DNA from: Candidatus Hydrogenedentota bacterium
Lineage (GTDB): Bacteria > Hydrogenedentota > Hydrogenedentia > Hydrogenedentales > JAEUWI01
Length of the DNA: 64,000 nucleotides
Reading direction: 5' to 3'
Assembly: GCA_019637335.1 (NCBI GenBank)
Contig: JAHBVV010000006.1
Span: 6,235-70,234, forward strand
The stretch's first letter is position 1, and each line of letters opens with the position of its first letter. A program made the position numbers and the translations under genes. The notes below the pieces were generated by a model. It made no database searches and was not told where the DNA came from. It was given only the letters and a program-made list of their open reading frames with translations. Below, piece by piece: positions 1-64,000 of this stretch.

Positions 1-2
1 GG

Positions 3-1586
3 CTGGGCGCAAAGGATCAGGGCGACTGGGCGCGCTACGCGAGACTTGCGCGGCTTGCGGGCGTTCGCTGGGTGCGGGATCGCATCCACTGGCGCGAAAT
101 CCAACCGGAGGATGGCCCCTTTCTGGACCACACGAAGTATGATGACAGCGCCGTCATCCAATCAGCCGAGGATCTTCGGATTCTGCAAGTCTTCCACACG
201 CGTCCGCAGTGGGCGCTGCTGCCCGGAACAGATCCACATCGCCCGCAACTCGACCTGGCGAAGCTATACCGCTTCTGCCAGGGACTGGCCGAGCGCTTCC
301 AGGGCCGGGTACAGGCCTGGGAGCCGTGGAACGAGGGAAACGCGGCCAATTTCGGCGGCCTCACGATGGACGAGTTGTGCAGCCTCCAGAAAGCGGCCTG
401 GCTCGGCTTCAAGGCCGGCGACCCCGATGTTACTGTCTGCTGGAATCCCCTCGGCGGCGTGAACATAAAGAGTCAGACCGAGGTGATCCTCCGCAACGAA
501 ACCTGGCCCTACTACGACATCTACAGCATTCATTCCTATGACTGGCCGGAATCCTTCGAGGACCTCTGGATCCACGCGCGCGACGCGGCGAGCGGGCGGC
601 CCATCTGGGTTACCGAGGCGGATCGTGGCATGACCGCGGACCCCGATTCGCCGATCGCAGACTTCACGCCCGAAAACGACCGCCGCAAGGCCGAATTCAT
701 CGCGCAATCATATGTGCGCAGCCTCTACAACGGCGCCGCGCGCCATTTCCACTTTATCCTCGGCCCCTACACGGAGGGCGATGGCCGCACGCAATTCGGG
801 CTGCTCCGCGAAGATCTTACGCCGCGGCCGTCCTACGTGGCGCTGGCGGCCCTGGGACGACTACTTGCGGGCGCGACTTGTCTCGGGCGCTATGTCGTGC
901 CGGGCGATCCGAATGTGCACCTCTACGCGTTTCGAGCGAAACCCGGAGGCGAAGCGCGTGATGTCCTCGTCGCCTGGGCGGAGCGCCCCGGGGACTGGCC
1001 GGAACGCGGCAAGACGCGCGCGCCCTGGCCCATCGTCGATCCGCTCCGCGTAGAGGCCGCGTATGACTATCTGGGCCGTCCGCTTGAGGCGAAACCACCC
1101 TCCGAACTCAGCCCGGTCGCAATGTTTCTTGTGCTCCCAGAAGGGGAATCGCATAAGCTCGCGTTGAGCGAAACACCCCGGACAAATCTGCGCGAGGGCG
1201 GCGCCAGCCCAATCGTGCTCCAGTTCAGCGCGCCCGATCATCCGCCCGTCCAGCGCATGATCGGCTGGAGTCCCGAGGCAGCCTACGAATTCGCGCCCTC
1301 AACGACCGTGGACGCAACGATTACCGCCTACAACCTCGGCGACCAGCCGGCTGCCGGTACCGTACAATTGAATAACGCGCCGCCGGGCTGGGAGGCGGCC
1401 CCACTAGCGTGGGACGTGCAGCTTGATCCGGGACAATCAACATCGCTACCGCTCCGAATCACCCTCCCGCCGGATCCGTCCGCGGCCGGGGGCTGGCTGG
1501 ACTTCCACGGGGACTTCGGCAACAGCGGGAAACCAAAACTCGCCGTGTGGAATCGAACGCCGCCGAAAAAAGACGCCGGACAATAG
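3..1586 (+). CDS. Glycoside hydrolase, clan GH-A-like TIM barrel, 5'-partial (runs off window start)
   Basis: The frame stays open from nt 3, upstream of the track's GTG at 72 (LGAKDQGDWARYARLARLAGVRWVRDRIHW...). It has WEPWNEGN (acid/base-type NE) and PIWVTEAD (nucleophile-type TE) motifs and a C-terminal beta-sandwich-like tail. Composition is normal, unlike the Arg/Gly-rich overlapping frames. Confidence 0.7.
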   Translation: MGAKDQGDWARYARLARLAGVRWVRDRIHWREIQPEDGPFLDHTKYDDSAVIQSAEDLRILQVFHTRPQWALLPGTDPHRPQLDLAKLYRFCQGLAERFQGRVQAWEPWNEGNAANFGGLTMDELCSLQKAAWLGFKAGDPDVTVCWNPLGGVNIKSQTEVILRNETWPYYDIYSIHSYDWPESFEDLWIHARDAASGRPIWVTEADRGMTADPDSPIADFTPENDRRKAEFIAQSYVRSLYNGAARHFHFILGPYTEGDGRTQFGLLREDLTPRPSYVALAALGRLLAGATCLGRYVVPGDPNVHLYAFRAKPGGEARDVLVAWAERPGDWPERGKTRAPWPIVDPLRVEAAYDYLGRPLEAKPPSELSPVAMFLVLPEGESHKLALSETPRTNLREGGASPIVLQFSAPDHPPVQRMIGWSPEAAYEFAPSTTVDATITAYNLGDQPAAGTVQLNNAPPGWEAAPLAWDVQLDPGQSTSLPLRITLPPDPSAAGGWLDFHGDFGNSGKPKLAVWNRTPPKKDAGQ

Positions 1587-1627
1587 CCGATAGCTATCGC
1601 CCGGCGTCCTGGTGGTGGAAACGCCAA

Positions 1628-2983
1628 TCACACGGTCTCGGGAATCACCCACGGCTCGCGATAGTTCGCCCGCAGGAGCTTGTTCGCGTCGTCGTTGTCG
1701 ATGAAACGCTCGTTCGCCGCGTCCCAGTTCAGCTTCTGGTTGCCCAGGCGGTTGGAGAGGTTCGCCAGGTGGCACAGGTTCATTGAAAGATGGCTGTCGG
1801 CCACATCGGCGTTCGGCGCCTTCCGTTCGCGGATGCACTGGAAGAAGTGGGCGAAGTGCACCGGGGTCATTTCATCCCACTTATACTGGGAGATGTCCGA
1901 GGCCACCGGCTTGGAGGCGTGCGCCTTCGCGTCGCCCTCATACACTTCCCAGCCGCCGCCGTGGCGTCCGAAGAACATGATCCCTTCGGTGCCCAGAACT
2001 TCGATCTTCGTCGCGCTGAACTGCCAGTCGGGAAACTTGGTTTTGTCGGGAAGCGAGACGATGCGGTGGTTGTAGGGGCACCAGAACCCGCCCTCGATCA
2101 TCATCGTGGCCTTGTCAAATTCCAGCGTAGTGAATTGGGTGTCCGGCTGCTCGCGGCCATCGTTGAAGCGGTAGACGCCGCCCGCGCTGAAGACGCTGTT
2201 CGGCGCCTTCTTGCCAATAAGCAGCCGCGCAAGGTCCACCTGGTGGATCAGGTCGCCCGTAAGCTCGCCGTTGTAGAAATCCCAGTAGTTCTGGAACCAG
2301 CGCCCCGGGCGATACGGCAGCATCGGCGACGGGCCGCACCACAGGTCGTAATCCAGCCCCTCGGGAACCGGCTGCTCCGGCGCGGGCATGTTCGGGCCCC
2401 CCGCCTGCATCAGGTAGACCCGCGCAAGCATGATATCGCCCAGTTTCCCGCTGTTGATGTAGTCGAGGGCCGTATGAAGATACGGGCCGCTGCGGGTCTG
2501 CATGCCCACCTGGATCAACCGCTCATACTTCCGGCCCGCCGCGATCATCTGCTGGCCGTCCCAGATGCTCATGGAGTGCGGCTTCTCCACATAGACGTCT
2601 TTGCCGGCCTGGCACGCCATGATCGTCGCCAGCGCGTGCCACCGGTCCGATGTCGCCACCACGATCGCGTCCACTTCCGGATCGTCGAGCATTTTCCGGA
2701 AGTCCTGCACGAATTCGGGACGGTAGTCGTGCCCTTCAATCACAATCTCCGCCGCCGCGCCCGCCGTCCGCGTGTCCGCATCGCAGATATACTTGATGTG
2801 GACATCGTCCAGCTTCACCAGGCTCGTCAGCAGGGACCGGCCCCGCCCGCCGAGGCCCATCACGCCGGCGATCACCTTCTCACTCGCCTGCGCGCCCGCG
2901 CCCGCGTGCAGCGCCGCGATGCCGGCCGCGGCGCCCAGCGATCCCTTCAGAAAACTCCTGCGCTTCATCATACTCATTGTCAT
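1628..2983 (-). CDS. Gfo/Idh/MocA family oxidoreductase with twin-arginine (TAT) signal
   Basis: The N-terminus MKRRSFLKGSLGAAAGIAALHAGAGAQA is a TAT motif. The Rossmann start VIAGVMGLGGRGRS is followed by a conserved EKP motif (YVEKPHS). It is a paralog of 4434-5759 and 53794-55125. Confidence 0.85.
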   Translation of the reverse strand: MTMSMMKRRSFLKGSLGAAAGIAALHAGAGAQASEKVIAGVMGLGGRGRSLLTSLVKLDDVHIKYICDADTRTAGAAAEIVIEGHDYRPEFVQDFRKMLDDPEVDAIVVATSDRWHALATIMACQAGKDVYVEKPHSMSIWDGQQMIAAGRKYERLIQVGMQTRSGPYLHTALDYINSGKLGDIMLARVYLMQAGGPNMPAPEQPVPEGLDYDLWCGPSPMLPYRPGRWFQNYWDFYNGELTGDLIHQVDLARLLIGKKAPNSVFSAGGVYRFNDGREQPDTQFTTLEFDKATMMIEGGFWCPYNHRIVSLPDKTKFPDWQFSATKIEVLGTEGIMFFGRHGGGWEVYEGDAKAHASKPVASDISQYKWDEMTPVHFAHFFQCIRERKAPNADVADSHLSMNLCHLANLSNRLGNQKLNWDAANERFIDNDDANKLLRANYREPWVIPETV

Positions 2984-3014
2984 ACCTCCTTTAAGACGGC
3001 CCTCCGGCGCCGCG

Positions 3015-4148
3015 TCAGCGGGCGGGGGGCGCGTACAAACCTCGCATTCCCATGGTGGGGCCTTCCTTCATCGGCAGCAGGGTCGCCCCCGAAACCGCGT
3101 CGCAGCCCTCCGGCATATCCAGCCACGATCCGCCGCGCACCACCCGGTAGCCGTCGAGCCCCGCGTGGTACGGCGTCGTGTACCAATCGAGCGTCCACTC
3201 ATTCACGTTCCCCGCCATGTCCCGCGCGCCGTAAGGGCTGCTGTACTCCGCGAAACTGCCCACCGGCGCCAGACTCGCAAAGCCATCGTCGGCGCCGTCG
3301 TGGTTGCACCGGAAAACCCCATCCGCATTCGGCGCCTCGTCGCCCCAGGGGAACGCGCGCTCGGGATTCGGGTTCGGTATCGCCTTCGTGTCGTCGCCAT
3401 CCAGATAGTGCCCGCCACGGTACGCCTTCTCCCATTCGGCCTCGGTGGGGAGACGCAGCCCGCTCCACCGCAAAAACGACAGCGCGTCATACCACGACAC
3501 ATAGCTGACGGGATAGTCTTCTCTGCCGGGCAGCACCGTGTATGCGCCGTCTTCATCACGGAGGAGGCCGGAGCGTTCCTCGTTGGCCATCCGCTCGTGG
3601 TAGCCCACGCCATCCGCACGCTCGTTCAGGTAGTCTGCGTACATGGATACGGTCGTTTCATCGCGCGCAATGTAGTATTCCGGAAGATCGGAGGACGGCG
3701 CGGAGCGGCCGGATTGATCGCGCCCGGCGCCGGGCAGACTCTTCAGGCTGAAGGTCCCCCCCGGCACGCGCACCAGCCGCAATGCGCGGACGCGCACCTC
3801 CACCGTGCCTGGATCGAGGGTGTCCGTCTGGTCGGCGCCCCACCAGATCACCTGCTTCCGCCCACCCGTAGCGACGACGCCCGCGCCGATCCCCTCCAGG
3901 CGCTCCGCATTGAGCAGCCGCCACGCTTTCCCTTCCGCGGCGCGCGCCCGGAGAAAGACCCACGCAGGCGCGCTTTCGCTGAGGTCTTCCACATCGAGAT
4001 CGTACTCGATGATAACTTTCGGTCCCCCGAGTTCCGTGGGTTCGCTCCAAGTCCGGACATTGCTGACCGGCAGCCACGATGCGAACGCCCCCGAACAAAA
4101 GCCCATCGCCATCGCCAACACAAGCCCCGTTCCCAATATCCGAACCAT
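3015..4148 (-). CDS. Formylglycine-generating-enzyme (SUMF1/FGE-sulfatase) domain protein, secreted
   Basis: It has a signal peptide (MVRILGTGLVLAMAMGFCSGAFA) and a GGAGGG RBS 5' of the ATG. The C-terminal half carries FGE-domain hallmarks (YYIARDETTVSMYADYLNE, PVSYVSWYDALSFLRW, RVVRGGSWLD). Confidence 0.8.
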   Translation of the reverse strand: MVRILGTGLVLAMAMGFCSGAFASWLPVSNVRTWSEPTELGGPKVIIEYDLDVEDLSESAPAWVFLRARAAEGKAWRLLNAERLEGIGAGVVATGGRKQVIWWGADQTDTLDPGTVEVRVRALRLVRVPGGTFSLKSLPGAGRDQSGRSAPSSDLPEYYIARDETTVSMYADYLNERADGVGYHERMANEERSGLLRDEDGAYTVLPGREDYPVSYVSWYDALSFLRWSGLRLPTEAEWEKAYRGGHYLDGDDTKAIPNPNPERAFPWGDEAPNADGVFRCNHDGADDGFASLAPVGSFAEYSSPYGARDMAGNVNEWTLDWYTTPYHAGLDGYRVVRGGSWLDMPEGCDAVSGATLLPMKEGPTMGMRGLYAPPAR

Positions 4149-4433
4149 GCCAAGCCCTCCGTGGATCCCCAGCCGCCCCCGGGGATCCCCCGGAGACTAA
4201 CACCAGTGTGCGCCTGCCGGAGGGCAAATTCAAGTGCGCTCGCGGGCATTTCCGCCACGGCGGACCTTCGGCCTGTCCGCGGCAACGTGAACCCACCTCT
4301 AAAAATTCACCTTCCCTCCCCACCAGAACCACCTTGAAAAGAAAGTGGCACAGGTCCATGACGCGCCGGAGGCGGGCCTCCCGCCCGTGTTCAGCGGCGC
4401 CGGGTTGTGGCGAACAGGAAGGCAGTCTCCGCG

Positions 4434-5759
4434 CTACACCACCTCCGGGACGGCCCAGGGTTCGCGGTAGGTGCGCTTGACGTACTGGTTTCCGGCGTCT
4501 TCGTTGAAAACTTCGGTTTCCGGATTGATGGTCAGGGTCTGTCCGCTTCGGTAGGCGGCGTTGCCGTACATGCAGAGCAGGGTGGACTTGTGCAGAATTT
4601 CGATATCCGCGGTCGGTCGCTGGCGCGACCGGATGCAATCGATGAAGTTTGCGATGTGTGCGGTGTTGGAGGCGCTGAAGCGGCCGTGATGGATCTTCGC
4701 GGAGTTGCCGTCGGCATCAAAACACTGCCACCCGCCGCCGTGGCGGCTGAAATACATCATCTGCTTCGTGCCGTAGATTTCGATGCGCGTTCCGGAGAAG
4801 GGCCACGTGGGCAAGGTGTCCGTATCGCGCACGCTGAGGGCGGTTTTCTGCATATAGGGGGCCCAGTTGCACTGCTCGAAGACCATGGTCAGCCCGTCGT
4901 AGTTCCAGATGACGCTGTGGGTGTCGGGGGCCTCCTGGGCGTCGTCGAAGTGGAACAGGCCGCCGGCGGATGAGACGGACCGCGGGTAGTCGCGATCGAT
5001 CATCCAGCGGGCGACGTCAATCTGGTGTACGCCGTCGTTGATGATATCGCCGCCGGAGTATTCCCAGAGCCAGTGCCAGTGATAATGGAAGTGGGCCTTG
5101 TTGAAGGGGCGCATGGGCGCGGGCCCGAGCCACATGTCGTAGTCGACGCCTTCCGGGACTTCACTGTCCTCCGGGCGGCCGATACTGCCGCGCTGTTTGC
5201 TGTTGAGGACGCGCACGAAGTGGACATCGCCGAACTCGGCGGAGCGAATGTATTCGAAGGCGGCGTAGGCGTATTCGTTGCTGCGGTTTTGGGCGCCGAC
5301 CTGGACCACGCGATCGTACTTGCGGGCGGCCTCGATCATCTTCTGGCTCTCCCAGATGCTATGGGCCGTGGGCTTCTCGATGTACATGTCCTTGCCGGCC
5401 TGGCACGCGAGGACGGTGGCCAGGGCGTGCCAGTGGTCGGGCAGGGCGCCCACGATGCCATCCACTTCCGGGTCGTCGAGCATGTGCCGGAAGTCCTGCG
5501 AGGTTTTCGCGGACTTTCCGGTGATTTCCTCCAGCTTCTTGGCGGCCCCGGCGAGGCGGTTGGCGTCGCAGTCGGTCAGCCACCGAACTTCGACATCGTC
5601 GCGCCGGGCGAACTCCTCCAGAAGAAACTGGCCGCGGCCGCCGCAGCCCATGAAGCCGATGATGACGCGTTCGTTGGCGCCGGTGGCGTTTACGGAAACA
5701 CCCGCGCCAGCGACGGTGGTGGCCACGCCCAGATGCTTGAGGAAGTTTCGGCGGTTCAT
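4434..5759 (-). CDS. Gfo/Idh/MocA family oxidoreductase with TAT signal
   Basis: The track ORF extends to 6059, but that extension overlaps the upstream gene and is Pro/Ser/Thr/Arg-rich. The internal ATG at 5759 is preceded by GGAGGA and gives MNRRNFLKHLGVATTVAGAGVSVNA (TAT), then VIIGFMGCGGRGQ and IEKP. Confidence 0.85.
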   Translation of the reverse strand: MNRRNFLKHLGVATTVAGAGVSVNATGANERVIIGFMGCGGRGQFLLEEFARRDDVEVRWLTDCDANRLAGAAKKLEEITGKSAKTSQDFRHMLDDPEVDGIVGALPDHWHALATVLACQAGKDMYIEKPTAHSIWESQKMIEAARKYDRVVQVGAQNRSNEYAYAAFEYIRSAEFGDVHFVRVLNSKQRGSIGRPEDSEVPEGVDYDMWLGPAPMRPFNKAHFHYHWHWLWEYSGGDIINDGVHQIDVARWMIDRDYPRSVSSAGGLFHFDDAQEAPDTHSVIWNYDGLTMVFEQCNWAPYMQKTALSVRDTDTLPTWPFSGTRIEIYGTKQMMYFSRHGGGWQCFDADGNSAKIHHGRFSASNTAHIANFIDCIRSRQRPTADIEILHKSTLLCMYGNAAYRSGQTLTINPETEVFNEDAGNQYVKRTYREPWAVPEVV

Positions 5760-5790
5760 GAGGGTTCCTCCACGGGGGTTGTACGCGGCG

Positions 5791-8700
5791 CTAACGGGAC
5801 AGGGGGCGCATCTCAAAGGGCGCAAACAGCCCGTAGGCCAGGGATTCGTATTCCGATCCGGGTGGTGGTCCGGTATCGGGGGCGGTGCGGAAGTGGCCGG
5901 GGCCCGCGAGTCCCGGGGCGTGGTTGCCGTGGTTTGGCCCCATGCTGTTGCGCGGGGTTCCGATGACACGGACGGTGACGCGATTGGCGCCGGGTTGCAT
6001 CTTGCCCGCAAGATCGAGCCGCCACGGCTGCCGCCAGATGTAGCCGGCGTGCTGGTCATTCACGCGAACTTCGGCGACGCTTCCGTACCAGTTGGGCAGG
6101 GAGACGCGGTAGGCGTCGGCCGGCGTTTCGAGTGTGTAGGTCTGGGTGTATTCGACCGCGCAGCCGAGGAAGGGCATGCCCTGCTGGTTCCAGGGGGCGA
6201 GGCTCAGGGGTTTCGCGGCCGCGATCTGGAAGCCGGCATCCGCGGCTTCGAGCGCGAAGTTGCCGATAATATAGATTGCGGCGATCTCGTGGAACATCGT
6301 GAAGGGGCGAGCCACCAGTGTCAGCGTGTTTTCGCCTTCCCGGACGGCCTGGCTGATATCCAGAATGCCGAAGGACCGGTCGAACCACCAGAGCCCGGGC
6401 GTGGCGGCGACGGGCTGGCCGTTGCAGGTGATCGTGAAGAGGTCCGGCCGCTCCACCACGGCGCTGAGGGATTCAACCGGCGCGCCCTGAACGGTGAAGC
6501 GGTAGGTCGCGGTGAAACCGCTTTCCTCGGGGAAGGTCTGGCTGACCAGGTTGTCCTTGAATTGTACGGCGTGATCCCAGGGGTTGTGATCCAGGCCGTG
6601 CTTCTGGAAGGCGAACTCCGCGGCGCGGTGGTAGTAGACCTTCTCCAGGGTCTCGCCGCCCGCCGTGACGTCGAGGAAATCGAGGACCAGCACGTTGGGA
6701 ACGTCCCGGTGGACTTCCGTGGGACCGGACGGCGCGATGGGTTCGCCCGGCGCCGGTTCAGGGTCGGGATCAATCGCCGGGGCGCCATCGCGCCACTCCA
6801 GCAGGAGGCTGCCGGCGGGCGGCAGCTCGAAGGGGATCTCCCCCACGCCGCTGGCGTGCGGGGTGATCGCGCCGGTCTCCGGATCCCAGCGGTACACGGG
6901 CTTGCCGGTGTGGGCGATCCGGCCGCGCGACGGATGCGTGAGGCTGGTGTTCACCAGGAAGAGCAACTCGCCGTCGTCGAAGCGGCGGCGGTGGTGGTAG
7001 AGGATGCCCTCGTCATTGGCCTCGCGGTGGACGGCCATACCGGTCGCGGCGGTGCGAACTTGAAGGGCCTCGCGAAGCGCATCCGGCGCTGCGAACTGCC
7101 AGGATGCCTCGTTGGCGAGTTTCTGGCCCCAGTTCATGGGGGCGCCGTCGGCCCGGGTCGTGTTGGGATCCATACAGGCGTACACGAGGCCTCCCTGCCG
7201 GACATACTCCGAAAGGAGCGCCACGGTGGGGCTGTTGAGGTTCTCCAGGAGCGGCGGCAGCACGACGGCGGAATAGGAACGTTCACCCACGACGAAACGC
7301 CCGCCCTCGATCTTGCCGTGATCCTCGATGATGTCTTCCGAGCCGATGTCGAACTCCACCTGGGCCTGCGCCAGATCCACCACGAGCGCCTGAAACGCGT
7401 CACCCAGGGCCTTGCGCGGGTCCGCGGGTTCGCCCTGGTACATCCAGGCGGTGGTGGTGGGTTGGATGATCAGAATCTCATTGACCTGCCGCCCGCTCGA
7501 CAGCGCCGCCGAGAGGCGCGTGAAGTAGGCCGCCGGGACGTGGTACGCCTCCCACCAGGGGCTGTGGTAGGAGAAGGATGGCGGGTAATCCGCCTTCCGC
7601 GCGCCGCGCATGGAGATCCGCGACAGGTGCTCGTTCATGGTGTTGACGCCGAGGACGTAGAGCCAGTCGCCGATACGCTTCATGTCTTCGAGGCGGGTTT
7701 CCCAGCCCGCGCCGCCATAGGCCTCGCAGAGGGTTCGTTTCCTGCCGAGCTGGTTCGCCACGCTGGCGAGCTCGATCACCGCCCGGGTGTTTCCAAACTG
7801 GGCGCGCACATCCTCGCTGTACTGGTTGAAGAGCGTGTCGATGGCCGGGCGCTGGTGCCATGCGTACATGGCCATGTTGTCCGGCACGGTGGTGCAATTG
7901 GGCCACTCGTGTTCCCAGTAGTGGCCGGTAAAATCGAGCCCCCTGGCCTCGCAGTATTCGAACACGGGCCGGGCCCAGCGCTCGACGAAGAGGTCGTTCA
8001 GCGTGTGGTAGTAGTTGTGGCGGACGCGCTTCCAGTCGCCGACAGGCTGCGAAAGGCTGGCCAGGTGTTCGCGCAGGTCGTAGCCCCAGCGCCGCTGGAA
8101 GACCTCGGGGAGATCGGGCGTCCAGTGGAACTGGCCGGCGGGGCGGAGGTGCGGCTCGTCCGTGAAGACGCCGGGGAGGCGCTTGCCAAAGTGCTGGCCG
8201 AGCTCGCGCTCGTAGGCGCCCATGGTGATTTCGAGGAACTTCTCGGTGACGCCGGGGCGCAGGAGATCGACGTACCACCAGCCGCCGTACCAGGGCGATT
8301 CCTTCGCCAGCTCAATGCGGACGGTGGTATAGGCGCCTTCGGGCAGCGACGCGCCGTTCTTGACCTGATCCGTGACGCGGACGCACGCGTCGCCGGCGGT
8401 GTCGTGGACGTCAAGGATATCGTCGGACCAGGCGGGCGGCGAAGACGCCGACTCCATGCGCAGGCCCTGCCCGCGCGATTCGGGCATGGCCTCGGGCACG
8501 TAACCGCCCGCGAACCCCGATGGATAGGAGTTCTCGTCGTAGATCCAGATATTCATATCCAGTTCTTCGGCGGTTTCGAGGGACTTTTTCCAGAGCCGGA
8601 ACCAGTCGTCCGAGAGGTAGGTGGTCATGAGGCCGGGCCGCGGGTGCACGAAGGCCTGTTTGACCTTCTGGGTCGCCAGATCGTGGAGCGTGGCGACGAT

Positions 8701-8865
8701 CTGTTCCTCGGTGAGGTCGTCGTTCCAGACCCAGAGCGGGCCGGAGGCGAACTCGCGCGGCGGGTCCGCGAATTGCTCGCGCGGGCGGTCGAGGCTTTCG
8801 GCCATGGCGAGTCCGGTTCCGAGGGTGGACAGCGAGAGCATAATGGATACCGTGCGTCGATGCAT
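5791..8865 (-). CDS. Large secreted glycoside hydrolase, GH106-like / 'glycosylhydrolase-like jelly-roll' family (family assignment tentative)
   Basis: This 1024-aa protein has a signal peptide. The N-terminal pattern PREFASGPLWVWNDDLTEEQI...FVHPRPGLMTTYLSDDWF...NIWIYDENSYPSGFAGG is characteristic of this hydrolase family as I remember it. A C-terminal sugar-binding-type jelly roll follows. The opposite-strand 1262-aa ORF is Arg/Gly/Ala/Val-rich. Confidence 0.75.
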   Translation of the reverse strand: MHRRTVSIMLSLSTLGTGLAMAESLDRPREQFADPPREFASGPLWVWNDDLTEEQIVATLHDLATQKVKQAFVHPRPGLMTTYLSDDWFRLWKKSLETAEELDMNIWIYDENSYPSGFAGGYVPEAMPESRGQGLRMESASSPPAWSDDILDVHDTAGDACVRVTDQVKNGASLPEGAYTTVRIELAKESPWYGGWWYVDLLRPGVTEKFLEITMGAYERELGQHFGKRLPGVFTDEPHLRPAGQFHWTPDLPEVFQRRWGYDLREHLASLSQPVGDWKRVRHNYYHTLNDLFVERWARPVFEYCEARGLDFTGHYWEHEWPNCTTVPDNMAMYAWHQRPAIDTLFNQYSEDVRAQFGNTRAVIELASVANQLGRKRTLCEAYGGAGWETRLEDMKRIGDWLYVLGVNTMNEHLSRISMRGARKADYPPSFSYHSPWWEAYHVPAAYFTRLSAALSSGRQVNEILIIQPTTTAWMYQGEPADPRKALGDAFQALVVDLAQAQVEFDIGSEDIIEDHGKIEGGRFVVGERSYSAVVLPPLLENLNSPTVALLSEYVRQGGLVYACMDPNTTRADGAPMNWGQKLANEASWQFAAPDALREALQVRTAATGMAVHREANDEGILYHHRRRFDDGELLFLVNTSLTHPSRGRIAHTGKPVYRWDPETGAITPHASGVGEIPFELPPAGSLLLEWRDGAPAIDPDPEPAPGEPIAPSGPTEVHRDVPNVLVLDFLDVTAGGETLEKVYYHRAAEFAFQKHGLDHNPWDHAVQFKDNLVSQTFPEESGFTATYRFTVQGAPVESLSAVVERPDLFTITCNGQPVAATPGLWWFDRSFGILDISQAVREGENTLTLVARPFTMFHEIAAIYIIGNFALEAADAGFQIAAAKPLSLAPWNQQGMPFLGCAVEYTQTYTLETPADAYRVSLPNWYGSVAEVRVNDQHAGYIWRQPWRLDLAGKMQPGANRVTVRVIGTPRNSMGPNHGNHAPGLAGPGHFRTAPDTGPPPGSEYESLAYGLFAPFEMRPLSR

Positions 8866-9058
8866 CGTGGCATCCCCCTTCTAGCGAACAATCCCCCGAC
8901 TGTTCGCAGGGCTCATTGTAGCACGGCGGACGGATTTCGCCAAGCGGGGCGTGAGGGCGGCGGGCGTGGGGCTGAAGCGGGCGGATGGTGTAGAATCGAA
9001 CGTGGCGGGTGGATTTTCTGGTGGAGGTGGCCGTTGAACGTCCATTGGAGTCCGACTG

Positions 9059-9283
9059 ATGCGTGATTACCACATCAATATATTCTACTCGGAGGAGGAC
9101 GGGGGCTACATCGCCGATCTTCCCGACCTGGAATGCTGTTCAGCGTTCGGCGCAACGGCGGAGGAGGCGTTGCGCGAGGTGCAACGTGCAAAGTCGCTGT
9201 GGCTGGATGCGGCGCGGGCGGAAGGAAAGCCGATTCCCGCGCCTTCGTATCGGCCTGTGATTTATCAGTCTGTTGGGGGGTAG
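9059..9283 (+). CDS. hicB: HicB-like antitoxin (UPF0150 fold), no hicA partner seen
   Basis: The 74-aa sequence YHINIFYSEEDGGYIADLPDLECCSAFGATAEEALREVQRAKSLWLDAARAEGKPIP matches the HicB N-terminal domain pattern. Confidence 0.65.
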   Translation: MRDYHINIFYSEEDGGYIADLPDLECCSAFGATAEEALREVQRAKSLWLDAARAEGKPIPAPSYRPVIYQSVGG

Positions 9284-9720
9284 GCCAATCTTGGGGGCAC
9301 AGGGGCTGATGGCGCGCTGCGCCACCGATAAAGGATGAAACACGGCCGCTGACTGTTGGCGCAATTCTGCAGTCACGCACGCTCAAGCCTTCGCGGCGGA
9401 GCCGCGGAGCTTGAACGTCGGAGATCCGCCGCAGGAGGATGGCGCCCGTGGCTTGCTTTGAAATCTCGGAGCAGCCGCTTATGACGCGTTGCGTCACCCG
9501 CTAAGGATGAAAATGGACGGCGGCTTCGCCGCCTGGCAGGCGGGGACGCCTGCGCTCCCAGCCTTTGCCGCTTCATTGTTTGAGAAACTGTAATCTGGTT
9601 TGTATGAGGCAGTTGTGGTGATGCTGAGGCGCTTTTTTTCGGAGCAGGCGCCCGCGATTCCGGGGTGATCGCGGCGCTTGCGCGGCCGGGGTGGGTCCTG
9701 TCGCGGTTGTCAGTCCCCCC

Positions 9721-10518
9721 CTACCCTTTCGTGGCGTCGGCGAGGGTCTTTACGAAGGCGCCGACTTTTTCGGCGGTTTCGGGCGCGTCGCCGAGCTGGC
9801 CGATCATGCGGACGATGGCGCTGCCGACGACGACGCCGCGGGCCATGCCGGCGACTTTTCGGGCCTGGTCGGGCGTGGAGATGCCGAAACCGACGGCGAC
9901 GGGGGTGTCGGTGTGGCGCTGGACGTTGGCGACGGCCTGCTCCAGGTCGGCGGCGAGATCGGCCTGTTCGCCGGTGACGCCGAGGCGGGAGACGTAGTAG
10001 ATGAATCCCGAGGACTGCTTCGCGATGAGCTGGATGCGGGCCTCGGTGCTCGTGGGCGAGAGGAGGAAGATGGTGCGCAGGTCGCTGGCGTCGAGGGCGG
10101 CCTTGTACTCGCCGGCCTCCTCGGGGGGCAAGTCTACACAGAGCACGCCATCCACCCCGGCGTCGGCGGCGTCCCGGGCAAAGGCCTCGATGCCATAGGC
10201 GAGGACGGGGTTGTAGTAGGTGAAGAGCATGATCGCGACCTGGGACTTCTCGCGAATGCGGCGAACCAGGGCGATGACATCGTGCAGGGTGACGTGGTTC
10301 TTAAGGGCGCGCAGGGCGGCCTCCTGGTTGACGGGGCCGTCGCCGATGGGGTCGGAGAAGGGCACGCCGAACTCAATGATGTCGGCGCCGGCGGCCTCGA
10401 TGGCGTACACGATGCGCTCCGTCTGATCGAGGGTGGGATCGCCCGCGGTAATGTAGGGAATGAACGCGGTCTTACCCGCGGCCTTAAGTTCCTCGAAGCG
10501 TTTGTCGATGCGGTTCAA
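9721..10518 (-). CDS. trpA: Tryptophan synthase alpha chain
   Basis: LNRIDKRFEELKAAGKTAFIPYITAGDPTLDQTERIVYAIEAAGADIIEFGVPFSDPIGDGPVNQ. I chose the TTG start at 10518, preceded by GGAGA, 3 nt after the trpB stop. The 325-aa track ORF overlaps trpB. Confidence 0.9.
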   Translation of the reverse strand: MNRIDKRFEELKAAGKTAFIPYITAGDPTLDQTERIVYAIEAAGADIIEFGVPFSDPIGDGPVNQEAALRALKNHVTLHDVIALVRRIREKSQVAIMLFTYYNPVLAYGIEAFARDAADAGVDGVLCVDLPPEEAGEYKAALDASDLRTIFLLSPTSTEARIQLIAKQSSGFIYYVSRLGVTGEQADLAADLEQAVANVQRHTDTPVAVGFGISTPDQARKVAGMARGVVVGSAIVRMIGQLGDAPETAEKVGAFVKTLADATKG

Positions 10519-10520
10519 CG

Positions 10521-11753
10521 CTAGATCTCCTCGTCGGGCATGATAAGGCGGGCGGCCTGCGTGACATCTTTGTCGCCGCGCCCGGACAGGTTGATAATCA
10601 CGATATGGTCTTTCGGCATGCCGGGGACGGCCTTGATGGCGTGGGCGATGGCGTGTGAGCTTTCGAGGGCGGGAATAATGCCCTCCAGCTTGCTGCACGC
10701 CTGGAAGGCGTCCAGGGCCTCCTCGTCGCTTGCGTGGGTATACTTCACGCGCCCGCTCTTGAAGAGGAAGGCGTGCTCCGGGCCAACGCTGGCGTAGTCC
10801 AGGCCCGCGGAGACGCTGTGGGTCGAACCGATTTGGCCGTCCTCATCCTGCAGGACATAACTGACGGCCCCGTGGAGCATGCCGAAGTGGCCGCCGTCGA
10901 AGCGCGCGGCGTGCTCGCCGGGCACGATGGCGCGCCCTCCGGCTTCGACGCCGATCATGGCGACGTTTTCATCGCCGATAAAGTCGTAGAAGAGCCCGAT
11001 GGCGTTGCTTCCGCCGCCGACGCAGGCGACGAGGGCGTCGGGGAGGCGTCCTTCCATCTCGAGGATCTGGCGGCGCGCTTCCCTGCCGATGACGCTCTGG
11101 AAGTCGCGGCAGATCATGGGGAAGGGGTGTGGGCCGTGGACAGTTCCCAGCACGTAATGGGTATCCCCCACGTTGGTTACCCAGTCGCGCATCGCTTCGT
11201 TGATGGCGTCCTTCAGGGTCTTGCTGCCAGACTTGACCGAGACGACTTCGCTGCCGAGCAGGCGCATGCGGAAGACGTTCAGCTTCTGGCGCTCGATGTC
11301 CTCGGCGCCCATGTAGACGATGCACTTCAGGCCCAGCAGGGCGCAGGCGGTGGCGGTGGCCACACCGTGCTGTCCGGCGCCGGTTTCGGCGATAATGCGG
11401 GATTTGCCCATCCGGCGCGCGAGGAGGCATTGCCCCAGGGCGTTGTTAATCTTGTGGGCTCCGGTGTGGGCCAGATCCTCGCGTTTAAAATAGATTTTCG
11501 CGCCGCCGAGTTGTTCCGTAAGGCGTTTGGCGTAGTAAAGCGGCGTTTCGCGGCCGATGAAGTGTTTGCGCAGATCTTCGAGCTCGGCGGTGAAGGCCGG
11601 GTCGTCTTTCGCGGCGTTGTAGGCCTGCTCCAGCTCGTCGAGCGCGTACATGAGCGTTTCGGGGACGAAGCGCCCGCCGAACTCCCCGTAACGGCCGCGG
11701 GCGTCAGGCCAGGGATGTTTTTGCGTTGTGGATGAATGCGCGAATTCGGTCAT
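10521..11753 (-). CDS. trpB: Tryptophan synthase beta chain
   Basis: [24 protein letters not shown] (PLP lysine) and GGGSNAIG motifs are present. The ATG at 11753 gives a typical N-terminus and overlaps the trpF 3' end by 50 nt. Confidence 0.92.
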
Positions 11754-12324
11754 GATCTTTCTTTCCCGGGGCTGCTTCCACCCCGCCTGAAGTATCGACG
11801 GCATAGGGCCGCACGGCGCGCACGGCCTCGGCCACGTTATCGGGCGTCAGCCCGCCGGCCAGGATGATCGGCTTGCCCGTGCCCACGGCGAGCCGGGCGA
11901 ACTCCCAGTCGCCGGTTTCGCCCGTGCCGCCGCGGCCCTGGGCCGACCAGGCGTCGAGCAGGTAGGCCCGCGCGTCGTATTGCGTCATGTCGCTGAGCGA
12001 GAAGCCGGGCCCCGGGCGAAAGGCCTTAATGGTCACATGGGCCGGCGGGCACTCTTCCGGGGGCTCTTCCCCGTGCAGCTGCACGCAGTCAAAGTAGGTC
12101 AGCAGCCCGGCCAGCGCCATCATGGATTCGTTCACGGTCACCGCGACGGTCTTTACGAAGGGCGGCAACTGGGCGATGATCTCCAGTGCGGCGTCGCGTT
12201 CGATGTAGCGATTGCGTTTTTTCGCTTCCGGCGCGAGCACAAACCCGAGCGCGTCCGCGCCCGCGTCACAGGCGGCGAGGGCGTCGTCCAGGTTGGTGAT
12301 GCCGCAGATTTTAACCTTCACCAT
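11704..12324 (-). CDS. trpF: Phosphoribosylanthranilate isomerase
   Basis: [29 protein letters not shown]; 206 aa; sits between trpC and trpB. Confidence 0.9.
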
Positions 12325-13093
12325 GACCGAGCAACTCCTGCATTTTCGCGCGGATGTCGTTGCTCGTCAGCAGGGATTCGCCCACCAGGATGGCGTCGAC
12401 GCCGCCATCTTCGAGTTGCTGCACCTGCGCGCGGGTGTAAATGCCGCTTTCGCTCACGAGAACATTGCCGCCCGGGACGAGCTTCTTCAGCTCGATACTG
12501 CGGTTGACGTTCACTTCGAGGGTGTCGAGGTCGCGGTTGTTGATACCGATAATATGCGCACCGGCTTCGAGCGCGCGCTCGATTTCGCCCGCCGTGTGGG
12601 TTTCGACAAGCACCTCCATTTCGAGGGAGCGGGCGAGCCTGTAGAAGGCCTTGATCTCCGCGTCGTCGAGGCATCGGACGATGAGCAGGATCGCGTCGGC
12701 TTCCGCGGCGCGCGCTTCATACACCTGGTACTCGTCGACGATGAATTCCTTGCGGAGGCAGGGCACGCGCACGTGGCGGTGTACATTGGTCAGGTCTTCG
12801 AGCTTCCCCTTGAAGAACTTGTCATCGGTGAGCACGGAAATGGCGCGGGCCCCGCACTGCTCGTACAGGGCGCCGATTTCCACGGCGTCGACACCGGGCA
12901 GGATATCGCCTTTCGAGGGGGACGCGCGCTTGATCTCCGCGATCAGGCTGATGCCCTCCTGGCGGAGGGCGGCGCGGAAATCGCGCGGCGGGCGGTTCAT
13001 CCCGATGCGCTCTTCAAGATCGCGCAGCGGGACGGCGGCTTTCCGCGCGGCGACTTCCAAGCGCTTGTTTTCCAGTATGGGATCAAGAATCAT
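12311..13093 (-). CDS. trpC: Indole-3-glycerol phosphate synthase
   Basis: LIAEIKRASPSKG, CLRKEFIVDEYQVYEARAAEADAILLI and IIGINNRDL motifs are present. It overlaps trpD by 11 nt and trpF by 14 nt. Confidence 0.92.
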   Translation of the reverse strand: MILDPILENKRLEVAARKAAVPLRDLEERIGMNRPPRDFRAALRQEGISLIAEIKRASPSKGDILPGVDAVEIGALYEQCGARAISVLTDDKFFKGKLEDLTNVHRHVRVPCLRKEFIVDEYQVYEARAAEADAILLIVRCLDDAEIKAFYRLARSLEMEVLVETHTAGEIERALEAGAHIIGINNRDLDTLEVNVNRSIELKKLVPGGNVLVSESGIYTRAQVQQLEDGGVDAILVGESLLTSNDIRAKMQELLGHGEG

Positions 13094-14096
13094 GGGATTT
13101 GCGAATCAATTCTTCCAGTTTATTCAGGGCGACCCCGGAATCGATGGCCGCCTGCGCGCACTGAACGCCTTCTTCCAGGGTGGCCGCGGCGCCTCCCGCC
13201 ACCAGGGCGGGCGCGGCGTTCAGCACGACGATATCGCGCCGGGGGCCGCGTTCGCCCGCCAGGATATCGCGCAAAATGGCCGCGTTTGTGGCGGCGTCAC
13301 CGCCCTTGAGCGATTCCGGCGGCGCGGCGGCAAGGCCCAATTGCTCGGGGGTTACTTCGTAGGTCTTCACGCCCTCGAACGTGCCTTCCGCCACGAGGCT
13401 GGGGCCCGTGAGGGTCAACTCATCGAGCCCATCGGCGCCGGCCACCACGAAGACATGGCGGCTGCCGAGATTGATCAGCACTTCCGCGAGAAATGGGATC
13501 AGCGACTGGTCGTAGGCCCCCATGACCTGTCCGTCCGCGCGGGCGGGATTGGTCAGCGGACCGAGCACGTTGAAAACGGTGCGCAGCTTCAGGTCGGCGC
13601 GAATCGGGCCAACGTGGCGCATGGCGGTGTGCAGCGCCCGCGCAAAGAGGAATCCGATACCGATCGTATCAATCGACTCCGCCACTTTGTCCGGGGCAAT
13701 CTCGATGTTGACCCCCAGGCTCTCCAGCACATCGGCGCTGCCGCAGAGGCTGCTGGCGCTCCGGTTGCCGTGCTTGGCGACGGCGACCCCGGCGCCAGCC
13801 ACAACAAAGGCGGCTGCGGTGGAGATATTGAAAGTCCCCGCGTGGTCGCCGCCCGTGCCGCAGGTGTCCACGAGCGGGCGCGCGGTCGCCGGGATAGGCG
13901 TGGCGAGCTCGCGCATGACCTCGGCCATGCCCGTGATCTCCTCGACCGACTCCCCCTTCATGGACAGGGCCGTGAGAAACGCGCCAACCAGGCTCGGGGG
14001 GGCTTCGCCGCCCATCAGCTCCCGCATCACGGCGGCGGCGTCTTCCCGGCTGAGGTTTTCACGGCGCACGACACGCGCGAGTGCTTCTTGAATCAT
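13083..14096 (-). CDS. trpD: Anthranilate phosphoribosyltransferase
   Basis: VDTCGTGGDHAGTFNISTAAAFVVAGAGVAVAKHGNRSASS and the overall 337-aa architecture. Confidence 0.92.
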   Translation of the reverse strand: MIQEALARVVRRENLSREDAAAVMRELMGGEAPPSLVGAFLTALSMKGESVEEITGMAEVMRELATPIPATARPLVDTCGTGGDHAGTFNISTAAAFVVAGAGVAVAKHGNRSASSLCGSADVLESLGVNIEIAPDKVAESIDTIGIGFLFARALHTAMRHVGPIRADLKLRTVFNVLGPLTNPARADGQVMGAYDQSLIPFLAEVLINLGSRHVFVVAGADGLDELTLTGPSLVAEGTFEGVKTYEVTPEQLGLAAAPPESLKGGDAATNAAILRDILAGERGPRRDIVVLNAAPALVAGGAAATLEEGVQCAQAAIDSGVALNKLEELIRKSHDS

Positions 14097-14146
14097 CTGG
14101 TAATTCCTCTATGGATGCCCTGCGCTCACCGCGAAAGCGGGCCGTG

Positions 14147-14176
14147 ACTCTAGCAGTCTGGCGCGCATAAAATCAA
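14147..14176 (-). promoter_or_regulatory. Candidate sigma70-type promoter for trpDCFBA
   Basis: The minus strand reads TTGATT (14176-14171), an 18-nt spacer, then TAGAGT (14152-14147), about 50 nt upstream of the trpD ATG. No leader peptide or Trp codon pair is seen. Confidence 0.3.
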
Positions 14177-14189
14177 GAAAAGTGCCTAC

Positions 14190-15296
14190 TTAGCGCGATC
14201 CGGGCGGGTTCGGAGACTGGCGGTTTCGGAGGGCCGCCAGGACGACATGGATAATGCCGGGGTCGACTTCACGGCCGAGTACGGACCGGATCAGGCGCGG
14301 ATCCACGGTCTCCGCCTGTCCCGCGGCCATGGAAACCCGGAGGTAATCGGGCTTGCTGATCCATGGGAAGGGATGCGGGCGCCGGGTATGGGCAATGTAG
14401 GCCGCCAGGGCCTCGCAGGCCCAGGCTTCCGGGCGGGACGCCGCCCCGGCGACCTCGGCGAGGGTCTTCCCCGCGTCAAAAAGCGGGAAGACCGCGCGCA
14501 ACTCTTCGGAAATCGCCGAGGTTTGCGGCGGCACGGGCGCGGATCGAGTGGGCGCCGCGGGCGGTTCAGGCGCCGTGGTTTCGTGCACATGCGGAGTGGC
14601 GACGGTCGGGCCGGAGGGGGCGGCGGGCGTCTCCGGGGCCGGCTTCCGTGGTGATTCGGGGAGCGCCGGGGGCGGCGGGGCCCATCGTGCGGGCGGTTCC
14701 GGGGCTGGCTCGGAATCGGGCTGCGGCGCCGCGTTCTCCTCCAGTCTGAGGCCCAGCGCCGAAACCAGGTCGCGGCGCTCTTCGGGCGTGAGAGGCATAT
14801 CGGCAAGCGCGAGTACGGGCGTGTCCGGAAAGAGGGCTCGCAACGCCCGCAGGGATTCGTAGGGGGCATGGTAGGCGGCATTGTCGGGGAGCAGGCGCTG
14901 GGCGGCGCCAACCGCGACGAAGGCCAGCGATTGCGCGCGCACGAACTGGATAAAACGCGGCTGAGACAGCCGATCCGGCGTGACGGCGATTAATTGCAAC
15001 GTCTTCTGCTTCAGGGCGACGCCCAGCTCGCGCCGCGCGGCTTCGGACATGTCCGGCGGGACGAGGATAGTGGGGATACGGCCATCATCCCGGACGCGCA
15101 GCGCCAGCGGGCCGGCCAAATCCGCCGCGATAAACAGCCCAATCCGCTCAGCGCCGCCGCCGAGGAGATCGCGCAGGAGCGCGGCTTGTGCGGCGGCATC
15201 ACTATCCTCAAATAAGGCGTCCCGGCCCGCCTCCACCGCGGCCCGGAGGCGTTCCCGCGCCAGAAGCAGGGCGGCGGGTGTCGGTGCGGAGTTCAC
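14190..15296 (-). CDS. RecQ-like single-lobe pseudo-helicase with Pro-rich linker and C-terminal HTH_40-like domain
   Basis: The GTG at 15296 overlaps the mgtE TGA (GTGA). The sequence is colinear with RecQ lobe 1, but the catalytic motifs are replaced: Walker A PTGGGKS becomes AADLAGP, and DEAH becomes GAAQ. LIAVTPDRL and FPDTPVLALADMP are retained. The C-terminus (FDAGKTLAEVAGAASRPEAWACEALAAYI...IRSVLG) resembles the RecQ-associated HTH. Confidence 0.6.
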   Translation of the reverse strand: MNSAPTPAALLLARERLRAAVEAGRDALFEDSDAAAQAALLRDLLGGGAERIGLFIAADLAGPLALRVRDDGRIPTILVPPDMSEAARRELGVALKQKTLQLIAVTPDRLSQPRFIQFVRAQSLAFVAVGAAQRLLPDNAAYHAPYESLRALRALFPDTPVLALADMPLTPEERRDLVSALGLRLEENAAPQPDSEPAPEPPARWAPPPPALPESPRKPAPETPAAPSGPTVATPHVHETTAPEPPAAPTRSAPVPPQTSAISEELRAVFPLFDAGKTLAEVAGAASRPEAWACEALAAYIAHTRRPHPFPWISKPDYLRVSMAAGQAETVDPRLIRSVLGREVDPGIIHVVLAALRNRQSPNPPGSR

Positions 15297-16690
15297 GGCA
15301 GTGCGGTCCCGACGAAGCCGCCGCGAATCGCGAGCGTGGCGAGGGTAAGCAGGATGAAGAAGCCGCACATGTCCGTGAGCGTGGTGAGAATCGGCGGGGC
15401 GCCCAGCGCGGGGTCGAGCTTGAGGCGCCGGAGCGCGAGCGGGACGATGCCGCCGAGGCACACCGCGTTGACGGTATTTATCAGAAAGGCCAGGCCAATA
15501 AGGAGAGCGACGATGGGCGCCTGATAGCCGCGTACGTAGTCCATGCCCAGGGCGACACAGGTTATCGCCAGGGCAAGCACGGCGCCATTGACGAGGCCCA
15601 CCTGTAGCTCCTTACCGATGACGCGCCAGCCGTCCTCGGGCTTGATGAGCCCCAGGGCCAGCTCGCGTATGCTGACGGCCACGGCCTGGTTGCCGCTGCA
15701 CCCGCAAAGATTGCCGATGATCGGAATGAAGAACAGAATGGCTGGCAGCCCCAGGATGGTCGCCTCGAAAAACGGCAGCGTCGTGGCGGCAAGCATGCTC
15801 AACGGTAGATTCACCCCGACCCACACCAGGCGCCGGGACACCCGCTCGCGCGCGGGCATGCTGCGGAGCTCCTCGCCGCCGATGATGCCGCCGAATCGGA
15901 GCAAGTTCCGCTCGTGCCCCTCCCCCACCGCCTCTTCGACGTGCGCCCGCCGGACCACGCCCACCATGCGCTGGCTCTCGTCGGTCACGGGGACGCTATA
16001 GAAGGGGTAACGGTCGAAAAACTGAACAACCTCCTCCAGCGCGGTATCGGCCAGCACGTAGAGCGGATTCCCTATCATGATGTCCCGGAGGCGCTTTTCG
16101 CCCGCCGAAAGCACAAGATCCCGCAGCCGCACGACCCCGATCAGGGTCCCGCGCTCACTTTCAACGTAAACATATTGAACGCCATAGTCGCTGTAGGTTT
16201 CCGCATTGGCGCGGAGATCCTCCAGCACCTTCCAGACCGGGGTGTCCGCGCGGTAGAGCACGAACTCGGTGACCATGATGCCGCCGGCGGCCTCTTCGTC
16301 GTAACGGAGCAGGCTCCGCGCGTCGAGCGCCTCCTCCGGGTCCATGGCCTGAAGGATGGCCTCGGCGTCCTCCTCGTCCATCTCCCCGAGAATGTCGGCG
16401 CGGTGCTGGCTTTCGAGTTCATCGACAATTGCCGCCGCCACCGCGGCCTCCAGCACTTCGATCAGGTCGGAACCCTGGGTATCGGAAAGGCCCTCGATCA
16501 GGTCGGCGGAGGCTTCGGGTCCTAGCAGCACAAACAGATCGGTGCGCGTCTGCTCGGGCAATCGGGAAAGCGCGCGCGCGATTTCACCGGGCGACAGGGT
16601 GTCCAGATATTCGTGCAGGGATTCGCGGTTGGCGTCCTGGACCAGTTCCGCGATCCGTATCCAGCTGTCAACGATTTCGGTCTCGGACAT
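15293..16690 (-). CDS. mgtE: Magnesium transporter MgtE
   Basis: MgtE N-domain, a CBS pair (GVVRLRDLV..., VPVTDESQRMVGVVRR) and a 5-TM C-terminal domain with the PIIGNLCGCSGNQA motif. Confidence 0.9.
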   Translation of the reverse strand: MSETEIVDSWIRIAELVQDANRESLHEYLDTLSPGEIARALSRLPEQTRTDLFVLLGPEASADLIEGLSDTQGSDLIEVLEAAVAAAIVDELESQHRADILGEMDEEDAEAILQAMDPEEALDARSLLRYDEEAAGGIMVTEFVLYRADTPVWKVLEDLRANAETYSDYGVQYVYVESERGTLIGVVRLRDLVLSAGEKRLRDIMIGNPLYVLADTALEEVVQFFDRYPFYSVPVTDESQRMVGVVRRAHVEEAVGEGHERNLLRFGGIIGGEELRSMPARERVSRRLVWVGVNLPLSMLAATTLPFFEATILGLPAILFFIPIIGNLCGCSGNQAVAVSIRELALGLIKPEDGWRVIGKELQVGLVNGAVLALAITCVALGMDYVRGYQAPIVALLIGLAFLINTVNAVCLGGIVPLALRRLKLDPALGAPPILTTLTDMCGFFILLTLATLAIRGGFVGTALP

Positions 16691-16827
16691 GGTTACGGTG
16701 CTCCTGATTCCGGGGGATTGATGTGATTTGGACGGAGGTTGCGCCGGGCGGCGTCACATGCATTCTAACAAACGGGCGGGGCCGAGGCGAACGCGGCGCC
16801 CGGACGATTCAAACGACATTTTTGTCC

Positions 16828-16856
16828 TTGATCCGGCCCTGACCGTTTGCTATACT
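16828..16856 (+). promoter_or_regulatory. Candidate sigma70 promoter of rpsT
   Basis: TTGATC (16828-16833), a 17-nt spacer, then TATACT (16851-16856), about 55 nt upstream of the rpsT ATG. Confidence 0.5.
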
Positions 16857-16909
16857 TCCGGCTCTGTGCATTTTGCAAGCCAACAAATTCAGCGAGAGTC
16901 TTTACCCCA

Positions 16910-17176
16910 ATGGCCAATATCAAGTCCCAGAAGAAACGAATTCTCACGAACGAAAAGGCCCGCCAGCGAAACATGGCGGTGCGCTCGCGGATGCGCACGA
17001 TGATCAAGGGCGCGCTCACCGCGATCGAATCCCAGGACGCGGAAAAGATCAAGGCGGCGGTGCCGGCCGCGCTTTCGGCAATCGACCGCGCCGCGGCGAA
17101 GGGCGTTATCCACCGTAACAGCGCCGCCCGCAAGAAGTCGTCCATCCAGCACCGCGTAGCAACGGCGTCTTCCTGA
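16910..17176 (+). CDS. rpsT: 30S ribosomal protein S20
   Basis: MANIKSQKKRILTNEKARQRNMAVRSRMRT...AAAKGVIHRNSAARKKS. The internal ATG of the 109-aa track ORF gives the canonical 88-aa protein. Confidence 0.92.
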   Translation: MANIKSQKKRILTNEKARQRNMAVRSRMRTMIKGALTAIESQDAEKIKAAVPAALSAIDRAAAKGVIHRNSAARKKSSIQHRVATASS

Positions 17177-17200
17177 CCCGTTCCCACAAGTTTACTCCGC

Positions 17201-17236
17201 GCAGCCGCCAGCACCTCACTGGCGGCTGCGTTTTCG
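17201..17236 (+). terminator. Rho-independent terminator between convergent genes
   Basis: An 11-bp perfect stem, GCAGCCGCCAG (17201-17211) / CTGGCGGCTGC (17219-17229), has a 7-nt loop and is followed by GTTTTCGCATT. Confidence 0.7.
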
Positions 17237-17239
17237 CAT

Positions 17240-19117
17240 TTACTCGCGGCGCAACCCCTTAATGAGCTCCAGCAGCCGCCCCTCGGTCTGGTAGTAGCGC
17301 AGCGCGCCTTTCTTGTCGATCAGGACCAACTGCGGTATGAAGACGATGCCGTACGTGGAAAAAGTCGTCTGCTCGTCTGAATCCCGGAGCACGGGATAGG
17401 GAATATTGAAGTAGTCGATGTACTCTTCGATTTCCTCGGCGCTGCTGATGGCGTCGTGAACGCTGATGAAGGCGACATCCTCAACGCCCTTCAGAAGTTC
17501 GTGGAGGACGTGGAGCTCGCGCAGCATGATCGGCCCGATCGACTCGTCGAAACCGGCCCAGAACAGCAATACGACGACCTTCCCCTTCAGATCCGCCAGG
17601 CTGACCGCATCGCCGCGGATCCATTTGTCGCCGGACAGCGCCGGCGCGGGCTGATCAAGCAGGCCCGCGAGGTTGTTGGCCCCGGGCGCGGGCGGACGCC
17701 TTTCCAGATCGGGCGTGAATTGGCTGAGCTTCACGGAGGCGGGCTTGGGGTTCTTGATCTTGACGGAGAAATCCGCGCGCTGGAAACGGAGCGGGTGTTC
17801 GGCGCGAAAGTTCAGCTCCTCCACGGGGGGCATAAACGTGAGCGGCAATTCAAAGTCGCCTTTGGCGTCCGTCAAGATGCTGAAGGGAACGGGCACATCC
17901 GTGATAATACTCAGGGGAACCGGCAGGTTCAGCGCGGTGACCAGGGTCACCCCGGGCTCCCGGCCATCGGAATCGCGCACCGTCCCCGTAATTACCGGGA
18001 GCCGTTCAAGCACCACGGGGGTGAGATCGATCTTGCGCAGGTCCCCCGGGTCGACGCCAATGGGCCCGAAGTTCGGCGTCATGTAGCCTGGCGGGGGCTG
18101 TATCGTGATGGCGCCCTTTCCTCCCGGAACGCGAAGCCGGAACACGCCGTCGGAGCCGGTCACGGCATTCTCGTAGATCGTGCTTCCCAGCCGGTACTGA
18201 ACCCCGGCGCCCGGGCAGGGGCTTTTGTCGGGCAACAGCACCTTCCCGGTGACGAAGCGCGGCTCCAGCATTTCGAGGGAAGTCGGTTCCGAATCCTCCA
18301 GGGAACGCACCACGAGCGCGGCGGGCGGCGGCGAGGCGTATTCGGGGTGTTGCGCGGCGACCTGATACTCGCCCGGCGCGATGCGCGCGCTGTAGAACCC
18401 CTCGCGATCGGTCAAGACTTCCGCAAACTCCTTCTGGCCACGGGGGCCCACCTTAAAGATGGATACGCGGGCGTTTTCGACCCCCCTGCCGCCGATGGTG
18501 ACACGGCCATTCGCCCGCCCGCCGCGCTCCATGACGATATTGCGCTGCTCGTCGTCCACGGGCAGGTAGCGAATGGACGAATCCGCGTAATCCGGGTGCT
18601 GTAGCGCAAGCTGGATGAATCCGTCCGGGGGAAGGTTGGGGATGACAAGAATGCCCGCGTCGGTGCTGCGAATGGTGGGGAAGCCGTGGGGCTCCAGGTC
18701 GTCCACCGACACCAGGGTCCGGCGCTCGATCAACATGGAGCGCACTTTCACCCCCGCCACCGGGGCCGAATCGATATTGATCACCTTCAGCGAGATAATG
18801 TCCGCGGGGCGAAGAACAATGGTAATGTCCTGATCGCGGTGAAACGGCGCGGCGCTCCCCCCCAGCGCATACCCGTCCTTGTAGGCGACAACCTCCGTAA
18901 GCGCCACCTCCAGGCCGGCGGCTTTAAAGCGCCCGTCGGAGCCGGTCGTGGACTTGTTCACCTGGCGGTTCTGTGTCACCCAGACGGCGGCCCCGGCGAT
19001 GGGCGCGCCGGCCTCGTCGCGGACGGTTCCAGTGAGGGTGGCGGCGGACGCCGCGCCGGCGGCGCCCCAGAGGAGCGCCAGGGCGAGCAGCAGGCATTTC
19101 GGGGAAACTCTAATCAT
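17240..19117 (-). CDS. Secreted multi-CarboxypepD_reg-domain protein with C-terminal thioredoxin-like (TlpA/redoxin) domain lacking CXXC
   Basis: The ATG at 19117 gives the signal peptide MIRVSPKCLLLALALLWGAAGAASA. Repeated GTVRDEAGAPIAGAAVWV-type beta-sandwich modules follow. The C-terminus KGKVVVLLFWAGFDESIGPIML...IPYPVLRD...PQLVLIDKKG is colinear with TlpA, but WCxxC is replaced by GFDESI. Confidence 0.75.
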   Translation of the reverse strand: MIRVSPKCLLLALALLWGAAGAASAATLTGTVRDEAGAPIAGAAVWVTQNRQVNKSTTGSDGRFKAAGLEVALTEVVAYKDGYALGGSAAPFHRDQDITIVLRPADIISLKVINIDSAPVAGVKVRSMLIERRTLVSVDDLEPHGFPTIRSTDAGILVIPNLPPDGFIQLALQHPDYADSSIRYLPVDDEQRNIVMERGGRANGRVTIGGRGVENARVSIFKVGPRGQKEFAEVLTDREGFYSARIAPGEYQVAAQHPEYASPPPAALVVRSLEDSEPTSLEMLEPRFVTGKVLLPDKSPCPGAGVQYRLGSTIYENAVTGSDGVFRLRVPGGKGAITIQPPPGYMTPNFGPIGVDPGDLRKIDLTPVVLERLPVITGTVRDSDGREPGVTLVTALNLPVPLSIITDVPVPFSILTDAKGDFELPLTFMPPVEELNFRAEHPLRFQRADFSVKIKNPKPASVKLSQFTPDLERRPPAPGANNLAGLLDQPAPALSGDKWIRGDAVSLADLKGKVVVLLFWAGFDESIGPIMLRELHVLHELLKGVEDVAFISVHDAISSAEEIEEYIDYFNIPYPVLRDSDEQTTFSTYGIVFIPQLVLIDKKGALRYYQTEGRLLELIKGLRRE

Positions 19118-19158
19118 GGGAATCGGGTCCAGGCTTTGCCGGCCACGGGTGTGGCGGC

Positions 19159-21162
19159 TCAACGATTACGCAACAAGAACAGCGGCGGCAGCGCATTGGA
19201 TTCGAAGACGACGCGCCCCGCCGTGTCCAGCATCAGAACAGAAGCATCGCCGGGCGCCGCGCCGGCCAACACGGGCAGCGGCGAATCCTCACAGGGAATA
19301 TCGGCCAGGGTGACCAGCGCGATGACCAGATCCGGAGCCGCGGCCAGGGTCTGGAGCTGGGTCAGGGCCTCCAGATAAATGGGTGCTTCGGCGGCGCCGG
19401 CGAAGACGAGCAACGCCCGAGCCGCCGCTTCGCCGGAACCCGCCGGGAGTTGCCCGCAGCGCAATTCCCAACTCCGCCAAGGGAGTTCGGACCCAAGAGC
19501 GCTTTTGCCCTTGCCGGGGCCGTCCAGCGGGATGTCGCCCAGTGTCTTGATCTCGCCGGGAGCCAGGTTGAAGGTTTCGGACTCGGCGCTCGCGCCGGAC
19601 GCATCGCGCGCGGCAAGGCGCTGGGGCACGCCGGGGGCCACGGCCTCCCACTGAAACGCTCCGTCCGGGCCGCTGAAGGTCTGCCATAGTAAAACGGCGT
19701 CCGAGGCGGATTCACCCGGGAAGAACGCGCCGATCGATGCTCCCGGAAGCCCCCGGCCACGCCGGTTCACGACTTTCCCGTTCACGGAAGCGGCCGCAAA
19801 CAACTGCACGGATCCCGGAGCATCCTGGCTCTTTTCAAGACGGAACAGGGCCACTTCGGGGCGGTCGGGATGCTCGGCGCGCCCGAGCAAAGCGCCCTCT
19901 TCGGGAAAGTGTTGTACACGAAGGCTTGTGCGGCCGTCGCCGTCGGCGGTATACCAGCCAAGCTGCCGCGGCCGGAGCAGCGTGACTATCGCACCGGGGA
20001 CAGGGGCGCCCGCACTGTCCAGCACCTGAATTCCGTATGCGGGAAGGGGCTTGAGCCACATCCCCGGAAGCGCGACATCCGCGCCCTCGGCGAGGCTGAC
20101 CTTCACGTTCTGGTTATCGGGCGGAAAATAGCCCGGGGTCGCGTCGATACGAATAATATTGTCTCCTTCGCCGGCGGTGAAGGCGAAGTCTCCGCCCGGC
20201 CCGGTACGAACAACGGCGGCGGTGGCGTCGTTGGTTGACAGGACCACACGAACGTTCCGGACGGGCTCTCCGCTGAGCGCATCCCGCACGTTCCCTCGTA
20301 TCGTACCGGTGCCGGCGACATAGGCGCGCATCTGCTCGATCGGGCGCTCCCCGGTAATCACCAGGCGCTCCCAACCCGGCGTGCGCAGCCCGGCCCCCTC
20401 GGCGCGGTAGAGATAGACGCCCGGCTTCAAGCGAATCGTGAACTTGCCGGACAGGTTGGCCCGGTTGGTCGTGGTATCGAAGGGGGGCTGCGCGTTCTTG
20501 ATGAGAATGGCGGCCTGTCCCACGGCGGCCTGGTTGGCCCGCGCGAAGATCAAGCCTTCGACCAGAACACCGGGATGCATCGTGATCTTGACGCCCTGCT
20601 GGCCAACCGGGACGTCCATGATACCTTCTTGCGCGTAGCTGGCGTGCCCGACCTTAAGGTCAATGAGCGCGCCCTCCGGGAGTCCGGTGAGAGTAAAACG
20701 CCCCGCGGCGTCGCTCACCGGCTCCGGATAGCCAAACTGGCGCAACTTGGCCAGCGGAATCCCCACCTTGTGGGCCGATTTCAGGCCAATGCGGGTGATA
20801 CGTGCTCCCTCGACGGGCTTGCCACCGGGATCGGCGATGGTTCCGGAGATCTCGCGGGGTTTTCCGAGGGTGATCGTCAACGGGGGCACCACATCGCCCA
20901 CGCTGAGATCGAGGTGCCGCCCGCCCATTCCATGGCCCGGGGCGACCGCGAATACGCCCGCGGGCCCGGGTTCCACCGCGTCGAATCGGAAGGCGCCGCT
21001 CTCCGGCGTGATGGTATCGAGCAAGGCGCCGCCGAGCCCGGGCTCCAGGAAGACCTGGGCGTGCGCGACCGGCTGATTGTTCGCGTCCACAACGCGGCCT
21101 TCAATCGTGGAGGCGCCCAGCGCGGCGGACAACACGGCGCCCACCAGTAAGAGTGATGTCAT
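19159..21162 (-). CDS. Secreted multi-CarboxypepD_reg-domain protein, paralog of the downstream gene, with degenerate Trx-like C-terminus
   Basis: The ATG at 21162 gives MTSLLLVGAVLSAALGAST and then EGRVVDANNQPVAHAQVFL-type repeats. The C-terminal ALLVFAGAAEAPIYLEAL...VLMLDTAGRVVFE is Trx-fold-like without cysteines. Confidence 0.7.
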   Translation of the reverse strand: MTSLLLVGAVLSAALGASTIEGRVVDANNQPVAHAQVFLEPGLGGALLDTITPESGAFRFDAVEPGPAGVFAVAPGHGMGGRHLDLSVGDVVPPLTITLGKPREISGTIADPGGKPVEGARITRIGLKSAHKVGIPLAKLRQFGYPEPVSDAAGRFTLTGLPEGALIDLKVGHASYAQEGIMDVPVGQQGVKITMHPGVLVEGLIFARANQAAVGQAAILIKNAQPPFDTTTNRANLSGKFTIRLKPGVYLYRAEGAGLRTPGWERLVITGERPIEQMRAYVAGTGTIRGNVRDALSGEPVRNVRVVLSTNDATAAVVRTGPGGDFAFTAGEGDNIIRIDATPGYFPPDNQNVKVSLAEGADVALPGMWLKPLPAYGIQVLDSAGAPVPGAIVTLLRPRQLGWYTADGDGRTSLRVQHFPEEGALLGRAEHPDRPEVALFRLEKSQDAPGSVQLFAAASVNGKVVNRRGRGLPGASIGAFFPGESASDAVLLWQTFSGPDGAFQWEAVAPGVPQRLAARDASGASAESETFNLAPGEIKTLGDIPLDGPGKGKSALGSELPWRSWELRCGQLPAGSGEAAARALLVFAGAAEAPIYLEALTQLQTLAAAPDLVIALVTLADIPCEDSPLPVLAGAAPGDASVLMLDTAGRVVFESNALPPLFLLRNR

Positions 21163-21238
21163 GTCGCTTCCTTCAGAGGTGCTGCGCCACATCGTATAGA
21201 AAATGGGGCGCGCTATCCAAGTTCGCGGCGGGGCGGGA

Positions 21239-21268
21239 TTGAACCCGGGCGCGCCCCTTGCCTACAAT
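21239..21268 (+). promoter_or_regulatory. Candidate sigma70 promoter
   Basis: TTGAAC (21239-21244), an 18-nt spacer, then TACAAT (21263-21268), 25 nt upstream of the GTG at 21293. Confidence 0.35.
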
Positions 21269-21292
21269 GCCCGGGCAGACAGGAGAGTACGC

Positions 21293-21598
21293 GTGCGACA
21301 AGTGGATGTGAAGTTTCTCCGTCCCGGTCAGGTTCTTGCCGATCGGGTGTGCAACGCGGCGGGCGCGGTACTCTGCCCGCTCGGGTATACACTGACGGAA
21401 CAGGCTATAGAACGTCTCGAAAACGCGCGGATCGAGAGCGTCTGGATCGAGGGCAGCGCCAGGCCGCCCGTGGACGTCACGGAGTCGCTTACGCAACTGG
21501 ACCGGCGCTTTAACGGTGTGGAAGACCCGGTCCTCCTCGAAATTCGCGCCCTTATCCGGCGGCGCTACGAACGGTTTCTTGAAGAATATGGTGGATGA
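21293..21598 (+). CDS. Small hypothetical protein (about 101 aa), likely signalling accessory
   Basis: The GTG at 21293 is preceded by AGGAGAG. VDVKFLRPGQVLADRVCNAAGAVLCPLGYTLTEQAIERLENARIESVWI resembles the N-terminal module often fused to HD-GYP/HD proteins (from memory). Confidence 0.5.
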   Translation: MRQVDVKFLRPGQVLADRVCNAAGAVLCPLGYTLTEQAIERLENARIESVWIEGSARPPVDVTESLTQLDRRFNGVEDPVLLEIRALIRRRYERFLEEYGG

Positions 21599-21756
21599 TC
21601 GCGGACGGGACAACCGCGGGCCCACGCTCCTCCCTATTACCCCAGAACACGCGTAACGGGCGTCGTTGCCCGGCCAGCCCCTCGGGGCGCTCCGGAGAAA
21701 CGCCCAAACCTCGCCTGCCCGGCGGCTTGCCGCGCGCGCAAACAGGATTGCCACCG

Positions 21757-22605
21757 ATGGCCATGTCACCAGAACTGCTGAAGCGCAAAGTGGAGGATCT
21801 GTCGAATCTTCCCACGCTTCCCGCCTTCGTGACGGCCATCACGAATATGGTGGAGGATGACACGACAAGCGCGCAGGAAATCGCCGAGGTTATCCAGCGC
21901 GATCAGGTGCTGAGCGCAAAGATCCTGAAGCTGGTCAATTCCCCGGTATACGGCTTTCCCCGGCGCATCTCGTCGGTGACGCACGCCCTGGTCCTGCTCG
22001 GCTTTAACGTCGTGAAGGGGCTGGTGCTCTCGACGGCGGTCTTCGGGGAGCTGGCGCGCCAGACGAGCGGCCTGTGGAAGCATAGCCTGGCCACCGCGCT
22101 GCTCAGCCGCCGCATTGCGACGGAAATCGGCGCGCTCGATCCGGAGGAGTGCATGATCGCGGGCCTGCTGCACGATCTGGGCAAAGTGATTCTGTCGCAC
22201 CTGGCCCCGGAAGATTACGTCCGCGCGATCGCGGCGGCCCACGAGAGCGGGCGGCACATCGCGCAGGTGGAGCGCGAGGTGTTCGGCGTGGACCATACGC
22301 GGGTCGCAATGTGGCTGGCGCTGCGCTGGAACCTCCCCGAGCGCCTGACCAACGCGCTGACCTGGCACCACACCCCCTCCCGCGCGCGAGAGGGCATGCA
22401 GATGGCCGCTATTGTGCACCTGGCCGATATCCTGGCCCGCGCGGAGAACTATGGCGAATCGGGCGATGGCACGATGCCTCCCCTGGATCACGCGGCGTTT
22501 GACTCACTCGGGCTGAGCCTCGAACAAATCGAGACGATCCTGAATGACGCGGCGGAGCAGTATCGGCGCGGGGCGGACGTGTTCGTCGTGGGGGGCGGCG
22601 TATAA
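21757..22605 (+). CDS. HDOD domain protein
   Basis: MAMSPELLKRKVEDLSNLPTLPAFVTAITNMVEDDTTSAQEIAEVIQRDQVLSAKILKLVNSPVYGFPRRISSVTHALVLLGFNVV...LLHDLGK. Confidence 0.85.
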   Translation: MAMSPELLKRKVEDLSNLPTLPAFVTAITNMVEDDTTSAQEIAEVIQRDQVLSAKILKLVNSPVYGFPRRISSVTHALVLLGFNVVKGLVLSTAVFGELARQTSGLWKHSLATALLSRRIATEIGALDPEECMIAGLLHDLGKVILSHLAPEDYVRAIAAAHESGRHIAQVEREVFGVDHTRVAMWLALRWNLPERLTNALTWHHTPSRAREGMQMAAIVHLADILARAENYGESGDGTMPPLDHAAFDSLGLSLEQIETILNDAAEQYRRGADVFVVGGGV

Positions 22606-22606
22606 G

Positions 22607-23542
22607 ATGCCCAAAAAGAAACCGGTCCATCTGCTCGTTATCGACCCGTTTGACGCGCTCGCACATGCCGTGAAACTCCTGCGCGACGCGGGGTTCGCGG
22701 TCGATGTAACGGAGCATGCCTCTCAGATCCATCCGATGATTCAGGAGGTCCTGCCGGCCTGCCTCATCGTGCCGCTGGAACTACAGGGGCGGGATGGCGA
22801 CATGCCGCTCGTGCGGGAACTGAAGAATGACAGCATCTACGGGCATCTCCCCGCCATTACGGCGCTCCCGGCGGAACGGCTTGAGGGGCTGGATTGGGCG
22901 GAATTGCAGGCGGACGAGTTTGTCATCCTGCCCTGTACCGATGGGGAATGGCTGGCGCGCGTCAAGATCTGCCTGGCGCGCGCGCAGCGCGATCTGAACG
23001 CGAACCCCCTGACGGGACTCCCCGGCAACATCGCCATCATCCGCGAGATAGAGGCCCGCCTCCAACGGCGCGACGCGTTTGCGGTGGCCTACCTCGATCT
23101 GGACCACTTCAAGCCGTTCAATGACAAATACGGCTTTCTGCGCGGGGACGAGGTGCTCCGGATGACGGCGCGCATTGTGGTGAACGCGGCGCGTTCGATC
23201 CGTGGCGGGGCCTCCTTCGTCGGGCACGTGGGCGGAGATGATTTCGTGCTGATCGCCGCCTCCGACCAGATCGGCGCGGCCTGTGACGAGATCACGCGCA
23301 ATTTCGACCTCCTGATCCCGAATTTCTATGATGAGGAGGACCGGATCCGGGGCGCGATACACGCGATCGATCGGCAGGGAAACGCCACGGTCTTTTCGCT
23401 GATGACCTGCTCGATTGCGGTGGTGGACACGGCGGCCCACACGATCCGGCACGTGGCGGATATCAGCGCGCGCGCGGCCCAGGTGAAAAAATACGCGAAG
23501 TCTATCCGCGGATCCGCGACATGCTACGATCGCCGCACCTGA
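22607..23542 (+). CDS. Receiver-like domain + GGDEF-family domain (GGDDF variant)
   Basis: The ATG lies 1 nt after the HDOD stop. The N-terminal CheY-like fold appears to have Pro in place of the phospho-acceptor Asp (LIVPLELQGRDG). The C-terminal part reads PLTGLPGNIAIIREIE...AYLDLDHFKPFNDKYGFLRGDEVL...GHVGGDDFVLIA. Confidence 0.8.
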   Translation: MPKKKPVHLLVIDPFDALAHAVKLLRDAGFAVDVTEHASQIHPMIQEVLPACLIVPLELQGRDGDMPLVRELKNDSIYGHLPAITALPAERLEGLDWAELQADEFVILPCTDGEWLARVKICLARAQRDLNANPLTGLPGNIAIIREIEARLQRRDAFAVAYLDLDHFKPFNDKYGFLRGDEVLRMTARIVVNAARSIRGGASFVGHVGGDDFVLIAASDQIGAACDEITRNFDLLIPNFYDEEDRIRGAIHAIDRQGNATVFSLMTCSIAVVDTAAHTIRHVADISARAAQVKKYAKSIRGSATCYDRRT

Positions 23543-23546
23543 GCGC

Positions 23547-24779
23547 TCAGCGGCAGGCGTTGGCGACTTCCTGCTCCAGCGCGGCGTAACGCTTCCGGAA
23601 GGTCTTTTCCAGCGCGTCCTGCGCCGGCATACCCTCCTTGAGCCGGTTTAGCATGGGCACAACCCGCTGGCCCCCGTAGCGCGTCCAGAGGAGGTTCGCG
23701 GTCGCATGGGCCTGCGCGTAGGCGAGGGTAAGCGCTTCGGGGCCGAGGCGGTTTAACTGGCTCCCCTCCAGGTCGGCCAGTTTGAAGTCGAGCCCTTCGG
23801 CGTAGGCGCGGCGAAGCAGGTCCAGGCGCGGGGCGTCCAGACGCCGCGAAAGCGTCTCCGCGAGCCCCTCGTTCAGCCACCACGGCATGTTCGGCCCCAC
23901 AAGATGGCGCAGCGCGACATGGACGTACTCGTGGGTGAGGCGGCGGTTCAACTCTTCTTCGTCCAGCCACTGCCCTTTCTCGTCCGTGATGGGCGCGCGA
24001 ATCTTGCCGTCGTAGACGGCCCCCACATGGCTGTCGAGCTGGGTCGCCTCGGCAAACTGTTCGGCGCTGTAGAGGATGACTTTGACCGTTTCCGGCGGAT
24101 AGACGCCGCCGAGCTTGCGCCCGATGTCGGCGTAGGCGCGCTCCAGGATGGATAGAATCTTGAAGCGCGCGCTTTGCGTGACGCCTTCGGGATAACTCAA
24201 TTGAAAATGGCGGGTGGCGGAGCTGTTGAAGTGCTGCTCGACATTCACCTCGCGAAAAAGCTTTTCGTATTTCTCCTGGAGCCCGGGCCAATCGGGTTTC
24301 ACTTCGAGGACGTAATCCCACTGCACGCGCGCGGAGGGAAGGTCGTTGTCCTGGTAATAGGCCTCGCCCAGCAGAAAATGCGCATCCAGCAGGCCCGGCT
24401 TCAGCTCTATAGCTTCCTCCAGGCGGAAAATGGCGTTGGACACCTCGTTGAGTTTGAGGTGATAGGAACCCACCTGCACGAGCGGCGAAGGATTCTGCGG
24501 GTGAATGCCTATCGCGAGGGTAAGGTGGCGGATCGCCTCGGCCATCTTGCCCGCCAGGTCGAACTCGCGGGCAACCTCCTGGTGCGCATTGCACAGGTTG
24601 TGGCGGATCGTGTCGTTGTCCGGCGCGAGCTCGTAGGCCTCTTCGAAATACGCCAGGGCTTCCGTGAAGCGGCCCGCCTCGTAGGCGTCTATGCCGAGCT
24701 TATTGAACTCGACCGCCGTCCGCGCCAGGGCGGCGGGCGCAAACGCGAGGAGCAACAGGCCAATCGCGGCGGGGCGCAT
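23547..24779 (-). CDS. Secreted TPR-repeat protein with peptidase-MA-like HExxH domain
   Basis: It has the signal peptide MRPAAIGLLLLAFAPAALA, TPR-like repeats (AYEAGRFTEALAYFEEAYELAPDN...) and HEYVH in LTHEYVHVALRHL. Confidence 0.7.
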   Translation of the reverse strand: MRPAAIGLLLLAFAPAALARTAVEFNKLGIDAYEAGRFTEALAYFEEAYELAPDNDTIRHNLCNAHQEVAREFDLAGKMAEAIRHLTLAIGIHPQNPSPLVQVGSYHLKLNEVSNAIFRLEEAIELKPGLLDAHFLLGEAYYQDNDLPSARVQWDYVLEVKPDWPGLQEKYEKLFREVNVEQHFNSSATRHFQLSYPEGVTQSARFKILSILERAYADIGRKLGGVYPPETVKVILYSAEQFAEATQLDSHVGAVYDGKIRAPITDEKGQWLDEEELNRRLTHEYVHVALRHLVGPNMPWWLNEGLAETLSRRLDAPRLDLLRRAYAEGLDFKLADLEGSQLNRLGPEALTLAYAQAHATANLLWTRYGGQRVVPMLNRLKEGMPAQDALEKTFRKRYAALEQEVANACR

Positions 24780-24784
24780 GCGCG

Positions 24785-25174
24785 CTAAGCCTCGGGAATG
24801 ATGGCGACAGCCTCAACTTCCACCTGGAAGTCCAGCGGAAGCCGGGCCACTTCCACGCAGGAGCGGGCCGGGGGATTCTCGGTGAAGTAGGTGGAATAGA
24901 CCGCGTTGAAGCGCTTGAAGTTGTTCATGTCCTTCAGGAAGCAGGTGGTCTTGATAACGTGCTCCAGGCCGGATCCCGCATCTTCCAGGACCGCGCGCAG
25001 GTTGTCGAGGGTGAGGTGCGTTTCCTCCTCCAGCGTGCCGGGCACAACGCCGCTGCCGTCTTTCGCCATGGGGCCCTGCCCCGATACGAAAAGGAGGTTG
25101 CCCGCGCGAACCGCGTGGGAATACGGCCCCCCCGCCGGGCTGCCGTTGGGAGAAAAAATGCATTCTTTTTGCAT
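24785..25174 (-). CDS. RidA/YjgF/TdcF family reactive-intermediate deaminase
   Basis: From the internal ATG at 25174: MQKECIFSPNGSPAGGPYSHAVRAGNLLFVSGQGP...ARSCVEVARLPLDFQVEVEAVA. Confidence 0.85.
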   Translation of the reverse strand: MQKECIFSPNGSPAGGPYSHAVRAGNLLFVSGQGPMAKDGSGVVPGTLEEETHLTLDNLRAVLEDAGSGLEHVIKTTCFLKDMNNFKRFNAVYSTYFTENPPARSCVEVARLPLDFQVEVEAVAIIPEA

Positions 25175-25295
25175 CTCAAGTCCTTCGTCTTCCTGAATGT
25201 TGCCGCGCAAGCTCGGGGATAGTCCGGCAAGCGCGGCCTACTGCTGGCGAAACAGTACCACGCACTGTCGGGAGGCGTCAAACCCGATTTGGAGG

Positions 25296-26477
25296 CTACG
25301 TCCGCAACGAACGCACCGCATCGATCAGACAATCGAGGTGATCGCGCGTTTGTCGCGGGTTTATCGGGAACGTAACGAGGCGCTCCGCGAGGCGTTCCGC
25401 CACGGGGAACTGTCCGCGGCGGTAGCCGCGATTCTGGAAAGCGGTGGACCAGTGCAGCGGGATGTAATGGAATCCAATCTGTATATCGTGCTCATGGCGC
25501 ATGCGATAGATAAAGTCTTCCTTCGTGAGGCCGAAGAGCTCGGGATCGATGCAGACGGGGTACAGGTGAAACACGTGCGTACAATCCGGGCGGCTCACAG
25601 GTAGTGAGAGGCCGGGGATATCCCCCAGGGCCTCGGAGAGGTACGCGGCGTTGTCGATGCGCCGTTGGTTCAGACAGTCAAGTTTCTTGAGCTGCTCGAG
25701 GCCCACCGCGGCCTGGATATCGGTCATACGAAAGTTGTAGCCGCAATCGTCAAAATCCTGCCACCAGAACTTTTTATCCATGGGAAACTTCGCGGGGTCG
25801 AGCGCGCAATACTTCGTATTCCCGCCGTGCACCCGGGTGCAGTGGGAGCGATAGAGGGCGACGCGTTCAAAGATCGCGGGGTCATTGGTTACTACCATCC
25901 CCCCCTCTCCCAGGGTGGAGATGTTCTTCTGCTCGTGGAAGCTGAAGCAGCCGGTGGTCCCCATCGAGCCCGCGGCGCGCCCGCGGTATCGCGCTCCAAT
26001 CGCGTGGCAGGCATCTTCTATGACAGGTACACCGTGCTTCTCCGCGATGGCAAGGATCGGGTCCATGTCGGCGCACTGGCCGTAGAGATGCACGGGGACT
26101 ATGGCCTTCGTGGCGGGCGTTATCGCGGCTTCGATCTCGGCCGGATTGATGTTGTAGGTAACGGGGTCCACGTCAACGAAATCGATTTCGGCGCCGAGGG
26201 TGACCGGGGCCGCGGCCGTCGCAATCCACGTTATCGGAGTCGTGATTACGCGATCGCCCGGCTTGATGTCGAGGCCCACCAGGGACAGGAACAGGGCGGC
26301 GGTGCCATTGCTGACACAGCGGGCGTATTCCACGCCGCAATACTCCGCGAAAGCCTTCTCGAAGGCGACACACGCGTTCCCGCTGGTCGGCGCATTCTCG
26401 CGCAATACGCGCAGCACGGCCGCTTCCTCTTCCGGGCCGTACTGGCTCCCGAACTTGATGGTGAGTTCGTCCCGCAT
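25296..26477 (-). CDS. DegT/DnrJ/EryC1/StrS family PLP-dependent sugar aminotransferase
   Basis: GNACVAFEKAFAEYCG, PVHLYGQCADMD and SFHEQKNISTLGEGGMVVT (PLP Lys) are present. Confidence 0.85.
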   Translation of the reverse strand: MRDELTIKFGSQYGPEEEAAVLRVLRENAPTSGNACVAFEKAFAEYCGVEYARCVSNGTAALFLSLVGLDIKPGDRVITTPITWIATAAAPVTLGAEIDFVDVDPVTYNINPAEIEAAITPATKAIVPVHLYGQCADMDPILAIAEKHGVPVIEDACHAIGARYRGRAAGSMGTTGCFSFHEQKNISTLGEGGMVVTNDPAIFERVALYRSHCTRVHGGNTKYCALDPAKFPMDKKFWWQDFDDCGYNFRMTDIQAAVGLEQLKKLDCLNQRRIDNAAYLSEALGDIPGLSLPVSRPDCTHVFHLYPVCIDPELFGLTKEDFIYRMRHEHDIQIGFHYIPLHWSTAFQNRGYRRGQFPVAERLAERLVTFPINPRQTRDHLDCLIDAVRSLRT

Positions 26478-26484
26478 AGTCGCT

Positions 26485-27384
26485 TCAATTCCCGAAGATG
26501 AGGTTGAGAGCCCGGTCGAGGTCGCACATGGGGGTCTTCAGCACGTCTCTGGCAAGGGCGTTGTCCAGCGACACGTCATCGGGCCGGGGGGCGCGGCCTT
26601 CGAAGTCGTTGGAGTTGATCGGGACGACAAGGTTCTCGCTGCAACCGAGTTTTCGGGCGATCTGCCGCGCCATGTCGCAGCGGTTGAGCCGCGTCGATCC
26701 AGCCAGGTTGATCACGCCGCGAAAATCGTTCTCGGCCAGCTCGACGAGGGACTTGCCGAGGGTAATGACATCGACCGGGGAGCGAACTTCGTTTTCCGGG
26801 ATGTGGATCTCGTCGCCCTGGCGCAGGCTTGCCTCCATCTTGGCGAGGAACGAGTTTCCGGCGCCGCCCAGCGGAAGACCGATGACGAGCGCCACGCGCG
26901 CGATGGCGTGATTCTCCAGGGCGTCGTGCACGAGGACCTCCGCGGCCACTTTCGTCCGGCCATAGAAGTTCACGGGATTCACGGGCGCGTTTTCGCTGTA
27001 GAGGCCCTCCTTCCCGTCAAACACGTTGTCCGTGGAGCAGAATACGAATCGCGCGCCGTGCAGTGCCGCGAGCGCGGCCAGTCGCCGGGTGGATTCGGTG
27101 TTGATCGCCGCGGCCTCGGCCTGGTGCGCCTCCGAGTAATCGATGTTCGCGATGGCGGCGATGTGCAGGATGGCATCGGGCCTCACGGCGGCCACCAGAT
27201 CGGCGGTGGCGGCCCGGTCGCAGATGTCCATCGCGTGATGAACAACGTTGGCGAGCGGTTGCGGGAGCGGGCCGCGGCTGCACGTGTGCATGGTCCAGTC
27301 CGCGGGCGCATGGTGCAACACGCTCCCGCCGACAAATCCGCTCGCTCCGGTTACCAGGACAGTTTTCGCCATCGAATGGTCCAA
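26485..27384 (-). CDS. RmlD-like NAD(P)-dependent sugar-nucleotide reductase/epimerase (SDR)
   Basis: VLVTGASGFVGGSV, HIAAIANIDYSEAHQAEAAAINTEST, FCSTDNVFDG and YGRTKVAAE (YxxxK) are present. An alternative start exists at 27372 (MAKT). Confidence 0.8.
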   Translation of the reverse strand: MDHSMAKTVLVTGASGFVGGSVLHHAPADWTMHTCSRGPLPQPLANVVHHAMDICDRAATADLVAAVRPDAILHIAAIANIDYSEAHQAEAAAINTESTRRLAALAALHGARFVFCSTDNVFDGKEGLYSENAPVNPVNFYGRTKVAAEVLVHDALENHAIARVALVIGLPLGGAGNSFLAKMEASLRQGDEIHIPENEVRSPVDVITLGKSLVELAENDFRGVINLAGSTRLNRCDMARQIARKLGCSENLVVPINSNDFEGRAPRPDDVSLDNALARDVLKTPMCDLDRALNLIFGN

Positions 27385-27430
27385 TCCGTTTCCGCCCGCG
27401 CGGGCGGCGCCTTTTCAGGCGGGGTTCGCG

Positions 27431-28765
27431 TCAGCCGGAGGCCGCGTCGCTGCGGCGGCGATCGTTCCGGGTGTGAATGCGCTGGATCTGCCAGCAGAGG
27501 AAGATCATCAACACGACAAACAATACGGACATGCTGAGCCCGAGCATATTGACGTTTCGAATCTGGTCGGCGGGCGCCCGCCCTTCCATCAGATACGGGA
27601 TGACGAGTTCCTGGGCCACCGGGCCAATACTGCCGATGCCGTTGACCAGGCCGGCTACCGCCACGCCGTTGCGTTCGCCGGCCACCGAGACGGCCGCGGC
27701 GCCGCAAAGCAGGGTGTCCGGACCGTAGAGCATGAAGCCGACGAGCCCGAAGCAAATTGCCAGCATGATGGGGTTGGCGCCAAATTGCAGGACGGTAACG
27801 TAGCCGGCGACGAGCCCGACCGCCATGATGAGGGTGATGCGCTCCCAGCGCCCGCGAAAGAGCCAGTCCAGGGCGACGCCCGCGACGATCGCGCCGCCGA
27901 GCCCCGCGAAATCAAGGATGCCGGAGTAGTAGGAGGCTTTGTCGACCTCCATGCCCTGGATATACAGGAAGGTCGGGAGCCAGGAGTCCAGCGCGTAGCG
28001 GAGGAACTTGATGCAGAAATAGGCGATGCCCATCATCGGCACGATGGGGTTGATCACGATGTGGAGATAGTCGCGGAAGGTCACGGACTCTTCCGTAGAC
28101 GCCTGCACCGCGTTGTCCTCGTCGCCCTCGCCATGGCTGACGATGGGATCGAGCCCAACGTCTTCCGGTTTGTCCCGTTGCCAGAAATAGACGATCCACC
28201 AGACGAAAAAGGCGGCCAGGGTGCATCCCCAGAAGGCGTAGGGCACGCCGTAGTGGTAGAGCATGTATCCCGCGATGGCTTTTACCACCAGGTTGCCGAG
28301 GAGGTAGCTTGTGGACCAGAAGCCCATGATGGTGCCGCGCTCTTTCTTGCGCAGCCATTCGGCGATGCCGCCCACGGCGCCCGGCCAGCCCGCGGCCTGG
28401 ACCAGGCCATTGAAAAACATGAACACAATGAACGTGGAGAGGGAGTTCGCGAAGCCGAAGACGACGTTGATCGCGATCGAGAGGCCCAGCCCGCCGAGCA
28501 GCAGGGCGCGCGGGCCGTATTTTCGCCCGACAAAGCTGTTGACGAACTGGCCGATCATGTAGGCGACGAGGTAGGCGGTCCAGATGTAGGCGACGCCGTG
28601 CACGCTGAAGCCGTAGTCGCCTCCAGCATCCATCAATACGGGTTTGGCGGAACCGAACACCTTGCGGACCAGATAGAAGCCCGCGTAGGCCAGGTAGGTG
28701 GAAAGGAGAATCTTGATGCGCCAGATATGCTGGTCGCGATTCAGCGGCTTCAGGGCAACGGACAC
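27431..28765 (-). CDS. MFS transporter, organophosphate:Pi antiporter (GlpT/UhpC-like) family
   Basis: The GTG at 28765 is preceded by GGGAG. RIKILLSTYLAYAGFYLVRKVFGSAKPVL matches the GlpT-type TM1 signature, and there are about 12 hydrophobic segments. The track's N-terminal extension is Arg-rich. Confidence 0.8.
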   Translation of the reverse strand: MSVALKPLNRDQHIWRIKILLSTYLAYAGFYLVRKVFGSAKPVLMDAGGDYGFSVHGVAYIWTAYLVAYMIGQFVNSFVGRKYGPRALLLGGLGLSIAINVVFGFANSLSTFIVFMFFNGLVQAAGWPGAVGGIAEWLRKKERGTIMGFWSTSYLLGNLVVKAIAGYMLYHYGVPYAFWGCTLAAFFVWWIVYFWQRDKPEDVGLDPIVSHGEGDEDNAVQASTEESVTFRDYLHIVINPIVPMMGIAYFCIKFLRYALDSWLPTFLYIQGMEVDKASYYSGILDFAGLGGAIVAGVALDWLFRGRWERITLIMAVGLVAGYVTVLQFGANPIMLAICFGLVGFMLYGPDTLLCGAAAVSVAGERNGVAVAGLVNGIGSIGPVAQELVIPYLMEGRAPADQIRNVNMLGLSMSVLFVVLMIFLCWQIQRIHTRNDRRRSDAASG

Positions 28766-28957
28766 GCTATACTCCCGGTCAGGGGCCGTGACGCTGGAAC
28801 GCGCGATCACTACGCGAACCGGCGCGGCGCCTGGACAATTCGAGCGGCGTGTTTCCCCAACCGAAGCGCGTGCGCGCTTCGCCCGTCGTGCGGCCACGCC
28901 CGGTGAAGGCGGTATAGTACCCGCTCAAGCGCGGAACTGCAACCCGGCGGACGCGCG

Positions 28958-30439
28958 TCAGGCCGGCAGGCCGTCGAGCGCCTCGGCGAAACGCGCGATG
29001 AGGTCATCGGTCGGTTCCAGGCCGATCGAAACCCGGACCAGCCACCGGGAGACGCCGTGGCTTTCCGCCCATTCCAGTTCGTCGAAGTGCGCGAGGAGCG
29101 TGTAGGGGCACGCCATCGAGAAGTCATTGCCCAGACTCGGGCCCTTCGATATGCGCAGGCGATCATAGAAGATTGGCGCACTGGCCTCCGGGTGCTTCAG
29201 CAGCAGAGAGAAAAGTCCGCCATAGCCCCCATCCGCGCGGCGGATCCGGTCGTAGGCGGCGCGGATGGTGAATTTCGGGTAGTAGACCCGGTCGACGGCG
29301 GGTTGCGCCGCGAGCCAGTCGCAAAGTTGCTCCGCCGTGGCGTTCATCGCGCGCACCCGCTCTTCGAAGACCCGCGAATTGTGCTCCAGCACCACCGCAT
29401 CCTCGGCCCAGAGGAGGTCCTCGAAATGCCGCGCCATGTGCATCTGAAAAGGCACATTGAACGCGCTGCCCGGATTGAGCGCGAGTGCGCCCGCCATGAC
29501 ATCGCCCACGCCGGAAAAGGCCTTGGTCAGGCTCGTGACGATGATATCCGCGTGCGGAAACGGCTGGATGTTCACGCAGGTCGCGGCGGTATCGTCCACG
29601 ATGAGCGGGACTTCGTGCTTGCGGGCCAGGGCCGCGAGATCAACGAGATCGCAGCCGTGCAGGAGCGGATTGCCCGGGAACTCGCAGACGATAGAGGATA
29701 CCGGGCCGCGCTCAAGGAGGCTGCGCACTTCGTCGAGATTGTAGTCCGGGACAAAGTAGTTGCCGGGGCCTTCCACGGTCTGGATCTTGAACACATCGAC
29801 GTAGGGAAAGCCGAGCTGGATGCTGCGCGCTTCCGGGCGGCGTTCCTGGGCCATGTGAAGCGCGCGGCTGACGGCGGCCATGCCGGATGGGAACAGCCAT
29901 ACGCCGGCGGCATCGACGCCGGTCAGCGCCGCGATCCGCTGGCGGACCGTTTCGCGGGCGGCCAGGCCGTGGGCCGGGGCGGGACGGTGGGACAGGGCGG
30001 CCTCGGCGCGCCGGGAGCTGATCACCTTCCCGAAGTGCTGCCAGAAGGCTTTGGCGTCCCGGAAGGCGGCTTCGGGGAAGAACACGGCATGCACCCCGCT
30101 GCTTTCCCAGGGACACTGCCGCACCCCCTCCCATCCCCGCACGGCCAGGAAATGGGCGCAACGCTCCGCCACCTTCTCCGAGGGAAACGCGAAGCAGCGC
30201 TCCCCCGGCTGGCCGAGGCGGTTCTCCAGGGTCGCGAAGAGCTCGGCGACCTGGGGATGCAAAACAAAACGGGGGTAACCCAATTGGAGTGATTCCACGA
30301 TCTCCGGGCGCCCCTCCTCATAACCGACCACGTGATCCCAACACGGCAGGGCCACCGAGGTGGCGTGGGGGGAATCGGGCAGCGGCGCGCCCAGGTCGTC
30401 GGCGCGCCAGCAGGGGTCAGTCAGGAGATTTCGGGTCAT
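28958..30439 (-). CDS. Cys/Met-metabolism PLP-dependent enzyme (cystathionine gamma-synthase-like) with about 110-aa N-terminal extension
   Basis: DIIVTSLTKAFSGVGDVMAGAL carries the PLP-Lys context. The protein is 493 aa, versus about 380 for canonical members. Confidence 0.75.
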   Translation of the reverse strand: MTRNLLTDPCWRADDLGAPLPDSPHATSVALPCWDHVVGYEEGRPEIVESLQLGYPRFVLHPQVAELFATLENRLGQPGERCFAFPSEKVAERCAHFLAVRGWEGVRQCPWESSGVHAVFFPEAAFRDAKAFWQHFGKVISSRRAEAALSHRPAPAHGLAARETVRQRIAALTGVDAAGVWLFPSGMAAVSRALHMAQERRPEARSIQLGFPYVDVFKIQTVEGPGNYFVPDYNLDEVRSLLERGPVSSIVCEFPGNPLLHGCDLVDLAALARKHEVPLIVDDTAATCVNIQPFPHADIIVTSLTKAFSGVGDVMAGALALNPGSAFNVPFQMHMARHFEDLLWAEDAVVLEHNSRVFEERVRAMNATAEQLCDWLAAQPAVDRVYYPKFTIRAAYDRIRRADGGYGGLFSLLLKHPEASAPIFYDRLRISKGPSLGNDFSMACPYTLLAHFDELEWAESHGVSRWLVRVSIGLEPTDDLIARFAEALDGLPA

Positions 30440-30596
30440 GCGAGGGGAACACCAGCCAGTAGAGAAGTCGGGAACGAAACTGCTTGCATTTCACCACCGC
30501 ATGCGCACGCACGGCCGCGGTGGAAGCGGGCGATACAGTAGCACAGGGTGCGGCGGTGCGCTCAAGTTTCCGGATTGCGACAAGAAGTTCTCGGCG

Positions 30597-30613
30597 GTGA
30601 CAAAAATTGTCAC
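30597..30613. promoter_or_regulatory. Perfect palindrome GTGACA-N5-TGTCAC, candidate enhancer (bEBP) site
   Basis: GTGACAAAAATTGTCAC lies about 100 nt upstream of the sigma54-like element. Confidence 0.35.
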
Positions 30614-30669
30614 ATCGTTACCGCTTCAGCAGGCCCGTGGCGCAATTCAAGCCAACTTCATTTATCGTA

Positions 30670-30682
30670 AATCATTTTATTA
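30670..30682 (+). promoter_or_regulatory. IHF-like site
   Basis: AATCATTTTATTA compared with WATCAANNNNTTR has one mismatch. It sits in an AT-rich tract between the palindrome and the -24/-12 element. Confidence 0.3.
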
Positions 30683-30698
30683 CAACATTTTAGCATTC

Positions 30699-30714
30699 TG
30701 GCACGGTCAATGCG
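30699..30714 (+). promoter_or_regulatory. Sigma54 (-24/-12) type promoter candidate for the pilin-like gene
   Basis: cTGGCACGgtcaATGCg compared with YTGGCACGrNNNTTGCW. The GG and GC are correctly spaced, and the element is about 63 nt upstream of the ATG at 30777. Confidence 0.5.
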
Positions 30715-30776
30715 TGGTTTCTTGCGTGCTCACAAGCAATTCAGCGCGCCACCGCGCGTGGCGAGGAGATTCCAAA

Positions 30777-31202
30777 ATGAAGCGTCAACATGGTTTTACC
30801 CTGATCGAGATGATGATCGTCGTGGGGATAATCGCGATACTTTCAGCGGTCGCCATCCCCAACCTGCTCCGGTCCCGGGTGCAGAGCAACGAGGCCGCCG
30901 CGATTCAGAACATCCGCACCGTGATCGGTGCGCAGACCGTGTTCCAGACCGCGAACCAGCGATTCGCGGCCGATTTCGCCGAACTGACCGCCGGCAACCC
31001 CGCGTTCCTGGACGGGAGCTGGGATCCGGCGAACGGCGGTTACCTGTACGTGCTGGTGGGCACGGACCACAGCTTCACACTGAACGCCAACGCGAAACAG
31101 TACGGCGTGACGGGCAATCGCGGGTTCTACACCGATACATCGGGCGTGATCCGCTATGCCGACATGGCGGACGCCGACAGTGCGAGCACGCCGATAGGCT
31201 GA
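30777..31202 (+). CDS. Prepilin-type N-terminal cleavage/methylation domain protein (type IV pilin / T2SS pseudopilin-like)
   Basis: MKRQHG|FTLIEMMIVVGIIAILSAVAIPNLL has the G/F cleavage site and Glu+5. GAGGAG lies upstream of the ATG. Confidence 0.88.
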   Translation: MKRQHGFTLIEMMIVVGIIAILSAVAIPNLLRSRVQSNEAAAIQNIRTVIGAQTVFQTANQRFAADFAELTAGNPAFLDGSWDPANGGYLYVLVGTDHSFTLNANAKQYGVTGNRGFYTDTSGVIRYADMADADSASTPIG

Positions 31203-31231
31203 ATTTGACCCCAACGTCCTCGTGGACGCGG

Positions 31232-31280
31232 GCGCCCCGGGCTTACCTCCAAGCGACCTCCCGGGGCGCTTTTCATTTTG
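31232..31280 (+). terminator. Rho-independent terminator
   Basis: A 10-bp stem, GCGCCCCGGG (31232-31241) / CCCGGGGCGC (31260-31269), is followed by TTTTCATTTT. Confidence 0.7.
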
Positions 31281-31365
31281 CGGCGCCCAGTTTATTGCGG
31301 GGCACTTGCGCAATTGGTGTACACTGACCGGCATGGGCAAGCCGTGAAACCGTTTTCTTCAATTA

Positions 31366-32484
<1,119 letters not shown>

Positions 32485-32507
32485 CCACGACACCACCGGA
32501 GGACATC

Positions 32508-33413
32508 ATGATTCAGGTTGGGATACTGAACGCCTACTTCCCCTACACGCTCGAAGAAAGCGCCCGGCGCATTCGCGCGCTCGACTTCAACACGGTCCAG
32601 CTCGACCTCGTGTTCAAAGACATGGACCTCGGGGTTGACGCGATTGATTCGGCGAAGTGCCGGACCATCCGGGACACCTTCCGGCGCCATAACCTGCCCA
32701 TCTGTTGTATTTCCGGCTACACCAACCTGATACATCCGGATCCGGACCGGCGGCGGGCGAACCTGACGATGCTCAAGCAGATCATCCGCCACGCGCGCGA
32801 GCTGGGTTCGCCATACGTGATCAGCGAGACCGGCACCTTCGACCCGGACAGCGACTGGGTGCACCACCCGAAGAACAAGACGCGCGAGGGCTACGAGGTG
32901 TGCCGCGATGTCATCGGGGATCTCGTGCAGTGCGCCCGGGAGCACGGCGCGGTGTTTCTGGTGGAGACGTATGTGAACAACGTGATTGGATCCATCGAGG
33001 AAACGCTGCAATTGTTTGCGGACATCGACGATCCGTGCCTGGGCCTCCTGATGGACCCGACCAACTACTTCGAGACCCACAATATCGGTCAGATGGACGC
33101 CCAGTTGAACGCGATTTTCGATGCGCTCTCGGACAAGATCCGGATCGCGCACGCGAAGGACGTAAAGCTGGCGGAGCGCGACCAGGGCGTGGTCCTTTCG
33201 GATATCGACGCGGGCGAGGGACACGCGCTTCAGGGGGTGGGGATGATCGAACTGCCGCCGCCGGGCAAGGGCGTCTTGAACTATGACCTGTACCTGCAAC
33301 GGCTGGCGCGGAAGCATCCGAATATCCCGATCATCATCGAACACCTCGATGAGTCCGATGTGCCCCGCGCGAAGGAGTTCATTGAGGGCCGCTTGATGGC
33401 GAATGGGCTCTAG
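32508..33413 (+). CDS. Sugar phosphate isomerase/epimerase (xylose-isomerase-like TIM barrel)
   Basis: The ATG at 32508 is preceded by GGAGGA. MIQVGILNAYFPYTLEESARRIRALDFNTVQLDL...VISETG...FLVETY...HAKD...IIIEH fits the AP-endonuclease-2/XI-like TIM-barrel pattern. Confidence 0.8.
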   Translation: MIQVGILNAYFPYTLEESARRIRALDFNTVQLDLVFKDMDLGVDAIDSAKCRTIRDTFRRHNLPICCISGYTNLIHPDPDRRRANLTMLKQIIRHARELGSPYVISETGTFDPDSDWVHHPKNKTREGYEVCRDVIGDLVQCAREHGAVFLVETYVNNVIGSIEETLQLFADIDDPCLGLLMDPTNYFETHNIGQMDAQLNAIFDALSDKIRIAHAKDVKLAERDQGVVLSDIDAGEGHALQGVGMIELPPPGKGVLNYDLYLQRLARKHPNIPIIIEHLDESDVPRAKEFIEGRLMANGL

Positions 33414-33434
33414 CGTCGGATTGTTCGCGGCGCA

Positions 33435-33494
33435 GCGATTGAACGCAATCTGAATTGTTTGAACCGCGAATGAACACGAATTGACGCGAATGAA
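33435..33494. repeat. Six degenerate 10-bp phased units
   Basis: The units are gcgattgaac / gcaatctgaa / ttgtttgaac / cgcgaatgaa / cacgaattga / cgcgaatgaa, so TGAA/TTGA recurs every 10 bp. The array lies 115-175 nt upstream of the 33609 start. Confidence 0.55.
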
Positions 33495-33608
33495 GAGAAG
33501 AAACACCGGGATTCTACCGGGACCTGTAGCGGATTACATTGCGGTAGGATCCGGCGGGGGCTCTGTTGTACACTGGCGGGCGAGAGCAGCATTTATGAAC
33601 AAGGCGGT

Positions 33609-36600
33609 ATGCATTCGATGAACGTTCTTCCATTCCTGCGCTGTACCATCGTTGGGGTGATCGCCGTGGCGGCGGGGCTGGCCGGGGGCGTCGAGCCCTC
33701 AAATCCCCAGGACCTCGAATTCTTCGAGCGCGCGGTGCGGCCCGTGCTCAGCCAGTATTGCTACGGCTGCCACGGCGCCGAAAAGCAGTCCGGCGGCCTT
33801 CGCATGGACCACGGGCAATTCATTCGCACGGGCGGCGACTCCGGTCCCGGGCTCGTGGCGGGCGATCCAGCCGCCAGCCGGATCTGGAACGCGATATCCT
33901 ACGAGAACGTCGACCTGCAGATGCCGCCCAAGGGCATCCTGCCCGAGGAAGCGCGGGCGTCGATACAGCAGTGGATCGAGCGCGGCGCGGTCTGGCCGGA
34001 CGAACCGCTCCCGCAGGAGGGGGCAGCGGAAGTTTTTGACCTGGAGCAACGCCGCCAGGAGCATTGGGCCTGGCAGCCGGTGACGAACCCCGAGCCGCCG
34101 GCGGTGCGGGACGCCCGGTTCGCCGCCCATCCCGTGGACCGGTTTCTGCAGGCGGAACGCGAGGAACGCGGGCTCGCGACTGCACTGGAGGCGGATCGCC
34201 GGGTGTTGGCGCGGCGCGCGGCCTTCGCGCTGACGGGCCTCCCCCCCGCGCCGGAAGTTGTGGACGCCTTCGAGCGAGACACAAGTCCCGACGCGTACCT
34301 CCGCCTCCTCGATCGCCTGATTAACTCGACGGCTTTCGGCGAGCGCTGGGCGCGGCACTGGTTCGACCTGGTGCGCTACGCCGATACGCACGGCCACGAG
34401 GGCGACTACCCGATCCGGCATTCGTGGACCTACCGGGACTACGTGATCCGCGCGCTGAACGACGACGTGCCCTACGACCAGTTTGTCCGCGAGCATCTTG
34501 CGGGCGACTTGCTCGAAGAGCCCCGCCGGGACCCGGAGCAGAACATCAACGAATCCGTGCTTGCAACGGGATTCTGGTACATGCACCAGGCGACGCACGC
34601 GCCGGTGGACGTGAAGCGCGACCAGGCGGATCGCATCGACAACCAGATCGACGTGATGTCGAAGACCTTTCTCGGCATGACGGTGTCGTGCAGCCGCTGC
34701 CACGATCACAAGTTCGACGCGATCTCGGCGCGCGATTACTATTCCCTGGCCGGACACCTGTACAGCGCGCGGCAATCCATTGCGTTTCTGGATCCGGGCC
34801 AGAAGATCCAATCGGCGGCCTTCACCCACCGCGCCCTGCTGAGCCGGCAGGCGCGCGCGGTGCGCGAGGCGATCCTGAATACGCCCGATATCGACGCAAT
34901 GCCCGTAGCGCCGTACCTTCAGGGCGCCGCGCGTGTCCTGTTCGACGCGCCCATCCCCTCCGATGGCGTCGAGCCGCCGCCCGCGAAGGACGGGAAGGCG
35001 CCCGAGCCCCAGGCCGGCCGCCCGCTGGAGAAAGTGGCCGAGGAAATGGCGCTGGACGCCGATCACCTGCACCGCTGGGTGGCCGCGTTACGCGAACCGG
35101 ACACGGACACGCCCGCGCATCCACTCCATGCGTGGAAACGGCTGGCCCGCGCCGCACGCACGGAGACCCCGGAAGCGATTCAGGCCATCGCGGCGGAACT
35201 GGCCGCGGCGCCGGCCGACCCAACCGCCGAAACGGACGCCGGCGTGGTGTACGCCACGTTTGACGGCCCCGATTTCGAGGGCTGGTTTACGTCGGGCGAC
35301 GCGTTTGGCGCGGCGCCGTCAACACCGGATGCCTGGGCCGCGCCGGAGAACGAACTCGCCCCCGTGGCGCCCGGCGCGGCGCACAGCGGGCTGGTCTCCG
35401 GAAAATTGCAGGGCATTCTGCGATCGCCGACCTTCACGATCGATTCGGACTACATGCATTTCCGGGTGGCCGGGCGCGACACGCGCATCCGGCTCGTGGT
35501 GGACGGGTATCAGCTCCGCTTTGACAATGGCCTGCTCTTCGACGACACCCTGCTGGAGGTGGGCAACACGCTCGGGGCCTTTGCGTGGCGCACGATGGGC
35601 AAGCAGGTGGGCAAATATCGCGGGCGCACCGCGTACATCGAGTTTATCGACGAAAGCGATGGCTATATTGCGGTCGATACGGTGGTCTTCAGCGACGATC
35701 CGACGCCGCCTTCGCCGGGCGCGCGCTTTCACCGGGATGGCCTTATCCCGGCCGACGTAACCGAGCCGGGCGCCCTGCTCGACGCCCTCGCGCAGAACTA
35801 CGAGCGGATGGTTCACCTCGCCTGGCGCAACCATGCGGCGTCCCTTCCCGCGCTGGCGGGCGATCCGGTGTCCGCCATGCTGATCCGCCGCGGTCTCTGG
35901 TGGAACGACGAGTCGCGAAGCCTGCGGGACCAGCTGCGGGACGAGATCGCGGCTTCCGGGGAGAGAATCGCGGCGCCCTTGAAGGCGCTGGCCATGGAGG
36001 CCGGCACACCGCAGGACGCGGAATTCTTCATTCGGGGCGATCACCGCAACGTGTCGGGCGAAGTGCCGCGCGGCTACCTGGCGGCGCTTGAGCACGAAAC
36101 ACCGCAGCCGACGCCCACGCGCCTGGATCTCGCAAACCGCATTGCCGACCCGAAAAACCCGCTGACCGCGCGGGTCTACGTAAACCGCGTCTTCCACCAC
36201 CTCTTCGGGCGCGGCATTGTGCCGTCGGTCGACAATTTCGGTGTGTTGGGGCAGCCGCCCTCCCACCCGGAACTGCTCGACTACCTCGCGACGCGTTTCA
36301 TGGAGGAAGGCTGGTCCACCAAGTGGCTGATCAGGTTTCTCATGGAGACCGAGACGTACCGAATGAGCGGCGTGCCCATCGACGCCGCCGCCGAGGCGTC
36401 GGATCCGGCCAATGTATACCTGCACCGGATGCGCGTTCAGCGCCTGGAGGGAGAGGCCATTCGCGATGCGCTGCTGGCGGTCGCGGGTAATCTTGACGCC
36501 ACCATGTACGGCCCCTCGATTCAGGCCTATGTGCCCCCGTTCGAGGCGAACCGGCGCAGCCCGGCTTCGGGGCCGATGGACGGAAACCGGCGCCGCACCA

Positions 36601-36998
36601 TCTATCTGGAGGTGCGGCGAAATCACCTGCTGCCCATCGCGGCGGTGTTCGACATGCCCGTGCCCGACACGACGATTGGCGCGCGGACGGTTTCGAATCT
36701 GCCGGCGCAGGCGCTCATCCTGATGAATGACCCGTTTGTGACGTCGCAGGCGCAGGTCTGGAGCGAGCGGCTGATCCTGGAGCATCATCCCGATCCAGCG
36801 TCGATCATGGAGGCGCTGTTCCAAACCGCGCTGGCGCGATCGCCGCGAGACGATGAGCGCGGCGCGCTGGCGGCATTTGTCGAGTCGCAGGCCGCGCTGT
36901 ATGGCGTTGCGGCGGAGGAGGCCTGGCGCGATACGCGGGTCCTCGCGGATCTCTGCCACACCGTTTTCATGCTCAAGGAATTCATCTATATCGGCTAG
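33609..36998 (+). CDS. PSCyt1 (CxxCH) - DUF1549 - beta-sandwich insert - DUF1553 protein
   Basis: It has a signal peptide, and CYGCHGAEKQSGGLRMD (a planctomycete cytochrome-c motif). RHWFDLVRYADTHG, SCSRCHDHKFD and a C-terminal DUF1553-like region (NRVFHHLFGRGIVPSVDNFG) are also present. Confidence 0.88.
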   Translation: MHSMNVLPFLRCTIVGVIAVAAGLAGGVEPSNPQDLEFFERAVRPVLSQYCYGCHGAEKQSGGLRMDHGQFIRTGGDSGPGLVAGDPAASRIWNAISYENVDLQMPPKGILPEEARASIQQWIERGAVWPDEPLPQEGAAEVFDLEQRRQEHWAWQPVTNPEPPAVRDARFAAHPVDRFLQAEREERGLATALEADRRVLARRAAFALTGLPPAPEVVDAFERDTSPDAYLRLLDRLINSTAFGERWARHWFDLVRYADTHGHEGDYPIRHSWTYRDYVIRALNDDVPYDQFVREHLAGDLLEEPRRDPEQNINESVLATGFWYMHQATHAPVDVKRDQADRIDNQIDVMSKTFLGMTVSCSRCHDHKFDAISARDYYSLAGHLYSARQSIAFLDPGQKIQSAAFTHRALLSRQARAVREAILNTPDIDAMPVAPYLQGAARVLFDAPIPSDGVEPPPAKDGKAPEPQAGRPLEKVAEEMALDADHLHRWVAALREPDTDTPAHPLHAWKRLARAARTETPEAIQAIAAELAAAPADPTAETDAGVVYATFDGPDFEGWFTSGDAFGAAPSTPDAWAAPENELAPVAPGAAHSGLVSGKLQGILRSPTFTIDSDYMHFRVAGRDTRIRLVVDGYQLRFDNGLLFDDTLLEVGNTLGAFAWRTMGKQVGKYRGRTAYIEFIDESDGYIAVDTVVFSDDPTPPSPGARFHRDGLIPADVTEPGALLDALAQNYERMVHLAWRNHAASLPALAGDPVSAMLIRRGLWWNDESRSLRDQLRDEIAASGERIAAPLKALAMEAGTPQDAEFFIRGDHRNVSGEVPRGYLAALEHETPQPTPTRLDLANRIADPKNPLTARVYVNRVFHHLFGRGIVPSVDNFGVLGQPPSHPELLDYLATRFMEEGWSTKWLIRFLMETETYRMSGVPIDAAAEASDPANVYLHRMRVQRLEGEAIRDALLAVAGNLDATMYGPSIQAYVPPFEANRRSPASGPMDGNRRRTIYLEVRRNHLLPIAAVFDMPVPDTTIGARTVSNLPAQALILMNDPFVTSQAQVWSERLILEHHPDPASIMEALFQTALARSPRDDERGALAAFVESQAALYGVAAEEAWRDTRVLADLCHTVFMLKEFIYIG

Positions 36999-37017
36999 CG
37001 CGCCGGGAGTAGATTGC

Positions 37018-38466
37018 ATGTACAAGCATCATGAATCTGGCTGTTCCTGCGGGTCCCGCGTGAGCCCCGCGCCGATGACCCGGCGCGACATGTTGCGCCG
37101 CTGCGCGAATGGATTCGGGGCGGTCGCCCTGTCGGCGTTGATGGCCGACAAGGCGTACGGCGCGGCGGAGAAGATGACCGCGCCGGGCCTGCCCCACTAC
37201 GCGGCGAAAGCGAAGCGCGTGGTGTTTCTCTATATGGACGGGGGCGTGTCGCAGGTGGACAGCTTCGATCCGAAGCCGCGCCTGACCGCCGAGAACGGCC
37301 AGCCCTTCGCCATGACTATGGAGCCGACCCAGTTCGACAACAACGGCTCGACGCTGGGAAGCCCCTGGGCCTTCAAGCGGTACGGCGAGAGCGGCGCGCC
37401 GGTTTCCGAGCTCTTTCCGCACATCGGGACGTGTGTGGACGACCTCGCCATTGTCCGGTCGATGGTGTCCAACTTCTCCGAGCACAACCAGGCCAACTAC
37501 TTCCTGCACACGGGACATGGCCTGGTGGGCCGCCCGTCGATGGGCGCGTGGACGCTCTACGGGCTGGGCAGCGAGAACCAGAACCTGCCCGGGTTCGTGG
37601 TGCTCAACGGCGGCCTGATCCCGTCGGGCGGCGTGGAGAATTTCGGCGCGGGCTTTCTGCCGGCGGCCTACCAGGCGTCGCTGTTCAAGGCCCAGGACCA
37701 CCCGCTGGCGAACATCGCCCCCGCCGAGGCCGCGCCGGGCGCGCAGCAGGCGCGCCTGAACCTGATGAATCGGCTGGACACGGCGGCGCTGGAACACCGG
37801 GGCCGGCTGGACGCGTTCGAGGCCGCCATCGCGAATTACGAGCTTGCCTACCGCATGCAGGTGACCGTGCCGGACCTGGTCGATTTGCGCGGTGAGTCCG
37901 ACGCCACGAAGCGGCTCTACGGGCTGGAGGCGGAATACGAGCACACCCGGGCCTACGGCATGCAGTGCCTGATCGCGCGGCGCCTGCTGGAGCGTGGCGT
38001 GCGCTTCATCGAGCTCACATGTCCGCCTATCGACGGCCAGGACCGCTGGGACGCGCACGGCGATCTGGTGAGCAACCACAGCCTGAACGCGAAGGCGGTG
38101 GACCAGCCGATCGCGGGCCTGATCAAGGATTTGAAGTGCCGCGGGATGCTGGAGGACACGCTGGTGGTCTGGGCGGGCGAGTTCGGGCGGACGCCGTTCG
38201 CGCAGGGGACCGTGGGCCGGGATCACAACCCCTTCGGCTTTACCATCTGGATGGCGGGCGGCGGCGTAAAGCCGGGCATCATCTACGGGGCCACGGACGA
38301 ATACGGCTACAAGGCCATCGAGAACAAGGTGGAGATCCACGACCTGCACGCGACCATGCTCCACCTGCTCGGCTTCGACCACACGAAACTTTCCTATCAT
38401 TACAGCGGCCGCGACATGCGCCTGACCGACGTGCACGGACACGTGGTGCACGATATTCTGTCGTGA
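37018..38466 (+). CDS. DUF1501 (sulfatase-fold) protein with TAT-type signal
   Basis: The ATG at 37018 follows GGGAG. MTRRDMLRRCANGFGAVALSALMA, LYMDGGVSQVDSFDPKP, WDAHGDL, GEFGRTP and RDHNPFGFTIWMAGGG are present. Confidence 0.88.
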   Translation: MYKHHESGCSCGSRVSPAPMTRRDMLRRCANGFGAVALSALMADKAYGAAEKMTAPGLPHYAAKAKRVVFLYMDGGVSQVDSFDPKPRLTAENGQPFAMTMEPTQFDNNGSTLGSPWAFKRYGESGAPVSELFPHIGTCVDDLAIVRSMVSNFSEHNQANYFLHTGHGLVGRPSMGAWTLYGLGSENQNLPGFVVLNGGLIPSGGVENFGAGFLPAAYQASLFKAQDHPLANIAPAEAAPGAQQARLNLMNRLDTAALEHRGRLDAFEAAIANYELAYRMQVTVPDLVDLRGESDATKRLYGLEAEYEHTRAYGMQCLIARRLLERGVRFIELTCPPIDGQDRWDAHGDLVSNHSLNAKAVDQPIAGLIKDLKCRGMLEDTLVVWAGEFGRTPFAQGTVGRDHNPFGFTIWMAGGGVKPGIIYGATDEYGYKAIENKVEIHDLHATMLHLLGFDHTKLSYHYSGRDMRLTDVHGHVVHDILS

Positions 38467-38626
38467 GCTGTGCGGGATTCCGGCTGGCGCTTGCGTGCTT
38501 CAGGGACGACAGAGACGGCAGGGACAGCAGAGACACGAATTACGCCGAGCTGGCCGCTGCGTGACCGCATCGGCGCGGCGCGGCTTCTTTCTTGATATGT
38601 TGTAAACACATCTCCGGAGGAGCACA

Positions 38627-39400
38627 ATGACAACAAACGCCAAGCAGCCCTTTTCCCTGGCGGGAAAGGTGGCGTGGATTACGGGCAGCAGCACGGGCCT
38701 GGGCAAGGTCATGGCCATGCAGATGGGCGCGGCGGGCGCGAAGGTGACGCTGAACTACGCCAACAACCAGGCGCGAGCGGAACAGACCTTTAAGGAATTC
38801 CAGGACGCCGGCCACGAAGGCATCCTGCTGCGCGGCAACGTGATCGAGGAAGCCGAGGTCAACCGCATGGCCCGCGAAATCGCGGATTCCCTGGGGCCGG
38901 TGGATATCCTGGTGGTGAACGCGACGCCCGATCAGCCGCAGATGCCGATCGAGGAATATACCTGGGAATTCTACCAGTCCATGCTGGACTTTTTTATCAA
39001 GAGCCCCTATCTCCTGACGCGCGCCGTGCTGCCGCATATGAAGGCCCAGCGCTGGGGCCGGATCATCAACATCGGGTCGGAAGTCTTTACCCGCGGCGTC
39101 CCGAATTTCACGGCCTACTGCGCCGCGAAAGGCGGCCAGAACGGCTTCAACCGCAGCCTCGCGAGCGAGCTGGCGCCGTTTGGGATCACGGTGAACATGA
39201 TTTCCCCCGGCTGGATTCCCGTGGAGCGCCACGAGAAGGACCCGCAGGAGATGAAGGACGAGTACCTGGCGGGGCTGCCCTCCAAACGCTGGGGCGTGCC
39301 GAAAGAGGTCGCGGACACGGCGGTCTTCCTGGCAAGCGACGAGGCGTCGTACGTATCCGGCCAGAATATCGCCGTAAACGGGGCGCACACGCTGGCGTAA
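38627..39400 (+). CDS. SDR family oxidoreductase (FabG-like 3-oxoacyl reductase type)
   Basis: AWITGSSTGLGKVMA (TGxxxGxG), NIGSEV and YCAAKGG (YxxxK) are present, with a GGAGGAG RBS. Confidence 0.88.
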   Translation: MTTNAKQPFSLAGKVAWITGSSTGLGKVMAMQMGAAGAKVTLNYANNQARAEQTFKEFQDAGHEGILLRGNVIEEAEVNRMAREIADSLGPVDILVVNATPDQPQMPIEEYTWEFYQSMLDFFIKSPYLLTRAVLPHMKAQRWGRIINIGSEVFTRGVPNFTAYCAAKGGQNGFNRSLASELAPFGITVNMISPGWIPVERHEKDPQEMKDEYLAGLPSKRWGVPKEVADTAVFLASDEASYVSGQNIAVNGAHTLA

Positions 39401-39780
39401 ACCGCGAAATTGCCCGAAAGCCGCCCGCGCGTGCAATTGAAGACCGGTGAACCACAACCGCACACGAATTGGGAAATGGTATCACGTTGGCGGAATGAAG
39501 CACCCACCGCCTTGGAGGCGATTCTCGGTCAAGACGGGCGTGAATAGCAGGATCGTGGACACTCCGCGGCAAAGCACGCTCAAATTCCAACGGGCACGAT
39601 GAACCGGAGCCGCGCACGCCGAGTACCAAGACTAACATCGCATCCCCGAAAGGCTTCCTCAGGGCCATACGCGTGCTTCCACACAGTGGCGCACCTTGCC
39701 GCGGACAAACGAAGACGCGCCGGAGGCGAGAATGTCCGCGATCCTTGGGCTCACGAGATGCCCTGCGCGACCACGGGAGC

Positions 39781-39921
39781 ATGGCGCCGAAGGAATTGTG
39801 GGCGGCCCTCGGCGTCTCGCGCCAGGGCGCGATGGACCTGCTCAATCCGCTGCTGGACGCCGGCCTCGTCGAGAAGGTCGGCGGAAAAAAGAGCGGGCGG
39901 TATGTGCTGCGGGGAAATTAG
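39781..39921 (+). pseudogene. Possible remnant of a winged-HTH C-terminus
   Basis: MAPKELWAALGVSRQGAMDLLNPLLDAGLVEKVGGKKSGRYVLR is only 46 aa. The surrounding 39401-40120 has no convincing ORF. Confidence 0.25.
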
Positions 39922-40099
39922 CGCGAGTTTGGCTTCTATTCCCGGTTCGGCTGCCGCAGTCAGGCGCCGTATTCTGCTCCGGTTCATCGGACCCGCTGGA
40001 GCAAGGCCAGTCTTAACGCAATCACGAACGCCCGCGATCCTTGGGGATCTGGCTCAAGCAATGGCCTGCGCGACTTCGAAGTCCGGATGGCGCCCCCAT

Positions 40100-40220
40100 G
40101 TGTACCCATGCCGCTTCCGCCCATACGTCCGCCCACGTACTCCTCCACCAGCTTTCGCTTGCCGTGCAACTCATGCGCCAGCGCCCGCAGTCTGATTTGG
40201 AGAAGCGGGGCGCAATTCAT
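40100..40220 (-). pseudogene. Relic copy of an ispG 3' end
   Basis: The minus-strand translation ...ALAHELHGKRKLVEEYVGG... parallels the real IspG C-terminus ...ELANQFRLLLEEYVGRTY. Nucleotides 40123-40147 match 42812-42837 at 25/26 with a 1-nt indel. Confidence 0.45.
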
Positions 40221-40259
40221 TGTATTGCAACGCGCATCGTTACGCGATACACTTAAGGC

Positions 40260-40538
40260 ATGCTACGAACGATACGGCACAAGGGAATTAAAAGGCTCGT
40301 CCAAAGAAACGATAGGAGCGGACTGAATGCCGAACAACTCCCCCGAATCGTTCGTGTGATTGCTCTGCTGGATCGGGCAACCACGCCCCAGGATTTGGAC
40401 ATCCCCGGGTATCACCTGCACCCCCTCCGGGGAGATTTACAGGGCTTCTGGTCGGTTCGGATAACGGGAAATTACCGCCTGATATTTCGCATGGAGAAGG
40501 GCGACGTGTTCGACATCGATCTGGTGGATTGCCATTAA
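40260..40538 (+). CDS. higB: HigB-type (RelE/ParE superfamily, plasmid-maintenance killer) toxin
   Basis: MLRTIRHKGIKRLVQRNDRSGLNAEQLPRIVRVIALLDRATTPQDLDIPGYHLHPLRGDLQGFWSVRITGNYRLIF. Confidence 0.85.
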   Translation: MLRTIRHKGIKRLVQRNDRSGLNAEQLPRIVRVIALLDRATTPQDLDIPGYHLHPLRGDLQGFWSVRITGNYRLIFRMEKGDVFDIDLVDCH

Positions 40539-40554
40539 TAAAGGATAAGCAGCG

Positions 40555-40845
40555 ATGAAAATCAATATGCCTCTCCCCCACCCTGGCGAAGTAATCAAAC
40601 ACGATTGCCTGGACGAATTGGGGCTGAATGTAACGGATGGGGCCAAGGTGTTGGGGGTAACACGAAACACACTTTCCCGGATCATCAACGGCCGCGCCGG
40701 CATATCGGCGGAAATGGCCATCCGGCTCGAAAAAGCCGGCTGGTCGAACGCCGATATGTGGTTGCGTCTCCAGGCGGCCTATGATCTGGCCGAGGCCCGA
40801 AAGCACGAGGACGAAATACACGTCGTGCGCTTCGAGATGGTGTAA
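40555..40845 (+). CDS. higA: HigA-type antitoxin (HTH_XRE)
   Basis: [71 protein letters not shown]; it starts 16 nt after higB. Confidence 0.88.
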
Positions 40846-41011
40846 GCGGGGTGTGACGGCAGCACGAACAGCAGTGATTGGAATGGCCCGCCAGTAAGAT
40901 GGTATCGTGATTCAGCAAGGGCGTCAGCGCGGGCGAATCCGCTTGATCACAGGCGATCAAGCGTACGAGGATCTGGGTGTACAAACCTGGCGCGCGGAGG
41001 ATAAGTAGCTA

Positions 41012-41254
41012 GTGCCGACCGTGTTGCGAAGCGGTCCATATCCCATCTACTTCTATAGCCATGAACCCAATGAGCCGCCGCATGTTCACGTTGACGGGAA
41101 CGATTTGTCGGCCAAGTTCTGGTTGCAGCCGGTTGGCCTCGCCCGGAACTTCGGCTTCTCGCCCAGAGATTTGCGGCGGCTTCAGAAACTGGTCATTCAA
41201 CATCAAACGGCATTCCTGGAGGCTTGGCATGGGCATCTTGGCGCTGACGGCTGA
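41012..41254 (+). CDS. DUF4160 domain protein
   Basis: The start is GTG. YFYSHEPNEPPHVHVDGNDLSAKFWL is the DUF4160 signature. Confidence 0.75.
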   Translation: MPTVLRSGPYPIYFYSHEPNEPPHVHVDGNDLSAKFWLQPVGLARNFGFSPRDLRRLQKLVIQHQTAFLEAWHGHLGADG

Positions 41255-41525
41255 CGAGCGCGTCACGGACGTAAAATTCGCAAGAGACACGTTGAGTGTG
41301 GCACTGCGGGACGGGCGGACCATCACCGTCCCGCTGGCCTGGTATCCGCGCTTGTTTAACGCGACAGCGGCCCAGCGGAAGAATTGGCAAGTCGCGGGTG
41401 GCGGCTACGGCATCCATTGGCCGGATCTTGATGAAGACTTGAGCACGGAGGGATTGCTTCGCGGCGCTCCGGCCCCATGCAGTCGCCAGCTTGGGGATGC
41501 GGATAACACGGGCCGCCGAGGCTGA
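41229..41525 (+). CDS. DUF2442 domain protein
   Basis: The internal ATG overlaps the DUF4160 gene by 26 nt. VTDVKFARDTLSVALRDGRTITVPLAWYPRL...GGGYGIHWPDLDEDL is present. Confidence 0.7.
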   Translation: MGILALTADERVTDVKFARDTLSVALRDGRTITVPLAWYPRLFNATAAQRKNWQVAGGGYGIHWPDLDEDLSTEGLLRGAPAPCSRQLGDADNTGRRG

Positions 41526-41684
41526 CGCCCACCCACCCGGTTTCCCTCCGATCAATAGGGAGCTGATGGAACGCTACGGGAGCATCGGAAAGTCCATCAG
41601 GCGCCTTATTCCGCTCCGTGGTGGGAGAACACCTGTCTTATCGGCGTTCCGGCGCTGCCGGGCTGAAAGAATGGATCAACGAAA

Positions 41685-41939
41685 ATGGCGATTCCCGACG
41701 ATATCGACGCAGAAAAACTCGCCGAAGCGGCCCTGGCGATACTCTGTTTGACCGCCTTTCAGGATGACCCCGTCATGCGCGCCTGGAAAGGGATGGACTG
41801 GGACCTCATGGACATGCTCTATGAGCGCGGCTGGATACGAGACCCGAAGGGCAAAGCAAAGTCCGTGGTCCTGACCGAAGAAGGCCTCGCAAAAGCCGAA
41901 CACTTCCTCCAACGGCACTTCGCAAAGGACGCGGTTTGA
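41685..41939 (+). CDS. Small conserved hypothetical protein (DUF6429-like, from memory)
   Basis: The 84-aa sequence AWKGMDWDLMDMLYERGWIRDPKGKAKSVVLTEEGLAKAEHFLQRHF has ordinary composition. Confidence 0.55.
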   Translation: MAIPDDIDAEKLAEAALAILCLTAFQDDPVMRAWKGMDWDLMDMLYERGWIRDPKGKAKSVVLTEEGLAKAEHFLQRHFAKDAV

Positions 41940-41999
41940 AGCGGCATCGAACAAGGGAGCGGTCGTGGGACGCTGCTCCAGCGCAAGCCGTTATACAAC

Positions 42000-42404
42000 G
42001 TGGAGAAGGGGATGCACCCAGACATTCTGAGGTACAACGAACAGCAAGCGCCTGACCACAAGGATGTATGCGGTGTGCTTGCCCGTGAAATCGATCGAAA
42101 TCTGCCCGAGGCTGAGAATAAGATCTGGCACGCCCATCCGGTCTGGTTTCTGGAAGGCAATCCGACGGTCGGATACAGCAAGCAGAAACCGGGGATACGA
42201 TTGATGTTCTGGAGCGGGGCGGATTTTGAAGAAAAGGGGTTGAGCGTAGTAGGCAAGAAATTCAAGGATGCGTCGATTTTTTACAACAACGTATTGGAAA
42301 TCGACAAGAGCGATCTACAGCGCTGGCTGGAGAAGGCCAGGGAGATTCAATGGGACTACCGGAACCTGGTTAAGCGGAAAGGCCAGCTTGAGCGACTGAA
42401 GTGA
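42000..42404 (+). CDS. DUF1801 (YdhG-like) domain protein
   Basis: IWHAHPVWFLEGNPTVGYSKQKPGIRLMFWSG...KFKDASIFYNNVLEIDKSDLQRWLEKA is present. An alternative ATG exists at 42012. Confidence 0.65.
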   Translation: MEKGMHPDILRYNEQQAPDHKDVCGVLAREIDRNLPEAENKIWHAHPVWFLEGNPTVGYSKQKPGIRLMFWSGADFEEKGLSVVGKKFKDASIFYNNVLEIDKSDLQRWLEKAREIQWDYRNLVKRKGQLERLK

Positions 42405-42503
42405 TGGGAGACGACTTGCTGCTGCTGCACGAAACGTATGGGCGGCGACTCTTGGGCCTTTCCGCCTTCGAAGGTGTTGCACCGGGCGATAGCCCACTCA
42501 GTG

Positions 42504-42776
42504 CTACTCCGCTGTTCCATTCGCCTTGAGCGGAAAGCGTTCGGGATGTTCTATGATTTCTTCCGTCAGATCGATGTCGATATCAGGCCAATGGAAGTGT
42601 CCCGGTGACACTTCGACCACATTGATGATAGCTTCCACGGGCTGGCGCTTGAACCAGGGGAAGTCCTGGTAGGACATGAACAGTTCCCTACCGCGCGCCC
42701 GTATCCAGACACCATGGGCCGAAATATTGGTGATCTCAACCGCCAAAGTGCTGTTGCCATGCGGCGACAAGCTCAT
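42504..42776 (-). CDS. DUF2442 domain protein (second copy, solo)
   Basis: VEITNISAHGVWIRARGRELFMSYQDFPWFKRQPVEAIINVVEVSPGHFHWPDIDIDL; its start is 23 nt downstream of the ispG stop. Confidence 0.7.
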   Translation of the reverse strand: MSLSPHGNSTLAVEITNISAHGVWIRARGRELFMSYQDFPWFKRQPVEAIINVVEVSPGHFHWPDIDIDLTEEIIEHPERFPLKANGTAE

Positions 42777-42799
42777 CGCTATGCTCCTTCAAGTACACC

Positions 42800-44026
42800 C
42801 TACCTCCGGCTATACGTCCGCCCCACGTACTCCTCCAGCAGCAGCCGGAACTGGTTCGCCAGTTCGTCCTTCGTCCCGGAGTAGCTCGCGTACTTCTCCC
42901 CATCCACGTACACCGGACACACCGGGTCTTCCCCGTTCCCCGGCAGGCTGATGCCGATGTTCGCCGCCTTCGATTCCCCGGGGCCGTTCACCACGCAGCC
43001 CATCACGGCGACCTTGAGCGCCTCGACCCCTTCGAATTCATTCCGCCACGCGGGCATGCGCAGGCGCACGTAGTCCTGGGTTTCGGCGGCGAGCTCCTGG
43101 AAGGTGGTGCTCGTGGTGCGGCCGCAGCCGGGGCACGCCGTGATGCTCGGCGCGAACTGCCGGATGCCCAGTGCCTGCAGCAGCTCCTGGCACGCGTACA
43201 CCTCCTCCCGCCGGTCCCCGCCGGGCTGCGGCGTGAGCGAGACCCGGATCGTGTCGCCGATCCCATCCGCCAGCAACACGCCCATCGACGCGGCGGACCA
43301 GACCTGCCCTTTCATCCCCATGCCCGCCTCCGTCAGGCCGAGGTGCAGCGGCTGGCGCGTCCGCGCGCTGAGCCGGCGGTACAGGTCGATGAGGTAGAGC
43401 GGGACGCTGGTCTTGCAGGAGATGATGATCTGGTCTTCGCGGAGTCCCGCCGCCAGGGCCAGCTCCGTGGACTGGACGGCGGAGAGAATCATACAGTCGT
43501 TTATGATTTCTTCGGAGGTCTTGCCGAGGTTTGCGTCGGTATTGATTTGCATCTGCTCCACCACCAACTCCTGGTTCAGCGAGCCCATGTTTACGCCAAT
43601 TCGCACCGGTTTCTGGTGGTCCATGGCGATTTTGCAGATCGTCGCGAACTGCTCGTCCCGCTTCTGCCCCTTCCCCACGTTCCCCGGGTTGATCCGGTAT
43701 TTCGCCAGCAGCCGCGCGCACGACGGGCTCCCCGTCAGCAGCCGGTGCCCGTTGTAGTGGAAATCGCCGATGATCGGCACGTTCACCCCGGCGTCGTGCA
43801 TCCGCAGCACAATCTCCTCCACCGCCTCCGCCGCCTTCGGCGTGTTCACCGTAATGCGCACCAGCTCGGAGCCCGCCTCCGCCAGCGCCACAATCTGCCG
43901 CGCGGTGGACGCCGCGTCCTCCGTGTCGGTGTTGGTCATCGACTGCACCACCACCGGCGCGCCGCCGCCGACCTGCACGCCGCCAACGTTGACGCCGATG
44001 GTTTCTTTTCGGGGACTGAGGGACAT
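42800..44026 (-). CDS. ispG: 4-hydroxy-3-methylbut-2-en-1-yl diphosphate synthase (flavodoxin)
   Basis: From the internal ATG at 44026: MSLSPRKETIGVNVGGVQVGGGAPVVVQSMTNTDTEDAAST...RITVNT...PIIGDFHYNGH...GVNMGSL...ACPGCGRT...MGCVVNGPGE. The 538-aa track ORF's N-terminus reads through the repeat region. Confidence 0.92.
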   Translation of the reverse strand: MSLSPRKETIGVNVGGVQVGGGAPVVVQSMTNTDTEDAASTARQIVALAEAGSELVRITVNTPKAAEAVEEIVLRMHDAGVNVPIIGDFHYNGHRLLTGSPSCARLLAKYRINPGNVGKGQKRDEQFATICKIAMDHQKPVRIGVNMGSLNQELVVEQMQINTDANLGKTSEEIINDCMILSAVQSTELALAAGLREDQIIISCKTSVPLYLIDLYRRLSARTRQPLHLGLTEAGMGMKGQVWSAASMGVLLADGIGDTIRVSLTPQPGGDRREEVYACQELLQALGIRQFAPSITACPGCGRTTSTTFQELAAETQDYVRLRMPAWRNEFEGVEALKVAVMGCVVNGPGESKAANIGISLPGNGEDPVCPVYVDGEKYASYSGTKDELANQFRLLLEEYVGRTYSRR

Positions 44027-44178
44027 CGTGGGAACTCCAAAGGCCCATCCGGGCGCGGTGTGCTGGATTGCCGGCGCGGGCGGATGCGGGGAAAGGTTCA
44101 CGCGCCGCTGCCTTACCTCTATGATACGTTGTCCCGGAAAGTTGCCGCAAGACAAGCCGCAAGAAGCCCCCCCGGCAA

Positions 44179-44411
44179 GTGCCACGCGATTCGGCAACGC
44201 CGATTCGTGTGCCCGTGTTCCAGGCCCCCCCGAACCACCACCAGACGCGCCGGCGAGCGGCATAATTCCGTTCATTCGACTCCCATTGTGTCGGCCAGGA
44301 CGGCCAACCTCCTTTGGCCCCCCAGGCATGTGCCACGCGATTCGGCAACGCCGATTCGTGTGCCCGTGTTCCAACCCCCCCGGACCCTCACCAGACGCGC
44401 CGGCGAGCGGC
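44179..44411. repeat. Two direct copies (44179-44261 and 44330-44411, period 151 bp) of a hairpin-bearing repeat
   Basis: The first 44 nt are identical (gtgccacgcgattcggcaacgccgattcgtgtgcccgtgttcca). About 16 variable nt follow, then an identical 23 nt (caccagacgcgccggcgagcggc). Each copy contains a 13-bp imperfect hairpin, cacgcgattcggc-aac-gccgattcgtgtg. Confidence 0.85.
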
Positions 44412-44536
44412 GCCATCCCAGCCCCTCCACACGTACATTTGCCCCGCCACTACGATCCCGCTATCATTCACCCCGGACCTCGCGCCACCCGGCGAAACAA
44501 GCCGGATCAGCCCTCGAGATGGAAGGAGATCATTAC

Positions 44537-45781
44537 GTGCGATTCCCCACACGCTTCTCTCTGTACATCATTCCGCTTGCCCTTCTGGCCGCGTCCTGCC
44601 CCGCCAGCGCGTCCGACTGGCCCCAATTCCGCGGCCCCGACCGAAACGGCCAATCGCCCGAAACCGGACTCCTCACACACTGGCCCGAATCCGGCCCGCC
44701 CCTCCTCTGGACCGCCGAAGGCCTCGGCGCGGGCTTCTCGTCCGCCGTCGTGTCGGGTGACACCGTCTACGTCACCGGCATGCGCGAAGACGGCGCCGAG
44801 GGCCTTCTTCACGCCTTCGATCTCGACGGCAACCGCCGCTGGTCCACGCCCTACGGCCCGGAATGGGATCAGGCCCACCCCGGATCCCGCTACCCGCCCA
44901 CCTTCGCCGGCGGCAGGGCCTACCTCCTCAGCGGGCGCGGCGTAGTCACCGCAATCGACGCCGCCACCGGCGAAATCATCTGGCAGCGGGACATCGCGGC
45001 GGATTTCGGCGGCGAAGCCCCCGCCATGGGCTTCGCCGAGTCCCTCCTGATCGACCGCGATCACGTGATCGTTACGCCGGGCGGCCCCGACGCCAGTGTC
45101 GTGGCCCTCAACCGGGAAAACGGCGAAACCCGCTGGACCAGCGCCGGCCTCAGCGACCAGTCGGCCTACTGTTCCCCCATCCTGATCGAACGCGGCGGCG
45201 CCCGCATGATCGTCACCCTCGTCGCCGCGACCCTGGCCGCCCTCGACCCCGAAACCGGCGCCCTGATCTGGCGCGTCCCCTTCGACGAAAACGAAGAATT
45301 GCAAAACCACGCCGTGGCCCCCGTCTACGAGAACGGCCTCCTCTACGCCACCAGCGGCCACCGAAAGGGCGGCGTACTATACGAACTCGCCCCCGATGGC
45401 CAATCCATCACCGAGCGCTGGCGCGACGAAATCCTGAACAACCACCACGGCGGCGTGATCTTTCGGGAGGGCTACCTCTACGGCGCCACGCTGAACGGGC
45501 GCTGGGTCTGCCTCGCGGCGGAGGATGGCGCCCTCCAATACGAAGCCCGCGGCGTCGGCAAAGGCTCCATCACCTACGCGGACGGCCACTTCTACTGCTA
45601 CAGTGAAAAGGGCGCGCTCGGGCTGGTCCCCGCCATCCCCGGGGAACACGCGGTCACGTCGGAGTTTCGCGTCAACGCCGGCCGCGGACCCCACTGGGCC
45701 CACCCCACCATCGCGGGCGGACGCCTCTACCTGCGCCATGGCGATGTCCTGCGGTGTTATGACCTGCGCCAGTCCGGTTGA
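44537..45781 (+). CDS. PQQ-like beta-propeller repeat protein (BamB-like fold), secreted
   Basis: The GTG at 44537 follows GGAGA; an alternative ATG exists at 44519. The signal peptide is VRFPTRFSLYIIPLALLAASCPASA. DWPQFRGPDRNGQSPETGLL and repeated ...G.lYv... blades are present. Confidence 0.8.
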   Translation: MRFPTRFSLYIIPLALLAASCPASASDWPQFRGPDRNGQSPETGLLTHWPESGPPLLWTAEGLGAGFSSAVVSGDTVYVTGMREDGAEGLLHAFDLDGNRRWSTPYGPEWDQAHPGSRYPPTFAGGRAYLLSGRGVVTAIDAATGEIIWQRDIAADFGGEAPAMGFAESLLIDRDHVIVTPGGPDASVVALNRENGETRWTSAGLSDQSAYCSPILIERGGARMIVTLVAATLAALDPETGALIWRVPFDENEELQNHAVAPVYENGLLYATSGHRKGGVLYELAPDGQSITERWRDEILNNHHGGVIFREGYLYGATLNGRWVCLAAEDGALQYEARGVGKGSITYADGHFYCYSEKGALGLVPAIPGEHAVTSEFRVNAGRGPHWAHPTIAGGRLYLRHGDVLRCYDLRQSG

Positions 45782-45849
45782 AGAAAACGGTTGACTATCC
45801 CCGGCCCCATTGCGTAGCCTGAGCCCGGCAACGAACCAGGGATTTTCGC

Positions 45850-46869
45850 TTGAGACACTTCGCTTTCCTCACCATCGCGCTCGCCGCCGCCGCATGCCTT
45901 CCCGCGTGCCAGGCCAGCGAGCGCCCGCCGCTGCGGAAGGGCGAGCCGCTCGCGCTGCGGGTGAACGTGCCCGCGGGCGCCGTCCAACGGGTGGATTCCT
46001 CCGCCCGCTCCCTCGGGCGCTATGAATTCATGGGCGAGGAAATCCGGATAGAGGGATTCACCCGCTTCGTCTACGAACTCCGCGCGCTCCAGCGCAGCCG
46101 CTCCGGCGACACCGAGTTCTCCGTCACCCCGCACATCTACGAAGTCAAGGATCAGGTCGTCACCCCGCGCGGCGATCGCCAGCGCCCCCCCGCTGTCCAA
46201 AACCTCTTTGCGGTCATGGAAGAGGCCATCCGCCTGCATCCCTTCCGCTTCACCGTCGGCGCCAATGGCCGGATAACCCACGTGGAAGGCCTCAACGCGC
46301 TGGAAAACGCCATCGCGGGCGTCATCTCCCGCGCCGATATCGCCTTCCCGGACATGGACCCCGTCGAGCAGCATGCGTGGCGCCGCGCCTTCATGGCGCA
46401 CATCGACGAACGCCCCATCCGCCGCCATATCCACGAGGCCTACGGATTCCTGCCCGAAGGCCCCGTCCGCCTGGGGGACACCTGGCCGCCCCCCGACGCC
46501 GACGCCCCCTGGCCCTTCCTCCCCGTCACCGAGGAAACCCGCCTGATCAACCGGCGCGGCGATCAGTACTACATCCGCATTGATGGTGAATTCGACCCCC
46601 CCGCCGATTCAGACTGGACCCGCTATCGCGGCGGCTCAACCCGGGAAATCCTCGTGGATCCGGCTACCGGACTGGGCCTCAGTCAGGACGAAACCATCTA
46701 CTGGCGCCGCAAACGGGGCCGCGCGCCCTGGGAGCAGTTCACCCTGCGCTCGCTCGAAGCCCGCCGCGCGGTCCAGATCCACGCTGGCCCCGTCGCCCCA
46801 TCCCCCCACCTTCACGCCATCCACCGCTTTCCCTTTATGGAAGAGGCCAGGCGAGGCGCCTCGCAGTGA
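45850..46869 (+). CDS. Hypothetical secreted protein
   Basis: The TTG start has AGGGA upstream. The N-terminus MRHFAFLTIALAAAACLPACQA is signal-like. I recognise no family. Confidence 0.55.
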   Translation: MRHFAFLTIALAAAACLPACQASERPPLRKGEPLALRVNVPAGAVQRVDSSARSLGRYEFMGEEIRIEGFTRFVYELRALQRSRSGDTEFSVTPHIYEVKDQVVTPRGDRQRPPAVQNLFAVMEEAIRLHPFRFTVGANGRITHVEGLNALENAIAGVISRADIAFPDMDPVEQHAWRRAFMAHIDERPIRRHIHEAYGFLPEGPVRLGDTWPPPDADAPWPFLPVTEETRLINRRGDQYYIRIDGEFDPPADSDWTRYRGGSTREILVDPATGLGLSQDETIYWRRKRGRAPWEQFTLRSLEARRAVQIHAGPVAPSPHLHAIHRFPFMEEARRGASQ

Positions 46870-48143
46870 CCGCCCAGCGGCCTGGCAAGGCCTGTCTGGG
46901 AAAGGCCGCGCCGCATATCGCGTGGGCGATGGCCTTCTTCTTCTTCGTGCTGCCGGCGCTCTTTGCGGCCATGTGGCGCTATTCGGAATCGGGCTACACC
47001 CCGCTTCAGCTTGAAAGTCCCCCGGTATACGCCCGGATCGATGCCGGCGAACGGATGTACCTCCTCACAAGTCACCGGACCTACTTCCGGCCGGCCATGC
47101 AGCCAAAATCGAAGCTCTTTCGCTCAAACCCACGGGTGGAGTTGTGGGCCATCGACCCCGCCAACGCCGCTACAATCTGGCGAAAACGGCTTGAAGAAGA
47201 AAAGCCTCCCACAATCGCCTCCGGCTCGCTGCTGGGGGTGCATGGCGACACGGTCTGGCTGCTGGCGTCCGGCGAACTCATCGCGCTCGGCGCCAAGAGC
47301 GGGACCCTGAAGGCCACGCGCGTGGATTTCGAGTCGATCAACCCCCAGCTTGCGGGGATGATTCCCGACGAGACGCGTTATTTTGCCTTCGATAAGAACG
47401 GCCTTCAGATTACGGCCACAGACGCGCGAAACTGGCGTCTCGATCCGGACACCTTCAAGGCCCATCTGGATGTAGCAGAGTCTTCGACTCCGGCGGCGGC
47501 GTTTCCGCCCGTGTTCTATTCCACGGTGATCACCTGGAGCCACCTGGTGCGCGGCATCGACACTCCCGGTGAGTGGATGGGCCTCCTGACCCCGGAGGAA
47601 GCGGTCACCTTCGAGAAGAACAATGCCCTGGGTGGGCTCACTTCCGATACCCGGCGGGGCCTGTGGGCCGGACGTTCCCACCCCCCCGGCGACAGTTTCG
47701 GAGCGCTGCCCGATTACTTCGATCTCAATCCCGTTCCGGGCGCGCCCGATTTTCTGGATGGAGGGCTGCTTCGGGAGTGCGGCACGCTGGAGGGCCTCCC
47801 GCCCATTCACCTCGCCGATCCAGACAGCGTGCTGGTGCTTCACCGGGAGCGCCTCGGCGAAACCGCCGCCTTGCGCCTCGCTCGCGTCACCCGGCCGGAT
47901 GGCCGCGCCGTGTGGGAAACGGCGCTCCCACTGACCCGGGTATACTCGGTTGTGCGGGCGGAATCCGCCGTTCTTCTATTCGGGATCGAATATCGGCAGG
48001 ACGATCCCGAAGTCCGCGATCCGGCGCGAGATTCGCCGCAGCGCCTGGTGGCTGTGGAGTTCGCGTCCGGAGCCACGCACGTTCACAGCCACACCGATTT
48101 CGATTCGTATCCCGAGGCGGAGCTGGTCTATTTGCGGCGGTGA
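46866..48143 (+). CDS. Hypothetical membrane-anchored protein
   Basis: The GTG overlaps the previous stop (GTGA). There is one N-terminal TM segment (IAWAMAFFFFVLPALFAAMW). I recognise no family. Confidence 0.55.
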   Translation: MTAQRPGKACLGKAAPHIAWAMAFFFFVLPALFAAMWRYSESGYTPLQLESPPVYARIDAGERMYLLTSHRTYFRPAMQPKSKLFRSNPRVELWAIDPANAATIWRKRLEEEKPPTIASGSLLGVHGDTVWLLASGELIALGAKSGTLKATRVDFESINPQLAGMIPDETRYFAFDKNGLQITATDARNWRLDPDTFKAHLDVAESSTPAAAFPPVFYSTVITWSHLVRGIDTPGEWMGLLTPEEAVTFEKNNALGGLTSDTRRGLWAGRSHPPGDSFGALPDYFDLNPVPGAPDFLDGGLLRECGTLEGLPPIHLADPDSVLVLHRERLGETAALRLARVTRPDGRAVWETALPLTRVYSVVRAESAVLLFGIEYRQDDPEVRDPARDSPQRLVAVEFASGATHVHSHTDFDSYPEAELVYLRR

Positions 48144-48234
48144 GTGCCCGCATAGCGCCGCCGCGGGCTCAATGGAATTCCGCCATGGGCGGGTGTTGCG
48201 GTTGCGTTGAATTCCCCGGCAATCGGGGCGCCCG

Positions 48235-48687
48235 CTAGTTGAAGACCACCATCTTTCGCGCCTTGCGGGAGGTTCCGCAGCCCTTGCAGCCCCCACACGA
48301 TTTGATCTTCTCCGTCACGAGATCGACGGCGATCCGCGCCGTGATCGTCGTGGCGTCCCCATCGCAACTGACCTCCGCCGCCGCGCAAATCTCCCCCGGA
48401 CCGCCGCTTTCCCGGCCCAGCAACACCGCCAGCGCCGACTGGATCGCGATCAGGTGCTTCAGCCCGAGAAATTCCTCCAGCGGATCCTCCACGGGCCACG
48501 ATTCGAGAAAAACTTCCGGCGTAATGCCCAGCAGGTCCTCCGCCGGCATGCCCTGGAACGCGCCAAGCAACAGGCTCTCCACCCCCACCCCCTGGCCGCA
48601 CGTGCGCTTGCGAAAATGGTAGTCCACCAGGCAATCGCGGCCATCCACCGTCACGTCCATGATCTCGGTAATATCGCTACACGGCAT
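48235..48687 (-). CDS. Hypothetical protein, possibly a divergent IscU/SufU-like fold with C-terminal CGGCKGCG motif
   Basis: DYHFRKRTCGQGVGVESLLLGAFQGMPAEDLLGI...LKHLIAIQSALAVLLG is colinear by eye with the IscU core, but only one Cys ligand is kept. The start overlaps the PCD gene by 11 nt. Confidence 0.5.
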   Translation of the reverse strand: MPCSDITEIMDVTVDGRDCLVDYHFRKRTCGQGVGVESLLLGAFQGMPAEDLLGITPEVFLESWPVEDPLEEFLGLKHLIAIQSALAVLLGRESGGPGEICAAAEVSCDGDATTITARIAVDLVTEKIKSCGGCKGCGTSRKARKMVVFN

Positions 48688-49030
48688 CTTCGTACGCTTT
48701 TTCTACCTTCGCCGCAAACACGAAGTCGCTCTCGGTGAGCCCGTCTATCTTGTGGGTCCAGATCGTCACCACCACCTTGCCCCACGCCGTCAGAATGTCC
48801 GGGTGATGGTTCGCCGCCTCCGCAACATAGCCCACCCGATTGGTAAAATCGAGTGCCTCCTGGAAATTCTTGAATTGGTATTCCTTCTCCAGGTGGTGTT
48901 CCTCCACCAGGCGCCAGTCGCTGCCGAGTTGCGCATGGTAGGTGTGCAGTTCATGCCCCTTCAGCGGCGGAACGCCGCCCTTGCAGGGAACGCAATCCTT
49001 CGCGGCAAGCACTTCACATCCATCCAGCAT
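48677..49030 (-). CDS. Pterin-4-alpha-carbinolamine dehydratase (PCD/DCoH family)
   Basis: The ATG at 49030 follows GGAGGA. CVPCKGGVPPLKGHEL...WRLVEEHHLEKEYQFKNFQEALDFTNRVGYVAEAANHHPDILTAWGKVVVTIWTHKIDGLTESDF is present. Confidence 0.88.
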   Translation of the reverse strand: MLDGCEVLAAKDCVPCKGGVPPLKGHELHTYHAQLGSDWRLVEEHHLEKEYQFKNFQEALDFTNRVGYVAEAANHHPDILTAWGKVVVTIWTHKIDGLTESDFVFAAKVEKAYEDAV

Positions 49031-49056
49031 GGGTTCCTCCTTGTCGGGTTGCGCGC

Positions 49057-49401
49057 TCAGACGTCGAATACCTTCGGCGGCCGGGCGTACCACAGGTTCA
49101 GGTCGGCGCGATCATCCAGCGTGACCGCGCCAAGCCGGATCGTGTAGGATTCTTCGCCGTCGCACTGGTAGCGGATTTCCCCGCCCAGGATCTCCCAGTC
49201 GCCCGATTCCGGGCCGCTGAGAATGAGCGTGTGCGGGAAGCTCTGGGGATGCCCCGTCGCCTCCAGCGTCTCGCCCGGGCCCGTCCCGCCCTTCTGCTCG
49301 TCAAAGTCCAGCGGGAAGCCGTTGATGGTGTATTGGGGAACGCCGCCCGGACCCGCCTCGCCGGTCCGGAGCACCACGTGAAACGTATCGAGTCGCGGCA
49401 T
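49057..49401 (-). CDS. Hypothetical small protein (114 aa)
   Basis: Ordinary composition and placement between operon genes support it. I have no confident family; it looks vaguely PLAT/beta-sandwich-like. Confidence 0.5.
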   Translation of the reverse strand: MPRLDTFHVVLRTGEAGPGGVPQYTINGFPLDFDEQKGGTGPGETLEATGHPQSFPHTLILSGPESGDWEILGGEIRYQCDGEESYTIRLGAVTLDDRADLNLWYARPPKVFDV

Positions 49402-49404
49402 CGC

Positions 49405-50184
49405 CTACATCCCCATCCCGGCGGGTAGTTCACTGAAATACGGATTCGTGCCCGACAGGTGATCGGTCTCGTCGAGCAGCGCCCCGAGTTCGGGGACCGC
49501 CTGCCGGAACGCCCCTTCCACGCCGGATCGCAGCGTGATCGTCGACGCCGCGCAGCCCTGGCAGCCGCCGCCCATCGTGATGTACGCCGTGTTGCCCGTC
49601 ACGCGGTTGAGGGTGATTACCCCCGAGTGCGACGCAATCCCGGGATTGATCTCCTCGTCGATGACCCGTTGCAGCCGCGTGCGGATCTCGTCTTCACTCG
49701 GAATCGAGTCCTGGTACGCCGGATCCAGCACCGGCAGACCGCTCTGGAGGTGCGCGCGGATCTGTTCCGCCACCTTCTTCGCGAATTCCTCCCACGGGCT
49801 GAAATCGCTTCCATCCCGCGTCACCGTCACCGTCATGTCGTGGATAAGCACCGTGCCGATACCGCCCAGATCAAACAGGGACGCCGCCAGCGGCGACGCG
49901 GCATACGCCGTGTCCGCCTCCGGCGCCCAGAACGACATCCGCGTAAGCAGCGGGCGGTCAACTAGCAGGATACACGCGTTCGCGCGCGGTTCAAGCCGCG
50001 CCTTGATGGCGATCTGGTCGCCGGGCACGCGAGATCCGCCTTCCGCCGCGATCACCGGCGCGCTCACCACGCGGCGCGGCGCCGGCATCGGCTCATCGTC
50101 GTCCAGCTCGGCGACGGCATCCGAAACCGCCGCCGGCGCCTCGTCGGCATCCGTATTAAACACCTTGGAAAACCAGGATGGCAT
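49405..50184 (-). CDS. NifU/Nfu family Fe-S cluster carrier (Nfu_N + NifU C-terminal CxxC domain)
   Basis: IHDMTVTVTRDG...EINPGIASHSGVITLNRVTGNTAYITMGGGCQGCAASTITLRSGVE follows an acidic N-terminal tail. Confidence 0.85.
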   Translation of the reverse strand: MPSWFSKVFNTDADEAPAAVSDAVAELDDDEPMPAPRRVVSAPVIAAEGGSRVPGDQIAIKARLEPRANACILLVDRPLLTRMSFWAPEADTAYAASPLAASLFDLGGIGTVLIHDMTVTVTRDGSDFSPWEEFAKKVAEQIRAHLQSGLPVLDPAYQDSIPSEDEIRTRLQRVIDEEINPGIASHSGVITLNRVTGNTAYITMGGGCQGCAASTITLRSGVEGAFRQAVPELGALLDETDHLSGTNPYFSELPAGMGM

Positions 50185-50223
50185 GGAAATTACCTCCGGT
50201 ACATTGGAGAATTAGTAATACTC

Positions 50224-50432
50224 TAGCCGTCTGAAGTAAGGCGTTCGCCGATACGAGAGATGCCTTACTTACACGGGATGTCTTCGTCATTCCCGCGAAG
50301 GCGGGAATCCAGAGGGTTTGCAAGGTTAACGTTGCATGTTCTCTGGATCCCCACTTTTGTGGGGATGACGGTGTTCGGTCACCGAGAGCCGCCACCGTTG
50401 GGTGCGACGAGGGTGACTACTTCAGACGGCTA
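50224..50432. repeat. 209-nt multi-hairpin palindromic element bounded by a perfect 15-bp inverted repeat (MITE-like or structured RNA)
   Basis: The outer arms are TAGCCGTCTGAAGTA (50224-50238) and TACTTCAGACGGCTA (50418-50432). Inner stems are at 50235-42/50262-69, 50289-96/50301-08 (ATTCCC-N8-GGGAAT), 50309-14/50341-46 and 50347-54/50359-66. The segment is lower in GC. Confidence 0.8.
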
Positions 50433-50508
50433 AAAAATAACGAAAATTACAGGTCATTGACCTCATAAAGAAAGAACAACGCCGAGACCCCATCCATTCC
50501 CCTTGTGG

Positions 50509-50979
50509 TCACTGGTTCGCGCACCAGGCAAAGAGATTGGCCCACTCTTCCTGTTGCTTGCGCACCACATCCCGCGGATTCGCCGGCCGCGCCGCCGCCA
50601 CCTCGTCCACCAGCGCGTGCCCGTCATAGCCCGGCAACGCCGCCATCGCTGGATGTTGGCCCGCCCGGTTAAACCAGTAGTGGCTGTTCGAAAAATCGCC
50701 CTCGCGACGGTGCATAATCCCGTGCCAGTACGAACCCGTATCGTCCTTCAGCGTCTGGCTGATCTCGTGGCTGAGGTCGAGCTCGTCGATGTAGAGCCAA
50801 AGCGCCGACTGCAACGGAAGATTCTCCGCAATTGGCGGTTCTTTTATTATTTTGCGCACAATCGCCTTCAGTTCATCCGGCGCGCCCTTCCGGGGCGCCA
50901 ATTCGGTCATCGCCTCGTCGAGCGGCAGCGCATCGAACAGGGGTTGTACGGCCTGGGCGATAGGATCGGGCAGATCCAT
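50509..50979 (-). CDS. Conserved hypothetical protein (156 aa)
   Basis: Composition is ordinary, e.g. SYWHGIMHRREGDFSNSHYWFNRAG. I cannot name a family. Confidence 0.6.
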   Translation of the reverse strand: MDLPDPIAQAVQPLFDALPLDEAMTELAPRKGAPDELKAIVRKIIKEPPIAENLPLQSALWLYIDELDLSHEISQTLKDDTGSYWHGIMHRREGDFSNSHYWFNRAGQHPAMAALPGYDGHALVDEVAAARPANPRDVVRKQQEEWANLFAWCANQ

Positions 50980-51150
50980 AGTGCGCCTCCTTCCTGTCTA
51001 CGGGAACATTCCCTTCCAAACCGCGCATTTTACCCCAGCCAGACCGCCCCGGCCAAACCGGAAGTAGTCTCCAACGCCGCGCAAAGGTTGCACCGCGCGG
51101 CCGTATCGTGGTATCTTCTTACAGCGATGGCGCTTGCGCCATGCCCCGTT

Positions 51151-51241
51151 GGAGAGATGACCGAGTGGCCGAAGGTGGCGCCCTGCTAAGGCGTTGTGCG
51201 ACAAAATCGTACCGAGGGTTCGAATCCCTCTCTCTCCGCCA
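51151..51241 (+). tRNA. tRNA-Ser (anticodon GCT), CCA encoded
   Basis: The acceptor stem is GGAGAGA/TCTCTCC. The anticodon stem GCGCC/GGCGT carries the loop CT-GCT-AA. There is a long variable arm (GTGCGA-CAAA-ATCGTAC) and a T arm GAGGG-TTCGAAT-CCCTC, then discriminator G and CCA. Confidence 0.95.
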
Positions 51242-51250
51242 TGAACTCCC

Positions 51251-51280
51251 AAACCCCTGGAACTCAGGGGTTTTTCCTTT
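51251..51280 (+). terminator. Rho-independent terminator after tRNA-Ser
   Basis: AAACCCCTG (51251-59) / CAGGGGTTT (51265-73) is followed by a T-rich tract. The stop codon of the convergent FapA gene lies in the loop. Confidence 0.65.
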
Positions 51281-52826
51281 TCGGCGGGACCCCGCCACTC
51301 CCGCCGGCGCCTTTTTCCTCCCCGGCCCCCTCTTGCGCCGGGGCCTTGATCGTCCGAAGGTTCGTCGGGACGATCCGCGATCGCCCATCCCGCACCAGCG
51401 GGCGCACCGGCCCCGGCACTTCCTCCTGCACATGGCAGGTCTCTCCGTCGACCGTCAAATAGGTGTCCGAGTACAGCCGGCGGCGAATCAGAATCACCGG
51501 GTTGGTGTCCCGCAGCGAGTTGGCGCGAACCTCGTCGATTTCCGCCTTGATCGCCTGTATCGACGCCTGTATCGCGGGTATCCGCGCCGATAGCAGCCGG
51601 ATCGCCTGCCTGGCGCTCTCCGGAAGGGTGTGTGTCTTGCCGCGCACGCCGGCGAAGGTCTTCTGGATCTTCTCCAGATTGCCCCGCTGGTGCGCAAGCC
51701 GCGCCCGGAGTATCGCCAATTGCCCCTCAATGGTGTAATCCTCACCCGCGATCAGGTGTGTCGCGGCGGAGGCGGTGGAACCGGCCTGCCCCACATCGAT
51801 CCCGCCCCGCGCGATGACCCGGCCGCCGATAACGCGCCCCTGCGGTATGAGCACCGCCCCCAGCGTCGAGATGTTCGCGTGCATGACCTCCTTCTCCACC
51901 ACGATGTCCCCATTCGAGGTCACGTCCGCCTCCAGTATGTACTTGGCTCGGACGCCCCCAGACGCCACGACACGGACCCCTTCACCCCCCGTTATCCCGC
52001 CACGCACGATCAGCATGCCCGTGGTCTGGATGTGCGCGCGGTTCACCGATCCCATCACCTCCACGTCCCCCTTCGCCTCCAGCCGCGACCCCTCCTGGAT
52101 GTCCCGGTGCACCACCACCGCGCCCGGGTGCGACACATTGCCCGTCTCCAGCCCGATGTCCCCCTTGATTTCGTACACTTCGTCAACGGAAAGGAGCCCG
52201 TTGTTCCACCGGAAGCGGCCATCGCACGTGGCGTAGTAGCTGGCCGTCCCGGCATCTTCCCGCACATGGGAGCCCATCCGGATGCGCTGCGCGCGCGGCT
52301 TCCGGACGCGCACCACCGCCCCGGTCACGTCCATCCCATTCTTGCCCTCGATCGGCGGGATCACCGTGGCCAGCCGCTGGCCCTCGCACACCTCGCGCTC
52401 CCCCGCCCGCTGCCGGAAGTTCACCCGCCCCGTCACCTCGTCCACCACAAATCCCGTATTGAAGTAGTCGCCGCCCCATTCAATGCGGCCATCTACCGGA
52501 TACACGGGCGGTGTGCCCCGCAACAGCGCAACCCCCGTTATTACGGGTGAATCCGCCGTGTGCTCGCGCAGCCAGGCGACAATCGCGTCCTGCTTCGGCG
52601 GGCGGCGGACGCGATACCGCACCAGCTGCCGCGCGATCGCCTCCGCAAGCACCTCCAGCTCCTGGCCCGCCGTGTTCGCGTCTATCAGAACCGCCATCCG
52701 GTCCGGCGTGACGCGAACCGTGTACAGCTCGCTCTCCCCGCGCTCCGGCGGCCCCGCGGCCGCCTCCTCCCCGCCATGCGATTCCGGCGGCTGGCCTTTC
52801 GGAGAATGCTCCGGGTCGTGGGTCAT
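51264..52826 (-). CDS. FapA/DUF342 family protein
   Basis: The ATG at 52826 is used. The beta-helix-like repeats GDIGLETGNVSHPGAVVVHRDIQEGSRLEAKGDVEVMGSVNRAHIQTTGMLIVRGGITGG...VRAKYILEADVTSNGDIVV are followed by a C-terminal coiled coil. Confidence 0.8.
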   Translation of the reverse strand: MTHDPEHSPKGQPPESHGGEEAAAGPPERGESELYTVRVTPDRMAVLIDANTAGQELEVLAEAIARQLVRYRVRRPPKQDAIVAWLREHTADSPVITGVALLRGTPPVYPVDGRIEWGGDYFNTGFVVDEVTGRVNFRQRAGEREVCEGQRLATVIPPIEGKNGMDVTGAVVRVRKPRAQRIRMGSHVREDAGTASYYATCDGRFRWNNGLLSVDEVYEIKGDIGLETGNVSHPGAVVVHRDIQEGSRLEAKGDVEVMGSVNRAHIQTTGMLIVRGGITGGEGVRVVASGGVRAKYILEADVTSNGDIVVEKEVMHANISTLGAVLIPQGRVIGGRVIARGGIDVGQAGSTASAATHLIAGEDYTIEGQLAILRARLAHQRGNLEKIQKTFAGVRGKTHTLPESARQAIRLLSARIPAIQASIQAIKAEIDEVRANSLRDTNPVILIRRRLYSDTYLTVDGETCHVQEEVPGPVRPLVRDGRSRIVPTNLRTIKAPAQEGAGEEKGAGGSGGVPPKRKNP

Positions 52827-52911
52827 GGCGGCAGCCCGAAAACGCGCGCGGCGAAACGCCCCCGGCGGCGCGCCCACGCCCGCGCGGCCGAGAAATCACG
52901 CCCGCGCGCGC

Positions 52912-53646
52912 TCACGCCCTCCTCCGCAGGTACATCGCGCTGTTGTTATTGCGCATCTCGATGTCGAAGAGCCCCGTCTCCCGGATTAGATCGCTCAGCC
53001 GCTTATAGCCGTAGTTGATCGAGGAAAACGACGTGTTGTTGTTAATGTAGTGGTTCACCTGCGAAAAATTGGACCACCCGTCCTCGTCCGCCTTCTCCTC
53101 CACCGCGTTCCGCAACATCTTCACCAGCCCCGCGTCCTGCCGCAATTCCTTCCGCATCTTCTTCTTGAAAATCGGGTCCACCGCGCCGCCGTTCTCCGCC
53201 TCCTCCTTCTCCGCGATCAACTTATCGGTATTGATGAACCGGGAACACGCGTTCACCAGCGACTCGGGCGTCTTCGTCGCGCCGAATCCATACACCTTGA
53301 GCCCGCTCGTCTTCAGCCGCATCACCAGCGGCGTAAAATCGCTGTCGCTCGTCATCAGCGCAATGCCGTCCAGCTCCTGGGTATACAGCAGGTCCATCGC
53401 GTCAATGATCATCGCCGCGTCCGTCGCATTCTTGCCCTTGGTGTACGCGAATTGCTGGATGGGCTGGATCGCGAACGGGTGCAACGCCTCCTCCCAGCCC
53501 TTCAGCTCGGAATTCTTCCAGTTCCCGTACGCGCGCCGGATGTTCACCACGCCGTAGTTCGCCAGTTCGTTCAACACGCCATCGATGGCCTGGTGGCTCA
53601 CATTGTCACAGTCGATAAGCAGGGCTATACGCGCTTCGCGTTCCAT
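52912..53646 (-). CDS. NYN (LabA-like) nuclease-fold domain + OST-HTH/LOTUS domain protein
   Basis: The ATG at 53646 gives RIALLIDCDNVSHQAIDGVLNELANYGVVNIRRAYGNW...GKNATDAAMIIDAMDLLY...DGIALMTSDSDFTPLVMRLKTSGLKVYGFG. The C-terminal part is LOTUS-like (LVKMLRNAVEEKADEDGWSNFSQVNHYI). Confidence 0.8.
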   Translation of the reverse strand: MEREARIALLIDCDNVSHQAIDGVLNELANYGVVNIRRAYGNWKNSELKGWEEALHPFAIQPIQQFAYTKGKNATDAAMIIDAMDLLYTQELDGIALMTSDSDFTPLVMRLKTSGLKVYGFGATKTPESLVNACSRFINTDKLIAEKEEAENGGAVDPIFKKKMRKELRQDAGLVKMLRNAVEEKADEDGWSNFSQVNHYINNNTSFSSINYGYKRLSDLIRETGLFDIEMRNNNSAMYLRRRA

Positions 53647-53793
53647 AAAGGGCCTTTCGCGAGATTGTTTAAGGGGGAATCCCGTGATTCTAGCACAAGG
53701 GCCGCCACCGTGCACGCCCGCGCCCGGCCAATTCCGTCCGCTTCCGGGCGCCCGATCGCGCCGTGGCGCGTTCCGCCTGTCAATGAAATCTCC

Positions 53794-55125
53794 TTACGCG
53801 TTCCAGTCCCGCGCCGGACGGTGGCGCAGCCCATTGGCCTCGTCATCGCCGATAAACGATTCCGTCGCGGGATCAAACTTCAGTGGACGCTTCAGCAACC
53901 ACGCCAGCGCCGCCGCGTGACACGCAATATGCGAATGCCGCATCACCTCCGGATTGGTCACCGTGGGCTGGCGCGATTTCACGCAATCGATGAAGTTCCG
54001 CGCATGCGCCACCACATCCAGGCCGGGGTGCTCGCCGATCTCCTGACTCGTGCTGGCTTCCGGGAGGTCCGCAAACCCGGCCTTAAGCGCGTCCGGGCCC
54101 ACTTCGATGCCGCCGGTGTCCCCCGTCTCCACCCAGCCCGCGTCACCCACAAACCGGACCGGGCAGGTCCCCAGCTTCTGGATCCACCCCGGACGCACGC
54201 CAAACGGCGTTTCCAGGAAGTCCAGGATCACCTCCACGCCATTCTCGTAGCGCGCCGTGATCTTCTTTTCTTCCGGAATGTACTCCACCGGCATGGTATC
54301 GTCCGCCTGGTTTGCCCACTGGCACAGATCCACCGTATGCGCGCCCCAGTCCAGCAACCGCGACCCGGAATCAAAATCGTAATAGCCGCGCCATCCCCCC
54401 TTCACGTATTCGCTGTTGTACAGCCGCCACGGCGCGGGCCCAAGCCACATGTTCCAGTCCGCCTCCTCCTTCGCCGGCGTCGGCTCGCCCGGCAACCACT
54501 CGGTCAGATAGCTGGGCGTGTAAACCGACGCGTACATCGTCTGCAATTTCCCGAGCGCGCCGGAATGCGCGATTTCCACCGCCTGCCGGAAGTTCGCCAC
54601 GCTGCGACGCTGCGTGCCCGCCTGAAAAATCCGCCCCGTCCGCTTGAACGTCTCCGCAACTTCCTGGCACAGCCCGATCGTAATCGCGCACGGCTTTTCA
54701 CTGTACACATCCTTGCCCGCCTCCGCCGCCATCATCGAGGCGTGCGCGTGCCATCGATCCCCCGTCGCGATGAGCACCGCGTCAATATCGTCCCGCGCAA
54801 GCACATCGCGAAAGTCGGTATGGAGCTGGCAGTCGCTGTTGCCCTGCAGTTTGTCCACAAGCGCCTTGCCCCCCTCGCGACGGCGCTGTTGAACATCCGC
54901 CAGCGCCACGCAATGCACATCCGGCAGGGTCAGCATGCCGTTAAGGACATAGCGGCACCGCGACCCGCAGCCGATGACCCCGAGGGTGATCTTCTCGCTC
55001 GGCGCGACGCCGGCCGTCTGGGCCAGCACCTGCGACGGCACGATCGCGGGCATGGAAAGGGCCGCGGTGGATGCGATGGAAGCCTGCATAAACTGCCGGC
55101 GGGTCGATGGGCGGTTGCTCTTCAT
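53794..55125 (-). CDS. Gfo/Idh/MocA family oxidoreductase with TAT signal
   Basis: The internal ATG at 55125 gives MKSNRPSTRRQFMQASIASTAALSMPAIV, then ITLGVIGCGSRCR and YSEKP. It is a paralog of 1628-2983 and 4434-5759. Confidence 0.85.
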   Translation of the reverse strand: MKSNRPSTRRQFMQASIASTAALSMPAIVPSQVLAQTAGVAPSEKITLGVIGCGSRCRYVLNGMLTLPDVHCVALADVQQRRREGGKALVDKLQGNSDCQLHTDFRDVLARDDIDAVLIATGDRWHAHASMMAAEAGKDVYSEKPCAITIGLCQEVAETFKRTGRIFQAGTQRRSVANFRQAVEIAHSGALGKLQTMYASVYTPSYLTEWLPGEPTPAKEEADWNMWLGPAPWRLYNSEYVKGGWRGYYDFDSGSRLLDWGAHTVDLCQWANQADDTMPVEYIPEEKKITARYENGVEVILDFLETPFGVRPGWIQKLGTCPVRFVGDAGWVETGDTGGIEVGPDALKAGFADLPEASTSQEIGEHPGLDVVAHARNFIDCVKSRQPTVTNPEVMRHSHIACHAAALAWLLKRPLKFDPATESFIGDDEANGLRHRPARDWNA

Positions 55126-55836
55126 GGCTGGTGCTCTCCCTGATGATGAAATGAACGAAAATACGCTCCAGGGGCAGGCGCCACGCCGAACCCCACGGCG
55201 CATTCCGAATACCCCTATTAGGCCCCGTTTCCAGGTCTGTTGGCAAATACAACATCCACCCCCATCACCACCAAAGGATCGCGGGCATTCCCGCGACAGA
55301 AACCGCCCCGACTCACACAACACCGCCCCCCCTAATCCACCCCACCCGCGCCACGTGATGGCCCAACAAGGGACGTACCGCCGCACCGAAGCGACGCACA
55401 ACAAAGCGAACCCCGCGTCAAACCGATCCCCCCGGCCCAATGGTCAGCCGCCATAGCGCGGGGGTACGTCCCGGCCCGTGTCGCCCAGACCCCGCCGCGT
55501 CAACACAGGAGACCCGGCCATCGACGAAAACGAAACCCCAACCCACCCCAGCCAATACCACCCCACACGAGCGCTTCCATCCCTCCCCATCAACACCACC
55601 CGCCCCCACCTGGCTCCCCTCCTGCAAGCCCATGCGACTGGCCTTCTTACGCCGATCGGTGCTATGATAACGAACTTTGTCATGAGGCGAATTCGAGTTC
55701 GACGACGCGCACCGGCCGCGCGCCGAACGGGGTGATTGCTGGAACGGCCCGCAATGCCCGCCCAATACACCCATAAGCCATTTTGCAACAGTACGTTACC
55801 GAGCCGCCTGGCGTCGGCCAGCTTGTGAGATTCTGG

Positions 55837-57495
55837 ATGCCGCTGATTACCCAGGAGAAAACCGAAGCGTCCCGGCAAACGGGCGCCCACTGGGGCGGTG
55901 TGCCCGCGGATGCCCCCACGCTCCCCCTGGCCGCCCCCGAATTCACCGCGCTCCTTCAGGACACCGCGCGCCCTTTCGTCCTCGTGCGCCTGCCCGATGG
56001 CGCCCTGGCCGCCACTCGCTCCCTGCCGGATCCCGGTCTGAACGGTGACGCCCTGCCCGCCGTGGCCCTGGGCCTGCCCGTGCGCGCCGCGCAGCTGGGC
56101 GATCCAACCTTCCGTTACGACTACGGCGTGAAATTCGCCTACTACGGCGGCGCCATGGCCAACGGCATCGCCTCCGAAGAACTCGTGGAAGCCCTCGCGA
56201 ACGCCGGCCTCCTGGGCATCTTCGGGGCCGCCGGCCTCGCCCTGGATCGCGTCACGCAGGCCATCGATCGCCTCCAGACCACCCTCGGCGACCTCCCCTT
56301 CGGCTGCAATCTCATCCACAGCCCCAATGAGCAGGACCTCGAAGCCGCCGTAGTGCAACTTTACCTCGACAAAGGCGTCCGACTCGCCGAGGCTTCCGCC
56401 TTTCTCGACCTGACGCCCCACGTGGTCCGCTATCGCGTTCACGGCATCCACGAGGACGAAAACGGCGCCGTCGTAACGCCGAACCGTCTCATCGCGAAGG
56501 TCTCGCGCGTCGAAGTGGCGACCAAGTTCCTTTCTCCCCCGCCCTTCGCCATTTTGGAAAAGCTCGTGGCGGCGGGACACATCACGGGACGCCAGGCGCA
56601 ACTGGCCGCGCGCATTCCCATGTGCGACGATCTCACCGCGGAAGCGGATTCCGGCGGCCACACGGACAACCGCCCCGCAATCGCCCTGCTCCCCGCCATG
56701 ATCGCCCTGCGTGACCGCATCCAGGCGGAATATGCCTACGCCAAAGCACCGCGCGTCGGCCTGGCCGGCGGCATTTCCACCCCCCACGCCGCCGCCGCCG
56801 CATTCGCCATGGGCGCGGCCTTCGTGGTGACCGGCACCGTGAACCAGGCCTGCGTCGAAAGCGGCTCGTCCGACATCGTGCGCCAGATGCTCGCCGAAGC
56901 CGAACAGGCCGACACCGCCATGGCGCCCGCCGCCGACATGTTCGAAATGGGCGTCGAAGTGCAGGTCCTCAAGCGCGGGACAATGTTCAGCATGCGCGCC
57001 GCGAAACTCTACGAGCTCTACCGGCACCACAAGAGCATCGAAGAATTGCCCGTCGCCGAGCGCGATAAACTCGAGAAGCAGTATTTCCGCAAGAGCATCG
57101 CGGAGGAGTGGGCTTCGACAAAGGCGTTCTTCGCCGAACGCGATCCGAAGCAGTTGGTCCGCGCCGAACAGGACCCACGCCACAAGATGGCGCTCCTTTT
57201 CCGTTCCTATCTCGGCCAGGCTTCCATCTGGGCCAATCGCGGCGATGCCTCCCGCAAAATCGATTACCAGGTCTGGTGCGGCCCCGCCATGGGCGCGTTT
57301 AACGAGTGGGTGCGCGGCTCCTTTCTTGAAGACCCGAAACGCCGCGAAGTCGCCACGGTTGTGCTGAATATTCTCCACGGCGCGGCGGTAGTCCAGCGAT
57401 ACACCAGCCTCACGAGCCAGGGCGTGCCCCTCCCAAGCGTATGCGGGCAATACCGGCCCCTGGACCGTTCCCAACTGGAGGAAGTAGTACAGTGA
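55837..57495 (+). CDS. pfaD: PfaD-family enoyl reductase (nitronate-monooxygenase-like TIM barrel) of a PUFA/secondary-lipid synthase
   Basis: FRYDYGVKFAYYGGAMANGIASEELVEALANAGLLGIFGAAGL...CNLIHSPNEQDLE...LTAEADSGGHTD are present. The start is uncertain: ATG 55837 is preferred over the track's TTG at 55783. Confidence 0.85.
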   Translation: MPLITQEKTEASRQTGAHWGGVPADAPTLPLAAPEFTALLQDTARPFVLVRLPDGALAATRSLPDPGLNGDALPAVALGLPVRAAQLGDPTFRYDYGVKFAYYGGAMANGIASEELVEALANAGLLGIFGAAGLALDRVTQAIDRLQTTLGDLPFGCNLIHSPNEQDLEAAVVQLYLDKGVRLAEASAFLDLTPHVVRYRVHGIHEDENGAVVTPNRLIAKVSRVEVATKFLSPPPFAILEKLVAAGHITGRQAQLAARIPMCDDLTAEADSGGHTDNRPAIALLPAMIALRDRIQAEYAYAKAPRVGLAGGISTPHAAAAAFAMGAAFVVTGTVNQACVESGSSDIVRQMLAEAEQADTAMAPAADMFEMGVEVQVLKRGTMFSMRAAKLYELYRHHKSIEELPVAERDKLEKQYFRKSIAEEWASTKAFFAERDPKQLVRAEQDPRHKMALLFRSYLGQASIWANRGDASRKIDYQVWCGPAMGAFNEWVRGSFLEDPKRREVATVVLNILHGAAVVQRYTSLTSQGVPLPSVCGQYRPLDRSQLEEVVQ

Positions 57496-60400
57496 CAACC
57501 CGTCCAAATTCCCCCGCCCCCGCGGATATCGCGATCGTGGGCCTGGGCTGCCTCTTCCCAAGGGCCAACCACCTGGGCGCCTTCTGGGCGAACATCAAGC
57601 ACGGTGTGGACGCCATTATCGAAACCCCCGAGACGCACTGGCGGCCCGAAGACTACTACGACGCCGACCCCAAACGCCCCGACTTCACCTATGGCAGGCG
57701 CGGCGGCTTCCTGGAGCCCATCGACTTCAATCCGCTCGACTACGGCATGCCCCCCAACACGCTGGAAGCCACCGACACCGCGCAGCTCCTGGGCATGGTG
57801 GCCGCCGAGCGCGCCCTCCAGGATGCGGGCTATGGCAAGGACCTCGACTTCGATCGCGACCGCGTCAGCGTCGTACTCGGCGTCACGGGCGCCCTCGAAC
57901 TGGTCATTCCCCTCGGCGCGCGCCTGGGTCACCCGAAGTGGCGCGAGGCCATGACCGATGCCGGCCTCGACCGAGAAACAATAGAAGATGTCCTCGGCCG
58001 CATGGCGGATCAGTACGTCCCCTGGCAGGAAGCCTCGTTCCCCGGTCTTCTGGGCAACGTGGTCGCCGGCCGCATCACCAAGCACCTCAACCTCGGCGGC
58101 ACGAACTGCGTCGTGGACGCCGCGTGCGCCAGCTCCCTGAGCGCGGTCCACCTCGCGATGCTGGAGCTCCAATCCGGCAAGAGCGATGTCGTCCTCTCGG
58201 GCGGCGTGGACACCTTCAACGACATCTTCATGTTCATGTGCTTCAGCAAGACGCCCGCCCTTTCGCCCACGGGCGACGCAAAGCCCTTCGACGCGAATGG
58301 CGATGGCACCATCCTCGGCGAAGGACTCGGCATGGTGGTGTTGAAGCGCCTGGCCGACGCCGAGCGCGACAACGACCGCATCTACGCCGTCATCAAGGGC
58401 ATTGGCGCCTCCAGCGACGGCAAGGGCGACGCCATCTACGCCCCGAGCGCGCCCGGCCAGGTGAAAGCCCTCCGGCGCGCCTACGAACAGGCCCAGATCG
58501 ACCCGCACACCATCGAACTGGTCGAGGCGCACGGCACCGGAACCGCCAAGGGCGACGCGGTCGAGATCAGCGCGCTCTCCCAGGTCTACGGCGCCTCCGA
58601 AACCGGCCCCTGGTGCGCCATCGGCTCCGTGAAGTCGCAAATCGGCCACACCAAGGCCGCCGCGGGTTCCGCCGCCCTGATCAAAGCCACCCTGGCGCTC
58701 TACAACAAGGTGCTCCCCCCCACCATCAAGGTGAAGCAACCCCTGGCGCCCCTCCGCGAAGCCCAGACGCCGTTCTACGTCAACACCACCCTGCGTCCCT
58801 GGCTCCCGCGCGAGGCGCACCCCCGCCGGGCGGCACTCAGCGCCCTCGGCTTCGGCGGCAGCAACTTCCACTGCGTCCTCGAAGAGCACGGCGCGGAAAA
58901 GCCGGCCCCCGACTGGGATGGGACCGTGGAATTGCTCGCGTTTTCCGGCGCCGGCGCGGACGATCTCTCCCGCGCGCTGGACGCCTTCCCCGCGAACGGG
59001 TCCTGGGCCGAGGCGCAGCTCGCCGCACGTCAGCTTCGCGCGGATTTCGACGCCGCCGCGCCGTGCCGCTTGCTCATCGTTGCGCAGCAACACGAAACGG
59101 ATCTCGGGAAGCTCATCGCGCAGGCGAAGTCCACCCTCGCAAGCAAGGGAACCAGCGCCGCCTGGACCCTCCCGACCGGCATATTTTTTGGTTACGGCGC
59201 CGCCCCCGGTAAGCTGGCCTTCGTCTTTCCCGGCCAGGGCACGCAATACACCGGCATGCTCCGCGATCTCGCGTGCCAGTTTCCGGAATTCCTCGATGTG
59301 CTCGCGCGCGCCAATGCCGTCTACGGCGGCGAAACTGCGCGCCTGAGCGACCGCATCTACCCCGTGCCCGCGTTCTCGCCGGAGGACGAGGCGGAGCAGA
59401 TGAAGGCCCTCACGGCCACCGCGGTCGCCCCGTCCGCCATCGGAACCGTCAGCGCGGGCGCCCTGCGTGTCGTGGAGCGCTTCGGTATCGCGCCCGACGC
59501 CATCGCCGGACACAGCTACGGCGAGATCGTGGGCCTCCTCGCTTCGGGCAAGGTCGATGAGGACGCCTTTCACCGACTCTCCAAACTGCGCGGCGCCCTC
59601 ATGGGCCAGGGCGAGGGCGACAAGGGCGCCATGATGGCCGTCCGCGCGCTCGAGGCCGACGCCGAGGCTATCATCCGCGAGGAAAACCTCGACGACGTTA
59701 TCATCGCCAACAAGAACGCCCCGGAGCAGATGGTGCTGGCGGGCGGTACGGAAGCCATCGCCCGCGCGGACAAAGCCTTCGCCGCGCGCGGCGTTCAGAC
59801 CAAGATTCTCCCCGTCGCCGCGGCCTTCCATAGCCGCTTTGTGTCCCACGTCCGCGACCCCTTCCTGGACGCGCTGCGCAAGATGGATCTACGCGAAGGT
59901 GACGTCACCCTCTATTCCAACACCCTCGCCGCGCCCTATCCGGCGGATCGTGAGGCGGCGGAAGTCCTGATCGCCGAGCAACTGGCGAAGCCGGTGGCCT
60001 TCGTGGATCAGATCCGCCGCATGCGTGACGACGGCGTGCATACCTTCTTCGAGATCGGGCCGGGGTCGCGAATGTCGGGCCTGATCGGCGCCATCCTCGA
60101 CGATACGCCCCACCGCGCCGTGGCCGTGGACAGTTCCGGTGGCAAGCGCGACGGCGTTGCCGACCTGGCGCGCGCCCTTGCGGAGCTCGCCGCCCTGGGC
60201 CACCGCGTGGACCTGGCGGCCTGGAACGACGGTTGCCGGATCGATCCGGCCGCGCTGCGCCCCAAAGCCAAACTCAGCGTGCCCCTCTGCGGCGCCAACC
60301 ATGTCACCCCGCGCGCAAAAAAACCAAAGGCCGCGCCGCGCCCCGCCGTGCAGGCGGCGGCCCACGCCCAGCCCTCGGACAACCCCATGCCTTCAAGTAC

Positions 60401-63400
60401 CGCATCCCAAACACCGCCGACACCGGCCCCGCAGAGCGTTGCGCCCGCCGCGTCGTCCCACCCCATGGAACAGCACCTGATCGCCCTGCAGCGCATGCAG
60501 CAGCAGACCGCCGAACTGCACCGCCAGTTCCTGGAGGGCCAGCAGGCCGCCATGGAGACCTTCCGCGCGCTCCTGCTTGGCCACACGCCGGACGCCGCAA
60601 GCCCCGCGCAGCCGGCCAGGACCACGCCCGCGCCAGCCGTGCCGGTGGCGCCCCCGTCACCCGTCGCATCCACCGTTCCGGCCTCGGTCCCCTCCCACGC
60701 GCCCGAAGCGCCATCCGCCCAGTCGATTCCGTCCGCCGCCCCCGTGGTCGCGGATACAAGCCGCATTGAGGCCGCCCTGCTCGCCACGATCGCGGAAAAA
60801 ACCGGCTACCCCGCCGACATGCTGGAACTCACCATGTCCCTCGACGCGGACCTGGGCATCGACTCCATCAAGCGCGTGGAAATCCTCTCCGCCCTGAAGG
60901 AACGCCTCCCCGAGGCCCCCGAATTCGGTCCCGACCAGTTAGGCCAGTTCCACAGCCTCGGCGACATCGTTTCCTACATCGGCGCGAACACGTCTTCCGC
61001 TTCCGCGCTCTCCCAGGCATCGAACGCGACCGCGGCCGACAGCAGCCACATCGAGGCCGCCCTGCTCGCCACCATCGCGGAGAAGACCGGCTATCCCGCC
61101 GACATGCTCGAACTCTCGATGGCCCTTGACGCGGACCTCGGCATCGATTCCATCAAACGCGTCGAAATCCTCTCCGCCCTGAAGGAACGCCTCCCCGAGG
61201 CCCCCGAGTTTGGTCCCGACCAGCTCGGCCAGTTCCACAGCCTCGGCGACATTGTGGCCTACATCGGCGCGAACACCGCGTCGGCAACAGCGCCACCGGC
61301 CCCGTCCGATCTTCGCCCCGCGCCCGCCGGGGCCGACACCAGCCAGATCGAAACGGCTCTGCTGCAAGTGATCGACGAGAAGACCGGCTACCCTTCCGAC
61401 ATGCTCGAACTCTCGATGTCCCTCGACGCGGACCTCGGCATCGATTCTATCAAGCGCGTGGAAATCCTCTCCGCCCTGAAGGAGAAACTCCCGATCACCC
61501 CGGAATTCGGCCCCGATCAACTCGGCCAGTTCCACACCCTCGGCGACATCGTGGCCTACATCGCCGCCAGCGCACCGTCCGCACCCGCGTCCGCTTCGAT
61601 GGCCCCGTCCGCGCCGGCACCTGACAACGGCCAGGTAGAAGCCGCGCTCCTCGCCACCATCGCGGAGAAGACTGGCTACCCGGCCGACATGCTCGAACTC
61701 ACCATGGCGCTCGACGCCGACCTCGGCATCGACTCCATCAAGCGCGTGGAGATCCTCTCCGCATTGCGGGAGAAACTCCCGAACATCCCGGAATTCGGAC
61801 CCGACCAACTCGGCCAGTTCCAGACCCTCGGCGATATTGTGGCCTACATCGGCACGGGCGCCAGCGCGCCAGCCGCTCCGTCCGCGTCCCAGGAACTTCC
61901 GTCGGCGCCAGCCGCCGCCCCGGCGGGCGACCCGCTCTCCGTTGCCGCCCTCGAAGCTTTCGACTTCGAACTGGGCGCGCCTGCATCCCTGCCCGCGAAC
62001 GGGACCGTCCTGCTGGTGGCCTCGGGGGATCCGCTCGACGCCACCCTGGCCGACGCCCTGCATGCCCGGGGTTTCACCACCCACACCGTACCCTGGGACA
62101 GCGATCCCGCCTCCGCCGGCGTCAACACCCCCGTGGGACTCGTGCTCGTCGCCCCGGCGGGCCCCTGTCCCGAGGGCTATGTCCCCCGGGCCTTCGACTG
62201 GATTCAGGCGATCGGCGCGCACATGCAGCGGGCCGAAAACGCGTTCCTCGCCACGGTCACCCAGATCGACGGCGCCTTCGGTCTGAACCAGGCCGGTGAG
62301 AACGCCGAATCCGGCGCGCTCGCGGGGCTCCTCAAGACCGCCGCGCAGGAATGGCCCAGCCTCCACGGCCGCGCGCTCGACATCGCCGCCGGAACCGCGC
62401 CGGAACGCCTCGTCGAAGCGATGCTCGCCGAAGGGCCGGTCGAAATCGGCGTCTCCCCGGACCGCTTCTGCACCCTGCGCCTCCAGCCGCTGGACGTACC
62501 GACCGCCGAAACAGACCCCGTCCAGCTGGGCGAGGTCGTCGTGATCAGCGGCGGCGCGCGCGGCGTGACGGCCGACGTCGCGCTCGCAATGGCGCGGGCC
62601 TGGAAACCCACCCTCGTGCTCCTGGGCCGAAGCGACGCCCCCGCCCCGGAGGAGGCCTGGCTCCAGCCGCTGCAATCCGAACAGGAAATCCAGCAGGCCC
62701 TCATTCAACAGGCCGGCGGCGCCCTGAAACCGAAGGAATTGCGCGATCGCCTGAACGCGATTCTCCGTAACCGCGCCGCGCTCCGCAATATCGAAGCCAT
62801 GGAGGCCGCCGGAGCCGCCGTGGAGTACTTCGCCGCCGATATCCGCGATCGCGACGCCATCGTGGATCTGCTGGACGAAGTCCGCGGCGAGTACGGCCCG
62901 ATTCGCGGCATTGTCCACGGCGCCGGCGTACTGGCGGACCGCCTCATCGCCGACAAGACCCCGGAACAGTTTGATCGCGTCTACGGGACAAAGGTCGACG
63001 GCCTGCGCGCCCTTCTGGCCGGGGCCGCTTCGGATGACCTGCGCTTCATCGTCTGCTTCTCCTCCTCCACGGGGCGATTCGGGCGAAAGGGCCAGGTTGA
63101 CTACGCCGCGGCCAACGAGGCCCTCAACAAGTGCGCCCGCCGCGAGGCCCAGGCCCGCCCGGACTGCCGCGTCCTGTCCGTCAATTGGGGACCCTGGGCC
63201 GGCGGCATGGTCACCGACGATCTCGCCCGGCTTTTCAAGGCCGAGGGCGTCGGTCTCATTGGCCTGGAGGATGGCGCGCGTTACCTGGTCGACGAATTGC
63301 GCCAGCCCGCGCCGCGTCCGGTCGAGGTGGTGGTGATGGGCGGCGCCATCCCCGAGTTTAACGAAATACCGAAACCCGCCGCGCCAGCCCGCAAGACCGC

Positions 63401-64000
63401 CGCGCCCGCCGCGAAACCCGCCATCGAGGTCGACCTGAGCGTGGAAGCCTTTCCCTTTCTGCGCTCGCACGTCCTGAGCAACAAGGCCGTGCTCCCCGTT
63501 GCCATGATCACGGAATGGTTCGCCCATACCGCGCTCCACGCCCACCCCGGCCTCCGATTCCACGGTTTCGACAGCCTGCGCGTCTTCAAGGGCGTCACCC
63601 TCGACGCGAACGAACGCGTGCGTCTCGCCCTCTGCACGGGCGACATGCTCCGCACCCCGGACGGCTACGCGGTCCCGGTGGAGCTTCGGAGCAATCCGAG
63701 CGGCGACAAGGAAATCCTGCACGCCGCCGCGGAAATCCACCTGGCGGACGCCCTCCCCTCGGCGGAGGCCCGCATCAAGCCGGCGAATCTCCGGAAGAAG
63801 GCCTACAACAACGGTGGCCTCTACGAGGGAGGCCACCTCTTCCACGGACCGGCCTTCCAGGGGCTCCACGCGGTCGACGGCGCCGCCAACGACATCATCG
63901 CGGCCCTCGTGGGCCGCGCCCCGGCCCCGAAAGAGTGGATTGTCAGCCCGCTGCGCAACACCTGGCTCGCCGACCCCCTCATTCTCGACAGCAGCTTCCA
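57492..64000 (+). CDS. pfaA: PfaA-type multidomain synthase: KS - MAT - 4x ACP - KR - DH(partial), 3'-partial (runs off window end)
   Basis: This ORF is not in the ORF track. The frame is open from the GTG at 57492, which overlaps the pfaD TGA, to nt 64000. Hand translation gives VTTRPNSPAPADIAIVGLGCLFP, VVDAACASSLSAV (Cys codon 58125), VEAHGTGT and GSVKSQIGHTKAAAG. It also gives IAGHSYGEIVG (Ser codon 59514), four LGIDSIKRVEILSAL repeats, VVISGGARGVTADVA, and FPFLRSHVLSNKAVLPVAM. Confidence 0.9.
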   Translation, partial: MTTRPNSPAPADIAIVGLGCLFPRANHLGAFWANIKHGVDAIIETPETHWRPEDYYDADPKRPDFTYGRRGGFLEPIDFNPLDYGMPPNTLEATDTAQLLGMVAAERALQDAGYGKDLDFDRDRVSVVLGVTGALELVIPLGARLGHPKWREAMTDAGLDRETIEDVLGRMADQYVPWQEASFPGLLGNVVAGRITKHLNLGGTNCVVDAACASSLSAVHLAMLELQSGKSDVVLSGGVDTFNDIFMFMCFSKTPALSPTGDAKPFDANGDGTILGEGLGMVVLKRLADAERDNDRIYAVIKGIGASSDGKGDAIYAPSAPGQVKALRRAYEQAQIDPHTIELVEAHGTGTAKGDAVEISALSQVYGASETGPWCAIGSVKSQIGHTKAAAGSAALIKATLALYNKVLPPTIKVKQPLAPLREAQTPFYVNTTLRPWLPREAHPRRAALSALGFGGSNFHCVLEEHGAEKPAPDWDGTVELLAFSGAGADDLSRALDAFPANGSWAEAQLAARQLRADFDAAAPCRLLIVAQQHETDLGKLIAQAKSTLASKGTSAAWTLPTGIFFGYGAAPGKLAFVFPGQGTQYTGMLRDLACQFPEFLDVLARANAVYGGETARLSDRIYPVPAFSPEDEAEQMKALTATAVAPSAIGTVSAGALRVVERFGIAPDAIAGHSYGEIVGLLASGKVDEDAFHRLSKLRGALMGQGEGDKGAMMAVRALEADAEAIIREENLDDVIIANKNAPEQMVLAGGTEAIARADKAFAARGVQTKILPVAAAFHSRFVSHVRDPFLDALRKMDLREGDVTLYSNTLAAPYPADREAAEVLIAEQLAKPVAFVDQIRRMRDDGVHTFFEIGPGSRMSGLIGAILDDTPHRAVAVDSSGGKRDGVADLARALAELAALGHRVDLAAWNDGCRIDPAALRPKAKLSVPLCGANHVTPRAKKPKAAPRPAVQAAAHAQPSDNPMPSSTASQTPPTPAPQSVAPAASSHPMEQHLIALQRMQQQTAELHRQFLEGQQAAMETFRALLLGHTPDAASPAQPARTTPAPAVPVAPPSPVASTVPASVPSHAPEAPSAQSIPSAAPVVADTSRIEAALLATIAEKTGYPADMLELTMSLDADLGIDSIKRVEILSALKERLPEAPEFGPDQLGQFHSLGDIVSYIGANTSSASALSQASNATAADSSHIEAALLATIAEKTGYPADMLELSMALDADLGIDSIKRVEILSALKERLPEAPEFGPDQLGQFHSLGDIVAYIGANTASATAPPAPSDLRPAPAGADTSQIETALLQVIDEKTGYPSDMLELSMSLDADLGIDSIKRVEILSALKEKLPITPEFGPDQLGQFHTLGDIVAYIAASAPSAPASASMAPSAPAPDNGQVEAALLATIAEKTGYPADMLELTMALDADLGIDSIKRVEILSALREKLPNIPEFGPDQLGQFQTLGDIVAYIGTGASAPAAPSASQELPSAPAAAPAGDPLSVAALEAFDFELGAPASLPANGTVLLVASGDPLDATLADALHARGFTTHTVPWDSDPASAGVNTPVGLVLVAPAGPCPEGYVPRAFDWIQAIGAHMQRAENAFLATVTQIDGAFGLNQAGENAESGALAGLLKTAAQEWPSLHGRALDIAAGTAPERLVEAMLAEGPVEIGVSPDRFCTLRLQPLDVPTAETDPVQLGEVVVISGGARGVTADVALAMARAWKPTLVLLGRSDAPAPEEAWLQPLQSEQEIQQALIQQAGGALKPKELRDRLNAILRNRAALRNIEAMEAAGAAVEYFAADIRDRDAIVDLLDEVRGEYGPIRGIVHGAGVLADRLIADKTPEQFDRVYGTKVDGLRALLAGAASDDLRFIVCFSSSTGRFGRKGQVDYAAANEALNKCARREAQARPDCRVLSVNWGPWAGGMVTDDLARLFKAEGVGLIGLEDGARYLVDELRQPAPRPVEVVVMGGAIPEFNEIPKPAAPARKTAAPAAKPAIEVDLSVEAFPFLRSHVLSNKAVLPVAMITEWFAHTALHAHPGLRFHGFDSLRVFKGVTLDANERVRLALCTGDMLRTPDGYAVPVELRSNPSGDKEILHAAAEIHLADALPSAEARIKPANLRKKAYNNGGLYEGGHLFHGPAFQGLHAVDGAANDIIAALVGRAPAPKEWIVSPLRNTWLADPLILDSSF
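60765..61853 (+). repeat. Four tandem in-frame ACP-coding repeats (units start 60765, 61050, 61347, 61635; 285-297 bp)
   Basis: Near-identical DNA blocks recur, e.g. ggctaccc.gccgacatgctcgaactc...ctcggcatcgattccatcaa.cgcgt.gaaatcctctccgccctgaag. Ala/Pro/Ser-rich linkers separate them. Confidence 0.9.

Follow-up and report, generated by a model that had tools for sequence, protein, structure and literature searches.

For insertion sequences of the IS66 family, direct repeats of 8 bp have been reported (PMC12898284, PMC3281130). ISDge4, a member of the ISBst12 group, has one ORF of 449 aa, GTAACTGCTCAGCA as its TIR and a direct repeat of 8 bp (PMC12898284). A different type of repeat is the CGTC-1 REP, which is defined by a CGTC tag, an 8-bp stem starting with AT, a 4-nt loop and a CCA tail (PMC3733652). 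CGTC-1 REPs correspond to the dRS3 repeats of Neisseria and to the NTS/SRM elements, which are ssDNA targets of the Ssn GIY-YIG nucleases (for the family features see PMC3733652 and PMC11893778). The NTS consensus is CGTCATTCCCGCGMAVGCGGGAATCYRG, and the arrangement NTS-ssnA-NTS resembles an IS (PMC11893778). NTS-type hairpins are widely distributed beyond Neisseria (PMC11893778, PMC3733652), and REP dimers occur in longer palindromes, i.e., CGTC-1 dimers in 41-bp palindromes of Halothiobacillus neapolitanus and GTAG-15 dimers in TATAGGA...TCCTATA palindromes of Anabaena variabilis (PMC3733652).

Here we describe an element that combines features of these systems. It is located in a window of 64 kb, by which we mean the whole stretch of DNA that was analysed, in the spacer between a gene for a 156-aa protein and an nfuA-like gene (Table 1). 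With a probability of about 85% it represents one copy of a non-autonomous MITE of the IS66 family, belonging to an ISBst12-like (single-ORF) IS group with the TIR GTAAYACTYTAGCCGTCTGAAGTA. This assignment is based on a TIR that is shared with elements encoding IS66 transposases, on the anatomy, on 8-bp TSDs, on the multi-copy state and on the presence or absence of the element among relatives. Like ISDge4, the window element has a TIR starting with GTAAC and an 8-bp target duplication. The autonomous elements with the same TIR resemble the ISBst12-group ISs in their size of ~1.5 kb and in their single ORF of ~450-480 aa with DDE_Tnp_IS66 and zf-IS66 domains. In contrast to these ISs, the window element is only 227 bp long and non-coding, and it carries a REP dimer in an interior without relationship to the IS ends.

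Table 1. Position of the element, its parts and the neighbouring host features in the window.
Feature	Position	Strand	Remarks
nfuA-like gene, downstream	49405..50184	-	Nfu_N and NifU domains; start codon 30 nt from the element end; GGAGG at 50193-50197
Left TSD copy GAGAATTA	50207..50214	.	8 bp, directly abuts the GTAA end; 7/8 bases match 50442-50449
Whole MITE	50215..50441	.	227 bp; contigs of other copies begin to match at 50215
Left TIR GTAATACTCTAGCCGTCTGAAGTA	50215..50238	+	24 bp; DUS 10-mer at 50226-50235; pattern GTAAYACTYTAGCCGTCTGAAGTA exact at 28 metagenome loci
Left-arm hairpin	50234..50270	.	9-bp stem AAGTAAGGC / GCCTTACTT; from inverted-repeat search
CGTC-1 REP number 1	50285..50311	+	CGTC tag, 8-bp stem ATTCCCGC, loop GAAG, tail CCA
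Spacer of REP dimer	50312..50343	.	32 nt; complementary ends GAG...CTC, small internal stem-loop
CGTC-1 REP number 2, inverted	50344..50370	-	CGTC, ATCCCCAC, AAAA, GTGGGGAT, CCA
Right-arm hairpin region	50378..50417	.	outer stem GTCACC / GGTGAC; from predicted folds
Right TIR	50418..50441	-	reverse complement GTTATTTTTTAGCCGTCTGAAGTA; inner 15 bp perfect, outer 9 bp degenerate; DUS 10-mer at 50421-50430
Right TSD copy GAAAATTA	50442..50449	.	7/8 bases match 50207-50214
Terminator-like hairpin of the upstream 156-aa gene	50451..50463	-	part of the host, not of the element; MITE landed in its T-rich tail

A first, sequence-only reading of the region had described a perfect 15-bp inverted repeat, TAGCCGTCTGAAGTA, with 179 nt between the arms, and this repeat is present at 50224-50238 and 50418-50432. 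However, the ends proposed there (50224 and 50432) had to be corrected, as the true ends are at 50215 and 50441 and the TIR comprises 24 bp, the outer 9 bp of which are imperfect in the window copy. On the right side the contigs of other copies run on with ...GGCTAAAGTGTTAC and then diverge. The right terminus of the window copy has 4 mismatches; it reads AAATAAC, compared to GTGTTAC in the loose contig ends of other copies. The imperfect TSD of the window copy falls exactly where the ends based on the TIR predict it. Within the MITE, the REP dimer is flanked by arms of 70 and 71 nt. The lower GC content of the element (53% vs. 65% for the window) and its folding into multiple hairpins were both confirmed, the folds of the two strands being far more stable than those of shuffled sequences (z = -8.4 and -9.4). 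The MITE is non-coding and its sole ORF (50156-50395) is spurious; this minus-strand ORF reads the peptide WIPAFAGMT, which had been noticed before, across hairpin 1. A protein search with the three concatenated reading frames of the element, looking for spurious ORFs on other copies, gave nothing.

The connection to IS66 was made via the TIR. At the metagenome loci with the exact 24-mer pattern, only the TIR is in common with the window. Two of these loci (L054 and L057) are elements of 1531 bp with this TIR at both ends, each containing one ORF of 470-480 aa that matches DDE_Tnp_IS66 (E = 1.8e-44) and zf-IS66. An identical IS end was found beside differing flanks in eight contigs of one metagenome. 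Furthermore, no fewer than four further MITE families, found in metagenomes and in Planctomycetota MAGs, have the same 24-mer as their ends. Perfect 8-bp TSDs flank a 184-bp MITE (L039, GATCTGCC), a 208-bp MITE (L052, CTTTGTTC) and a 175-bp MITE in a Thermoguttaceae MAG (L007, TCAATTCT), all with this TIR, and no TSD was detected at L040, L043, L048 and L050 or at the two complete IS copies. Scanning of genome contigs with a 17-mer (inner TIR plus AGG) resulted in 23 matches, 21 of them due to chance; the two genuine relatives are the Thermoguttaceae MITE and a TIR from Planctomycetaceae (L008). When the TIR was extended by 7 internal bases, zero matches were obtained in the metagenome-contig collection, and therefore the MITE family of the window itself is absent from that collection. 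A 19-mer of the left arm had no match in viral contigs, and this particular TIR with its GCCGTCTGAA was found neither in the plasmid set nor in the viral contigs. Beyond the TIR, the arms do not resemble the ends of the IS, and that the MITE arose from this IS by internal deletion is therefore no more than a possibility. As candidate partner IS we regard a 1555-nt contig from the same sludge runs, which has the exact TIR at its start and patches of an IS66 transposase; depending on the run, its depth is 1.5 to 3.7 times that of the host, and its assignment to the host is doubtful.

The core of the element (50285-50370) is the imperfect palindrome that had been recognized before, with two halves of 43 nt that are 74% complementary and two perfect 8-bp hairpins. 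The dRS3 pattern ATTCCC-N8-GGGAAT, pointed out in the same reading, occurs once (50289-50308) and can now be specified as part of a head-to-head dimer of CGTC-1 REPs, i.e., an NTS/SRM element. Both hairpins agree with the CGTC-1 definition in tag, AT-starting 8-bp stem, 4-nt loop and CCA, and the 86-bp core is a heterodimer with outward-pointing tags and unlike partners. In this it resembles the CGTC-1 dimers known as Neisseria dRS3, NTS/SRM and Rickettsia RPE-6. REP 1 together with G50312 is an exact NTS 28-mer and the only match to the NTS consensus regex in the window. REP 2 is not matched by the NTS consensus, nor by the degenerate SRM regex, and its stem differs from that of REP 1 by compensatory changes. 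The same dimer exists in Azospirillum and Sphingopyxis, where homology stops exactly at CGTCAT/ATGACG, so that the dimer ends coincide with those in the window. The alphaproteobacterial dimers also show the same asymmetric pair (ATTCCC... with ATCCCC...). In the dimers of Azospirillum and Sphingopyxis, conservation does not extend to the spacer.

In difference to the known CGTC REPs, the REPs of this host were encountered exclusively as cargo of a MITE bounded by TIRs. In 2013, CGTC REPs were listed for five phyla, not including that of the host. CGTC hairpins are lacking in all other MITEs and IS copies that share this TIR, and free CGTC-1 hairpins are absent from the rest of the window as well as from 20.8 kb of a relative. 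A crude GIY-YIG regex, which is a weak test, gave nothing over the window. To our knowledge, no dedicated transposase exists for CGTC/NTS hairpins. If the MITE is folded without the dimer, the insertion point is outside any predicted loop and a loop-targeted insertion of the dimer is therefore unsupported. In having a REP dimer central in a longer inverted-repeat element, with the composite being repeated, the window element follows the same plan as the composites of H. neapolitanus and A. variabilis (PMC3733652). However, those composites were left unassigned, whereas the outer element in the window has a transposase family and target duplications.

A determination of the copy number had been suggested by the sequence-only reading. 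About 100-200 Logan contigs per run fall on the element and break inside it, and the summed contig depth reaches 200-450 in the arms vs. 5-8 in the flanks. Single element contigs were at host-flank depth in three runs (~7 in X1, ~5 in X3 and 13-17 in X21), and the outer flanks of the element contigs disagree with one another. By contig depth the element is multi-copy, and the depths together with the disagreeing loose ends indicate tens of copies in the host, where copy number, consensus and ends of the MITE family are derived from contig summaries and not from the sequences of second full copies. The window copy itself is old and probably immobile; it is common to relatives of 94-97% identity and its right terminus is mutated. 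The orthologous copy (L027) is 91% identical, which is no better than neutral intergenic DNA.

The gene order around the site is also found in a syntenic Hydrogenedentiales contig (L030), which has a spacer of 105 nt without the element, compared to 324 nt in the window. This spacer is too diverged for a base-by-base alignment, with a local score no better than that of shuffles. A similarity between the L030 spacer and the left arm in MAFFT was rejected as only apparent. Relatives at 75%-95% identity were not found, and hence no base-exact empty site is available. Instead of the PVC-like context that had been proposed for the window, the genome appears to be Hydrogenedentota-like and its closest named relatives are Hydrogenedentes/Hydrogenedentiales MAGs; however, the window contains Planctomycete-type PSCyt/PSD1/DUF1501 genes. 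Hydrogenedentota are placed in the FCB group by NCBI.

Several other explanations for the repeat were considered. The element might be a REPIN/BIME-like composite whose spread depends on an Ssn-type GIY-YIG nuclease or an HUH transposase working on the single-stranded CGTC/NTS hairpins, with the outer repeats as a mere preferred palindromic target. The composites of H. neapolitanus and A. variabilis are a precedent for REP dimers in longer palindromes (PMC3733652), NTS-ssnA-NTS is IS-like (PMC11893778) and the dimer sits between the two arms, all of which fits such a composite. We nevertheless consider it improbable, as the repeated unit is delimited by GTAA termini and TSDs of 8 bp, which is a signature of DDE transposases and does not fit a hairpin-directed transposition of ssDNA. 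The transposase-coding IS and four MITE families without the CGTC hairpin have the same termini, the free hairpins are missing from the regions mentioned above and no joints that skip the core were found among the contigs. The sequence-only reading had correctly included a MITE among its options, and had ascribed it to the IS630/mariner type with 13-bp arms and a TA duplication. TA dinucleotides are indeed present on both sides of GCCGTCTGAAGTA, but the homology of the family extends 9 bp past the TA on both sides and the TA is internal to the conserved 24-bp TIR (TTTAGCC) instead of being a target duplication. Moreover, the TSDs have 8 bp and the autonomous relatives encode IS66 and not IS630 transposases, which makes the IS630/mariner type extremely unlikely; the GTAA-starting TIR and the TSD length are of the IS66 type. 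An assembly chimera, one of the options listed before, or a misjoin at the repeat would agree with the finding that all runs have short-read contigs breaking within the element, but has practically no probability left. Independent assemblies from separate studies cover both junctions, the left one with contigs 49400-50253 (X1, X3), 49952-50312 (X17) and L027-L029 (three further runs) and the right one with contigs 50405-50965 (X1), 50407-50786 (X2), 50400-51180 (X6) and 50383-50502 (X21). In addition, the flanks contain the matching 8-bp TSD and the gene order across the site is the same as in L030.

The inverted pair of the Neisseria DUS could point to an acquisition from Neisseriaceae or to a use of DUS-dependent uptake. 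As had been reported, each arm contains an exact copy of the canonical 10-mer GCCGTCTGAA; these two are its only occurrences in the window, and the element also contains the exact NTS, another transformation-linked repeat of Neisseria. By our own estimate, the a priori chance of the 10-mer in an element of ~230 bp is ~4e-4; for the window, the expectation from shuffles is 0.29, and the two matches count as one event because both are arms of one repeat. However, the 10-mer is no Neisseria signal: it corresponds to positions 12-21 of a TIR that is common to IS66-transposase elements of Planctomycetota-like and further environmental genomes. It is not conserved in similar elements, being broken in 8/9 partner TIRs (GCCATCTGAA, GCCAAATGAA, GCCGATTGAA, GCCGTCGGAA and others) and also in the orthologous copy, which reads TTCAGGCGGC. 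The 12-mer reads TAGCCGTCTGAA and is not the AT-DUS form. Neisseria has roughly one DUS per kb, whereas the remaining 63.8 kb of the window contain none, and the host is Hydrogenedentota-like and not a member of the Neisseriaceae. The arms hold nothing else resembling Neisseria DNA. The element shares with Correia/NEMIS elements and the DUS pairs of Neisseria that it is a small intergenic palindromic repeat with an inverted DUS pair beside a gene start. The Correia TIR is TATAGCGGATTA..., and this TIR and the TA duplication are absent in the window element. Unlike in Neisseria DUS pairs, a distance of 179 nt separates the DUS arms, which form no terminator hairpin, and there is no DUS beyond the element in the 64 kb of host DNA. 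In blastn against two complete N. gonorrhoeae chromosomes contained in the plasmid set, only the NTS hairpin matched, and hairpins of this type are common outside Neisseria (PMC11893778, PMC3733652). A functional or Neisseria-derived DUS pair is thus very unlikely. The match is almost certainly coincidental and the 10-mer has no uptake function in this element.

With the element assigned to an IS66-type MITE, its influence on the neighbouring nfuA-like gene, for whose protein no exact record was found, can be discussed. The separate 13-bp palindrome AGGTCATTGACCT described before is present at 50451-50463. Removal of the element and one TSD copy leaves 89 nt, and the sequence at the hairpin then reads AGGTCAATGACCTGTAATTYTCCAATG on the minus strand. 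In addition to its origin as a MITE, with which this would be compatible, the element might act as RNA on nfuA, i.e., as a long 5'-leader hairpin, an insulator or a terminator. On the sense strand it lies between the upstream terminator-like hairpin and the nfuA Shine-Dalgarno and folds with -100 kcal/mol (z = -8.4), an RNA-type library contig (49952-50312) runs from nfuA into the element, and the insertion was kept in the relatives of 94-97% identity. However, the only gathering-score match to Rfam in the window is a tRNA, and the best sub-threshold match is a spurious miRNA model with 27 bits vs. 105 required. The promoter scan found no sigma-70-like site in the element, and no T-run follows it on the sense strand. 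The two strands are equally good at folding, which is expected of DNA palindromes, the depth of the RNA-library contig is as low as that of all other contigs, so that it may stem from carried-over DNA, and the orthologous copy is only neutral-like in its conservation. An RNA role is therefore doubtful.

We propose that an IS66-family DDE transposase, presumably acting in trans in this host, would bind both TIRs and insert the element with duplication of 8 bp (GAGAATTA/GAAAATTA). The target would have been the T-rich tail of the terminator-like hairpin behind the 156-aa gene, 30 nt upstream of nfuA. The CGTC-1 REP heterodimer would have been nested head-to-head between the arms before the MITE family was amplified to tens of copies, and would now travel as MITE cargo. 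Any effect on nfuA is likewise conditional: as the insertion parts the terminator from the ribosome-binding site of nfuA, it may alter the expression of this Fe-S assembly gene.

The IS66-family group with the TIR GTAAYACTYTAGCCGTCTGAAGTA was previously unrecorded, in a comparison made without ISfinder, and has produced at least five MITE families. Sludge, sediment and marine samples contain Planctomycetota-like and Hydrogenedentota-like bacteria with this group, which visibly fragments short-read metagenome assemblies. The removal of a false lead to Neisseria uptake also calls for caution with short motifs, as a famous 10-mer can be a mere transposon end. For the CGTC REPs, the element would be a natural example of CGTC/NTS dimers riding in a MITE of a DDE transposase, which bears on how these REPs are dispersed. 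More speculatively, CGTC/NTS dimers might occur in the Hydrogenedentota-like host essentially only as cargo of IS66-type MITEs, such that a DDE transposase spread tens of potential Ssn cleavage sites in a phylum that is new for them; we regard this as rather unlikely. If it is true and the host encodes an Ssn, every copy of the MITE would provide a programmed site for cutting ssDNA, and a selfish element would be coupled to the way in which recombination or incoming DNA is controlled.

When 49900-50800 was read through, all sequence statements of the sequence-only reading held. The perfect 15-bp inverted repeat TAGCCGTCTGAAGTA has its arms at 50224-50238 and 50418-50432, and each arm carries one copy of the Neisseria DNA-uptake sequence (DUS) 10-mer, which occurs nowhere else in the 64-kb window. 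The core (50285-50370) forms an imperfect palindrome that contains two hairpins with perfect 8-bp stems, ATTCCC-N8-GGGAAT (the dRS3 pattern) occurs once (50289-50308), and both the spurious ORF with the WIPAFAGMT reading and the 13-bp palindrome at 50451-50463 are present. The element is found once in the window, has a GC content of 53% versus 65% for the window and folds much more stably than shuffles on both strands (z = -8.4 and -9.4). No Rfam family matches it.

The 28-nt NTS CGTCATTCCCGCGMAVGCGGGAATCYRG has been defined as the ssDNA sequence that the GIY-YIG nuclease SsnA targets; NTS-like motifs have been described across phyla (PMC11893778). Positions 50285-50312 match this consensus exactly, the only match in the window. 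Such hairpins were classed as CGTC-1 REPs, defined by a CGTC tag, an 8-bp stem starting with AT, a 4-nt loop and a CCA tail; they are the same as dRS3 and Rickettsia RPE-6 and mostly form head-to-head dimers (Di Nocera et al., PMC3733652). Both hairpins of the window have these features (the second one has the minus-strand sequence CGTC-ATCCCCAC-AAAA-GTGGGGAT-CCA) and their stems differ through compensatory changes; thus the core is, by its sequence, a head-to-head heterodimer of CGTC-1 REPs with a 32-nt spacer. The same dimer was found in Azospirillum and Sphingopyxis by blastn against plasmids. In the alignment of these copies with the window the homology ends exactly at CGTCAT...ATGACG and the ATTCCC/ATCCCC asymmetry is common to all; the core is therefore a discrete unit that is widely shared. 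On the Azospirillum lipoferum 4B plasmid AZO_p4 (L024:301-385) the dimer lies in frame within the annotated rbbA and lengthens a linker by 28 residues (RHPREGGDPGNSATKALNRVDSRLRGND), resembling Rickettsia palindromic elements, and the Sphingopyxis copy is located within the annotated ileS. An exact 28-nt NTS (CGTCATTCCCGCGAAGGCGGGAATCCAG) is also present in a Thermodesulfovibrionales MAG of Nitrospirota type (L012:180-207).

In Logan contigs of other copies the match starts at 50215 and on the right side reads ...GGCTAAAGTGTTAC before the sequences diverge, which suggests a 24-bp terminal inverted repeat (TIR), GTAAYACTYTAGCCGTCTGAAGTA. The TIR together with internal sequence gave no metagenome matches; the 24-mer alone gave 28 metagenome loci whose similarity to the window is limited to the TIR. 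Two of these (L054 and L057) are 1531-bp elements with the TIR at both ends and one ORF each of 470-480 aa with DDE_Tnp_IS66 (E = 1.8e-44) and zf-IS66 domains, and the identical IS end was found with different flanks in eight contigs of one metagenome. Further loci are MITEs of 181-184 bp and 208 bp, two copies of which have perfect 8-bp target-site duplications (L039, GATCTGCC; L052, CTTTGTTC). The genome scan added a 175-bp MITE with the duplication TCAATTCT in a Thermoguttaceae MAG (L007) and a related TIR in a Planctomycetaceae MAG (L008). If 50215 and 50441 are taken as the ends, the sequences next to the window copy are GAGAATTA and GAAAATTA, which match at 7 of 8 positions (chance about 4e-4 by our own estimate, assuming equal base frequencies). 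These features fit the ISBst12 group within the IS66 family, for example ISDge4, which combines one ORF of 449 aa with the TIR GTAACTGCTCAGCA and a direct repeat of 8 bp (PMC12898284); Paracoccus IS66 members likewise have 8-bp repeats (PMC3281130). In the sludge runs X1, X3 and X6, placed on L054:700-2400, a 1555-nt contig (2380 nt in X6) starts with an exact 22-nt TIR, contains IS66 transposase patches and has 1.5-3.7x the host depth. This contig probably represents a collapsed IS from the same group in the sludge community, and it is a candidate autonomous partner, though not one that can be tied to the host.

The element region was detected in metagenome runs from sludge, digester and marine sources, and copy number was read from Logan contigs placed on it. 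Contigs of the host end inside the element, about 100-200 further contigs per run match it, and the summed contig depth of the arms is 200-450 versus 5-8 for the flanks. In three runs, single element contigs are as deep as the host flanks, at about 7, about 5 and 13-17, respectively. The sequences beyond the element ends differ between contigs, and these disagreeing loose ends indicate that the same population contains tens of dispersed copies. The hairpin at 50280-50319 by itself reaches a depth of about 2700, so it is common in many other members of the community.

Without the dimer the MITE would measure 141 bp, the flanking arms being 70 and 71 nt. Among the other elements with this TIR, neither the MITE families nor the IS copies contain a CGTC-1 hairpin, and none was found in the rest of the window or in 20.8 kb of the relative. 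In contigs of other copies arm and core are continuous, and no core-skipping joints were seen in Logan. Therefore, the dimer was most likely acquired once and the composite amplified afterwards. Analogous REP dimers nested within longer palindromes were described by Di Nocera et al. (PMC3733652).

Taking out the element and one copy of the duplication leaves an 89-nt spacer with a terminator-like hairpin AGGTCAATGACCT, then TAATTYTC, then the nfuA ribosome-binding site. In the syntenic relative L030 the spacer is 105 nt long, contains a terminator, lacks the element and is too diverged to be aligned to the window. Relatives with 94-97% identity share the window copy, and the right terminus of this copy is decayed (AAATAAC where other copies have GTGTTAC); therefore, it is old and probably no longer mobile. 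In an RNA-type library one contig links nfuA with the element, at the same depth as all neighbouring DNA, so it does not establish transcription. In a 94%-identical marine relative (run X21) extra palindromic sequence (CAGCCCGTTGCAAAA / TTTTGCAACGGGCTG) at 50502-50507, directly behind the stop codon of the 156-aa ORF, resembles either a different terminator hairpin or a further small insertion.

Annotated features around the element and in the low-GC stretch at 39500-42700
Feature	Position	Strand	Remark
nfuA-like gene, Nfu_N and NifU domains	49405-50184	minus	start faces element
156-aa ORF without recognised family	50509-50979	minus	stop faces element
tRNA-Ser(GCT)	51151-51241		
DUF2442 ORF	41013-41522		within low-GC stretch
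DUF1801 ORF	41940-42401		within low-GC stretch

FapA and NYN genes lie further upstream. The context had been called PVC-like, which is a near miss: Planctomycete-type PSCyt1/PSCyt2/PSD1 and DUF1501 genes are indeed present, but the nearest named homologues of NfuA come from MAGs of Candidatus Hydrogenedentes, the gene order (NYN-FapA-156aa-NfuA-114aa-Pterin_4a-150aa) recurs on a contig labelled Hydrogenedentiales_JAEUWI01, and NCBI taxonomy places the phylum Hydrogenedentota in the FCB group. At 33474-38463 a PSCyt1-PSCyt2-PSD1 gene is followed by the DUF1501 gene, a pair that is usually regarded as a Planctomycetota hallmark; the closest labelled relatives of the genome are Hydrogenedentota. 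The tRNA-Ser(GCT) has a summed contig depth of hundreds to thousands in every metagenome run because it is conserved across taxa, and short-read contigs also break there. The low-GC stretch (56-59% versus 65% for the window), with short ORFs, several of them without family, may represent a small island of foreign DNA or a cluster of toxin-antitoxin type. At 55777-64000 a PUFA-synthase-like locus contains an NMO/FabD-helical-insert enoyl-reductase-type gene, and the next gene, a multidomain ORF of >2200 aa (KS-AT-4xACP-KR), continues past the window end.

An assembly chimera, which had been raised for this foreign-looking sequence, is excluded, as both junctions are spanned by contigs from independent studies, including those of a relative with 95% identical NfuA protein (L027-L029), in which the left half of the element occupies the same site and is 91% identical at the nucleotide level. 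There is no support for the Neisseria reading. The DUS 10-mer corresponds to TIR positions 12-21 and is usually broken in partner TIRs where the search did not impose it (GCCATCTGAA, GCCAAATGAA, GCCGATTGAA, GCCGTCGGAA and others), the orthologous copy in L027 reads TTCAGGCGGC at this position, and the arms do not otherwise resemble two N. gonorrhoeae chromosomes. Since the 10-mer is also confined to the element within the window, we conclude from these comparisons that the match is coincidental. The MITE option, in contrast, was borne out by a TIR common to elements with IS66 transposases, the near-perfect target duplication and the many copies. The element belongs to a new family of an ordinary type, being an IS66-type MITE whose cargo is a CGTC-1/NTS REP dimer.
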